NCBI GenBank assembly: GCA_963514005.1 | Contig: OY740804.1 | Location: forward strand, 37,386,001 to 37,450,000 | Source: Raja brachyura | Taxonomy: Eukaryota | Direction: 5' to 3' | DNA length: 64,000 bases | In this document: one piece after another, positions 1-64,000 of the stretch | Layout of the letters: every line of letters starts with the position of its first letter | How positions within the stretch are numbered: the first letter of the stretch is position 1 | Notes under the pieces: generated by a model | The model's database searches: none | Seen by the model: the letters and a program-made list of their open reading frames with translations, nothing else | Told to the model about the DNA's origin: nothing | Translations under genes and position numbers: made by a program

Positions 1-293
1 TAACTGAAACTTGATCTCAGGATTAGATGAAAAGTCATATTCTATATTCCTTGATCTTATCTCCAATGTTGCATTAATGGTAAATTAGTCCATTCTTTAT
101 GATTTCTTTTTGATTTTTATTTTATTTTACTCTGTTTTTCTCTCTTTTTATTAAAATAAATAAATTATTAGAAACAAAATGATTCATTTGATAATAATAA
201 TGTATGATTGTTGTATACGAAAGATTGCTATCATAATATGTGTTTGCTAATTCACTGCTTACCTACTCTAATAAAAATATATATTAAAAAAAA
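1..293 (+). mobile_element. AT-rich 3' end of an L1/Tx1-like LINE (polyA-tailed)
   Basis: T-rich stretch ending in AATAAA followed by an A-run at about 286-293; no protein motif visible. Confidence 0.35.
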
Positions 294-384
294 CATGTCT
301 TTGGATTGAGACTGCCTTCCACTAGGCACGTCAAGAAACAGTGGCAAGACTGCAAGATTCTAGTGTGTGCTGGAAAGCATTTTA

Positions 385-1003
385 CAGAAGCAGAACTCAT
401 CATTTATTTTTGAATTGGTGTAATGTGTTCAAAAAAAAAATTGAACACATTACACCAATTCTTAAATCCGTACATTGGCTCCCTGTATGTCAGAGAATTG
501 ATTTTAAAATCTTGCTGCTCACCTATAAATCACTACATGGTTTAGGGCCAAAGTATATCACTGACATGCTTCCACTATATAAGTCTTCTAGACCGCTAAG
601 ATCTTCAGAGACCAATCTGTTAGTGATTCCCAGAGTAAATACAAACCATGGGAAAGCAGGATTTCGTTACTATGCATCAAATAGCTGGAATAAACTCCCT
701 GAAGATTTAAGACTTGCCCCAACTTTGACCACTTTTAAAACAAGACTGAAAATGTTTATGTTTACTTTAGCTTTCAGCTAATTACATTGCACTTTTAACG
801 TTTGCACTTTTCTATAATGCATTTTTTACTTTGCATTTTTTTCTATAATGCATTTTTTACTTTGCTTTTATTTTCTTTTAATTCTTCTATTTTATTTATT
901 TTTAAAATTATCTCATTTTATTGTATGACATGTTTTTATGTGAAGCACTTTCAGTCTGCCTCGTGTATGAAATGTGTTATATAAATAAAGTTGCCTTGCC
1001 TTG
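385..1003 (+). mobile_element. L2-clade LINE 3' fragment
   Basis: ORF 341-781 has the L2 C-terminal motifs HITPILKSVHWLPV-QRIDFKILLL-YKSLHG and WNKLP..FKTRLK; tail GTGAAGCACTTT...AATAAA-(GCCTT)n. Confidence 0.85.
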
Positions 1004-1642
1004 ATCTCTGTAAGATCTTACTATGTGAAAATTGACATGCCTACAATTCAAGAGGAAATCATTCTGAAGAAACTGTAAATTCATGCATTCATTTTTTAAA
1101 CGTTGAAATCTATTTGTTGTGATGGATACTGGATAAAACTAAGAGTACAATAGTTTAAAAAGGTTGCAAGAGTAGTATTGACATCTCGGTTTATATCTCT
1201 CCTGAATACTTATCCCAGTGGAACATACTTAGCACAGATGAAAAATATTAATGTCAGGCAAGGCCTCCAATATCTAAAAATGGTCACGTCATAATTGTCG
1301 TGGGGGTGGATGGATCATGAAAAAGTTGATTATATTCCTTTGTGCTTCATTCTCAGGATCAAATGAGCATATGATCTAACACAATAACTTAATCTCCCTC
1401 CCTGTCCAGTGTAACTTTTATGATTCCCTGAAACATTCATTCATCCAACAGCAGTGCACTTTCCACAGCATGATCTTCACCGGTTCATACCGGCCTTTAC
1501 GACAGCACTTTCCAACCCATGACCTGCAAGGCCAAGGCCAGGAGGCAAATGGCAATTCACTCCATGCCCCCTCCAGCTCTTGCTCCATGTCACAAACCAA
1601 TCTGAATTGGGAATACATTGCAGACACAATGAACTGCAGATT

Positions 1643-1850
1643 AGCTTAGTTAGGTGTAGAGATAGAGCGCGGAAACAGGCCCTTTTGCCGGCCGAGACCG
1701 GAGGGCGCCTGGAGTCCGCCCAGTGATCCCCGCACACCAACAATATACACCAGGGACAATTTCACATTTACACCATGCCAATGAACCTACAAGCCTCCAT
1801 GTCTCCGGAGTGTGGGAGGAAACCGAAGATCTCAGTGAAAACCCACGCAA
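1643..1850 (-). mobile_element. HE1/V-SINE-type SINE, partial
   Basis: Reverse complement of the CGGTTTCCTCCCACACTCC core and the CR1-derived GGGCCTGTTTCC tail. Confidence 0.7.
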
Positions 1851-3854
1851 TCACTTTTTGTTTTTGTCAGTCTCCCTAATGGTCGAAAGTGGTTTCCGCT
1901 TCTATGTTTACCCTAGGATAAAGAGTAGAGATCGAGTGGCAAGCTGACAAGCATCAAAGTTTCAATCGCTTTCGATAGGACCAGAGCATCAAAGGTGTGG
2001 GTGAAGATGCGGCAGATTGGCAGTTACAGAAATGTTTAGCTTAGAGTCGTTTAGTTCAGCTTGGAGATACAGCGTAGAAACAGGCCTTCTATGTTCTGTG
2101 AAAGAACATGGAATGAAACAAGGTTGACTGGGTGGGGGATGGGGATATGGGTGTCGAATGATACAAGTAAATGAACAGAATTTGCCCTATCTGTGTAGGA
2201 AGGAACCGCAGATGCTGGTTTACACCTAAGATAGACACAAAATGCTGGAGTAACTCAGTGGGACAGGCAGCATCTCTGAATAGAAGGATTGGGTGACGTT
2301 TCGAGTCGTGACCGTTTCATCAGACTGCGAGTCAGGGGAAAGGGAAGGCACAGAGATAAGGAAGGGTAAGGTATAAAAACGTGGCACAACTCTCATTGGA
2401 GAGAGGAAGAGAACAAGGCGGTAGGAGAGGAGATATTGCAGTAGAGCAGATGAAATGTATAGGTAGGAAATGCAGATGCTGATTGAACCGTACAACCCTA
2501 CCTCAGCAACTAAGTTCTACTATGGATTCTGTTGTAGTTTTACTACGTACTTCAGTTTTGCACCATTAGGAACTGGTCACCTAATATTATTATGTTGTAT
2601 TATTGATTATTGTACATTTATTTGTTATGTTATTGTGTTAATCAGCCTGTTAAGCTGCAGCAAGTAAGAATGTATTTGTTCCATTGCTGGTTCATATGCC
2701 AATTAATCATTTTTGACTTGATTCTTGAACACAACCCATAGCCAGTTCTACCTGAATCTGCACATGTGTTTCAATCAGTCAGTGTGAGGTCTGGGAGGAG
2801 TTGCCATTGGCAACCATCCGCCTGCAGCAGCAGAACCAGTTTGTGAGATATTAACAGAAAATTATACTGGCCTTTCAGAATCAGCTCTTCAATTATTTCT
2901 TCAGGATTATTAATTTAGCTTCATTTCATTAGTCCATTTTTTTATTTTTAAGAGGCAGCATAATTTGTTTTGTGGAAGATTTTGCATGAGTTTTCATTCC
3001 TGTTGGAACCCTTCTTCAAACCCGAAACGTCACCCATTCCTTCTACCCAGAGATGTTGCCTGTCCCGCTGAGTTACTCCAGCATTTTGTGTCTATCTTCG
3101 GTGTAAACCAGCATCTGCAGTTCCTTCCTAAAACTGTTTCTTTCCTGTTGTTGGTTTCCGCCTGTGCATGGCCTGAGTTTCAAGAGCGGCATGTTGCTAA
3201 TAAAGAGGAGGGCATGGCTTATGGATCCCTGGTTCACAAGGTTATTGAGAAACTATTAGGAAAAAGAGGTGTTTGTCATGTATAGGCAGCTGGGATCCAG
3301 CAAATCCTGCGTTCAATGTTTCAATGGTGCTTTGTTGTTACCGCATGTGAAGTGCAAATGCACAGCGAAATTCCTTTCTTACAAACAATCCAATAGAGTA
3401 TCATCACTCCACCCCACATTAGCAGTTGTACAGACAAAGTCCACTGAGCCCGCGTGCGAGAGACACCATGTTTGGCTCCAATTTCCAAGTCCAGTCCATG
3501 CTCTAGTTGTTAAGTGCGGTGCCCGATTTAGGTGAGGCCTAGGCTGCTGTGGGCCTCCAACCATGGCCCAGCAACCAGCATCCTCTCCTCACCCGTCCAC
3601 CTTTGTTCCCCGGGGGAGCCTCTGACAGCTGACCTCAAGGGGGCAGTAGGCCAGACCCCAGTTCCCTCTCCTCTACTACCAGCCTATCTCCTCTCCCATC
3701 GTGTGTGTCGTTGTTGCCAGCTCCATTCTCCATGTGGAGAATAAGTGATGTAGGAATAAACATAAGGGATAAATCAGAAGTGCAAACAGTGTTCATGAGG
3801 TGGCTTTGGCAGATAGACTAAAGGAGAATACTAAGAGATTCTATAAGTGGTACA

Positions 3855-4128
3855 GTACAGCGGTGGAGTGCCAGGGATCCAGGTGTGATCTTGACTACAG
3901 GTGCTGTCTGTCTGGAGTTTGCACATTCACTCTGTGTGTTTGGTGCGGGGTTTCTCCTGTTTCCGCCCACATTCCAAAGGCCTGCAGGTTTGTAGGATAA
4001 TTGGCTTCAGTAAATTACCCGCAGTGTTTAGGATAGAACTAGTGTATCTGAGTGATCTTTGGTCAGCATGGACTTAGTGGGCTGAAGGGTCTGTTTCCAT
4101 GTTGTATCCCATATCGAAACTAAATTAA
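3855..4128 (+). mobile_element. HE1/V-SINE-type SINE
   Basis: GGTGCTGTCTGT..GGAGTTTG core; tail GGGCTGAAGGGTCTGTTTCC...CTAAA. Confidence 0.7.
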
Positions 4129-4240
4129 AGTATACAAAGAATAAAAGGATAACTCAGGAGTGAATAGGTCCCCTTAAGGTTCAATGGGGCTGTTGAGGTT
4201 TGAAGATGGGCGAGGTTTAAATAAATATTTCTCATCCACC

Positions 4241-4500
4241 ACCAGGGGCGCTGCACGATTGGCAGCCCCGCCAACGGTCTGTTTGTTTTTCCGTGTTAAA
4301 TTTTTGTTTTTAGCTTGTGTTAAAAGTTTGTGTAAATGTTGTCCGGTTTGTTTTATGTAGGGAGAGGGGTCGGGGTCGGGGGAAACTTTTGTTTCAGTTT
4401 CTTACCTTACCGGAGATGCGATTAATTTTCGGGTCGCATTCTCCGGTCGCTCTGCGGCCTACCATCGATGGAGCTGGAGGCCTCCTTGGACTGACCTTGG
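4241..4500 (+). mobile_element. 5' part of the GC-rich non-autonomous retroelement family (same as 37658-38379)
   Basis: Colinear similarity CCAGGGGCGC..TGGCAGCCC..GGTTTGTTTTATGT..GGCCTACCATCG.TGGAGCTGGA.GCCTCCT.GGACTG; truncated at about 4500. Confidence 0.7.
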
Positions 4501-4639
4501 GCTCATAAATACCAAAGGCAAGCAAATGGTGAAACCCATCCCTTCACCATCTCTGGCTAAACCCCTCCCTTCACCACCTCCAGTTTAAATTCCAGTTGGA
4601 ATATTTTGGAGGACCAAGTAACCAAGAAGAACCAAGAAG

Positions 4640-5127
4640 ACTCATACTCGCAGCATGGTCGACACAAGGTTCGAGGATGTCTTTGTAACTCTCCTTCAGG
4701 CTCGAGATTAGTCCCCGCGTACTCGAGGCCTCAGCTAAGTTGCAGCGTATTTTTCAACATGTTGAAAAATGCCCGCGCGTAACAAAAAGGTCGCCATGGA
4801 AAAAAATCGATACTTTTTTTTACTTGTAGGTTTAGTCGAAGTAGGTCGTAGTAGGTCAGCATGTTAGTTGTAGGTAATCGAGGATAGTCAAAGGTAATTG
4901 AAGGTAGTCGAAGGTAGTCATAGATAGTCTTCATCATAGTTGAAGGGAGGTTGAAGGAGGTCGTCTTCACTCTCCACTCTTCACTGTCCAATTTTCCCGA
5001 AGCCAGTCGTAGCTAGTACATGCTAGTCTTCTACATAGTCGAAGGAGGTCTTCAACATGACATTTTTTCAAACTCTCCTGAACTCTTCTAAACTCACCAA
5101 TTAGGTCGCTGCAGTGGGACAGCCCCT
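4640..5127. mobile_element. PIF/Harbinger-type MITE lacking its left end
   Basis: Right TIR GTGGGACAGCCCCT ends at 5127; family palindrome TTTTCAACATGTTGAAAA at 4751-4768. Confidence 0.65.
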
Positions 5128-5129
5128 TG

Positions 5130-6310
5130 AGATGGCCAATTGGATTTGGCTCAGTGGAAAGAGTCAGAGTTGGTAGTGGAGGGTTGTCGTTAAGATTGGA
5201 GGCTTGCGGCCAATGGTGTGTTGCAGTGATCGGGGCTGGGACCACTCTGTCATCTATTTCAACAATTTATGTGACAATGTTGTTAATCTGGCTGGTAAGG
5301 TGGCAAATTACTCCAAAATTGGTGGTCTGGAGGAACTTAGGAAATAGGCAAGAGCAGGACTTACACAGTAAATGGCAGGGCCTCAGAGAGTGTTACAGAA
5401 TATAGACCCTTGGGCGGCACAGTTGCATAGCGGTGGAGTTGCTGCCTTACAGCGCCGGGGACTAGGGTTTGATCCTGACTGCAGGTGCTGTCTGTATGGA
5501 TTGTGTACATTCTCCCTATGACCATGTGTGCTTTCACAGCGATCTTCGGTTTCCTCCCACACTCCAAAGATGTACAGGATTGCTGGTCGGTGCGGACTTG
5601 GTGGGCCGAAGGGCCTGTTTCCGCACTGTATCTCCAGACTACACTAAATTGGTGACGCACAAAAGCAGGTTGGTGAAAAAGGCACTTGTCATGCTTGCCC
5701 TCGCGGGTCAGGCCACTGAATACCTTTGAATTGTCCAGATTTAGGAAGTATGTCATTAAGCCGGGAAGAGCGCAGAGAAGATTCATGAGGATGCTACTGT
5801 GACTGGAAGACTTGAGTTATTTGGAGAGATTGGATAGACCGGGGTTGTTCTTACTGGAACAGAGGAGGATAGAGGGTGAGTATATAAAATCATGAGGTGC
5901 GTACAAGAGGTGGACAATAACCAAATTTTCTCAAGGCTACAGAAGTCTACAACTAGAGACAAATAGTAAAGGTGAGAGGGGAAACACTTAAAAGAGACCG
6001 AAGGGGCAACTTCTTCAGGCAGAGGGTGGTGAGTACATGCAGATGCAGGTATAAATACAATGTTTATTTGGACTGGTACACGGGTGGGAACGTTTCAGAG
6101 AGATAAATACCAAAGGCAAGCAAATGGTGAAACCCATCCCTTCACCATCTCTGGCTAAACCCATCCCTTCACCACCTCCAGTTTAAATTTCAGTTGGAAT
6201 ATTTTGGAGGACCAAGTAACCAAGAACCAAGAACCAAGAAAATGGGACTTACTCAAGTCGACATCTTGTATGATTAGGGCTGAAGTGCCTGTATACATGC
6301 TATATGACTA
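5130..6310 (+). mobile_element. Degenerate CR1 LINE 3' region, interrupted by a SINE (5411-5648) and a short retro-tail (about 6128-6239)
   Basis: Decayed CR1 RT C-terminus and 3'UTR sequence similar to other CR1 copies in the window. Confidence 0.6.
5411..5648 (+). mobile_element. HE1/V-SINE-type SINE
   Basis: tRNA-like head (A-box-like TTGCATAGCGGT, B-box-like GGTTTGATCC), V-domain core, CR1-derived tail. Confidence 0.8.
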
Positions 6311-7744
6311 CGACTGAGCAAAAGATGGTGCTGTAGATAAGAAACCAAGTTCAACAAAAGACCCTTCTATCTTCTCAGGTGAAAGTATTTACATTCACAG
6401 CCATATTAGAAAAGTTTGGGATGTTGTGCAAAGTATCCCGATCAATATTTATCACTCAACAAATATAGGTGATTTAGATTTTTATCTCCTCGCTTATTGC
6501 AGATCCTGATTGTGCATATATTTAACACTATATTTCTTATTTTGTGGCAGAGGATTCAAAAGGTCACACATCAGAAATTGCCCAGATGGTGACAAAGGAC
6601 CCTTGTAGTTATGGCATATGCTACAGCTATGTGGTGCCACTGAAATATCATCTTTAATGCTGATGTTATCCTGCACAAATATAGACACAGTGATTCAAAC
6701 ACACTGATGTTTTTATGAAGTGTTTGTTGGATCCTTGGAATCTGACATCATGTTTTACTTTGGGCAAAACAAAACTGTTGGGTCATCCATCAAGACGTCA
6801 CTACCATCCTTGTGGCTGTATGATGCCTGGAGGTATCTGGTCCAGGAACTAATCATCTTCTCACCTCTTCATTACCATGGCCATGTCCTTCGCTGTAACC
6901 TTTTTACAGTAATATTTAGCATAGCTGCATTCCATTAATTTGGCGCTCGAAATATCTCGATCTTTAAGGACTTTATCTCGAGAATTCCATCCCTAAACCT
7001 GGGAATGTGGATGATGTATTAGCTTGGATTTTCGGAATGGTTAACAATGAGAAAAGAGAATTGGATATTTACGTTATCAAGCTTAACTGCTGAGATCACA
7101 TTTTAACTAATCCTAATGGAGGAGACTGGGGATAGGATTTTTTAACGACACAGGCTTGGTGGGAAAGTAAGCTGTGACAGTCAGGCAGGGAGACCGATTA
7201 AGTGAGTGGAAAGATATTGATGGATGTGACGTGTGGGAGGGAACTGCAGACGCTGGTTTAAACCAAAGAAAGACACAAATTGCTGGAATCACTCAACAGG
7301 ACAGGCACCACCTCTGTAGAGAAGCAATGGGTAAAGCTTTGGGTCGAGGCCCTTGAAGAAGGGTCTCGACCCGAATAGTCACCCATTCCTTCTCTCCAGA
7401 GATGCTGCCTGTCCCGTTGATAGATGCAACATTGTGTGTGCAAGAGTAAGGAAATATTGCTATAGTTATATAAACCTTTGGTGGGACCATAGTTGGAATA
7501 CCTTCTATGGTTTTGGCCCCTGACCTAAAGATCGAAATACGTGCCTCGGGCTCCGCAGTTCACTAAATTCATTAGATTGATTACTTAGAAGAACTTAGAA
7601 TAATTTGCACATATTGTTCTTAGAAGGGCTGGCAGGGTAGATGCTGAGAAGATTTTGCCCTGGACTGGAGAGTCTAGAGTTGGAATCAGAGTCTCAGGAT
7701 AAGGGTTTGGCAATTTAGAGTCAAGATGAGGAAAAAACTCTGTC

Positions 7745-8432
7745 AGTCAATCAAACAAACTTTATTGTCATTTAGAAATACATCGATATATGCAATTCCA
7801 AACGAAATTCCGTTTCATTTGGCTCCATGAGCAACACAACAATAAACAGAAGGATAAAATGGATAAAAAGATAAAATGGATACAAAGATAAAATAGACAA
7901 TGGTGGCAGCCCATTACATGGCATTCAGGAGAATGATGGCTTGTGGGAAGAAGCTGTTCCAGAACCTTGATGTTCTGCTCCTTATGCTACGATATCTTTT
8001 GCCCGAGGGCAGCAGAGTGAACAGTCCATGATGGAGATGTGTGGGGTCCTTTATAATATTGCTGGCCTTAGACACGCAACGTTTGCTCGCAATATCCTCG
8101 ATTGAGGGGAGAGAGGTCCCGATGATTTTTTCCGCTGTCCTCACCACTCTCTGCACGGACTTCCAGTCAGAGGCTCTACAGTCCCCAAACCAGACAGAGA
8201 TACAGCTGGTCAAAATACTCTCTATGGTGCCCCTGTAGAAAGTGGTGAGGACGGGATGGGGGAGGTGAGCTCTTCTCATCCGGCGCAGAAAGTGCAACCG
8301 CTGCTGCGCTCTCTTAACTGTTGATGAGATGTTATTTGACCAGGTCAGACTGTTAGTGATCTGCACCCCCAGCAACTTAGTGCTACTGACCAACTCCACA
8401 TCGCTGTCATTAATGTGAAGTGGTGTGTGACC
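7745..8432 (-). mobile_element. Rex1/Babar-clade LINE 3' fragment
   Basis: ORF 7914-8399: LGVQIT..LTW..N...VKRAQQRLHFLRR..FYRGTIESILT..ISVWFG..LPSGKRYRS..SFFPQAI. Confidence 0.85.
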
Positions 8433-9439
8433 AGAGTTTTTATGAATCCTTGGAATTTTCGACCATGCTGGTCTGCAGAAACTTGGTCATTAGGTGTATC
8501 CAAGATTTACTGCCTGAATTTTGCACTGTAAGGGATAAGATGGGGAATACGGTGAGCAGCCTGGTTGCTTACGGAGTGCTGGATAAAGCTTGAGGGAACA
8601 AATAGCTGACTACTAGTATATTTATTACAACTGTGACTACTCTTCAAAAATAGCATGTAAAGTGTTTTGGGATGCCTTGAACGCCCTGCATAAATGCAAG
8701 TCACTTTCTGGAGTCAAAATGATTGAATCCACATTTGTAGTTTGTCGTGATGGGTCTGAACGTTTGTGTTGCTTGTTCCCTGACATGCTCACCAGCTCAC
8801 TGTACTCTACATTCAATTTGGATTGCAACAATGCAGAAATTACCAATGATTTCGGAAATTGCTTTATTGTTTTAATGAGTATCACAGTGCATGAGTGCTT
8901 TGTGGATTAATTCTAATTGAATTGCTTCATTCTAGATGTACCCATGTGCTTATCTTCTCCACGAGCCCATCCAGTTGAGACCGACTGATGTACTACATTC
9001 CATAAGACTGCAATGCTAACGAGGTATATAGTTCACTCACTTCTTTCATGTGCCCTGCACACTTATTTATTTTGAAGTGCGCTGGTGGCTGCATCTATTT
9101 TATAATGCATGAAGTGAATGTAAATGATTTAAACTGCAGGATGACCCAACAACTGCATTTGAGCTCTTAACAAGAATACCATTTATCATTATTCCTTAAA
9201 AAACAAAAAATCGATGGAGGCAATAAAATCTCAGGCAATTCTTTGAGTGCTAGGCTGGATAAACAGGAGGAATGAGTTGGGGATGAGCCAGACTGTGCAG
9301 CAATGCTACTGAGATTCTCGTTGACAATAACAACAGGGGAACAAAAGTACTGTGGTATGTATTGTCGACTCTGGCAAGAGCAGGTGTGTTTCTCCACTGT
9401 GCCCAATATCACAGCATTGAAAAGAAAGGTGGATTGTCG

Positions 9440-10420
9440 GGTTTGTATTTAATCATCATTGAATTATACAGTCATGGAAACAAGTCCTTTGACCCAACTT
9501 ACCCACACCGACCAACATGTCCCATTTGCACTAGTCCGACCTGCCTGTCTCTTAAACATTGCGATAGTAATGTAGTTGAGATATTTGAGGTAGCCTCAAC
9601 TACCTCTTTTGGCAGATCATTCCATGCATCTGCACTCTTTGTGTGACAGAGTTGCCCCTCAGGTTCCTATTACATTATTCCCCCCTCACCTTAATCCTGT
9701 GTCCTCTGGTACTCGATTCCCCTACTCTGCGCAAGAGACTCTGTGTGTCTACCCGATCTATTCCTCTCATGATTTTGTACACTTCTATAAGATCACGAGC
9801 CTGCTTAACCTCTCCCTATAGCTCAGTGCCTCGAGCCCTGGCAACATTGTCGTAAATCTTCCCTACCCCTTTTCCAGCTTGATAATACCTTTCCTCTAAC
9901 ATGGTGCCCAATGTGCCAAAGGTCTTTTTGCCCACTCTATCTACCGGTGGTACCACTTTCAATGAACTACGTAACTGCACTCCGAGATCCTGCCGCTCTG
10001 CAACACTCCCCACAGCCCGACCATTCACTGTGTGGGTCCTGCCCCTGTTAGTTTTTCCAAAATGCTAACTTTCTCAGTATTAAATTACATCAAGCATTCC
10101 TCAGCCCACCTCCCCAATCGATCATGATCCTACTGCTATTTTTGACAACCATCTTCGCTATTTACAATACCACCCACTTTTGAGTCAACTGCAAACTTGC
10201 TAATCATGTCATGATCATTCTCATCCAAATCCAATGATATAGATGACAAATAGCAATGGAAACCAGCACCGAATCCTGAGGCACACCACTGGTCACAGGC
10301 CTCCATTCCGAAAAGCAACCTTACACCATCACCCTCTGCTTCCATCCATGAAGCCAAGTTTCTATCCATTCATCTTGGATCCAGAGCAGCCTACCATGTG
10401 GAACCTTGTCGAATGCCTTG
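9440..10420 (-). mobile_element. Degenerate CR1 LINE 3' region
   Basis: Broken RT frames (ISKFAVDSKVGG, QDLGVQLRSSLKV) and CR1 3'UTR. Confidence 0.7.
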
Positions 10421-10455
10421 CTGCAATCACTGTGATATCATGAAACTTAATCATG

Positions 10456-10935
10456 CAAGTAGAATGTTGCCTGGGTTCCAGCAACTAAGTTCCAGAGAAA
10501 GGTTGAACAAGTTGGGTCTTTATTCTTTGGAGCGCAGAAGGTTAAGGGGGGACTTGATTGAGGGATTTAAAATGATGAAAGGGATAGACAGAGTTGACGT
10601 GGATAAGCTTTTCCCATTGAGGGTAGGGAAGATTCAAACAAGAGGGCATGACATGAGAATTAAGGGACAGTAGTTTAGGGGTAACATGAGGGGGAACTTC
10701 GTTACTCAGAGAGTGGTGGCTGTGTGGAATGATCTTCCAGCAGAAGTGGTGGAGGCAGGATCGATTTTAACATTTAAAAGTAAATGGATAGGTATATGGT
10801 CGGGAAGGGAATGGAGGGGTATGGTCTGAGTGCAGGTAGATGGGACTAGGGGAAAATAAATGGTCGGCACGGACTGGAAGGGCCGAGAAGGCCTGTTTCC
10901 GTGCTGTAATTGTTATATGGTTATATGGTTATATA
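10456..10935 (+). mobile_element. Young CR1 LINE 3' fragment
   Basis: RMLPGFQQLS..ERLNKLGLYSLERRRLRGDLIE; (TATGGTTA)n tail; nearly identical to the inverted copy at 56724-57608. Confidence 0.9.
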
Positions 10936-11109
10936 GATAGGGAAAGTGCCAGATGACTGGTTGATTCATGACTCTTTGGGCCAGGCTTGATAGGTATTTC
11001 CCATTCCACTTTCCACGTGTTTATAAGTAGCACTGATTGTTATCTCTGAAGGGCATATTACATGTGATTTTTGTTATTATACGTGTGTGCTGGGCACAGT
11101 TTGGCATGG

Positions 11110-11362
11110 ATAGGCACAAAGTGCTGGAGTAACTCAGCGGGACTTGCAACATCTTTGGAGAGATGGAATGGGTGACGTTTTGGGTCGAGCCCCTTCTTCA
11201 GTCTGAAGAAGTGTCTCGACCCAAAATGTGAGTCTGAAGAAGGGTCTCGACTCAAAACGTCACCCATTCAATCTCTCCAGAGATGCTGCCTGTCCCGCTG
11301 AGTTACTCCAGCATTTTGTGCTTATCTACCGTTTAAACCAGTATCTGCAGTTCCTTCCTACA
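11110..11362. mobile_element. Inverted pair of Penelope-derived terminal repeats
   Basis: GCTGGAGTAACTCAGCGGGAC...CTTCTTCAG followed by its reverse complement CTGAAGAAGGGTCTCGAC...GAGTTACTCCAGC. Confidence 0.8.
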
Positions 11363-12190
11363 CATTGTTTGGCATGGTATGCATTGATAGGTAAGACATA
11401 CCTTGTTGGATGCAACATGGTTGATTGAGGTGGCATGTATTTTTGGGTGTGATAGATTGTGAAACATAGACATTTCAAAGCAGGAAGTAGGCATTTTGTC
11501 TGATGCATCTCATCGGTCATGATATGCCTACATAGTTTGGTGTGCCCTGCATTGTTCACTGCGATATCTACTTTAGGTTGGCATTGATAGCCATGACATA
11601 GATTGGTAAGATATTGCTGGTTATGATACATATTATCATGTGCAGTAAAAGTTCTGTTTATGAGGTGCATTATTAAGTAGGATACACATTGTTGAGTAAC
11701 ACATGCATGAATAAATGAATGAATGAATTGGCCAAATATTCACATACAAGGAATTTGCCTTGGTGCTCTGCTCGCAAACGATTCCCATTTGCGTTACAGC
11801 AGCATTGTTAGGTTGGTATGTAGCTTCATTTCTTATGTCTGACGTACATTTCTAAGTGCAACATGCATTATTGCATCTGAATTCATTGATAAATAATTCC
11901 ATTATTATGGTTGGCAGTAGCGGTTAGTTACTAATTTATGGTATTTTTGATTTTTACTTATTTTCTACTGTGGGTTATGTAATTCCATTGTTGATGCATA
12001 TGACAAATAAAGACACATATCTACAATAATCTTGTTTGGTCTTGCATACACATTTGAATATGGCATGCATTGTTAAATATGGCATGCAGTGTTGAACTTG
12101 GCATGCATTATTGAATATGGCATGCACTGTTGAACAGCCTGCATTGTTGAACACTATTGGATATGGCATTCATTGCTAGACGTTATAAGT
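11362..12190. repeat. Degenerate minisatellite with about 19-nt period
   Basis: Four clean units TGGCATGCA(T/G/C)T(G/A)TT(A/G)AA.. at 12061-12136; decayed CATTG..-phased units upstream. Confidence 0.6.
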
Positions 12191-12479
12191 GTTGGAGGTT
12201 GCGTTATTACACTCACCCTATAATGACATCCTACTATATCTTTCTCTCTCAAATACATTGAGCTTGCCTTTAAATGCATCTATGGCAAAATACTTCAACT
12301 ATTTCACGTGGCTAGAGATTTTATATTCTCACTACTCCAGTCACAGAAGTTACTTGTCAATTCCCTACTGGTTTTATTAAAGACGGCTATATGATTAGTT
12401 TTGCATTCTGCAGGAGCTTCTGTTCATTCCCTCAAACCCTTTCCTAATGTTAATGAATCATAACATCAGAGTTATACAT

Positions 12480-12960
12480 GCGGGATTTCAGGTATGCAGC
12501 TAGACTGGGAACATCAGGTTGGTACTGGACCCCAGGAGAGGGAATTTGTAGAGTGCCTAGGAGAGCAGCTTGTAGTGGAGCCTACCCGGGAAAAGGCAAT
12601 TCTGGATTTGGTATGGTGTAATGAACTGGATTTAATTAGGGAGCTTAAGGTAAAGGAACCATTAGGAGGTAGTGACCGTAATATGATAACATTCACCGTG
12701 CAATTTGAGAGGGAGAAGATGAAATCGGATGTGTCGGTATTACTCTTGAGCAAAGGTGACTACAGAGGCACAAGGGAGGTACATAAAGAGTAAGAAAGAG
12801 GCAAGAGTGGACAATGATGCTGGAGAAGTGATAGTGGGGAATAACGGAATGGCTGACTAATTGAATATCAATCTTCCCAGTGGAGGGACACCAGCAATGT
12901 GTCTGAAATTCAAGAGAGTCAGGGGCTGAATGTTAGTGGAGTGGCTATTGCTAAGAAGTC
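12480..12960 (+). mobile_element. CR1 ORF2 endonuclease-region fragment
   Basis: EQLVVEPTREKAILDLVWCNE..LI..L.VKEPLGGSDRNMI.F (APE C-terminal SDH-like motif). Confidence 0.8.
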
Positions 12961-13487
12961 ACAGCCCAATGAAACCGATGTGTAGGAAGGAACTGCAGGC
13001 GTTGGTTTACACTGAAGATAGACAATAAATGCTGGAGTAACTCAGCAGGACAGGCAGCATCACTGGATAGAAGGAATTGGTGACTTCTTCAGACTGAGAG
13101 TCAGGGGAGAGGGAGACACAGAGATAAGGAAGGGTAAGGTGTGTAAACGAGACATCAAAAGAGATGCTGAACAAGAAAAATGTAGAATTGATCGCTGTTC
13201 ATTGATCAATGAAACCAATATTTAATGGGTTACCGTGTAAACTTACCAAGGCTTCTTCAGTAGCACCACCCTGATCCGTGACCTCCATGTTGAAGCAAGT
13301 ATAAGGCTTCAGGTGGACAGGAACAGCAGCAAGTTCCCTTCAGTACACACCATCTGAGCTGGAGATAAAGTGGCCTCATCTTCATCATGTCTAGGTCAGA
13401 TTCCTGGCATACACATTGCTGTGGATATTCCAGGTGTTCAACTCAGGGTGTGTAGCTGTGAAAAATGTGGTTCACAACCACATATCA

Positions 13488-13945
13488 AAGGTAGACAAAC
13501 ATGCTGGAGACACTCAGTGGGTGTGGCAGAAGAAGAAAGGAAGAGGAGGAGCCAGAGGGCTGAGGGAGAGCTAGGAAGGGGAGGAGACAGCAAGGGCTAC
13601 CGGAAACTGGAGAAGTCAATGTTCAAGTCGCTGGGGTGCAGACTGCCCAAGCGGAATATGAGGTGCTGCTCCTCCAATTTCCGGTGTTGCTCACTCTGGC
13701 CATGGAGGAGGCCCAGGACAGAAAGGTCGGATTCGGAATGTGAGGGGGAGTTGAAGTGCTGAGCCACAGGGCGATCAGGTTGGTTAATGCGGACCGAGCG
13801 AAGGTGTTCAGCGAATCGATCGCCAAGCCTACGCTTGGTCTCACCGATGTAGATCAGCTGACATCTAGAGCAGCGGATGCACTGAGTTTCTCCAGCACTT
13901 TTGTCTACCTTCGATTTTCCAGCATCTGCAGTTCCTTCTTGAACA
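13488..13945 (-). mobile_element. Penelope-like element, GIY-YIG endonuclease fragment with flanking terminal repeats
   Basis: CIRCSRCQLIYIGETKRRLGDRFAEHLRSV...VAQHFN...LEEQHLIFRLGSLHP..LN. Confidence 0.9.
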
Positions 13946-14507
13946 CATATCAAAGGTCAACTGGAAAAGGCAGTGATTCTGGTTTTGTTCTGAAACCTCC
14001 TTCAGTTGGATAGCTGGTGAGAATTTGTTAACCTGGTTTCCATACAGAGCCAGTTGAAAGATATACAAAGAGGAGAACATAAAAACACACTGTGCTGGAT
14101 GTAACTCAGCAGGTCAGGCAGCATCTCTGGAAGACGTGGATAGGTGAGGGGGGGAGTTAATTAGTAAATGGGTGAACAAAGGCGAGAGATAAAAAGGAAG
14201 CAAAAAGAGACAAAAAGGTCCTTATCTTATAACTTTTTGACTATTTTTCACCTCTATCCTTTGTCCGTCCATCTTCTAATCAAAACGCCCCTGCCTATAT
14301 CAACTTATCATTTACCAGTCTTAGTTCCACCCCCACCTCAGTCTGGAGAAGGGTCCTGACTGGAAATGTCACCTATCCATGTCCTTCAGAGACGCTGCCT
14401 GAATGACTGAGCTACTCCAGCACAATGTGTTTTTTTTTGTAAACCAGCATTTACAGTTCCTTGTATCTATCGCTATGAATGGGCAGTTTCCAGAAAGGTG
14501 CAGGAAG

Positions 14508-15539
14508 TAGGTATGTTACAAAACTTACCTTGAGCAGCGCTGCAGTTCTGCCGCTCCCCGTGTGCGTGACTTTGGCGCCTTTAAGAGGGGGGCGGGCTTA
14601 AAGTGCCGTTTTTCTTCAGACTGGGCAAATCGATCCATGTCGGGCGATTTTGTTGCGGAAGAAAAATCGCTCCGACATTTCATTCATGAAGGTATTTTTA
14701 AATTACGCTAGATTATTTATTAACTAGAGTAATTTAAAAATCACCTTCAAAAGCCGTGAGAGCCGACAACGGGAAGGATTTTGCGAATGGGAGAAAAAAA
14801 GGTACACAGTTTATTTTTATATTAAAAGTTAGTTTTTATGGAGGCTTTAATCATATTTTCATGTGCGAAAAGGTGTCCAAAAAAATGTATGCACCAACAG
14901 TACTTTTCCTCCCGACTTCACAGCAAACCACGACGTTCCAATCCACCGCATTCCACTAAAACCCACTCGCTGGTTGATTTAAATGGCCATTAATTTACAG
15001 GCATTAAACACTAAATTCCTTCCATTTGGCCTATAAATTCATGAAAATGAGATTTTAAAATTATGTTATATTATGGATTATTGTGTGAATGTTATTTGGA
15101 CACTTAGGCATTTAAAAAAAGTTTATCTTTTCTTAAGAAATGGATAGATGTTTAGATCTACTCATTGAATTTTGTAATTAGCTACAATTAGATAACTAAC
15201 TAATTATATGCTTTAATTTCAGGTCATCCAAGTAAGATTGTTTCATATTTGTTTCAGAATGCTTCAATCTATAATAACTGAAAATTTCATTGAGTTCTCT
15301 TAATTTTTAAGAAAGATATGGGCTTTTAACTGTTCTAGATCACAGCTTTTGAGTTAAGTCAATTGAAAGGCAATGGGGAACAAGATGCTAATTTCCGAGT
15401 ATGAAAATGGTCATAACCTTTTTAATACTGAAGATATGAAAGTGAATTAGGTGTCAAATTAAACTTATTTTTATGCCTTATCTGATGGGATAAACTGCAA
15501 ACTTGATTTTTTAAATCTCAAAATTTTGTAACATTGCTA
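14508..15539. mobile_element. Non-autonomous TIR DNA transposon (1032 bp)
   Basis: Termini TAGGTATGTTACAAAA ... TTTTGTAACATTGCTA (14/16 inverted match); direct repeat CAGGAAG at 14501-14507 and 15540-15546. Confidence 0.8.
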
Positions 15540-15589
15540 CAGGAAGCATTTAAAAATATAAACTGTCTGTTTTATGCATTCCTTGCAGG

Positions 15590-15704
15590 ATGAGTGGGAA
15601 GTACATGTGGAGCGTGGGTAAGTGGATTATCCTGCTCACGATTTGCCTGGTAACTACTCTGGGAAAAGTGAGTCTAGCATCGACACATCACCGTAGCCAC
15701 TCGG
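15590..15704 (+). CDS. TAFA3: TAFA/FAM19A chemokine-like protein, coding exon 1 (signal peptide)
   Basis: Acceptor ttccttgcAG at 15587-88, ATG at 15590, MSGKYMWSVGKWIILLTICLVTTLGKVSLASTHHRSHS, donor G|GTAAGT, phase 1 matching the next exon; paralog assignment tentative. Confidence 0.8.
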
Positions 15705-16006
15705 GTAAGTACATACATACTCTGTGCTTACTTTGCAATCCATGTTTATAACTGTTCAGGATGTGAATATTATCTAGATATTGGATGGCTGTGCTTGTAC
15801 AGACAAGGTCAGGTCCAATCTGGAGTTTTGTATTCAATCATGAATTGTGGAATTCATTGGCTGGAAGCCCAGTTATTGGATATTTTTAAGGCAAAGATAG
15901 ATAGATTCTTGATTAGTACGGGTGTCAGGGTTATGGGGACAAGGCAGGAGAATGGGATTAAGAGGAAAAGTTAGATCAGCCATCATTGAATGGCAGAGTA
16001 GACTTG

Positions 16007-16431
16007 ACAGGAGAGCCCTTCAAAGAGTCATCAACACCGCCCAAAAAATCACTGGCTGCCCACTGCCCTCCCTGAAGGACATCTTCAGCTCTCGCTGCCT
16101 TGGCAGGGCAGCCAACACCCTGAAGGACCCTTCCCACCCTGGACACAACCTGTTCCACCTGCTGCCCTCTGGCAGACGGTACAGGTCTTTCAAAACTCGC
16201 ACGAACAGACTCAGAGACAGCTTCTACCCCATAGCAATACGTGAGCTTAACAATGCGAAATAAGAAATAACACTCACATTCAAACTGAATTGTTTTTTAA
16301 TGTGTATATATTTTTACCCTTCCTTATATTTTAAGATTGTTCTTGTGAATCGCACCGTTGGATTGACTTTTAAATTTCGTTGCACCATGTGCAATGACAA
16401 TAAAGAGATTCTGATTCTGATTCTGATTCTG
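16007..16431 (+). mobile_element. Rex1/Babar-clade LINE 3' fragment nested in a CR1 3'UTR
   Basis: ALQRVINTAQKITGCPLPSL...DPSHPGHNLFHLLPSGRRYRS...SFYPIAIR; tail AATTTCGTTG..ATGACAATAAA-(TTCTGA)n. Confidence 0.85.
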
Positions 16432-16624
16432 ATGGGCCGAATGGCCTAATTCTGTTCCTTTCACTTATGAACGTATGAACTACACATCTGGAGTGAAGGT
16501 AATGCAACTCAATATAACAAGCATGAGTTTAAAGGGTTTAATTATGAGGGCACTTTGCAGATAGCTGGCTGGAGTTTCGAAGGCAGAGAAGAAGGCAAAT
16601 AAAATCAAGGTGTATAAAGTGATG

Positions 16625-16836
16625 GTTACACAAAAAGCTGGAGAAACTCAGCGGGTGCAGCAGCATCTAAGGAGCGAAGGAGATAGGCGACGTTTCGGGT
16701 CGAGACCCTTCTTCAGACTGGTCAGGGATCAGGGAAACGAGAGATATAAACAGTGATGTGGAGAGATAAGGAACAATGAGTGAAAGATATGCAAAAAAGT
16801 ATTGGTGACAAAGGAAGCAGGCCATTGTAAGCTGAG
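16625..16836 (-). mobile_element. Penelope-derived insertion with TSD
   Basis: Terminal-repeat sequence flanked by TAAAGTGATG (16615-24 and 16837-46). Confidence 0.75.
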
Positions 16837-17359
16837 TAAAGTGATGAAAGGTTCTGTTCGGGTAGATGGAGGGATACCAGTTTTCCTATTGGGGAATCAG
16901 GAACAACAGGACATAGTAAATTCAGAGCTAGTATATTCAGGAAGCACCTATTCTCTAAGGTATTAGAAATCTGAAAGTCTCTTCCTCAAAACAGTTACAT
17001 ATCTTGAATTCAATTGAGTTTTCAGAAGAGAAATGTATTATTTTTGTGGGGTTTTCAGCATCGACAGATATGATGGATGAATGGGACCAAGGTACGTTTC
17101 AGCTACAGTGTAACCTAGTGGTGGAATAGGATTGTGGACCTAAATGGTCTCCTCCTCGTCCTGACTGGCTCTGCTAGAGCACATGAAGTTGAGAAGCTAA
17201 GCAGAAATGTTAGTGCAAATTTGATGAACTGTTCATCAAAATACCTTCATCAATTTTGGAGGATAGAAAATAGTGGATAGGGATAATAGTTTCTGCATGG
17301 TATTCTTACAGGATGTATGTATGTATGAATATCTGTATGATATTCTAGAGCCCAGTCCA

Positions 17360-17872
17360 CCACAACAACCAGTGTCCCTCTATTGCCTCTGTCTACAGAT
17401 CATGCTGGCTCGGAAAAGTAGCCAGCATAGAACCATAGAAAAATAGGTGCTAAATCCAACTCTCTACATAATCTCAACTCTCAACATAATCAAGGTCTGC
17501 TTGCATCCCGACCATTCGCTCTTCTCCCCTCTCCCATCGGTCGGAAGATACAAAGGGTTGAAAGCATGTGCCACCACATTCAGACACTTTCCCCACTATG
17601 ATCAGTCTACTGAACAGTCCTTTCATAAGATAATGGAGTGTACTCCACTCCCCCATACAATGTTGCTGTGGCCCATTTTTAAAAATGTGCACTTTCTCTG
17701 TATCTGGAACATTGTATTGTCAACGCTGGTTCTATTTTCTCTTTGTACTACCTAGTCGTACGTGTGTGTCGCTTGATTGTACTCATGTGTAGTATGAATT
17801 GGCTGGACAGTATGTGAAACAAAGGTTTTTCACTCTCTCTTGGTACACATGAAAGTAACAATAAACCAAGCC
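17360..17872 (+). mobile_element. Degenerate Rex1-like 3' fragment
   Basis: HPDHSLFSPLPSVGRYKGLKA.. motif; 3' end with CAATAAA. Confidence 0.55.
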
Positions 17873-18792
17873 AAACAAATAGTTATTCCAGTGCAAAACC
17901 GATGTAATGTAGGGAAACAGAACCAAAATTGCACACAGCAAGGTCACACGAGCAAGGACGAGGGAGGTAAGATTAGATGATGGTTTTTGACTGATGTAGA
18001 TTGAAGAAAAATTATTATCCAAGATTTTGGGAAATTTACCTCTTGTGAGCATCACAATCATGCCAAGGGATAATTCATGTCCACGGCAGAGAATATACTG
18101 GGCACATCCGCTGTTGCTGGTCGCATGTAGCACTGCACTGGGAGGTCAGTCCAGATAAAACAGGGATCTGAGGAACAAGAGTGGAAGGGTTTGGACTACT
18201 TGTTTACATGGATGATATTTGTTTCTTATGGCAGAGAAGGAGGCTATTTAGCCCATTCAGCCTTTGCTGGCTCTTAGAGAAATCACTACCATCCCATTTG
18301 CCAATCTTTCCCGTAAGCTATTTTCGCACATGCTCAGCAACATGACTGTAATTCCCTGACCACCCATCTACGCTAACCTTTCATTAACTAATTCACCCAC
18401 CTTTGGTGAATCAAACCTTCAGTGCTCCTTTGGGGTGTTGGTGGAAAATGCAGCACTCAATGGAAAGTGACATGAAGTGACAGAGGGAATGAAGCTACTG
18501 CACTCAGGCAGCACGCGAGGTCACCATTGAACCTGGGTCGCTGGAGCTACGAGACAACAGTGCTGACTGCTTGCTACTGTGCAGCTCCCCATAGCTCACA
18601 CCTTATCCTGTGTGACATGGTGTGCACAAAGAGATATCCCTGTATGAGGCATCTAATTCTAAGGGTCTAGGTGTAGTGAGTGTCCATTTCAGATGCAATG
18701 GAGAGAGCATCCATCATCTTTATTGCATGAAAATATGCCTTGATCCCAGCAGTATCGTATACCCTGCCAAGTCACACATAGAGAGATGAAGA

Positions 18793-18887
18793 CTGAAGAA
18801 GGGTCTCGACCCGAAACGTCGCCTATCTCCTTCGCTCCTTAGATGCTGCTGCACCCGCTGAGTTTCTCCAGCTTTTGTGTAACCCCC
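18793..18887 (+). mobile_element. Minimal Penelope-derived insertion starting at a hammerhead-like core
   Basis: CTGAAGA-A-GGGT(CTCG)ACCC-GAAA-CGTC at 18793-18820; TSD GAGAGATGAAGACTG at 18781-95 and 18888-902. Confidence 0.75.
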
Positions 18888-20063
18888 GAGAGATGAAGAC
18901 TGTAGACCAAAGCACTTGTCATATAAGTAAGTGTAATCAGAGGGAAGTGGGAAATAACATTGGATAAGTTTAAGGAAGAAATTCCAAAGAGTCTATGAAA
19001 CTGCAAATATTGTTACCAGTTTTGAAGCAATTTCAAGCGGGCTGTGTGAAAGGCTGGGAATGAAGACTGCTGAAATCGCGGGACTCCGTAGAGCTGGGGA
19101 AAGTCACAAAGATAGGGTTAGGTTGAGGCCAAGGAGGTATTGCATTGTCGAGGATTTTAAGATCGAGCCACTTTTAGGCTGGCATGATAAATGCCCGCTG
19201 ATTATAAGCCAAAATTAAGCTGACTTCTACGCCTGCTCGTTAATCCAGTAAGCACCTTGCTGGTTGAATGCTTTGGAGTCCGGTCATGAACTGTGAGAAG
19301 CCCCGAGAGGCAAATAAAATTTGTTTCCCACCCAGGAGTGCTGGGCCTATTATTGCCGTTGACTGGTGTTCTAGATTACATGCCCAAGAGGCTGAAATGG
19401 CAGTTAGAAACTGGCTTGGTAATGAGATTTTTTAACTAGCTCTTCTTAATAGCAGGCAGTCACTTCTCCAAGCAGATCAATGGTGCATTGTGCAATGCAC
19501 ATGTAAGAAACAGTTTATTCACCGTTCTTAATGTGAGGGAGTAAAACCTAGTGGTAACATTTATTAACGTGTCCTTGTAGCTATTGGTCTGCTTGCCTGG
19601 TACCTGATAAACCAGTGGTGTTAGCAGGTATTTGCAAGATTGTTCCATTCCATATTCACACTTTCAAAGAAACATGTCTGCAAAAGCCTTAATTGAATTC
19701 ATTACTGCAAACATTTCATTTTGATTGAAACAAGTCACCAGTCAATGCCGTTGTCATTTGCCAGTGTGACCCAGCTTGGAAATGTCCACGGTGATCTGCC
19801 ATTCATTTATCAAAATAAATTGTCTTTTAATTGTTTATCAAAAGGCAGCAGCAGAAATATTGACAGCCAGGTTTAGAGCACAGCTACAGATAATGAGAAT
19901 GCACTCAGAAATATATTCGTTCCCAAGCATAAATTGTGTAAATATGTTTTTATGGTCCAACCACAATTTCCTCAGGGATTTAGAGGTAGGATTCGAGGGC
20001 TGAGTATTTTATTGTAGTTTAGCTTATTATTGTCACGCGTACTGAGATACAGTGAAAAGTTGT

Positions 20064-20261
20064 GAAGAAGAAGGAACTGCAGATGCTGGAGAATCGAGGG
20101 TTACACAAAAAGCTGGAGAAACTCAGCGGGTGCAGCAACATCTAGGAGCGAAGGAGATAGGCGACGGTCTGACGAAGGGTCTCGACCAGAAACGTCGCCT
20201 ATCTCCTTCGCTCCTAGATGCTGCTGCACCCGCTGCGTTTCTCCAGCCTTTTGTGTAACCC
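20064..20261. mobile_element. Palindromic Penelope-derived insertion
   Basis: Two inverted terminal-repeat arms; TSD TACAGTGAAA(A/G)GTTGT at 20048-63 and 20262-77. Confidence 0.8.
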
Positions 20262-20521
20262 TACAGTGAAAGGTTGTTTTGCTTTGCTCTATCCAGTCTA
20301 CAAGAAGACTATACATGATTACTATCAAGCCATCCACAGATACAGGATAAAGGGTATATTATTTAGCGCAAGATAAAGTCCGATAAAGTCCGATTAAAGA
20401 TAGTTCAAAGGTCTCCAATGAAGTAGATGGTAGTTTGGGACCACACACTTGTTGGCGAGAGGACGGTTCAGTTGCCTGATAACAGTTGGGAAGAAACTTG
20501 TTACTTATTCTTAATGATTCC

Positions 20522-20661
20522 TTCTTCTTCTTGCATACGGCGTGCACAGCCTAAAGTTGTAGGGCAACTTGTTCTATTTGATCTTATTTGACTCTGCACG
20601 CCAGGTTGGTTGCATTCATCGAAACAGGGCGGACCACGTGAAGGCTGCAATCTCCCACCCC
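20522..20661 (-). mobile_element. Short non-autonomous Vingi/Ingi-type retroelement
   Basis: Minus strand starts GGGGTGGGAGATTGCA (shared with 24190) and ends in (AAG)n; TSD TTAATGATTCC at 20511-21 and 20662-72. Confidence 0.8.
20610..20661 (-). ncRNA. Minimal HDV-like self-cleaving ribozyme fold (catalytic C apparently mutated)
   Basis: P1 GGGGUGG/CCGCCCU, P2 UUGCA/UGCAA, P3 GCC/GGU, L3 UUCACGU, tiny P4 with UUCG, J4/2 UGAA instead of CGAA. Confidence 0.65.
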
Positions 20662-20753
20662 TTAATGATTCCTGATGTAGCTCGGCGCCTAAATTTGTTT
20701 GATTGCACTTCCATGATTTACTTTGTTAGATGTTGCCATGTACATAGATCTAA

Positions 20754-21430
20754 CGCTCGGTCCGCATTAACCAACCTGATCTCCCGGTGGCTCAGCACTT
20801 CAACTCCCATTCCGAATCCGACCTTTCTGTCCTGGGCCTCCTTCATGGCCAGAGTGAGCACCACCGGAAATTGGAGGAGCAGCACCTCATATTCTTCTTG
20901 GGCAGTCTGCACCCTAGCGGCATAAACATTGACTTCTCCAATTTCCGGCAGCCCTTGCTGTCTCCTCCCCTTCTCAGCTCTCCCTCAGCCCTCGGGCTCC
21001 TTCTCTTCCTTTCTCCTTTCTTCTCCCCCTCCCCCCCCCACCCTATATCAGTCTGAAGAAGGGTTTTGGCCCGAAACATTGCCTATTTCCTTCGCTCCAT
21101 AGATGATACTGCACCCGCTGAGTTTCTCAGTCGAGAGTCGAGTCGAGACCCTTCTTCAGACTGACGTGTGGGGGGGGGGGGGGGGCGGGAAGAAGAACGA
21201 AAGAGGTGGAGACAGTAGGCAGTGGGAGAGCTGGGAAGGGGAGGGGAAGGAGGGAGAAAGCAAGGACTACCTGAAATTGGAGAAGTCAATGTTCATACCG
21301 CTGGGGTGTAAACTACCCAAGCACAATATGAGGTGCTGCTCCTCAATTTGTGGTGGGCCTCATTCTGCCCATGGAGGTGGCCAAGGACAGAAAGGTCCGA
21401 TTTTTCCAGCATCTACTGTTCTTTCTTAAA
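20754..21430. mobile_element. Two Penelope GIY-YIG 3' fragments in inverted orientation
   Basis: + strand AQHFNSHSESDLSVLGLLHGQSEHHRKLEEQHLIF (20787-); reverse copy at about 21140-21400. Confidence 0.85.
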
Positions 21431-22479
21431 CAAGAGTCCATATCTTCAATCTCCATAAAAGGAAGAGGAAATCGCTCTGACTAAGGACAACCACCTCACC
21501 TTCATTTTACCTTACGCTAACTGGAGCAATTGATTTTGAATGCTGCAGCATTAAGCTGAAGCTGATTGGCAACCTTTGATATACTTGAAATCTACTGATG
21601 AATAGCACAAAGGTAGACACAAAATGCTTTAGTAACTCAGCGGGACAGGCAGCATCTCTGGAGAGAAGGAACGGGTGATGTTTCGGGTTGAGACCCTGCT
21701 TCAGACCGACAGTCAGGGAAGAGGGAGACACAGAGATATGGAAGGGTAAGGTGTGAAAACGTCAGATCAAAGCAGACGTGGTTAAGGAAATGTAGAATGG
21801 TTCATTTTTAGCTGAGAGGAAGGTGACAAGGAGGCAGAATAAATTCTTTGTTTTTGCATACAATACACAAGGTACGCAGCCAAAGTTGCAATGTACTCGT
21901 TAGAATCCTGATGGTCACTCTTTGTTCTAGCTGGCCCCCTCCCCTCCGCATCCCTCTATATTCTCAGTGGCCCCCTCCCCTGCGAATCCCTCTTTGTTCT
22001 CGTGGACCGACCGTCTCTCCGCAGCTCGACCTCGGCTCATCTGCCTCTCACTTATCAACTGCATTTAAAAATAAACCAATGAAATATGGAATGTTCACTG
22101 GCAATTGATTGATTTTATCAAAGGACAACCTATCCCCAAAGCAATAATCGTGTAGCGGCACCTGCTGGTGCTCGCAATTATCGAACCCTGCGGTCAGAAT
22201 CCGCGCGCACGTGACTCTAGGAGGAGTCGTGTTTTCGTGCGGTTTTCAGGTCTCTGCCGTTCAGTCGTTGTGAGACCACCGTTGTGTTCAGTTGTGTTTT
22301 CAGTGGCAATTGGCAAAACCGTGATCGGTGAATCACATTGCGAATACATTTGATTCAAACCAACCGTCTGTTGGCTTGATCTGCCAAAAATGCATCAATT
22401 TTATAAAGAGAAATGTCAAATAACTAACTCAGTATAAATATTTGCGGGTAGACTTTACACTCAGCGCAGAGGATTGTAA

Positions 22480-22819
22480 TAGCCCTGTCCCACGGTACGA
22501 GTTCATTCCAAGAGTTCTCCCGAGTTAAAAAAAAATCAAACTCGTGGAAAGCACGGAGAATGAATGTAGCGGGTACGTCGGAGCACGGGGACGTCTCTTA
22601 GCGGCTCGTAACGCTAATGGCAGGTACTCAGGATGACTCGCTAAAGGCAGGTAAGCACGGGAAGACTCGTGAAGATTTTTCAACATGTTGAAAAATGTTG
22701 AATAAAGTCCACGAGAGCCCCGAGTACCGACGAGTGGCCATTACTGTAAATCTCCGAGTTCGAATCAGGGCAAAGTCGGGAGAGCTCTTGGAATGAACTC
22801 GTACCGTGGGACAGAGGTT
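22480..22819. mobile_element. PIF/Harbinger-type MITE
   Basis: Long TIRs ..CTGTCCCACGGTACGAGTTCATTCCAAGAG / CTCTTGGAATGAACTCGTACCGTGGGACAG..; TAA on both sides. Confidence 0.8.
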
Positions 22820-22899
22820 TAACAGGAGTTGGCTGAAGCTGAAATATAGAGTGGGCATGGGCAGTACTGTGGGAGCACTGCACTCTCAGTGCATTTGTC

Positions 22900-23235
22900 C
22901 TGTCCCCAGGGCCTGATGGTTTTCACCACAGGGCACTTCAGGAGGTGGCTCTAGAAATCGTGGACACATTGATGATCATTTTCCAATGTTCTATGGATTC
23001 AGGATCAGTTCCTGTGAATTGGAGGGTAACTAATGTTATCCCACTTTTTAAGAAAGGAGGAAGAGAGAAAACAGGGAATTATAGACCAGTTAGCCTGACA
23101 TCAGTGGTGGGGAAGATGCTGGAGTCAATTATAAAAGACGAAATAGTGGCACATTTGAAATAGCAGTAACAGGATCGGTCCGAGTCAGCATGGATTTACG
23201 AAGGGGAAATCATGCTTGACTAATCTTCTGGAATA
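22900..23235 (+). mobile_element. CR1 RT N-terminal fragment
   Basis: VPVNWRVTNVIPLFKKGGREKTGNYRPVSLTSVVGKMLESIIKD..SQHGF.KGKSCLTNLLE. Confidence 0.9.
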
Positions 23236-23745
23236 TATACATAATGGATTTAAACATGCTACATTGCTTTGTCCTTTGTGATTTACATATTAAAATTTCT
23301 TGCGTGTGCAGAAGTTTTCTGGGGTTATTTGATCTTCTCATAGGAGCAGATTGTTGGCATTGTCTTGCTGAGGAAGGTGTCACTTGGCAACATTGAACAG
23401 ATCCCTGCCATTGTTTCTTCTGCAGTCCTCTCTGGATCGGCGTCCGAAATGCATGCATGATCACCTGACTTAGTTACCTCCTGCTGGAAATGTAATTTAC
23501 ACGCAGGCTCCAGATTCCATCTCCTATTTTCACAGGGTAGCTTTTTGTAACATGTATTTCAACTCCTACATTCCATTATTATGTGTTGGAGCTGTTAGGA
23601 GGTGCTAACACACTAGCTCCTGTTGTTTGAATTATTTCTCTCTATACCTTGAGTCATAATTTTGTTTTCGGCTCAACTGCTTCCCTTCCCCTCGCCCTCA
23701 AGATTTGGCTGAACAGAAAGTGAATCGTGTTCTGAGGCTCAGTAA

Positions 23746-24027
23746 AGGCCCTGTCCCACGATGCAAGTTTATCCACGAGCTCTCCCGAGTTTTAAAAAAA
23801 AGTCGTGGTAAGTACGTAGAATATACGTAGCGGGTACATTGGAGCCCGTGCATGTCTCATAGCGGCTCGAAATGCTAACGGCAGGTACTTGGGAAACGCG
23901 GAAACTTGTGAAGTTTTTTTAAAAGATTTCCAAGAGTAAAAAAATACTCGTGATGAAGTACCACGAGTTTGATTTTTATTTAACTCGGGAGAGCTCTTGG
24001 GTAAACCCGCATCGTGGGACAGGGGCT
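23746..24027. mobile_element. PIF/Harbinger-type MITE
   Basis: TIRs AGGCCCTGTCCCACGATGC / GCATCGTGGGACAGGGGCT; TAA TSD. Confidence 0.8.
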
Positions 24028-24189
24028 TAACACAGCAGAAAGGCAACAGGTTGAGCTGAGCTCAACTTGGTACATGCCTCACATTCACTCCATGTGCATC
24101 CCATTTAGCAGCACCAACCTGTTACTGCTCTGCTCTCCATTGGAGCCAAAGGCTTTCCTGCCATTACTATCATATTGGGTGGAATGGTG

Positions 24190-24553
24190 GGGGTGGGAGA
24201 TTGCATGTGCCTTTCCAAATGCATCTAAAGCATTGCCATCTTATCTGCTTACACCACCCTTCATGGCAATGTAAGCTAGGCTCCCTGTGTTTGGCAACCT
24301 TGGGCTGTCGGGAAAACACTGAACCGCCTGCGGGTCGGCGAAGGACGCTGCAAGGTGTCCATGAGGAAATGAAAAAAAAACAACTTCCGATGCATGTGTG
24401 TGTGGCAAATCCCAAACCATGGAACACATGAGATGTAGCCAAGCTCCACAATGTACCGAAGATGACCTGGCCGAACCAAATGCCGCTGCGCTCGCCTGCG
24501 CCAACTACTGGAAAGACGTGATATAGAAGATGGCCGGACACGAGGAAGAAGAA
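24190..24553 (+). mobile_element. Internally deleted Vingi (Ingi-clade) LINE
   Basis: 5' GGGGTGGGAGATTGCA joined to a C-terminal coding remnant KTLNRLRVGEGRCKVSMRK..CVCGKSQTMEH..C; ends CCGGACACGAGGAAGAAGAA; partial inverted copy at about 24745-24812. Confidence 0.75.
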
Positions 24554-25419
24554 CCCTGTGTTTAACAAAAGCATGACTCACAAATCTCCTTTAAACTTTC
24601 CACCTCTCACTTTAAATCTACCCCGTCTGGTATTTGACTTGTCTGCCCTGGGTAAAAAGAGTCTATGATCAGCCCGATCTATGCTGTTCTAAACTTCTAC
24701 CTCAGTCTTTCAAGTTCCAGCAAAAACATTCCAAGTTTGTACATCTTCTATATCACGTCTTTCCAGTAGTTGGCGCCGGCGAGCACAGCGGCATTGGGTT
24801 CGGCCAGGCAATACGCTCTAAACCAGGCAACATTAAGGTGAAATGTATGGGAAGGAACTGCAGATGCGGGTTTAAACTGGGTAGACAGAAAATGCTAGAG
24901 TAACTTAGCGGGTAACTTACCTCAACAACAAACGTCACCCATGCCTTCTCTCCAGAGATGCTGCCGGTCCCTGAGTTACTCCAGCATTTTGTGTCTCAAG
25001 GGGCACTCTCACCAAAGCCTTCATATCTTCCCTGTAATAGGGCAGCCGAACTGCACAAAATACTTCAAATGTAGCCTAACCAAAGTTGTATGCAGCTGTA
25101 ACACATCTTGCCAACTTTCATGCCCAGTACTCTGACCAAGGAAGCCATGAATGCCATAAGTCTTCTTTAGCACTCAATCTACTTGGATCGTCACTTTGAG
25201 TGAACGGTGGACTTGCACACCATGATCTCTTTGTACATTATAATGTAACACCTCACAGTTGTCCAGATTAAACTCCATTTACTATTTTCTATGCCCATAT
25301 TTCATGCTGGTCTACGAGGTGCTGTATCCTTCGGTACCCTTCCTCACCATCCACTACACTACCAATTTCCCTGTGGTCTGCAAACGTAACAATTAGCCTA
25401 CCTATATTTTTCATACAAA

Positions 25420-26476
25420 CCATATAGAAACATAGAAAAATAGGTACAAGAATAGACCATTCGGCCCATTGAGCTAGCATCGCCATTCAATATGATCATG
25501 GCTGATCATTTAAAATCAGTACCCCTTTCCTGCTTTTTTCCCCATATCCCTTGATTCCTTTAGCTAAATTTATTTAGCTATCCCTAAGAGCTAAATCTAA
25601 CTCTTGAAAATATCCAGTGAACTGGCCTCCACTGCCTGTGGCAGAGAATTCCACAGATGCACAACTCTCTGGGTGAAAAAATGTTTCCTCATCTCAGCCT
25701 CCCCCTTATTCTTAAACTGTGATCCCTAGTTCTGGACTCCCGCAACATCGCAAAACAATTTTCCTGCATCTAGCCTGTCCTATCTTTTAAGAATTATATA
25801 TGTTTCTATAAGATACCCTCTCATCCTTCTAAATTCCTATGAATACAAGCTCAGTCGACCCATTCTTTCATCATTTGCCATCCTGGGAATTAACCTGGTG
25901 AACCTACGCTGCACTCCCTCAATAGCAATACTGCCCTTCCTCAAATTAGGAGACCAAAATTGCACACAATACAGCAGGTGCGGTCTCATCAGGGCCCTGT
26001 ACAACTGCAGTAGGACCTCTTTGCTCCTAAATTCAAGTCCTCTCGCAATGAAGGCCAACATGCCATTAGCTTTCTTCACTGCCTGCTGTACCTGCAGGCT
26101 TACTTTCAGTGACTGATGTACAAGCACATCCAGGTCTCGTTGCACCTTCCCTTTTCCTAATCTGACACCATTCAGATAATAATCTGCCTTTCTGTTCTTG
26201 CCACCAATGTGGATAACCTCACATTTATCCACATTATACTGCATCTGCCATGCATCTGCCCACTTGCCCAACCTATCCAAGTCACCCTGCAGCCTCATAG
26301 CATCCTCATCACAGCTCACACTGCCACCCAGCTTTGTGTCCTCTGCAATCTTGGAGATGCCACATTTAATTCCATCGCCTAAATCATTAATATGTATTGT
26401 AAATAACTGGGGTTCCAGCACCGAGCCTTGTGGCTCCCCACTAGTCACTGCCTGACATTCTGGAAAGGACCCATTA
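25420..26476 (-). mobile_element. CR1 LINE, 3' portion (split by DIRS)
   Basis: ORF 25837-26448 with RT motifs PQGSVL..LF..IND, LYRALMRPHL.YCVQFWSP; (TTTCTATG)n tail. Confidence 0.9.
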
Positions 26477-26538
26477 ATTTCATTTCGGAGTCACGTGAGT
26501 GACTTCGTGAAGAGCCCGCCGGCGCGCATGCTCGACAT
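26477..26538 (+). repeat. DIRS left inverted terminal repeat
   Basis: ATTTCATTTCGGAGTCACGTGAGTGACTTCGTGAAGAGCCCGCCGGCGCGCATGCTCGACAT is an imperfect reverse complement of 31536-31597. Confidence 0.9.
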
Positions 26539-26675
26539 ATCGTATATCGCGTTGCTGCGACGGCTGGCGGTGGAGCGCGCTCCTCGCCAGCCCTTCATAA
26601 GGGAACCACTGAGGTAAGTATCCTACCTTAAGTTGGTGGTCCTTGTTGTGTTACTTTGTGTTTTGCAGCAAGGAC

Positions 26676-28401
26676 ATGGATGGGAGTTCTAAGGGCCGGA
26701 GCGGTCAGCAGTCCCGGAGCCATTGATATCGGCGGTACCTGCAGCGCAGGCCGGGACACGGGCGGGAATGTCGGTAAGCCCTGTGTTTACAGGTCCGGAT
26801 CCGCCAGCACACCACAGTTCGGAGGAGTTCGACGAAGAGGAGTGTGGTGTGCCGCCAGAGCAGGAGGACCCTGCCATGGCAGTCAGGTCGTCAGCAGGCT
26901 TGCTGGCGACCTCGAGCAGAAGGGTGCGTGCGGCTGCACGGCCCTTTTCACTCAGCCCTCCGAGTAGGGGAAGGGCAGGAGCCCAGAAGTCTAACCCTGT
27001 CGGGGCTAAGGCTTTGCCTGCCGCCGGGGAGCGGTCAGGTTCCAGGGCGGGACCCGGGGCGGCTGTGAGGTCCAGTCGGCGCCCCCCAACTCTCGACGCC
27101 GGGACGGGTCGGTTGGGTCTGGTCTCGTCACGGTCGCCGAGCCCCCCATGGATGGGTGGGCGAGACCATGCGTCGGCGAGGTCCACGACGTGGGCTGCCG
27201 GCAAGCCCGCGCGGGCATCAGGTATCCATGCTGCGGCTGGCGCCGACACCACGCCGCAAGTGCCCTTAGTGGCAGCGGCTTCAGCTCCCGCTAAACGGAG
27301 GCGGTTGAACACGCCCGCGCGGGAATCGCGCAGTTTCGCTTCGGCGGCTGTTAGCGACGACTACCGGCACCGGGTGGGCCTCAATGAGGTGCGGGCCGAT
27401 GATAGGGGCCCCGGCAATTTTTCAGAGCCGGAGGCCCCTATCATCTGAGTGTTCAGGGTGAAGGGCGTATTGACCGTATGGAGCGGCTGCTGGAGCTCCT
27501 GCTTCACGGTCAACAGCAGCAAGCGTCCAGCAGCGACAGGCACAGGGCTGTTTCACCAACTTCCACCTTCAGTCTGGAGCAGCAGGATGAGGAGGTTTTG
27601 GTCGATCCCATACCACCTCCGTCAGATTTACCAGCGGAGGAACTTCTCGATGTGGCCGCTAAGTTCTCGGCCCCACACTCGTCTGGGCTTCCCCTGAACT
27701 CGAAATTGGCAGCCACAGTGGACTTCCTCAACAACCATCAGCTCCAGGAAGAAGTTCTCATTCAGGCCATGAGCCGTCACAAGGCTCCATCCAACTGCAA
27801 CTCCCTCAACGTGCCTGTGGTCAATACGCCGATATGGGGCAACATCAGTGCGGCTATCCGTCAACAGGAGCTGAAAATTCAGCGGATCCTGAAGCTCCTC
27901 ACGGCCGGTATTACCGCCTTTGTGCGGTCGGTTTATGGGGATGACTTAAATTTGGACCAGGAGGATGCTCTGGCTCTATTGTGCGCAACTCAACATGAGA
28001 TCAATGGGTTCCGCAAAAGCAGCATCCGCCCGGCGCTCAACCCTAAGTTTGCAGGGTTGTGCAAACCACCGCCGCCGCCGCCGCCCCATCAGCTCTTTGG
28101 AGAAGACCTCTCGAAGAGGGTCAAAGAGCTTGACGAACAAGCCAAAACGGTGGGAATCATGCGCTCTCACAGTGCCCCCAGGCCGTTGGGCTCGAAAGCT
28201 CCGCTTGTTCGTCCACGAGGGTCTGCCAGCACCTCTACAAGGACCTACCCTCCAGCTCCACCCCGTTACCAACAGCCCCAGCAGCAGGGGGCTTTTTTAG
28301 GACAAGGTCGGCAGAAACCCTGGTGGAAGATGAGGACGCCGCGCCCTCAAGCCAACCCAGCACCTCCACGTCCACCCACACGTGTCAAGGACCGCCGGTA
28401 A
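26676..28401 (+). pseudogene. DIRS gag-like ORF1 (frameshifted; best-preserved part 27478-28401)
   Basis: P.N...L.VP.VN.PIW....RQQE..IQ..; RK..IRP.LN..F..LC...LFGEDL.KRVKE pattern; upstream low-complexity part lies in other frames. Confidence 0.7.
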
Positions 28402-28444
28402 CCACGGAGGTGAGGCGGTCTGGTTCTCTCTTTTCTCTTTGTCT

Positions 28445-30190
28445 AACCTCACATGTTGGTGGGCGCCTTCGGTTCTTTTTGGGTGCATGGGGTGATGAGT
28501 ATGTGTTACAAAATATTCAGGGTCATAAAATTGAGTTTCTTAATGGGGACATTCCTCCATCCCATTATTCACTCGACCCAAGAAGGATGGAGGCTGTCGA
28601 GTCATCATTGACCTGACTCGTTTAAATACTTTTGTAACATATACTCATTTCAAAATGGACACTTTTGAAACAGCCAAATCATTGATTTCACATGGTTGCT
28701 TTATGGCATGCATTGATTTACAAGATGCGTACTATACTGTGTCCATTCAAAAATGTTATAGGAGGTTTCTGAAATTTATCTGGATGGGTCAACTCTGGCA
28801 ATATAGGGCTTTGCCAAACGGGCTTACCACAGCCCCTAGATTATTCACTAAATTGGTGAAGCCAATTATGGCTTATTTACGACAACGACATCATATAGTA
28901 ATGGCCTATTTAGATGATATCTTAATTGTCAGCCACACCCTGGAATTGGCTCAACAGGGTGTTGCAGCTGCTGTCAATATATTTCAGCAGCTGGGGTTCA
29001 TTGTCCATCCAGCCAAATCAAAGTTTTGCCCCTCCCAGGTAATTCATTATCTGGGGTTTACGGTGGACTCTATTTACATGAGGGTCACCATACCAACTAA
29101 TAAGGTTGAGGAGGTCACCCAGGTGTGTCAAGGTTTAATCAGCGCTAGTATACCATCGATTCGACATACAGCTACAGTAATTGGCAAGCTTGTAGCATTG
29201 TTTCCGGCAGCCCGATATGGGCCTTTGCATTATCAGAATTTGCAAAGGGCCAAGATCGCTGCGTTAAGACAGCACGCTGGTCATTATGATCGACCAATGC
29301 AGCTGCCGCCCGAAGCGAAGGATGAGTTACGATGGTGGGTGCGTCACATTAGTAACTCATTTAAACCTATTATTGAGGCTAATCCGGTGGTATACTTGCA
29401 AACTGATGCGAGCTCTTATGGCTGGGGAGCTACGGATCATTACTCTAGTTGCGGGGGCAGATGGGATACCCTTGAGGCTACTATGTTGTTGTCTCAAGGG
29501 ATAAACTAATTGGAGCTACTTGCAGCATTCCACGGACTTCGTGCTTATTGTTCCAAGGTTTTTGGAGCACATGTCCGTCTCCAAATAGACAATACCACAG
29601 CGGTGGCTTATTTAAACCATATGGGCGGTACCAGGTCAGTTTCATGTGATAAATTGGCTAACTCAATTTGGCTCTGGTGTGTTCAAAGAGACATTTGGAT
29701 TTCGGCTACCTATTTGCCAGGTGAGCTTAATACTGTGGCGGACACCAGGTCACGCAAGTTTAATGACAATATTGAATGGATGTTGCATCCTGAAATTTTT
29801 GCCAAAGTTACAGCCAAATTTGGGAAACCGGATATTGACCTTTTTGCGTCACGGTTGAACCATCAGGTACCAACATACGTCTCGTGGGAACCAGATCCTG
29901 GGGCTATGGCGCTAGATGCATTCTCACTGGACTGGGGGAATTGGTTTTTCTATGCCTTCCCCCCGTTTTGCCTCATCAGTCGGGTATTACGAAAGATTCA
30001 GATGGATGCAGCCAAGGGCATCCTTATTATACCCGACTGGCCTACACAGCCGTGGTATCCGGTGGTCTTTGACATGCTCAGTGAGCCTTGGGTCCTTTTG
30101 AAGGGTTGCCCACAATTGGTTACTCGCCCTGTCTCAGGGGAGCCACATCCCTGCCATGGCTATTTAAATTTGTTGGCTTGCAGGTTTTGA
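28445..30190 (+). pseudogene. DIRS reverse transcriptase-RNase H-methyltransferase-like ORF (internal stop at 29507-29509, N-terminal deletion)
   Basis: PKKDGG.RVIIDL, IDLQDAY, LPNGL..APRLFTK, AYLDDIL; RNase H TDAS..GWG, IN*LEL.A, DNTTAV, NTVAD; MT-like DLFAS..YAFPPF..PDWPTQPWY. Confidence 0.9.
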
Positions 30191-30228
30191 ACAGGCCGTT
30201 AGTCCAATACGGCCTCTCAACTCGGACC

Positions 30229-31165
30229 ATGGATACCATTGGGGCGTCGTGTCGAGAGTCCACAAGGCGAAGATACCGCTCACATATCAAGAAGTGGGAA
30301 GCCTACTGCAGCCGCTCTCGCATCACGTACGATGACGTGACTATAACCTGTCCTGGAATTCCTCGCGGGGTTGCACCATGATGAACACTTAAGTTACAGT
30401 GCCATCAACAGCGCCAGGAGCGCGCTGTCATTCTACCTCAAGATTGAGGTGGGATCCAACAGGCTAGTGTCCAGACTCATGCGAGGTATATTCAATATGA
30501 ATCCGCCTACACTACGCTACAATATCACCTGGGATGTCAGGGACGTATTAACCCTGCTCAGGACGTGGTCTCCCATGGAAGGGCTCCAGCTAGACAAACT
30601 CATCATGAAGCTGGTGATGTTACTAGCGCTGACTTCAGCACAGAGGGTACAGACACTGCACAAACTACGTGTTGACAGAATGATGTCTACCCCTACAGAA
30701 GTAGTCTTCTTTGTTGATGAGCTACTAAAGCAGCATAGACCTGGGTGCACAGGGCTGCAGCTGAAGTTCCCGGCATACCCCGCAGATGCTAGGCTGTGTT
30801 TAGCCTCACATATCCGTCACTATGTCAAGGTGACGGCATGCATCAGAGGAATGGAGAGATACCTGCTTGTCACTCATAAGAGACCTCATCATCGAGTGAC
30901 AGTCCAGACGATATCCAGGTGGCTCCGGGTCGTCTTGGGTAAGTCAGGTATCGACACTAATGTGTTCAAGTCTCATTCCACCAGGGCTGCATCGACGTCA
31001 GCGGCGAGGATTATGGAGGTGCCTATGGACCATATTCTCGCCACAGCAGGATGGGCTAATGAAGCTGTGTTTCAGCGATTTTATAACAAGCCTGTTGCTG
31101 CTCCTCTACAGTTCGCGGAAGCCGTTCTGAATGCAGGTCAAGAACGTGGAGGTGTACCCGCATGA
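30229..31165 (+). pseudogene. DIRS tyrosine recombinase (frameshift near 30350)
   Basis: SYSAINSARSALS; catalytic R (SAQRVQ), HSTR, GW, Y (FQRFYNK). Confidence 0.9.
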
Positions 31166-31307
31166 GGGGTTTTGATTTGTTATTAATAAATATGCTCTTG
31201 TTTTGCAGTATGAACTATTTGAGCAAGTTTGTTCCTCCCATCCATCCCTGCTAGTGGTGTGTCAGCATGGACGTGGTCCAGGGCGTGTAATCACAGAAGC
31301 TTTGAAG

Positions 31308-31420
31308 TCTTCACGAAGTCACTCACGTGACTCCGAAATGAAATAGTAAGATTGAACGAGAACTTACCAGTTCGAAGGTTGATCGTTATTTCATGAGGAG
31401 TCGCGGTGAGTGATTTCGTG
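31308..31420 (+). repeat. DIRS internal complementary region (ICR)
   Basis: 31308-31344 is the reverse complement of the left terminus; 31345-31420 is the reverse complement of the right terminus (2 mismatches). Confidence 0.92.
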
Positions 31421-31640
31421 CCCTCCACGCCCAACCCTCAGTCACCTTCACCTGGTAATTTGAGTCTCTTTCATCTTACTATGCAAAGTCATTTCTGTTA
31501 CTGGTTTCTGTGATTCCACACCGCTACTTTGAAGAATGTCGAGCATGCGCGCCAGCGGGCTCTTCACGAAATCCCTCACCGTGACTCCTCATGAAATAAC
31601 GATCAACCTTCGAACTGGTAAGTTCTCGTTCAATCTTACT

Positions 31641-32130
31641 ATTCCTACTCTTTGCTTCCTGTCTGCCAACCAGTTCTCTATCCATGTCAATATCCTACCC
31701 CCAATACCATGTGCACTAATTTTACACGCTAATCTCTTGTGTGGGACCTTGTCAAAGGCTTTTTGAAAGTCCAGATACACCACATCCACTAGCTCGCCCT
31801 TATCCATTCTACTCGTTACATCCTCAAAAAATTCCAGAAGATTTGTCAAGCATGATTTCCCCTTCATAAATCTATGCTTACTCTGACCGATCCTGCCAGC
31901 ACTTTACAAATGCGCTGCTATCAAAAAAACTATCGTACCCTGTGCTCTTTATTATTAGCATGGCTGTGTGGCGACCACACATTGCACTGAACCAATTGGT
32001 ACATGTGACAAATAAATGTATTTTGTGTCTAACATCTTTAACAATCGACTCAAGCATCTTCCCCACTACAGATGTAAGGCTAACTGGTCTATAATTCCCC
32101 GTTTTATCTCTCCCTTCTTTCTTAAAACAT
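31641..32130 (-). mobile_element. CR1 LINE, upstream portion of the copy split by DIRS
   Basis: KGKSCLTNLLEFFE..DVVYLDFQKAFDKVPHKRL..WIENWLADRKQRVGI continues into 26476 and below. Confidence 0.9.
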
Positions 32131-32528
32131 GGAGTTACAGTATATCTGAATCGGGCCCTTTAGCCAAATTTGCCCATGCCGACCAAGATTCCCCACCTAC
32201 GATAGTCCCACTTGGCCGCATTGGGCCCATACCTGTCCAAATATCCTTACATATTGTTCAGTAGCAGCTTTGACTATCTCCTCTGGCAGCTCATTCCTTA
32301 CATCCACCACCTTCTGTGAAAAGGTTGCCTCTCAGGTTCCCCGATCAGCTTAAACTCCTGTCCTTTTGTTCTTGATTCCCCTCCTCATGATTTTGTACAC
32401 CTTTATAAGATCACCTCTCAGCCTTCTGCATCCCAAGGAATAAAGTCATAGCCTGCCCAACCTCTCCTTACAGCTCCTGGCAACAACTTAGTAAATCTTC
32501 TTTGAACTCTTTCGAGCTCAACAACATC

Positions 32529-32855
32529 GCAGTCATGGTGGCGCTGCGGTAGAGTTGCTGCCTTCCAGCGAATGCAGCGCCGGAGACCCGGGTTCGATCC
32601 CGATTACGGGTGCTGTCTGTACGGAGTTTGTACGTTCTCCCCGTGACCTGCGTGAGTTTTCTCCGGGATCTTTGGTTTCCTCCCACATTCCAAAGACGTA
32701 CAGGTTTGTATGTTAATTGGATTGGTAAAATGGAAAAATTGTCCCTAGAGGGTGTAGGATAGTGTTAATGTGCGGGGGTCGCCGGTTGGAGCGGACCCGG
32801 TGGGCCGAAGGGCCTGGTTCCGTGCTGTGTCTCTAAACTAATCTAAACTAAACTA
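32529..32855 (+). mobile_element. Full-length HE1/V-SINE-type SINE nested in CR1
   Basis: A box TGGCGCTGCGG, B box GGTTCGATCCC, V-domain, (CTAAA)n tail, TSD AACATC. Confidence 0.85.
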
Positions 32856-34704
32856 AACATCCTTCATAGAGCAAGGAGACCAAAACTGAACACAAATCTG
32901 CAAATGTGTGTCATTTTCCTAAAATGTACCTTTTCAACACTCTTGTTGTGAATACTCTCTGTCCTAATTTCAAACTACCTTGTTCTATTGACACCATCCA
33001 CCATTGATTATAAACTCATATCTTAATCTGGATACTTGTCTCATTCAATCCATCCTCTTAAAAACATTTAATTGGTTTGTTTTCCAATGATATCTTATTT
33101 GCTTTCTTGCCTGCCTCCCTTGTAACCATAAATTATTTTCTACTAATTGTATTGTGAAGGTAGTGCCTTCGCTCCCTGCATCTCAATTCATATCTGCAAT
33201 TGGAGTTTGTCTACAAATTCTGTATTCAATTGGGTAATTCTGTATTCAATTGGGTAATCAAAAAGCTGGAGTAACTCAGCGGGGACAGGCAGCATCTCTG
33301 GAGAGAAGGAATGGGTGACGTTTCGGGTCGAGACCCTTCTTCAGACATAATGTTATTGAGACAACGGCTGATCTCTGTATTCTTGAGGCAGCCACAGGCA
33401 GACGGCATTGCCAATAAAGAATTTCTACTAAAGGCCTGTGATCTGTAATCCAAAGTAAAATGTCTGCTGGTTGGAATTCAGGAAATGTTTTTGCTCCAAA
33501 GATATATTTCCTTACCTCTTCCTCTGGCTGAGCCTTTTTTTCCCATTTCTTGTGGCAAGGGTGAAGTATGTCTGCGATATAACCACTATTTGAGTTCCTT
33601 TACCAGCAACTATTACATGACCGATTGTAATTCGTAATCCATAATTTGAAATGTTATACGCAAGTTTCAATAAACATATTGTATCACAGCAAACTAACAA
33701 TGACTCATTGCCCTGCCTCCTTCTTACAATTGAGGTTTGTAGCACACAGCCGTACCATGGCTGGAATGACCTAAATATTGAATATTTCAGGTTACTGTTA
33801 TAATTGTTTATCAGTTTATCCGTTTAGTTTATTGTCACAAATTGTACAGTGAAAAGCTTTTGTTGCATGTTATCCAGTCAGCGGAAAGACAATAGATGAT
33901 TACAATCGAGTCATTTACAGTGTATGGATAAGAGATGTTGCTGTAGGAATAGAGATTTAAGGAGAGATTGTAATATGTGATTGTAGATCTGGCATGCAAA
34001 TAGTCGCCTTGGAAACACTTACACCTTTGATGTGTTTCAATCTATTTGTCCTTACTTTTAACATAAGATAAATTGCTTCCTTCTGCTTGATTTGCACATA
34101 CATGGTTTACATTTTGTTCGTGTGAAATATTTTTAATATTCAAAGATTTTCTTCTGTGGTCTTTATGCCAATTCGACATTCTCATTGGCAAAAGATTTAT
34201 ACCTTTAGCATTTGCTCACCATTGCTTATAAAATGTTCAGTGATGTTCTCACACCATAAGGTAGTTGTGTGCAGAAGAAAGGTAACGTGCATTCAGTGTC
34301 AAAGAGTCTCAATCAACAGAACCTATGATGTGACAGCTCCTGTCTGATCCTTGCAAAGGAAGCCACGAGTGTGCCTTGCTTTCATCATTGTTCAATACTT
34401 CCTTTTACTCATCAAAAAGTCTAAAAATTTTGTCTTTTTCAAGAACCACTTCAATTGGTGTCGACCAGTCACTCTTGCTTCTCCACACTAAAGCTTCCTT
34501 CTAATTTGTCTAACCCTTATTTCTTCAATACAGGTCAACAAGTCAAGGTTAACACTAGATTGGTTTTGCCCCTAGCTTGGTGCAAATATTGGCATATCCC
34601 CATGTAGATGTCTGGGGATGTTTCTGCGTACTTTGCTATCAGGCCCAAATATTATTATTTTTTAACCCATTCTAGTCAAACAACTCTTTCCAGTCCAGCT
34701 ACAA

Positions 34705-35014
34705 TAGTTTAGTTTACTTTAGGGATACAACATGGAAACAGACCCAAGCCCGCACCGACCAGCCGTCCTAGCAAATTAACACTATCCTACACACACTAGG
34801 GACAATTTCACTTTACGCAAAGCCAATTAACCTACAAACCTGTACGTCTTTGGAGTGTGGGAGGAAACCGGAGATCTCAGAGAAAACCGACGTGGTCATG
34901 GGGAGAACGTACAAATTCAGTACGGATAGCACCCATAGTCGGGATTGAACCCAGGTCGCTGATGCTGTAATCGCTGTAAAGCAGCAATTCTACCGCTGCG
35001 CCACCGTGCTGCCC
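34705..35014 (-). mobile_element. HE1/V-SINE-type SINE
   Basis: Reverse complement of the 32529 family. Confidence 0.8.
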
Positions 35015-35113
35015 TAAGACAGTCTTTACCCAACTGGGTCTCCGACTAAGTCCTGAGGCAGCCTTTACCCAACAGTGTTGCTTGATGTGCGTCTATGTAA
35101 TTACATGTAAATA

Positions 35114-35272
35114 CATCACAGCAAGGAATGTGGAGGAGTCACTGTGGTGGATGTTTATGTTAAAATGTATTGTGTTCTGTTGCTTTTTTATTGGTATGAC
35201 TGTACGGCAAATGAAATTCCTCGGATGTTGCAAAACATACCTGGCTAATGAAATATTATTGTGATTGTGATT
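35114..35272 (+). mobile_element. 3' fragment of the hairpin-bearing non-autonomous family (Rex1-type tail)
   Basis: CATCACAG..TCACTGTGGTGGATGTTTATGTT box followed by AAATTCCTC..ATACCTGGCTAAT. Confidence 0.65.
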
Positions 35273-36295
35273 TGTGTGCACTGGCGCAGGAATTCTCCTG
35301 ACTGCCGCACCCAGCGTTAATTCTGTTTGCCGACTATTGTGGCTCAACAGCCTTTGGTACGTTCTCTGAATATATTTACAGACATAGTTAGACAAAGTGT
35401 TGTTTTAAGTACTTTACCTTCGCAGCAGTTGAGTGTACTTAGCTGAAGTGTTTTCCCATAATTGCGTGATATACCACCATTTCAATGTCTTGTTTAGGTG
35501 ATTTGCTTCCCACTGTTGCTGCTGATTCCATCTATGTCAAATAAGATCAATTTGCCATTGTTCTCAGAAGGTTCAAAACGACAGGTTTTCTCTCTGTGAG
35601 TTTTTACTGTGAAAACTTCCCATCTGTGAAGAAATCACACTATGGAAATTGCTTTGATTAACTAGCCTGGCTTTAGACTTGCCTGCTGGGGAAAGGTGGC
35701 CTTTCCTTCCGAGAATTAAAACAATTTTGCCATTTTAAACCAGAACACTTGTGAAAGATTGCTCCCATGAATCTATAAAGCAATTTGTGTCAGTCTTACC
35801 CACCTGCTTCAGGTTTTGGTTTGGAACTCCACTTTCCCAATGAGAGTAATCATGTATCCTGCATTGGACAACATTACTTCACTTTTCTAAGCCACAGTTG
35901 CCAACAGCATCAAATGTGAGATTAATGTTTAACAACTGGTTTACTAATACATGTTTAATAACTGATTTATTTCACTCATTGATCAAACTACACTTGGTTT
36001 ACCTGTCACAGAGCACAGTCAGGAATGTCAGATCTTTTAGTCGGGTAATGTGCCCAATAACATTCAACACCAGTCAGGAGTCTGAAGAAGGGTCTCGACC
36101 TGAAACATTACCTATTCCCTGTCTCCAGAGATGCTGTCTGACCCGCTGAGTTACTCCAGCCTTTTGTATCTATCTTCGGCTTAAACCAGCGTCTGCAGCT
36201 CCTTCCTGCACTGCGATCATATCTGACTTATTATTCCTATTTGCAAAGCTATCGTTTCCATAAATGCTGAACATTTAGTATGGGATTATTATAAC

Positions 36296-36652
36296 TGTAC
36301 ACTGCAAAGGCCAGGAAGCGAGCGGGTAAGATCAACTCTGACCCCACTCACCCTGGCCACAAACTCTTTGAATCACTTCCCTCTGGAAGGGGACTCCAGA
36401 CTGTCAAAGCTGCCACAGCCAGACATAAAAACAGCTTTTTTTTCCATGAGCAGTAGCTCTACTCAACAGCCAAAAGTCTGTGGCCTCCTTTAACTCTGGT
36501 ATTTTATTTCATTCTTCACGTTTAAATTATATTGTTTTATTTTTAATTGTCTACTGTATATCGTGTTGTTACCTGCGAGCAAAGCACCAAGGCAAATTCC
36601 TTGTATATGTACATACTTGGCTAATAAAATGTGTTCAATTCAATTCAGTTCA
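36296..36652 (+). mobile_element. Rex1-like 3' fragment
   Basis: DPTHPGHKLFESLPSGR.L..; tail GCAAATTCCTTGTAT..ATACTTGGCTAATAAA-(TTCAA)n. Confidence 0.75.
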
Positions 36653-37223
36653 ATAGCACTTTCTTAAATTAAATCTCATGCGCTTTCCACAGCAAAGAAA
36701 CAGTGTACACTTCTAATCACATTTAAGTTGGAGGAATAACTGTTTCTCTACTGTATTCCTGCTGCCACATTCTCATCACCAGCATCAATTTCCACTGCAT
36801 AATTTGCATTTTCATGTGATCTATGTATGAACTGAAAGGTTCACACGGCAGTTGCACACACTATGGCTTCCTTTACGACCAGCTTGTATCTGAACAACCA
36901 TTTTATCTTCTTCTCCTGAAGCCATTCCTCCTACAGCAAACGTTGACATATCAGTGTAGTTGGCTTCACGCCTATCTAAAGTGTGTTTAGTGTAACGGCT
37001 GCCTTTGACTCATTCGACCAACTGCGACACCATTAACAATGTAATTCTCACTGGACCTGCCAGGGCACCCACGCACACTTAAGCATGCATAGACTCTGCC
37101 CTGGCCATACTGCATCTGCCCCACATTTCTCCATACCAGCTGTGCCAGTCACTGCCGGAGACACTCTCATGCCTCTGTACTTGTCAATACTCACAGTTAT
37201 CCTCTACTATGATAACACTGTAA

Positions 37224-37532
37224 TGGGCCTGTCCCACTTACGCAACTTTTTCGGCGACTGCCAGCACCTGACGCAGGTCACCGAAAATTTTCAATATGTT
37301 GAAAATCCAGCGGCGACCAGAAAGATGCTACGACTCTTTGGGCGACTGATGGAGGCTACTCACGACCGTACAGCCGACACCCTGGTGAAGCCTGTGAGTA
37401 GCTGCCCAAAGAGCCGTACCTTGTTCTGGTCGCCGCTGGATTTTCAACATGTTGAAAATTTTCGGTGACCTGCAACAACCTATGACGGGTGCCAGAAGTC
37501 GCTGGAAATTTTGTGTAAGTGGGACAGGCCCA
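37224..37532. mobile_element. PIF/Harbinger-type MITE
   Basis: TIRs TGGGCCTGTCCCACTTAC / GTAAGTGGGACAGGCCCA; whole element quasi-palindromic; TAA/TTA flanks. Confidence 0.85.
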
Positions 37533-37657
37533 TTAGTGTTTCAAGTGGCAATTGTGGGCAATTGTGTACATTATAGTACTGACGGCTCAAGTGTAAGTCA
37601 GCTTCTTTTTACCTCTATCTTCAAGCTAGGTATGTATGTTGGCTACCATCCTGACCA

Positions 37658-38379
37658 CCAGGGGCGCCGGGGAGATGGCAGCCCTGTCGGCAGTCTGTTC
37701 GTTTTGTCATCTTTTTGTTATTTTTAGCGTTTGTTTTAATGTACTTCGGTTTGTTTTATGTGGGGGAAGGGGAGAGGGGATTGGGGGAAGCCTTTTTTCA
37801 AGTTTCTACCTTCCCAGAGATGTGATCAATTCTCCGGATCACATTCTCCGGGCTCTGGGGCCTACCATCGCTGGAGCTGGAAGCCTCCTCGGACTGTCGT
37901 GAGCCCCACCGCGGGGCGCGGACTTAACATCGGAGCGGATCCCTTGCCTGAGATCACTCCCACCGCGGCCGGCGGACTTACCATCCAGAGCTCCAACGCC
38001 GATGAAGGTTCGACCAGCCCCGACGGGAGGTTCGATCGCCCGGCGCGGGGGAGCTGACAACCCCCCGATGTAGGAGCTGATCGCCTCGACGTGGAGGGCC
38101 CCAATGCCGCCGGCTACGGGAGTCAAGACCGTCCCGTCAACGGAGGCTCGAGGCCCCCGACCGAGGAAGAACAAAAGGAAGGACTTGAAGTTTATTTTGC
38201 CTTCCATCACAGTGAGGAGTGTGAAGGAGTCACTGTGGTGGATGTTCATGTTAAATGTGTTTTTGAGTCTGTTGCTTTTAATTGGATGACTGACCTGGCC
38301 AGTGAAAATCCTCATATGTTGCCAAATATACTTGGCGAATAAAATCTGATTCTGATTCAGATTTTGATTCTGATTCTGA
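37658..38379 (+). mobile_element. GC-rich non-autonomous (bipartite) retroelement with Rex1-type tail
   Basis: 5' end shared with 4241; hairpin 38203-38242; tail ..ATACTTGGCGAATAAA-(TTCTGA)n. Confidence 0.7.
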
Positions 38380-39041
38380 TATCAATGTCGCTAATATTGT
38401 GAATGCTTCTGTCACTGGTTCAATCCATGTAATGTAGGTAGTATCAAGAGCCACGGAGCGACAAGGAGATAGACACAAAATGTTGAAGTTCCTAGGATAG
38501 AGGACTCTAAAATCGGAGGGCGTAGGCTTAACTTGAGAGGAGAGACATTAATGAGGGACCTCAGGGGAAACTCACTCAGAGAGGTAGTCTGCAACTGGCA
38601 TGAGTTCCCAGAGGAAGTAGAAGCAGGTGCAATTATGACTTTTAAAAGACATTTGTACAGATGTATGGATAGGAAAGGTTTAGAGGGCTATGGGCCAAAT
38701 GCAGGCAAATGTGACTCAGTCAATATGCCAATTTATTTGTAATGGGTTTCCTGCAGGGCCAAAGGGCCTGTTTCCGTGCTGTAAATGACTCTAAATCTTT
38801 AGTATTGATCTGAGAGTAAATGACTGCTTGGATTTAAGTATTTAATCTAAACGATGACACACTCAGAGAACTATACTAGAGTGATCGTCCCGTTTATGAC
38901 CAGAGATCTGTGGACAAGCTCTGGAACCTGCAACCTAATACCTCACAGGTTGGAGAGGCTCGCACTGAACCGCGCAGAGACAAATGGTGTGGACCTTCTG
39001 ACCTCTATTTGGGATTCTGTTGTGTGAAGAGTGTACTCTTC

Positions 39042-39592
<551 letters not shown>

Positions 39593-40519
39593 TGAAAGAG
39601 ACGCCTTGGTGTTATATAGATTCATAGAGTTATACAGTGTGGAAACAGGCACTTTGGCCCAACTTGCCCACACTAGCCAACATGTCCCAGCTACACAGGT
39701 TCCACCTGCTTGCGTTTGGTCCATATCCCTCCAAAGTTGTCCTATCCATGTTGGTGGTGTATGGCACAGACCATATGCAGATACAATCTGTTTTAACTCA
39801 AATACACCAGATAGATCAACAGGGGAGAGACAAAATGCAGAATATAGTCCGCACTATCGTAAAGCACTGTAGCGCATCAGTTCCTGGGACAAAGTCCAAT
39901 GTCCTCAATGTGATGAAGGTGAATCGAACAGTACCCTATCTTATAGAATCCATTGTCAATTCACTGTGATCTAAGATGGGAATGAACTAAACTAAAACTA
40001 AACTAAAATCGGTATAGAGGGGGCACTAAGAATCTTATATGGGATGAGTTTGCAGTTCGCAAACTCTGGTGAAACATTTATTGAGTTGTCTAATTAGGCT
40101 TGGGGGAAATACTGTTCTTTTTGTCCACAAGTTAATTCTGTGAAACATTGTACTTTATGATCTCAGCCTGCATTGCCCCATTTCAGCTGCCATATTTCTG
40201 GAACCCTTGGGTGCAAGGATCTGATTGGAAAGAATTGCAGATTTTCCATTCTGCTTTGTAGCCGATGCATCACTCGAGTATTTTTTCCCAAACAAATGGG
40301 TGCCACTGTCTCTACATATTAGCGTGCAGGAAGTCTGGATCCCGTTTGGGTGCAAACCCTAATCTATGGAAATATCTAATGGGTACAGGGGAGGATTGCA
40401 TAACACCTCTCCATTAGATTTCCGATCAAATGGACTTTGATCATACATTTAGGAGGTTAACTTGTTATGCACGAGTTGATCATGTCAGATCACTTTGTCA
40501 GCTGTGGTATGGTTGGTTA

Positions 40520-41682
40520 CATTGAGTCATAGAATCATACAACATGGAAACAGATCCTTCGGCTCAGTTTGCCCATGTCAACGAAGGTGCACCAATCCAC
40601 CTACCCACGATTGGCCCATATCCCTCTGAACTTTTCCTATCCATGTATTCTGTCTCAACTGTTTCCTCTCGCAGGCAGCTCATTTCATATACCCACCGCC
40701 CTCTGTGTGAAAATGTTGCCCCCTCAGATTCCTATTAAATCTTTCCCCTTAAATTTTAAACCTATGTGCACTGGCACTTTATTCCCATACACTGGGTAAA
40801 AGATTCTGTGCATGTACCTTATCTATTCCCCTCAAGATTTTATGCACCTCTTTAATATCACCCTCATCCTCCGGCGCTTCACGGAATCAAGACCTAGTCT
40901 GCCTAACCTCACCCTCTAGCTCAGGCCTCCCAGTCCTGTCAACATCCTTGTACATTTTCACTGCACCCTTTCCAGCTTAACCATGTCTTTCCTATAACAG
41001 GGTGACCAAAACTGAACATAGTACTTCAACTGTGGCGTCTCCAGCATCTTGTGTAGCTGTAACTTAACATCCCAACTTCTACACTTCATATTCTGAGTGA
41101 TGAAGGTCAATGTGCCAAAAGCCTTCTTGACCACCTTTATCTACCCGTGACGCCACGTTCAAGAAACTCTGTACTTGCACTCCTGGACCGCTCTGCTCCA
41201 CAGCATTCCCCAGATTCTTTCCATTTACTGTGAAGATTCTGTCCCAGTTAGACTTCTCAAAATGCAATACATGGGAAGAAACTCCATCTCATCCTCTCTC
41301 TTTTCTCCGCTGTCACGCTGTGAAAGCAGAGAGGATGAGACAGAGTTTCTTCCCACAGGCCATCAGGACTGTAAGCTCTTATCTCACCAGGGACTCATTT
41401 ATGTACCAATATACTGTTATGTTGTGTCTTTTTTAATTTTTTGTTTTTTTTCTAACATGTAAATAATGATTCTGTTCTATTCTGTTCTGTAGTTTTTGCA
41501 CAATCCACCGGCATTGCCACTTTCATTCCACTGCACATGTTGTATGTGTATGTGACAAATAAAGTTGACTTGATCTGCAATAACCTCCAATAACCATTCT
41601 TCTGCCCACTTGCCCAACTGATCAAGATCCTGGTTGATCAAGATGAAGATAACCATCTTCACTATCCACAATTCCACCAATA
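40520..41682 (-). mobile_element. Degenerate CR1 3' region with a nested Rex1-like tail (about 41330-41572, +)
   Basis: CR1 RT remnants (DLDQLGKWAEEW) and 3'UTR; nested SFFPQAIR motif with TGACAAATAAA tail. Confidence 0.65.
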
Positions 41683-41758
41683 GCCTTGGGGGCCATGGGT
41701 GAATAGGTGAGAGGTGACGCTGGGTTCCACTCTCATGGTGGTGCTTTCTCTTTCATTG

Positions 41759-43236
<1,478 letters not shown>

Positions 43237-43707
43237 TAATATTCAAACACCATCAGGGTGTCTGTCGCCTCACCCTTTGTTCCTCCTGCAGCCGGGTAAA
43301 CCTACAAGATCTCTGCGACCCTCTACCATTGGCCTTAAGTGCATTCCTGATTTTAATCCTCCTGCTTTTGCCACCTTTAGCTCCCTTGGCTCTGACCTGG
43401 AATTTTTGTGGTAAACTCCTCAGCCACATATTCTCTTCCATTAAGCATTTGGAATCTAGCCTCTCAAACTTGCAATCAGTTCCACAGTTCTTGGCCTGGA
43501 ACTGATACTCGGGTCTGATCGAGATGGGACGTGCTTCCATACATTTAGGTGTTACCATTTTTGGGCTGTGAAATCACAAGAGAAGTGTTCTGATTCTGAT
43601 GAGAATGAGAAAGAAAATTCAATCCCAGATTCCTGAATCATGGAAAAGGTTCTTATCTTTGAGCATGTCCATTAAAATAGTTCCATTGCAGATTAAGTGA
43701 AATATTA

Positions 43708-43931
43708 CAAGGTCGACAAAACTGCTGGAGAAACTCAGCGGGTGAGGCAGCATCTATGGAGCGAAGGGATAGGTGATGTTTTGGGTCGAGACCCTTCTTC
43801 AGACTGAAGAAGGGTCTCGACCTGAAACGTCACCTATTCCTTCGCGCCATAGATGCTGCCTCACCCGCTGAGTTTCTCCAGCATTTTTGTCTACTTTGGA
43901 TTTTTACAGCATCTGCAGTTCCTTCTTAAAC
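43708..43931. mobile_element. Palindromic Penelope-derived insertion
   Basis: About 95-bp arms meeting at CTTCTTCAG-A-CTGAAGAAG (centre near 43803). Confidence 0.85.
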
Positions 43932-44939
43932 GAGTGCAATTTTATGAAAAGACCCAATGCCCGTTTTACTCTTCATCTTAATTCTTAGACGGGTCTTATA
44001 ATTGGTGTATAGCTCCATGCTTTTATGCTCAATGGACAAAGGCAGCTTTAGCCATTTTCATGGGATGATTTCAAATTTCTCCATGGGATGAGTTATGGTG
44101 TAGGACATCCAATGGGAAACTGGTCTTCCTTGAGTTTAATAATATCTGTCTCGGCCAAAGGAGGGACATTCATCAATCCTGCCCATGCCCTTTTAAAGTT
44201 ATGATGATGGAGAAGGAACAGCTCCAGGGAAATTTCCAGCCGATGCACAAAATACCGTGAGGCTCGTATTCTGATGGCATGATTTGGTTGCTTCATTTTG
44301 CTGCATATCAGATTTGGATGAATGAATCTGCACATGAATCGATATCTCTGGGTCTGACATTTCAATATACAGTCGAGGGTTGAGAACACAAAACTCGGGT
44401 TGACACTCGTAGTGCAGCCCTGATGGACTGCTCTGCTAACTGAGTCATAGAGTTACAAATGTTAGAAATAGTTGGACACAAGGAACTGAAGTTGCTGGAA
44501 CCTGGAGCAAAGCACAGAGTGCTGGAGTACCTCAGTTGGTCAGGCAGCATCTCCCAGGGAATGATGGGAGATGTTTCAGGTCAGGATCCTTGTTCAGACT
44601 GATTGTAGAAGAGGGAGAAAGCTGGTAAAGATGTGGGGACGGGACAAAGCCTGGCAGGTGATGGGTGGATGCAGATGCGGGGAATTGATTGGTGGACAAA
44701 GACTTGGGATGATAAGAAGTTACTGTAAATGTCTGTTAGATTAGGCGAGAAGAGGAATGACATGTAAACCCAAGGAGGGGATATAGGTGGAAGGGAATGG
44801 TGGAGGGGGTGGGGGAGTGGGTGTGGGGTGGGGGGGGGGGGCAGAATAATGGGAGAAATGGGTGGACAGTGAGGGGGGTGGAGGGTGGGGTGGTGGTACA
44901 GGAATGAGAGAGGGGACCTTTCTCGAGACCACCTACTTG

Positions 44940-45598
44940 AGACTACGTCTTCTGTGGACAAATACTTCATCGTACAAGTTTACAACCATACCTTGGAGTT
45001 CATCTTGATAGCAAGCTTTCGTGGGGACAACATGGTCACTAAAGGCACGAGGATTCCTTGGACGAATCCTCTGGTCTGCCTAAAGGAAGTGAAAACCACA
45101 GCAAATACAACATTAGTTAGACCGTTACTGGAATACGATTCATGCGCCTGGGATCCACACAAGACTGGCCATATCAACAAACTAGAAGGGGTACACAGGA
45201 AAGCAGCACGCGTTTGCATCGGGAACTACAATAGAGGTGGCAGTGTCACCCAGATGCTATCTGACCTGGAGGGGGAATCGCTGGATACAAGAAGGGCAAG
45301 GAACAGACTAGCCATGTTGTACAAGATTCAAAAGGGGATCATGGGCATAACTGCAGATAGATACGTAACGTACTCAACTCAAAAGAACAAGAAATAGAAA
45401 TGATATGCAAATAGAAACCCCATTCGTCAGGACAGATATTTATAATTCTTCGTAAGGGAATGGAATAAACTAGACAACAATATAGTCAAATCACCTTCAC
45501 TAGACAGTTTTAAGGGGGCAATAACAGCACGTTAGTATGCACAACACATCCAAGTTGGCATTATGCAGAGAACTGCCCTGCCGACTACAAATACAGAA
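44940..45598 (+). mobile_element. Divergent CR1-group LINE 3' fragment
   Basis: LVRPLLEYDSCAWDPH....LEGVHRKAARV....Y....SVTQML.DL....L..RR...RL.MLYKI; nested within a Penelope fragment. Confidence 0.7.
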
Positions 45599-47069
45599 GG
45601 TTCAAAAGGGGAAGGAGGGATGTTATTTAAAATTGGAGAATTTAATGTTCTTATCAAAGATAGACACAATATGCTGGGGTAACGCAGCGGGACAGGCAGT
45701 ATCTCTGGATAGAAGGAATGGGTTATGTTTCGGGTGGAAATCCTTCTTCAGGCTGTTCACATAGTTGGCTTATTAGCGACCCAAATGGAATATGAGGTGC
45801 TGTTCCTCTAGTTGTCACAATAATTGCTTGAGACGTTCAACGTGTAAAAAAATGGCATGATGTTATTTGATACGCATTCTCCCAGCTAACAAACCTCTCG
45901 CAACCCACATTGGCAACAGCGGGTTGAGTGACAACCGTAGGGGTGGCCGTGCACTTTGTACAGCCCACCAGCAGAACCACAATGATTGGATTCCAAAGTA
46001 GCTTTTGTTTGGGAGCTGATTTGGAAAGTCACAGTTGATGTAATGCATAGGTTAGACCGCACAAGGTATTGCTGGTTGTCACACTATTGGGAGGATGTGA
46101 TTACACTGGAAAGAGTCGAAAGGAGATTCACTAGGATGGTGCTTGGTAGTTTACTAACAAGATTGAATAAAGCTGGAGTGAAGGAAGCTGCAGGGGGACC
46201 TATGATATGTAAAACTATGAGAGGCACAGATAGTCAGGTACGAATCAATCCACACAGTAATGCACCTTTGTTGCGCACTAACCAGTCAGCAGAAAGACAA
46301 TATGTGATTAGAATCGAGCCACCCACAGTGTGCAGATACATGAGAGAGGGATTAACATGAATAATATTTAGACCAAGATAATGCCAGTGAACTCTAATCA
46401 AATATAGTCCGAGGGTCTCCAATGAGGTAGATAGTAGTTCAGGGCTGCTCTAGTTGTGGTAGGATGGTTCAGTTGCCTGGTAACAGCTGGGATGAAACTC
46501 TGGATGTGTGCATTTTCACACTTCTATACCTTTCGCTCGATGGGAGAGGGGAGAAGAGGGTGTGGCCAGGGTGCGACTCGTCATTGATTATGCTGCTGGC
46601 CTTACTGAGGCAGCGTGAGAGACATTTAATAGACATTTAGACAGGCCCTTACACAGACTAGGCATTGAAGGATATGGAGAGCTGGCAAATGGGATTTGTG
46701 TGGGTGGGCAAAAGCTCATCATGGATGTGATAGGAATGAAGGGCCAAATTCTGTGCTGTAACACTCATCCACCTTTAATCCCGCTAAGACATTTCCTGCC
46801 TCCTTTTTAATAATAACACATTCTCGAATTTCACCATGCACTTCCCTGAATACCACTTTGCCAACCAGCAAGAAAATGGTTAAGTGTGGGCGTGTCCAGG
46901 TGATCATCAGTTCTGAGTGCAATAATGTCCTTGAAAATATGCTGAGGCTCGTTATGAATGTATTAATGTAGTGAGACTGGTTCCACCAAGATGCAGTCCA
47001 AAACACCACAGGAGATCCTTCTTCCCTGCGGCTATCAAACTGTACAACTCTTCCCCTTCTGCGTTGGGG

Positions 47070-47497
47070 TAGTGGGCAGAAATCCTGGGGGACACGCCCC
47101 CCCCCCCCCCCCCTGCTTTGAGAGGTGGGGGGGTCAATCTCCCCCATGTTTTTTAATCCGGACTTTATCAGACACTTTCTAAAGGCTGAATCGGCTCGTT
47201 CACGGTACCTTTCAGCGCCCCGCGCGGCTTAAAATCAAACTGCTGAATCGAGGCGATCGAGGCGATCGAGGCTCCCGACGTTGAAGTCCCCGCGGGCCGA
47301 TTAAAGGCCCCGCGAACGGGCCGATTCAAGGCCCACGATTTGGGGCGGACAAAGCTGCTATTGCTGAAGTTCGGAGTCGATCACCAACCAGGTCAGCTCC
47401 CGATGTTACCGTCCACAGGCCCACGGCCGAAGCCTCACGCGCGCCCGCCAAGAAACTGTGTCACCCCCATGTTTTGATAGCGATTTTGTGCTTGTGT
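47070..47497. mobile_element. Possible degenerate non-autonomous DNA transposon
   Basis: CpG-rich island with weak terminal inverted similarity (GCAGAAATC / GATTTTGTGC) and repeated CCCCCATGTTTT. Confidence 0.35.
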
Positions 47498-48063
47498 AGA
47501 CTGACTCCTAGATTAAATCCTGACCTCCTGTGCTTTTTGCTTGGAGTTTGCACACTCTCCCTGTTACCACATGGGTCGCTGTGGTTTCCACATCCCAAAG
47601 ACAAGCTGGTTGGTAGATTCATTGGCTCATTCAATTAGCCCAAGTATGTGGAAGGTTATTAAAACCGGAGTGAGTGGTTGGAAATGTGGGGAGAATGCCA
47701 TGTGATTAACGTCTACAAATGGGTGTTTGATTGTTGGTGCGGACTCAGTGAGCCAAACTTTCTGTTTCTATGGCAAAGCTGTCTGAAGAAGGGTCTCGGC
47801 TTGAAACGCCACCCATCCCTTCTCTCCAGATATGCTGCCTGTCCCGCTGAGGTACCCCAGCATTTTGTGTTCTATCTTTGATGCAAACCAGCACTTGCAG
47901 TTCCTTCCTACACATGCCATTTTTTAATTGTTGTAATTGGATGTCAATTAGCTATGTGGGCAACTCTAGAGGTTGTAGTTCCATGGAGGTTTTGTAGAAT
48001 AGTGTTTCATTTACTGGATTGAAATTCATTTGCATGGACCATTGATCTGGAGACATAGATTTG

Positions 48064-48348
48064 TGGGCAGCACAGTGGCGTAGCGGTAGAGTTTCTGCCT
48101 TACAGCACCAGAGGCCAGGCTCGATCCTGACTACGGGTTCTGTCTGCATTGAGTTTGTACATTCTCCCTGTGACCACGTGGGTTTTCTTTGGGTGCTCCG
48201 GTTTCCTCCCATTCTCCAAAGACGTACAGGTTTGTGGGTTAATTGGCTTCTGTAAATTGTCCCGAGTGTGTTGGATCATGCCATGTGTGGGATGACCACT
48301 GGTCAGCGTGGACTCGGTTTCCACACTGTTTCTCTGAAGTCTAAAGTT
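48064..48348 (+). mobile_element. HE1/V-SINE-type SINE
   Basis: A box TGGCGTAGCGG, B-box-like GCTCGATCC, V-domain core. Confidence 0.8.
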
Positions 48349-48417
48349 AATTCAGATCTTACCTTGTCTGTCGAGGGATTTAAATGAATCTGGAATGAAA
48401 AAAGCAACTAACAGTAT

Positions 48418-49270
48418 TGATACAATACAATACAATACCGTTTATTGTCATTTGAACCTCATTGAGGTTCAAACGAAATTTAGTTTCTGCAGTCATAAAA
48501 ACAAGAAAAGAACCAAGGTACAACACAATTTACACAAACATCCATCACAGTGAATCTCCTCCTCACTGTGATGGAAGGCAAAGTCGTATCTCTCCCCTGA
48601 TCTCCCCATTCTCCTCCCGAGATCAGAGTCAAAGTCCCCGGCGGGCGATGTTAAATAAGTCCCGTGGCCATTTAGGCCGCGCCGGGCGATGCAAGGCCGT
48701 GCTCCGGGTCTTGATGCTTGAGCCCCCAGCGGACGCATACAAGTCCCGCAGCCATTAAAGCCATGCCGGTCGATGTAAAGCCCCGCTACGGGTCATCTCG
48801 GGCGGGAGAAGTTGCCGCCACGGGAGCTCCGAAAAGCGGTCTCCCACCAGGGACCCGCGAGCTCCCGGTGTTACCGTCCACCGGCCTGCAGCTGGAGCCT
48901 CCGAATCTCCGGGGTCGGGAAGCAGCAGCGCACCACCACAGCTCCTCCCGTTCCGAACTCGGCCAGCTCCACGATGGTGAGTAGCCTGCAGCTCCGCGAC
49001 TGGAGCCCCAGGTCCGGTTGGAGGCCGCTCCACGGTGCAAGGCCCCAACGACAACGGAGACCCAGCAGAGAAAAGGTCGGGTCCTCCGTACAGGGAAAAG
49101 TTTTTAAAAGTTTCCCCCACCCCCCCACCCTCCCCCCACACCCCCACCCTCCCCCCACACACATACCCAGCTTAAAAAAACACTATAACTAAACTCAAAC
49201 AAGACAAAAAATTTAAAAAATGACAGACGGACTGCAGAGGCCGCTGCGATGAGAGTCGCGCCGCCCACCA
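48418..49270 (-). mobile_element. GC-rich non-autonomous (bipartite) retroelement with a second Rex1-type tail
   Basis: Perfect 13-bp hairpin at 48541-48575; tail AAATTTCGTTTGAAC..ATGACAATAAA-(TATTG)n. Confidence 0.7.
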
Positions 49271-49660
49271 GAACGATGACGATGAAATGACTCCATTGTA
49301 AAAATCTACTGGGTGCACCAATATCTTTCAGTGAAAGAAGTCCTTCATCCTTACTCAGTGTGGCCAAATGTCATTCCAGAACCATCAATGTAGTTGATTC
49401 TTAAATACCTTCTCAATTCAAGGCAAGCAAGGCTGATGTCAGTGATGCCCATATCTTGTATATGAATAAAGAAGTGAGAGAGTGTGGCAGGCTACCAATT
49501 AGATGTCATTACCTGATTCTCACTCCAGGGTGTCTGACAAAGCTATATGTTATATGTGCAAACTATGACACTGAATATTAGCAGGGATAATCTTTATAGA
49601 TTTGATAATCTTGATAACCTTGGGATGCCACGGCAGCACAGTGGTAGAGTTGCTGCCTAA

Positions 49661-49949
49661 TGCCCCTGTCCCACTTAGGAAACCTGAACAGGAACCTCTG
49701 GAGACTTTGCGCCCCACCCAAGGTTTCCGTGTGGTTCCCGGAGGTTCCCAGAGGTTTTTGTCAGTCTCCCTAATTGTCGAAAGTGGTTTATGTTTTAAAG
49801 TTCGGTAATTTTTTAGTCGAAGCTGGTTGCGGTGCTAGTTGATGGTGGTTGCCGGAGGACAAAAACCTCCGAGAGCCGCACGGAAACCTTGGGTGGGGCG
49901 CAAAGTCTCCAGAGGTTTCCGTTCAAGTTTCCTAAGTGGGACAGGGGCA
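49661..49949. mobile_element. PIF/Harbinger-type MITE nested in an HE1-type SINE (49628-50210)
   Basis: TIRs TGCCCCTGTCCCACTTAGGAAAC / GTTTCCTAAGTGGGACAGGGGCA; TAA/TTA flanks. Confidence 0.85.
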
Positions 49950-50247
49950 TTAAAGTGCTTGCAGCACCAGAGACTCGGGTTCGATTCCGACTATGCGTGC
50001 TGTTTGTACGTTCTCCCTGTGACCGTGTGGGTTTTCTCCGAGATCTTCGGTTTCCTCCCACACTTCAAAGACGTACAGGTATGTAGGTAAAATTGGCTTG
50101 GTGTACGTGTAATTTATCACTTGTGTGTGTAGGGTAGAGTTAGTCTGCGGGGATTATAGGTCGGTGAGGACTTGGTGAGCAGAAGGGCATGTTTCCGCGC
50201 TGTGCACCAAAATCATCATGTCCTCCCTTCCTTACAAGAGTAATTTA

Positions 50248-51446
50248 TAGTGGCTTGCAAAAGTTTTCATACCCCTTGAACTTTTCCACATTTTGTCACG
50301 TTACAACCACAAACGTAAATGTATTTTATTGGGATTTTATGTGATAGACCAACACAAAGTAGTGCATAATTGTGAAGTGGAAGGAAAATGATACATGGTT
50401 TTCAAATGTTTTTACAAATAAAAAACTGAAAAGTGTGGCGTGCAAAAGTATTCAGCCCCCTCTGGAGGAGTTGCAGAGATCCACAGCTCAGGTGGGAGAA
50501 TCTGTCCACAGGACAACTATTAGTCATGCACTCCACAAATCGGGCTTTATGGAAGAGTGGCAAGAAGAAAGCCATTGTTGAAACAAAGCCATAAGAAGTC
50601 CTGTTTGCAGTTTGCCACAAGCCATGTGGGGGACACAGCAAACATGTGGAGGAAGGTGCTCTGGTCTGATGAGACCAAAATTGCAGTTTTTGGCCTAAAT
50701 GCAAAACGCTATGTATGGCAGAAAACTAACATTGCACATCACCCTGAACACACCATCCCCACTGTGAAACATGGTGGTGGCAGCATCATGCTGTGGGGAT
50801 GCTTTTCTTCAGCAGGGACAGGGAAGCTGGTCAGAGTTGATGGGAAGATGGATGGAGCCATATACAGGGCAATCTTGGAAGAAAACCTGTTAGAATCTGC
50901 AAAAGACTTGAGACTGGGGCGGAGGTTCACCTTCCAGCAGGACAACGACCCTAAACATACAGCCAGAGCTACAATGGAATGGTTTAGATCAAAGCATATT
51001 CATGTGTTAGAATGGCCCAGTCGAAGTCCAGACCTAAATCCAATTGAGAATCAGGACTTGAAAATTGAAGTTCACAAACGCTCTCCATCCAATCTGACTG
51101 AGCTTGAGCTATTTTGCAAAGAAGAATGGGCAAAAATTTCAGTCTCTAGATGTGCAAAGCTGGTAGAGACATACGCCAAAAGACTTGCAGCTGTAATTGC
51201 AGCGAAAGGTGGTTCTACAAAGTATTGACTCAGGGGGGCTGAACACTTTTGAACGCCACACTTTTCAGTTTTTTATTTGTAATAAAATTTGGAAACCATG
51301 TATCATTTTCCTTCCACTTCACAATTATGCACCACTTTGTGTTGGTCTATCACATAAAATCCCAATAAAATACATTTATGTTTGTGGTTGTAATGTGACA
51401 AAATGTGGAAAAGTTCAAGGGGTATGAAAACTTTTGCAAGCCACTG
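50248..51446 (+). mobile_element. Tc1/mariner DNA transposon with about 210-bp IR/DR-type TIRs, internally deleted
   Basis: TA TSD (50246-47, 51447-48); TIRs 50248-50460 and about 51232-51446. Confidence 0.93.
50461..51228 (+). pseudogene. Tc1 DD34E transposase remnant (N-terminus deleted, frameshift near 50545)
   Basis: [42 protein letters not shown] (34 residues between D and E), KGGSTKY. Confidence 0.92.
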
Positions 51447-52053
51447 TAGATAGCTCTACCACCTCACATAACTGGCTTTATTGCCTGTGGAACTCATTTA
51501 CCACCCGGGACCATTATGCAGGGTGCCAGGACCATTCCTTCCTGTTGAAATAAAAATATTGTATTCCGCTGATTACATTTGACAATAGACAGGAGTGCAG
51601 GAGTAGACCATTCGGCCCTTCGAATCAGCACTGCCATTCACTGTGATCGTGGCTGATCATCCACATTCAGTACCCCGTTCCTGCCTTCTCACCATATCCT
51701 CTGACTCTGCTATCTTTAAGAGCTCTATTTAACTCTCTCTTGAAAGCATCCAGAGAATCGGCCTCCACTGCCTTCTGCGGCAGAGAATTCCACAGATTCA
51801 CAACTCTCTGGGTGTAAAAGTTTTTCCTCGTCTCTGTTCTAAATGGCCTATAATTTGAGCATGCATCACATACTGCTCGCCCATCACCCTGTATCATTGA
51901 CCCACATTGTCTTTAAATCCAGCAACACGTCCCAATTAAATCCTGTGCTTTTCAAAATCGTCCATGAAGAGCATTACAACAGGATCTAGGTCAGGTGGTC
52001 CAAGGAATGGCAAATGGAATCCAACTCTGACAAAAGGGAAGTGTTGCATTGTG

Positions 52054-52310
52054 GTTTAAAGATCCAGCGTGGAAACAGGCCCTTTGCCCCACCGAGTTGG
52101 CACCGACCATCAATCCCCACACGTAAACACTATCCAACACACACTAGAGACAATCTTTTTAAAACCTTGTTATACCAAGCCAATTAACCTACAGAGTATG
52201 GGAGGAAGATCTCTGAGAAAACCCATGCAGGTCACGGGGAGAACGTACAAACTCTGTGTAGGCAGCACCCGTAGTTGGGAGCGAACCCGAGTCTCTGGCG
52301 CTGTGAGGCT
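52054..52310 (-). mobile_element. HE1/V-SINE-type SINE, partial
   Basis: Reverse complement of the family core. Confidence 0.7.
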
Positions 52311-52841
52311 GCTTCCCGCAAATCCTTAAATTCCGACAGCGCACTCAAGGGACCAGTTGAGGTTACTCGGCAGTCGGAATTTAAGGATTTGTGGGAAGCG
52401 GCTGACGTGAGTGAGGCCGGCAAGTGGCAGGTGAGAGTTGTTCAGACGGAGAGCACTGCCAGAGAAGAGTGGGCCGGCAGAAAACGTTGTAGTTGCAGCC
52501 GGTTCTGCTGTCGGGTCCCGGCGGCCGCTCGCAGTCACCCGAGCTGCTTCCCTCCCTGGAAGTGGCGGCCAGTTCTGCTGTCCGTGCCCGGAGTGTTGCG
52601 GCAGTGGTTAGTGAGTCTGATATGATCCCCGACACCCTCCTTCCCAACATCCTGCCCTCCCCACAACTTTAACCCCTGGCACAGACTCTCCACACACTGT
52701 GAAAGGAACTCTCCCTCCAATTGGATCCTTGAATTAGTATCGTCATTCAATAAGATGACAACTGATGGTCATGGTTAAAAAAACGTTTTTGGGTTGGCAT
52801 TGAATGAACACTGCATCTAACTATGAGAAATCTATTGGTGT

Positions 52842-53085
52842 TTAAGAAGGAACTGCAGATGCTGGATAATCGAAGGTAGACAAAAGTGCTGGAGAAACTC
52901 AGCGGGTGCAGCAGCAGCATCTATGGAGCGAAGGAAATAGGCAATATTTCAGGCCGAAACCCTGAAGGAAATATGCAACGTTTCGGGCCAAAACCCTTCA
53001 GGGTTCCGGTCCGAAACCTTGCCTATTTCCTTCACTCCATAGATGCTGCTGCCTCCGCTGAGTTTCTCCAGCACTTTTGTCTACC
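52842..53085. mobile_element. Palindromic Penelope-derived insertion
   Basis: Inverted arms; perfect 16-bp TSD AGAAATCTATTGGTGT at 52826-41 and 53086-101. Confidence 0.85.
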
Positions 53086-54723
53086 AGAAATCTATTGGTG
53101 TCAGGCGAAGCACAGTGAAGGATACATTGAAGGACAATCTGAAGGGCAAGCTTTTCAATCTTCCAGCTCCATGGTGTAACATGATAGTGTGCTGAGTGGC
53201 TGCTAATGGTATTTAATCAGATCACAGTTGGTTTGACATTTCCACCCCAGATCCAAATCTTTTATTGCAGACTTGCTGGTCTTGCCCTTTGGGAGTCACA
53301 GATTTGTAGTGCACAGGAGGAAGTTATTCTGCTATTAATAAGGAGAGAAAATGTTCGGAAACTCAGCAGGTCAGACAACGTCTGGAAAAGATAAACGGTT
53401 AATGTTTAGGGTCAAAGAACCTTGTCGGAACTGAGAGAGAAAACAAATTAGTGCAGATAGTAGAGGAGGTGGGGAACTCAATGAGTGAAACACAGCGGAT
53501 GTCTCTGATTGATTGAAATAATGTGGTCATTAAGAGGCAGTTAAACTCTTATATGACTGTGTAATGTTTTGCTAATTTGGAAATATAACATAGACCATCG
53601 ATCACCCATTCATACAAGCTTTATGTTATCCACTCCCTACATATTGGAAGCAACCTTTTTAGAGGCCAATTAACCTACAAACCCACATGTCTTTGGGATG
53701 TGGGAGGAAACCAGTGCACCCAGATGAAACCCACGCTGTCACAGGGAGAATGAGCAAACTGCACCCAGACAACGCCCAAGGTCAGGATTGAACCAAGGTC
53801 TCTGGCGCTGTGAGGCAGCAGCTCTACCAGCTTGCGCCCTTGTAGGGACCTAAGACTAGGTGATGCTGGGTAGTCAGGTCCTCTGGGACATGGCCAGCAG
53901 GCCAAGATATACAAATGGAGGGAAAAAAGGATGGCAGGCATAAATGCCCAGTGCTGATACGAAGAGATTGAAGGAACGAGTTATCATAGAAACATAGACA
54001 CATAGAAAAATAGGTGCAGGAGTAGGCCATTCGGCCCTTCGAGCCTGCACCGCCATTCAATGTGATCATGGCTGATCATCCAACTCAGTATCCCGTACCT
54101 GCCTTCTCTCCATACCCCCTGATCCCTTTAGCCACAAGTGCCACATCTAACGCCCTCTTAAATATAGCCAATGAACTGGCCTCAACTACCTTCTGTGGCA
54201 GAGGTTATCCAAGGCTGTTGACACCAATACTGAGTCCTGCAGGCAGCAATAGAGTTATACAACAGAATAACAGGCCCTTTGGCCCAACTTGTCCATACCG
54301 ACCAAGATGTCTATCCAAGCTAGTCCCAATGTGGCCAGATAAAGGATGTGTTGTTCCTTCAGCTTGCTTGGGAACAGTGCATGGCCCACAGATAAAGAGG
54401 TGGGGGTGGGATGGAGAGTTCAAATGGCACGCAACTGAAGGCTCCCGCGAACTGAATGCTGGAGCTGTGCAAAGCGATCACTCAATCTCCATTTGATTTC
54501 TCAATGTAGAGGAGGCCATATTGCGAAGGGCTAAATGCACTACATTAGAATGGAAGAAGTTCAAATGTGACAAAGAGCTGGGTGAATCGCAGTGGTGATG
54601 ATACAGGTCTTCAGAGGCTTGTGGGCTAGCAATTGCGAGCTGGAATCCATGGGCCATCAGGTTTCTTCAACTAGAAGCTGGTGTATCCCATTCATTGACC
54701 TATTCACTCTTATTGTATTCCAG

Positions 54724-54735
54724 GTTACCCGATAG
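54724..54735 (+). CDS. TAFA3: TAFA/FAM19A terminal coding exon (V-T-R-stop)
   Basis: Pyrimidine-rich tract ..tcttattgtattccAG|GTT ACC CGA TAG completes KVKTTKVTR*, the C-terminus known for TAFA3/4; followed by about 1.2 kb free of recognisable repeats. Confidence 0.8.
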   Translation, partial: VTR

Positions 54736-55935
54736 TCCTTTGGGAAAAAGGGAGGCAGTGTTTTACTTGTAAAAGCCAGAAAAGTGTTCCATCGTTCATC
54801 TGTGGGGGGGGGGGGGGGGGACAGAATGGACCGGTTAACCTGAATTCTACTTTGTTCCCAAGCAGCTGCTTTTGTCCGAATGGGAATCGCTGCGTCTCCC
54901 AAAGGAACGTCAGATATAACGAGTGCAGTCGGGACACTGCACAGGAGGGCAGAAGCATCGGAGAGCCTCTAGTGAAGGGTGAAAGATGTGCTGCTGGACA
55001 AGACAAAGACCAGGGTGTCCATGAAGTATCCTCAACAACACACGCCACGGGATGGACACGGGTCACCCTGAAAGCCCAGCTTGCCTCCAGCCTGCTGCAG
55101 CCTGAGGGAAGAGGGACAGCTCGCTCCAGCCCCTTGTGTTTCGCAGAGAGACTATTCCCCGTTATCTCTTTCCCCAGACCAGATATAACTCAGTATGAAC
55201 AAAGCTGTGACCAAAAACTCTGACATAAAACAGCCTTCAAAGGGGAAGGAAAATCATGTTGATCTTCACAATCCAATGATGCTTCAGGGTTTTTATGGCC
55301 ACTCTACATTCAATTCCAGTCGATGAAACAGCCCTTCGGATTTAAGCTGCTTCAACCGGTCACCTATGTGGAGAAGCCGGCGTTGACAGCAGTACAGCCT
55401 TTGCCTGGTCTGCAGCATCTCCTACATCCACTAGAGACTCGTGCGAATACTTAATGGCGGTAATAGTGAGTTGGAGTTGAGTCCACAGTGACAATTGTTT
55501 GTCAAGTTTCAAGGCAGTGGAAGCCTGACTGGATCCATCCACCACTAGCTTCAGTGGGCCTGGTTACACTGCGGCAAAGCTTCTGGAAGCAGTGGTTCTA
55601 TTGGGATGATTCCCTGCCTCCAATTGCTCAATTACATACCGACATTGAAGGCCTGGTCCTCATTTTTATCACAGGTCTGCTGATGACTTCTTGAGTCTGA
55701 GTAGTGAAAATTAATCTGATCTTGTGATGATTGTAGACCCCAGTTAAACTGTATATAACTGTACAAATTCAGAGTTAATACATGTTAATGTCTGATAAAG
55801 ATTATGGCTTATGTTTTGAATTTCATTGCCATTAATATTTGTAAATGATCGACACAGTGACTGGGTTGTCCAGCATTGGATCCCTCCCTTTTGCACTGGA
55901 GTGGCTCTTATTAAAGTGACAGATACTATTCCCAG
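54736..55935 (+). other. Probable TAFA 3'UTR with candidate polyA signal ATTAAA at 55910-55915
   Basis: Repeat-free stretch after the stop codon; the end point is inferred. Confidence 0.5.
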
Positions 55936-56723
55936 TGACCGTGAGCCCTTGGTGCATGTTCATACATCACAAAGTATCCTCAGCCTTTGATAGTGTTGAC
56001 TATTCCACCCTCTCCCAGTGGCTCTCGGCCATTGTCTCACCAGATGAGATGGGCTTCATTCCCAACTCTCGTAAGAATTATGTTTCCCAACAATCTATCC
56101 TTTATCTCCTCCTAGTCATCCTCTCACCACCATTACCCAAAAATACATTAGATCCTCGTCCACTGACAATTGGTCTCTACAGCATGATCACCTTCTGCCT
56201 CCCCCTATATTGTCTTCCCATCCAACATCCCATCCCTCGTACAAACAGAAGTTTCATCTGGTGACATATAGTGATAGAGTGACTGAGAGCGGAAACAGGC
56301 CCTTCAGCCCAACTTGCCCACACCAGCCAACATGTCCCAGCCGCACTGGTCATATGAGACAAGTTGTAAGTGATAGGAGCGGAATTAGGCCATTCAGCCC
56401 GTCGTCTACTCAGCCATTCAATCATCGCTGATCTATCTCTTCCTCCTAACCCCATTCTCCTGCCTTCTCCCGATAACCTCTGACACCTGAACTAATCAAA
56501 AAATTCCTGCCCGCATTTAATCCATATACCTCCAAATCTGTCATATCCATTGTCCAACCAGATGAGATGGGCTTCTTTCCCAACTCTCGTAAGAATTATG
56601 TTTCCCAACAATCTATCCTTTATCTCCTCCTAGTCATCCTAGTCATGTACCTGTCTAACTATTTCTTAAACGTTAGGATAGTCCCTGCCTCAACTGCCTC
56701 TTCTGGCAGCTTGTTCCATACAC

Positions 56724-57608
56724 CCATATAACCATATAACAATTACAGCACGGAAACAGGCCTTCTCGGCCCTTCCAGTCCGTGCCGACCATTTTTTTCC
56801 CCTAGTCCCATCTAACTGCACTCAGACCATACCCCTCCATTCCCTTCCCGTCCATATACCTATCCACTTTACTTGTAAATGTTAAAATTGATCCTGCCTC
56901 CACCACTTCTGCAGGAAGATCATTCCACACAGCCACCACTCTCTGAGTAAAGAAATTCCCCCTCATGTTACCCCTAAACTTCTGTCCCTTAATTCTCATG
57001 TCATGCCCTCTTGTTTGAATCTTTCCTATCCTCAATGGGAAAAGCTTATCCACGTCAACTCTGTCTATCCCTTTCATCATTTTAAAGACCTCAATCAAGC
57101 CCCCCCTTAACCTTCGGCGCTCCAAAGAATAAAGACCTAACTTGTTCAACCTTTCTCTGTACTTAGTTGCTGGAACCCAGGTAACATTCTAGTAAATCTC
57201 CTGTGTACTCTCTCTATTTTGTTGACATCCTTCCTATAATTAGGCGACCAAAATTGTACATCATACTCCAGAATTGGTCTCACCAATGCCTTGTACAATT
57301 TTAACATTACTTCCCTACTCCTATATGCAATGCTCTGATTTATAAAGGCCAGCACACCAAAAGCTTTCTTTACCACCCTATCTAGATGCAATTCCACCTT
57401 CAGGGAACTATGCACAGTTATTCCTAGATCCCTCTGTTCCACAGCATTCCTCAATTCCCTACCATTTACCATGTACGTCCTATTTTGATTTGTCCTGCCA
57501 AGATGTAGCACCTCACACTTATCAGCATTAAACTCCATCTAGCATCTTTCAGCCCACTCTTCCAAATGGCCCAAATCTCTCTGGAGACTTTGAAAATCTA
57601 CTTCATTC
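56724..57608 (-). mobile_element. Young CR1 LINE 3' fragment nested in an older CR1 3'UTR
   Basis: ORFs 57146-57538 and 56802-57149 (MEFNADKCEVLHLG, LVRPILEYDVQFWSP, LERRRLRG); (TATGGTTA)n tail. Confidence 0.9.
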
Positions 57609-59339
57609 ACCCACCAACCTTTGTGTGAAAAAGTTACCCCTCAGATTCCTATTAAATCTCTTCACTGCAAATCTATGTCCTATGACATATGAGAAGATCA
57701 GGACAGCTGGGGCCCAGGTTCATTTTACTGGGATCGTGATGTGGGATTAGTCAGCACCAATGAGAGGTTGATAGCTGCCAGGACTCGGTGAGCCAGTGGC
57801 TTTTTTTCCACGATGAGCGGCTCTTTGACTTTCTCAGCCATGAATTCTGATACAGATTACATTCCAGCTTTGTTTTGACTAGCAATTGACACAATGGCTT
57901 TGTGCAACTGACAGCAACAGTAAATGCGCTGTTGAATGTCTATAGATAACGACAGGGATCAATCTAAAACTCGTTTGAGTTTGGAGTCGTGCAGTCGTAC
58001 AGCACGGAAACAGGACCTTCAACCCACTCATCCACACCGACCAAGACTAGTCCATTTGGCCTATATCCCTTGTTAATTTTCCTATCCATGTTTTTGTCCA
58101 CATGTATTTTAAATGTTGTTATAGTACCTACCTCAATTACTTCCTCTGGCAGCTGGTTCCATATACCCATCACCCAAAGGCAGAGATAGGCACATTCTTG
58201 ATTAGAATGGGTGTCAAGGGTTATGGGGAGAAGGCAGGAAAATGGGATTAAGAAGCAGAGATCAGCCATGGTTGAATGATGGAACGAACCTGATGGGCCA
58301 AATGGCCTTAACTCCTACAATTTGTGAACAAGTGAGCCCTCTGTGTGAAAAAGATGCCCCTTAAGTTCCTCTTAAATCTTTCTCCTCTCACCTATGTTCT
58401 CTTGTTCCTGATTTCGTAACCCTGAGAAAAAGATTCTGTGCATTCCCCTCATGAATTTATACATTTTTAGATAATCACTCCTTAGCCTCCAGTGTTCCAA
58501 GGCGTGTTCCTAGCCTGCCCAATTGTTCCCTAAAGATCAGGCCTTCAAAATTCTAGCAACGTCCTCAAAAGCACTTATCAAAATATTCTCAATAGCTGAA
58601 GGGCTGGGATAGGTGGATGTTTTTCACCTGGGAGACAATGAGAAAGGAAACCTTAATTTTCTGTGTTCAATATTTTTTCCAAATTCTCTACATGGGATAT
58701 TGCAGACTCCATGGGTTTCTGCTGCTATACTGAAAGCTTTGGGAAAAAGAGATGCATAGAATGAGATTAGTAATGTAGTCAGAGGGGGATCAGACAAATT
58801 CACAGAAAGAGGTTGGTGTAGATTAATGCCAACAGTCATACCCCAAACGCCTGGATGAAGTGGCACAAGACATTCAATGACCTCATGTGTGGACAAGATC
58901 GAAGAATGGACCCACTAACATTAAACACTGCTCACTTCACACCGTTATTGAGGACTTACAAACAATTTCTTTCAAAGATAGACATAAAAAACTGGAGTTC
59001 AGACCGCATCTGTGTAGAAAAAGAACAGGTAACGTTTCAGGTTGAGACCCTTCTTCAGACTGAGAGTCAGGGGAAAGGGATACAAAAGTTATAGACTGTG
59101 ATGTCGGGAAATATAGAACAAGTGAATGAAAGATGCAAAAAGGTAACGATGATAAAGGAAACTGTCCATTGTTGGCTGTGGGTGAAAATTACTATAGACA
59201 ATGAGACTAAACAAGACTACTTTGAAGCTGGTCCGACTTGTGTGGAGGATTAACCCTTGCATCCCGCCTCCCTCCGACACTCCCTCACCCAATCATAAAA
59301 GGCAAGATCTTCACATGGATGGTCGTGAGTAGATGGAAC

Positions 59340-59990
59340 AAAATAGACACAAAATGGTGGAGTAACTCAGTGGGTCAGGCAGCATCTTTGAAGCAAAGGA
59401 ATGTGATATGTTGAGTTGAGACCAGACTGAGAGTCAGGGGTGAGAGAAACTAGAGGTATGAAAAGGTACAGAAGAAATCAGGGCCCTCCCTGATGGCCCA
59501 TGAGCCCACAATGGTCCATTGTTGGCTGTGAAAAAAGTGATAACAAAAGGTTACGAACAGTGAAACTAGCAAGACGATTATGGTGGTAAGAGCCGGAGAG
59601 ATCGGGAAAGCAAGGGTTACTTGAAATTAGAGAAATTAATATTCATACCGCTGGGCTGTAAACTGCCCAAGCAAAATATGAGGTGCTGTTCCTCTAATTT
59701 GCATGTGGCCTCACTCTGACAGTGGAGGAGGCCCAGGACGGTAAGGTCAGTGTTGGAATGAGAAGAGGAGTTAAAGTGTTTGTCAACTGTCAGAATGCAC
59801 AGACCAAGGCAGACTGAGCGAAGGTGTTCAGTGAAACGTTTGCCCAGTCTACGCTTGGTCTTGCCGATATTTAGGAGTCCACACCTAGAACAACGGATAC
59901 AGTAGATGCGGTTGAAGGAGGTGCAAGTGAACCTCTGCCTCACCTGAAAGGGCAGTCGGGGTCCCTGGAGAGATTCGAGGGAGGAGGTAT
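59340..59990 (-). mobile_element. Penelope-like element, GIY-YIG fragment and 3' repeat
   Basis: FQVRQRFTCTS.N.IYCIRCSRCGLL.IGKTKRRLG.RF.EHLRSV...HFN...LEEQHLIF. Confidence 0.85.
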
Positions 59991-60339
59991 AGTGACGGGG
60001 TATAACTAGCTGTCTGAGGAAGTGGTTGTCAAGGGTACAAGTATGACATTTAAAATACATTTGGACAGATAAATGGATACAAGAGGAATATGGGCCAAAC
60101 GCAGGCAAATGGGGCAATCAGTTGAGGCAGCTTTCTCGGCATGAGCTCTATGGGGAGGAGTGACGAGAAAGTTACATTGTGGAACTCAGTCAGAAGTAAA
60201 GTCTTTACGGAGAAGAGGGATATGTAGACCTGTAGATGTGGAGAGGTTTAAAGAGTTCCAGCATCAATAGAGAAAATCTAAGGGTCAAGTCTTTCCAATC
60301 TTTTATTTTTTTACTTGTCAAGATAGAGATATTTATCAA

Positions 60340-60528
60340 AGATCGACACAAAAAGCTGGTGTAACTCAGCGGGTCAGACAGCATCTCTAGAGGAAAGGAA
60401 CAGGTGATGTTTTGGATCTGAAGATGTCACCTGTTCCTTTTCTCCAGAGATGCTGTCTGTCCCCCTGAGTTACTCCAGATTTTTGTGTCTATCTTCGGTT
60501 TAAACCAGCATCAGTAGTTCCTTCCTAG
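60340..60528. mobile_element. Palindromic Penelope-derived insertion
   Basis: Inverted arms GTAACTCAGCGGG..CAGCATCTCT / AGAGATGCTG..CTGAGTTAC. Confidence 0.75.
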
Positions 60529-61530
60529 ACAGATGGCAACCACTGTTTAGAAGCATCTTATAATTTCAGTTCCATCAGATATGTAATGTTTGTGGAGACT
60601 TAAGAGGTTGCAGATGCTGAAATCTGGAGCAAACACAAATTACCAGAGCAACTCAATGGACCAGGCAACATCTGTGGAGAAAAATAGATGGTCAATCTTT
60701 TGGGCGGAGACCCCATCATCTGGACTGAAAGAGTAGAGATGACAGAGACATTATTAAGAGGTGAGGGGGTAAGAGTGGAACAAGAGCTGGCCATCAATAG
60801 ATGGGTCCAGCTGAGGAGGGGTAGATTGGTAGATGGAGTCTGGTGGGACAGGGAATAGTGGAGATAGTCAACGAGGCTGGGAGGGGAAAAGGGGAGACAA
60901 CATAGAAACATAGAAATTAGGTGCAGGAGTAGGCCATTCGGCCCTTCGAGCCTGCACCGCCATTCAATATGATCATGGCTGATCATCCAACACAATATCC
61001 CGTACCTGCCTTCTCTCCATACCCTCTGATCCCCTTAGCCACAAGGGCCACATCTAACTCCCTCTTAAATATAACAACAAAAGGCTGCAGGTTGTAGAAT
61101 CTGATAAGTAAGTAAGTAAGTTTATTGGCCAAGTATTCACATACAAGGAATTTGCCTTGGTGCTCCACCCACAAGTAACAACATGACATACAGTGACAGT
61201 TACTAATGACTCAGAAAACGGTAAACATTAATAATAATAAAACATTAATGATAAAACACCATTGATCAAGCATGTGAACCAACAAGAAAGGAAGAGTGGA
61301 ACCAAAGAAGGGAGAGATGGTGGGCAGAGGGGAACCATGGGAGGAAGGGATCGGGACCCATTGTGAGGAGTGCGTGAGTGGATGAGTATTTGTCTTTGCT
61401 ACGTCTAGTTTAATGTTTCCCCTTTAATCATGTTCAAGTTTAAACCGTAAACGTTGAAGTACTTACCTGCTTTATCCCAACATAAGGCAGCAGGGTGCTC
61501 TCCATCCCTGTGTAACAACTAGGAGTATAA

Positions 61531-62200
61531 AGGGCCTGTCCCACTTAGGAGACCTAAGCAGCAACCTCTGGTGACCTTGTTCGCCACCAAAAAAAAAAAA
61601 TCAAGGTTGAGGTGACGAGAACGGAGACGAGGAAACACTTTTTCTCACAGAGAGTGGTGAGTCTGTGGAATTCTCTGCCTCAGAGAGCGATGGAGGTTCC
61701 CTGGATGCTTTCAAGAGAGAGCTAGATAGGGCTCTTAAAAATAGCGGAGTCAGGGGATATGGAGAGAAGGCAGGAACGGGGTACTGATTGGGGATGATCA
61801 GCCATGATCACATTGAATGGCGGTGCTGGCTCGAAGGGCCAAAGGCCTACTTCTGCACCTATTGTCTATTGTGTATTGTGTATTGTCTATTGTGACCTGC
61901 AACCTCCTACCACCTCCCATGCATATGTTGAAAACCTTCCTCGACTGAAGAAAACCGGCTTCGACTAGACCTGTGACAAAAAAATGATCGATTTTTAAGA
62001 CGGCAAACTATTTTTAGTCGAGGCCGGTTTTAATCATGATGAAAAAATAGCAGCAACCTAGATGAAGCCTCGACCACGTGGAAACCACTTTCGACCATTA
62101 AGGAGAGTGACCAAAACCTCCGGTGACCTCATGGAAACCTTGGGTGGCGGGCAAGGTCACCAGAGGTTGCTGTTTAGGTCTCCTAAGTGGGACAGGCCCT
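61531..62200. mobile_element. PIF/Harbinger-type MITE containing a CR1 3' fragment (about 61618-61891)
   Basis: TIRs AGGGCCTGTCCCACTTAGGAGACCTAA / TTAGGTCTCCTAAGTGGGACAGGCCCT; nested CR1 with (TATTG)-like tail. Confidence 0.85.
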
Positions 62201-62771
62201 TTACACGTTTTACCATTCAGTGGAATATCAAAACCTTGCATTAATAGCCTGATGATAATCGTTACTGAATAACCTAAATGGGCCAAGTCTGCACCAAGAA
62301 TTTGGTCTGGAACCCAGATCGTAGTTAAGGCTTTGCCTCTCAATCTTCAAATTCCAAAGTCTTTGCCCGAAAGTTGCTCGAAGGACCATCTATTAATGAT
62401 TCATTGAAGATATTCACTTGGCATTCAAAACCCTTAGCAGATAATTGGATCTTCAGCTTCTCTTTCCAACTGATGAGATTTAAGGATAAAGATTAAACAA
62501 AGATGATAGATAGGAAAGAAGACTGAACAAGAATTAAATTGGGCATGGTAAGGGAAACTAAGAGATGGAAGGAATAATTAGTAAGTGAGAAACAGGAAAA
62601 GCAAGACAAACATTTCTGAATATATAGGAATCATTTATTATTTGTTGGAATGGGATAACATAATGTTAATTCTTTCCTTTCTGGACCAACTGAATTTACA
62701 TTTGGGAGTAATGATCTTCTTATTAAGAGGGTGCTTTGGCTGTAACGTACCCTGGTCTAGTTTTCTGTGGT

Positions 62772-63078
62772 TCGCATGGTGGTGTAGTGGTAGAGCTACT
62801 GTCTTACTGCTTGTCTGTACGAAGTTTGTACGTTCTCCCCATGACCTGCGTGGGTTTTCTCCGGGTGCTCCGGTTTCCTCCCACACTCCAAAGACATACA
62901 GGTTTGTAGGTTAATTGGCTTGGTATAATTGCAAATTGTCCCTAGTGTGTGTAGGATAGTGATAATGTCCAGGGATCGCTGGTCGGTGCTGACTCGGTGG
63001 GCCGAAGGGCCTGTTTCCACGCTGTATCTTCAAACTAAACTAAACTAAACTAAACTAAACTAAACTAAACTAAACTAA
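62772..63078 (+). mobile_element. HE1/V-SINE-type SINE with expanded (CTAAA)n tail
   Basis: Family core plus about 9 CTAAA units ending at 63078. Confidence 0.8.
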
Positions 63079-63189
63079 AGTCTTGTCTTTTTGGTGGCTG
63101 CCTCGGCATTGAAGAGGACCTGCTTCCACTCTGGTTTTGTAGGTTCTGGGGTGACCAACGAGGACAGTTTGGGAAAAGCTGATTCTTCA

Positions 63190-63429
63190 GGGTGCTGACT
63201 GTGTGGAGTTTGCACGTTCGCCTTGTTCCCCATGGGTTTCCTCTGGGAGCACTGGTTTCCTCCCACATCCCAAAGACGTGCGGGTTTGTTGGTTAACTTC
63301 CTCTGTAAATAGCCCCTAGGACGTAAGAAGTGTATGAGAAAGTGGGATAACGTAGAAATAGTGTGAACATGTGATTGATGGACTTGGTGGCCGAAGGGCC
63401 TGTGTCCCTGCTGTATCTCTAAACTAAAC
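63190..63429 (+). mobile_element. HE1/V-SINE-type SINE, 5'-truncated
   Basis: GGTTTCCTCCCACATCCCAAAGAC core and CR1-derived tail. Confidence 0.7.
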
Positions 63430-64000
63430 CTCCCAATGGGGAAGGAGGTGCTTATGCAATTGGCAGGTGGGCAGTTTGAGAGATGGTTGGTTTCTTCCTC
63501 TCTATGCTCCTGATGCATGGATTCAAGATTGCCAATGCCATTCAGAAAGCCCATCCTCCACTTTGAGCGGTCATGGTCCAGAGAGAACATGAGTCAGTGG
63601 TAATATTGTACTTCTCCAAGGAAGCTTCGTGTGCATCATCAAATCTACCTGGTAATCTCTTCCTACAAAGAAGCTGAGAATAGACTGTCTCTGAAGTCGT
63701 GTTGACCTCGGTGAGCTGGAAAGATTTTGCCGTGACAATCCCGGATGCATTTTTCCAATGCTTTGCCGAGTGTCCGATGGAGTCTGATTTTAACTTATAA
63801 ATGCATTCAATTCCCAGAACCTATGGAGAGGTCAAGACCTTGATATTATTTTCATGAGCTAAGCAGTAACCTGTGGCAATTTCTAACTTGCATCGTGCTG
63901 TCAGGGAGGTTGAAGTGGTTTCTTACTGACTGTTCAAAACCTTGGGTTTTCCGAGAATGACAGTTACCCAAAGTCTGATATGTTCCTGCTTCCTGCAATC

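Follow-up and report, generated by a model that had tools for sequence, protein, structure and literature searches.

The window (the whole 64,000-nucleotide stretch of DNA analysed) carries four non-coding repeats sharing one RNA hairpin, together with the 3′ ends of LINEs of two groups, Rex1-like and L2-like (Table 1). All copies counted lie within it, none having been obtained from outside, and it contains neither a LINE 5′ end nor a full-length LINE of these groups. Copy A runs from a GC-rich start through a T-rich tract, a G-run, a CpG-rich body with degenerate sub-repeats and a purine spacer to the hairpin, which is followed by a GU-rich linker, a type A tail and (TCTGAT)n; its start lies at about 37647, rather than at 37658 as first reported. 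Copy B has a head homologous to that of A (A against B, z 14.5), and types B and C are each represented by one copy. The span earlier given for copy C (41759-42534) includes a 396-bp insertion, which from its termini is probably a solo LTR; the GC-rich part upstream of it is marginally similar to A (6/300 shuffles) and has no resemblance to B (83/300). The copy at 35114 is broken within the 5′ arm of the hairpin, whilst a fifth, head-only copy at 4233, absent from the earlier note, starts where A starts, such that the 5′ end of the family is fixed. A fragment at 31.9 kb possibly represents a member with a fourth tail type, its membership being uncertain: its linker is identical to that of the 35114 copy at 29/42 positions (0/300 shuffles; a comparison chosen after the fact), and nhmmer gives E 0.54. 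The GC-rich, Rex1-tailed repeat at 3300-3720(-) was rejected as a member, having no similarity to the element bodies and no hairpin.

Table 1. Elements, component modules and LINE 3′ ends in the window
Feature	Position	Strand	Remarks
Copy A, full-length, 734 nt	37647..38380	+	start about 37647
G-quadruplex motif, head of A	37762..37787	+	matching position in 4233 copy (4360-4382) and B (49156-49114)
Hairpin of A	38203..38242	+	13 bp, B's stem with one U-G; between GCCTT and GAYGTT boxes
Tail type A (Rex1-like) and terminal repeat	38305..38380	+	0/500 shuffles against 36590, 61121, 11727
Type A copy, 5′-truncated	35114..35272	+	broken within hairpin 5′ arm
Copy B, full-length, about 860 nt	48418..49277	-	perfect 13-bp hairpin; tail type B 48482-48441; (TATTG)n
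Copy C, upstream GC-rich part	41759..41925	+	marginally similar to A body
Insertion splitting copy C, 396 bp	41926..42321		TG...CA ends, 4/5 flanking bases duplicated
Copy C, 3′ part	42322..42535	+	hairpin 42334-42373, linker, L2-like tail from about 42457
Head-only fifth copy	4233..4504	+	74% identical to first third of A, identical start point
Candidate 5′-truncated copy (linker and fourth tail type)	31921..32029	+	inside CR1-like fragment; no hairpin
LINE 3′ end, ORF2 C-terminal remnant, tail type A (Rex1-like)	36295..36654	+	
UTR-only LINE ends, tail type A	61105-61168 and 11703-11776	both -	
LINE 3′ end, ORF2 C-terminus, tail type B (Rex1-like)	15991..16433	+	
LINE 3′ end, ORF2 C-terminus (PF09004), tail type B (Rex1-like)	7740..8459	-	
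LINE 3′ end, second group (L2-like), tail type C	326..1002	+	

The sequence shows a fixed 5′ end, early T-runs, a G-quadruplex motif, the hairpin, a linker of 60-70 bases and then an abruptly changing tail, the interval between hairpin and point of change being roughly constant across copies. Element bodies gave no ORF2 similarity (no hits at E<=1e-3 against 174 LINE-related proteins) and no Pfam match in any of the eight frames scanned; nor did BLAST match the elements to the V-SINE-like repeats of the window. A target-site duplication was found for none of the copies. Rfam returned nothing for the elements at gathering threshold and no ribozyme hit; five weak hits over 35000-49400 include none of relevance at E<=10, the one overlapping copy B (E 7) being taken as chance. 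Hammerhead cores, of which 17 occur elsewhere in the window, are absent from the seven segments scanned, and a home-made descriptor, run with no positive control, found no HDV-like ribozyme.

Tails, linkers and probable LINE partners

The three tail assignments of the earlier note hold up well. The two A tails match the Rex1-like LINE end at 36590, and those at 61121 and 11727 (0-1/500 shuffles); tail B matches the ends at 16372, 7760 and about 2700 (each 0/500), sharing with LINE ends only the flanks of its tail stem-loop, and also scores against other Rex1-like ends at 3340 and 31990 (4/500); and tail C matches the L2-like end at 940 (0/500, 46/64 identical). Tails of unlike type do not match one another (99-336/500), giving a block-diagonal matrix. 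These matches, at about 70-76%, are at the level of tail type and stop short of pinpointing the partner families; global-alignment identities were set aside, as gaps inflate them. Every tail has its own stem-loop, and terminal microsatellites vary within a tail type.

Tails A and B share a single architecture (motif, stem-loop, AATAAA, microsatellite) and belong to one LINE group, the Rex1-like; only tail C derives from the second. The tree used for this grouping was made with the quick version of the search. Between the two groups ORF2 identity is about 26%, and over 35 residues the ORF2 ends that bear tails A and B reach 43-51%. The idea of a modular parasite spread across LINE clades stands in part, as regards the shared hairpin and tails matching different LINE ends, with the correction that a single group supplies two of the three tails.

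Tail onset in A and B falls 61-64 bases after the box. Copy C has a B-like junction remnant at +68, with its L2-like tail starting at +86, and its linker matches those of the 35114 copy (0/500) and B (2/500); the linker of full-length A is not significantly similar to that of B (128/500) or C (216/500). We found no flanking duplication beyond 5-6 bases that would mark any tail as a separate insertion, the alternative raised at the outset. Target duplication is slight or lacking with LINEs of this group (there is none at the 31.9 kb insertion), so that its absence at the C tail is weak evidence.

The step between clades is seen only in copy C, and here an alternative has to be weighed: a genuine family with several Rex1-like tails, in which copy C arose just once, either as a chimera or by insertion of a short L2 3′ fragment into the AT-rich linker of an ageing copy, and no L2-driven subfamily propagates. 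Consistent with this are the single C copy, its age (sufficient to hold the 396-bp insertion), the roughly 18 extra bases between junction remnant and L2-like tail, a 6-base AT-rich repeat shared across the tail, and the sparing target duplication of such LINEs. However, the L2-like tail begins just where a Rex1-like tail would, the old tail is entirely gone, and the C hairpin has compensated changes of its own, pointing to a separate master lineage; we regard a one-off origin of copy C as unlikely.

The hairpin and its pairing

The hairpin is present at exactly four places in the window, and the stems proposed at 48541, 38203 and 42335 are as claimed: 13 perfect pairs in B (48541-48575(-)), 13 with one U-G in A, and 16 in C, including four G-U and no mismatch. 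Of the box set said to be common to all copies, both boxes occur in the three complete ones, whereas the 35114 copy, truncated as it is inside the 5′ arm, has no GCCTT and carries C-A/A-C mismatches in its stem. Against shuffled sequence, hairpins A (z -2.0, 3/200), B (-4.7, 0/200) and C (-3.2, 4/200) fold better than expected, with the partial copy at chance level (89/200). Among the 36 hairpins of at least 12 bp in the window (G-U allowed), three have a flanking box; all three have both, and they are copies A, B and C.

A covariance model trained on A and B only was run over the window and recovered the 35114 copy (35105-35172, E 2e-8) and copy C (42328-42389, E 0.004, a rough value), the best hit beyond the family having E 0.41; homology of the hairpin thus passes an out-of-sample test. 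A look-alike hairpin at 39399-39440 was discarded (E 5.5, folding no better than shuffles, 79/200). Neither the box and hairpin scan nor the model recovered the hairpin in LINE 3′ UTRs of the window; all seven ORF2-linked 3′ ends that include a UTR are without it, contrary to the suggestion that it might simply belong to each autonomous LINE. A weak tblastn result (best E 0.17) had suggested that the region was a decayed Rex1-like ORF2 C-terminus; a profile of 120 homologous segments ranked it tenth among non-LINE chunks (E 7.8), and the idea was rejected.

As claimed, pairing is retained through substitution, with ten changes of which three are compensatory; between the arms of B and C, 10/26 positions differ and 13/13 pairs are intact. 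Neutral simulation reproduced this B-C pairing in 29-882 of 200000 runs, or 69-1606 of 200000 after removal of two CpG-type changes, values that ignore the copies having been picked for possessing a hairpin. The reading of the changes needs qualifying: two wobbles (the two inner G-U of C) and the mismatches of the 35114 copy are as expected from CpG decay, and two of the three compensatory changes, together with two wobbles, sit in one C-run/G-run and could have been created by a single slippage or fold-back repair. The covariation comes from three lineages, and both CpG sites and homopolymer runs qualify it.

A second alternative treats the hairpin as a palindrome of the DNA itself, maintained through gene conversion or fold-back repair and serving no selected RNA function. 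Copy B is a perfect inverted repeat that folds near-equally on either strand (-21.6 against -20.1), the tail stem of B is likewise a perfect palindrome, and the wobbles are explicable as CpG and transition decay. Against this, the U-G pair is common to both A copies and so was present in their master, C holds four G-U with zero mismatches, and the single-stranded boxes beside the hairpin are conserved asymmetrically. A purely DNA-level origin seems to us improbable, and we continue with a hairpin that is probably maintained for the element RNA; in C, the sense strand folds better (-23.6 against -17.9 kcal/mol).

Heads, relatives and proposed tail exchange

The earlier statement that there is no tRNA-like head is borne out: three element heads have no A or B box, and ARAGORN found nothing in them, although it and Rfam also miss the window's V-SINE-like heads, which for comparison show an A box in 4/4 and a B box in 1/4. 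A small-RNA-derived pol III head with A and B boxes is therefore not what these elements have. Each of the three heads contains six runs of at least four T, and they account for three of the 13 G-quadruplex motifs in the window; transcription by pol II is presumed.

Synthesising these findings, we confirm the original observation of a shared hairpin with differing LINE tails, as refined above, and suggest that the four repeats and their three tail types are likely to represent one parasitic family that switches its LINE enzyme. Taken as a whole, the explanation we favour, and think probable, is a fixed-head, hairpin-bearing, ORF-less retroelement family whose tails are exchanged between LINE partners. 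A more far-reaching version is conceivable but doubtful: an undescribed superfamily, pol II-transcribed and neither SINE nor SIDE, with an RNA scaffold of 5′ G-quadruplex and covariation-kept 3′ hairpin and an interchangeable tail cassette, which tracks Rex1 and L2 LINEs arriving horizontally from teleosts.

The elements have much in common with SIDEs and bipartite LINEs (RIME, RTESINE, R2 SIDE, Persaeus), namely no protein, no pol III promoter, a fixed 5′ end, a LINE-derived 3′ end and presumed pol II transcription (PMC5786205; PMC6740152). Their tails are homologous to LINE 3′ ends and terminate in short tandem repeats. A SIDE takes both its ends from a single LINE, whereas here a common internal domain is joined, in four copies only, to tails from different LINEs. 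Least probable of the readings weighed is one of LINE derivatives with internal deletions, in which a Rex1 5′ UTR forms the head and the hairpin belongs to UTRs of LINE families outside the window, each type descending from, or having diverged alongside, its own LINE without any swap. The head lacking A and B boxes follows the SIDE pattern (PMC6740152), tails A and B share their architecture, and a GC-rich piece like the B body lies antisense directly after a Rex1-like ORF2 end (about 47 kb); however, the hairpin is missing from all seven such LINE 3′ ends of the window, one hairpin precedes tails of LINE groups as far apart as those described, and hairpins A and B are 89% identical, far less diverged than their donors' ORF2 ends. 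Since the homologous heads of A and B have different tails, a single-LINE origin of both ends is impossible for both, and may hold for one. The head could derive from a LINE 5′ UTR under tail exchange too; only the no-swap part is disfavoured.

Under the exchange model, we infer that new tails were acquired at the linker/tail boundary by template switching during reverse transcription (the route proposed for SINE tail change; PMC4824008) or by recombination, with one switch between two Rex1-like sub-lineages and another in which an L2-like partner replaced a Rex1-like one. Ahead of the hairpin, A and B hold 550-700 non-coding bases. The hairpin would probably be kept for a role in the element RNA, in stability or RNP assembly, and perhaps also pauses the reverse transcriptase near the switch point. 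Stringent LINEs recognise their own tail stem-loop (PMC4176376); as each tail here carries one, the hairpin is probably not the recognition site. LINEs newly come by horizontal transfer may supply new partners.

RSg-1 is of the Rex1 type. Fish CORE-SINEs carry RSg-1 tails (Hpa I) or L2 tails (AFC, UnaSINE) (PMC3747384), and the CORE, V, Deu, Meta and UCON3 superfamilies likewise join a conserved internal segment to tails of different LINE clades, via template switching or module exchange (PMC4824008, PMC11481361, PMC5499810, PMC7245038). Tail exchange around a conserved core being an established feature of SINE superfamilies (PMC4824008, PMC5786205, PMC11481361), the principle itself is not new. 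What is distinctive is the non-pol III head with a hairpin core: in contrast to those superfamilies, as published descriptions have them, our elements are without a tRNA, 5S or 7SL head or A/B box, have T-runs that would stop pol III, measure 730-860 nt, and conserve a near-tail hairpin in which pairing rather than sequence is kept.

A 2018 list of sources of ORF-less bipartite elements gives only RTE, Ingi, Vingi and R2 (PMC5786205), to which CR1-Zenon has been added (PMC6740152); we found no Rex1-sourced case in these two papers. Heads that are GC-rich, not tRNA-derived or of unexplained origin also occur among SINE-like retroposing elements, namely AviRTE SINEs of birds, WALLSI1/1A and CoeG-SINE (PMC5786205). 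The bird and wallaby families depend on RTE, whereas the tails here are Rex1-like and L2-like, and CoeG-SINE, with copies >1 kb, is termed a tRNA-SINE in which a LINE-like 3′ end was not detected (PMC4255032); these sources describe for none of them a hairpin core combined with tails of both kinds, Rex1-like and L2-like. In the openly accessible paper text searched, we found no description of such a family, and the three hairpin motifs are absent from it. Further copies were sought through spurious translations: the sense frame spanning the hairpin, used in a word search, yielded one candidate and no hits, and HMMER with a 180-residue antisense frame 0 of 1.84 billion. Bacterial and archaeal genomes, scanned with the hairpin pattern for stray host DNA, also gave none.

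If correct, the model is of interest mainly to specialists in mobile elements and repeat annotation. Partner switching would then include elements that have no pol III head, and Rex1 would join the LINEs that support these. Published work leaves unsettled why SINE superfamilies retain a central domain whilst moving between LINE partners (PMC4824008, PMC5499810); natural compensatory variants of one short hairpin would allow this to be addressed by disrupting the stem and rescuing it. The more far-reaching superfamily, if real, would offer a small structured core of directly testable function, which has not been achieved for conserved SINE domains. Rays are reported to have a high Rex1 load and frequent Rex1/L2 transfer with teleosts (PMC13343379), and a ray or skate host would tie the family to both.

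Hairpin core and possible covariation

The family of hairpin elements outlined in the earlier note is a real feature of this repeat-rich vertebrate DNA (LINE fragments, V-SINE-like repeats, a DIRS-like element and a Tc1-like element), and that outline was largely right; the direct evidence comes from the 64-kb window, protein searches and published papers. The repeat content would be in keeping with a skate or ray. The stem sequences as first read are borne out, and just three of the 36 hairpins in the window (at least 12 bp, G-U allowed) adjoin a GCCTT or GAYGTT box, these being the hairpins of copies A, B and C (see table). Each folds better than its shuffles (3/200 for A, 0/200 for B and 4/200 for C); the 5'-truncated copy at 35114 folds no better than its own (89/200). 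When the window was searched with a covariance model trained on copies A and B alone, the 35114 copy was recovered at 42 bits and copy C at 22 bits (E 0.004, a rough value), with the next match, the stems' antisense strands aside, spanning 25 bases at E 0.41. The hairpin might simply have belonged to LINE 3' UTRs; no LINE 3' UTR in the window has it.

Between copies B and C, 10 of the 26 arm positions differ and all 13 pairs are retained, three by double change and four as G-U. Under simulated random substitution all pairs stayed intact in 29-882 of 200000 trials (69-1606 of 200000 with 8 changes), figures to be read with the caveat that copies A, B and C were selected for having the hairpin. 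At the inner dinucleotide step, copies A and B both have TG/CA, copy C has TG/TG and the 35114 copy CA/CA, a CpG-decay pattern, so that the two inner wobbles of copy C are no evidence of covariation; one C-run/G-run holds two compensatory changes and two wobbles. A U-G pair common to both type A copies, along with the better folding of the sense than the antisense strand in copy C, favours a role for the hairpin as RNA. As judged from these few copies, covariation is suggestive but not proven.

Coordinates of the hairpin family and of other features in the window
Feature	Position (strand)	Description
Copy A	37647-38380 (+)	full-length
Copy B	48418-49277 (-)	full-length
Copy C	41759-42535 (+)	split by insertion
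35114 copy	35114-35272 (+)	5'-truncated, type A tail
Fifth copy	4233-4504 (+)	head-only
Candidate	31921-32029	109-base insert in CR1-like fragment
V-SINE-like copies	32529-32850, 34705-35014 (-), 39045-39346, 62812-63079, others	A-box heads, CR1-type tails
DIRS-like element	26477-31643	young, split terminal repeats, within CR1-like fragment
Tc1-like DNA transposon	50237-51457	224-bp inverted repeats (94.6%), transposase frame 50524-51228
Hammerhead-like repeats (examples)	11109-11365, 18790-18880, 33259-33346, 43709-43931	
Further Rex1-like tail types	2655-2715, 17815-17870, 33825-33870 (-), 41505-41570, 20020-20050 (-)	at least three types
GC-rich repeat	3300-3720 (-)	apparently non-coding, Rex1-like tail
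Local duplications	4505-4638/6103-6240; 56029-56122/56547-56640	96%; 97%
Flank of 35114 copy	35078-35128	imperfect inverted copy
GC-rich piece	47140-47460	after Rex1-like ORF2 end 46960-47070
Inverted repeat	41263-41361	long, imperfect, at Rex1-like ORF2 end
L2-like ORF2 C-terminus	440-781 (+)	
Rex1-like end	7917-8459 (-)	

Architecture of the element

Copy B is homologous to A from about the same 5' starting point, which is shared by the head-only copy (74% identical to A); the element therefore has a fixed 5' end, and this rules out A and B as random truncations of a long UTR. The order runs from a GC-rich start through a T-rich tract, G-run, CpG-rich body, purine spacer, hairpin and GU-rich linker to the tail, with a CpG observed/expected ratio of 0.9-1.0 in the body vs 0.5 in the window, and a G-quadruplex motif at a matching position in all three heads. 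As had been supposed, there is no tRNA-like head: none of the three has a pol III A or B box in a scan for which the V-SINE copies, which we take to be HE1-like, served as positive control, and each carries six runs of at least four T in about 215 bases, making pol III transcription unlikely. No similarity to LINE proteins was found in the element bodies. A 396-base insertion with TG...CA ends splits copy C; 5 bases are nearly duplicated at its flanks, and the part of copy C upstream of it resembles A only marginally (6/300 shuffles).

The first of two near-identical local duplications cuts off the head-only copy, and the flank 5' of the 35114 copy inversely repeats that copy's first bases (71%), which resembles a fold-back where the copy is truncated, inside the hairpin arm. 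Antisense directly after a Rex1-like ORF2 end lies a GC-rich piece, bounded by a 12-base direct repeat, that resembles the copy B body (z 15) and may be relevant to where the element body came from.

Tails and LINE groups

The comparison set for the element tails comprised 12 further 3' ends from the window, with 500 shuffles each. Both A tails match the LINE ends at 36590, 61121 and 11727 (0-1/500); the B tail matches 16372 and 7760 at 0/500, the 2700 end likewise reaching 0 and two further ends 4; the C tail matches 940 at 0/500, with 7 and 9 as its next best scores. Between types, the element tails do not match one another (99-336/500). Relatives of the 7760 protein are matched by all three ORF2 ends at 7760, 16372 and 36590, relatives of the 940 protein by none of these; the two sets, compared as 12 (from 120) and 14 (from 54) near-full-length proteins, share a median identity of 26%, and a quick tree separates them with full support. 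Since the ORF2 ends fall in two groups, tails A and B are sub-types within a single clade, and C alone is a cross-clade tail; the earlier claim of different LINE tails across clades thus holds for three tail types, each matching LINE ends, and for a crossing by C but not between A and B. We presume the groups to be Rex1 and L2 from their C-terminal and tail motifs. The Rex1-like to L2-like step, the most striking one, rests on one copy (C).

Stem interiors and terminal microsatellites differ between element tails and LINE ends, so the matches identify tail types rather than exact partners. The tail starts 61-64 bases past the box in A and B; in copy C a B-like junction remnant lies at +68 and the L2-like tail starts at +86. 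Against the reading that the tails are separate insertions with their own TSDs, we found no flanking duplication of more than 5-6 bases around any tail. The insert at 31.9 kb joins a 35114-like linker (0/300 shuffles; the 12 control UTRs all stayed above 0, with 3/300 the nearest) to a fourth tail type; picked after the fact, it is only a candidate family member.

The further Rex1-like tail types each comprise a motif, a stem-loop-like segment and a short repeat, and their number in the window implies many potential partners in the genome. Similar elements with further Rex1-type tails may also occur in skate assemblies. The GC-rich repeat with a Rex1-like tail has neither the hairpin nor similarity to the family. 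The long inverted repeat, with a weak sub-threshold microRNA-family score, is probably a 5' inversion.

Proposed mobilisation and known relatives

In the reading that we consider most likely, the hairpin element is a non-autonomous retroelement transcribed by pol II, and a stringent LINE ORF2 would mobilise it in trans by reading the stem-loop of its tail, a mode of recognition shown for zebrafish L2 elements in the cited passage of PMC4176376. One tail would give way to another through template switching where linker meets tail, the route proposed for SINE tail change (PMC4824008, passage cited), and the hairpin, we infer, probably acts in RNA stability or RNP assembly. For the L2-like ORF2 C-terminus, identity is 85% with a Gadus morhua protein and 64% with one from Amblyraja radiata; the Rex1-like end reaches at most 74% identity with database relatives, of which those named are mostly teleost. 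Should the host be a ray or skate, these identities suggest horizontal transfer. The cited part of PMC13343379 reports that Rex1 and L2 have often been transferred between rays and teleosts; if the host is a ray, the L2-like identities fit such transfers, which would be a source of new partners. A bolder reading, in which the elements form a structured superfamily transcribed by pol II and following LINEs as these arrive, seems to us possible but doubtful.

For SINE superfamilies it is established that tails are exchanged around a conserved core (cited passages of PMC5786205, PMC7245038, PMC5499810, PMC11481361 and PMC4824008; table in PMC3747384), and the principle is already known. The hairpin element works as such a SINE but without a pol III head, and is therefore not a member of these superfamilies. 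It shares the lack of such a head with SIDEs, as described in the cited part of PMC6740152; in this comparison, its homologous heads carry different tails. We found no description of the family in the open literature, and a repeat-library entry is quite possible.

Among the other repeats, the DIRS-like element has frames that we take to be gag-like, RT/RNase H and tyrosine-recombinase-like. Short abundant repeats, often in inverted pairs and presumably of Penelope-like origin, carry a minimal hammerhead-like core with 17 matches in the window.
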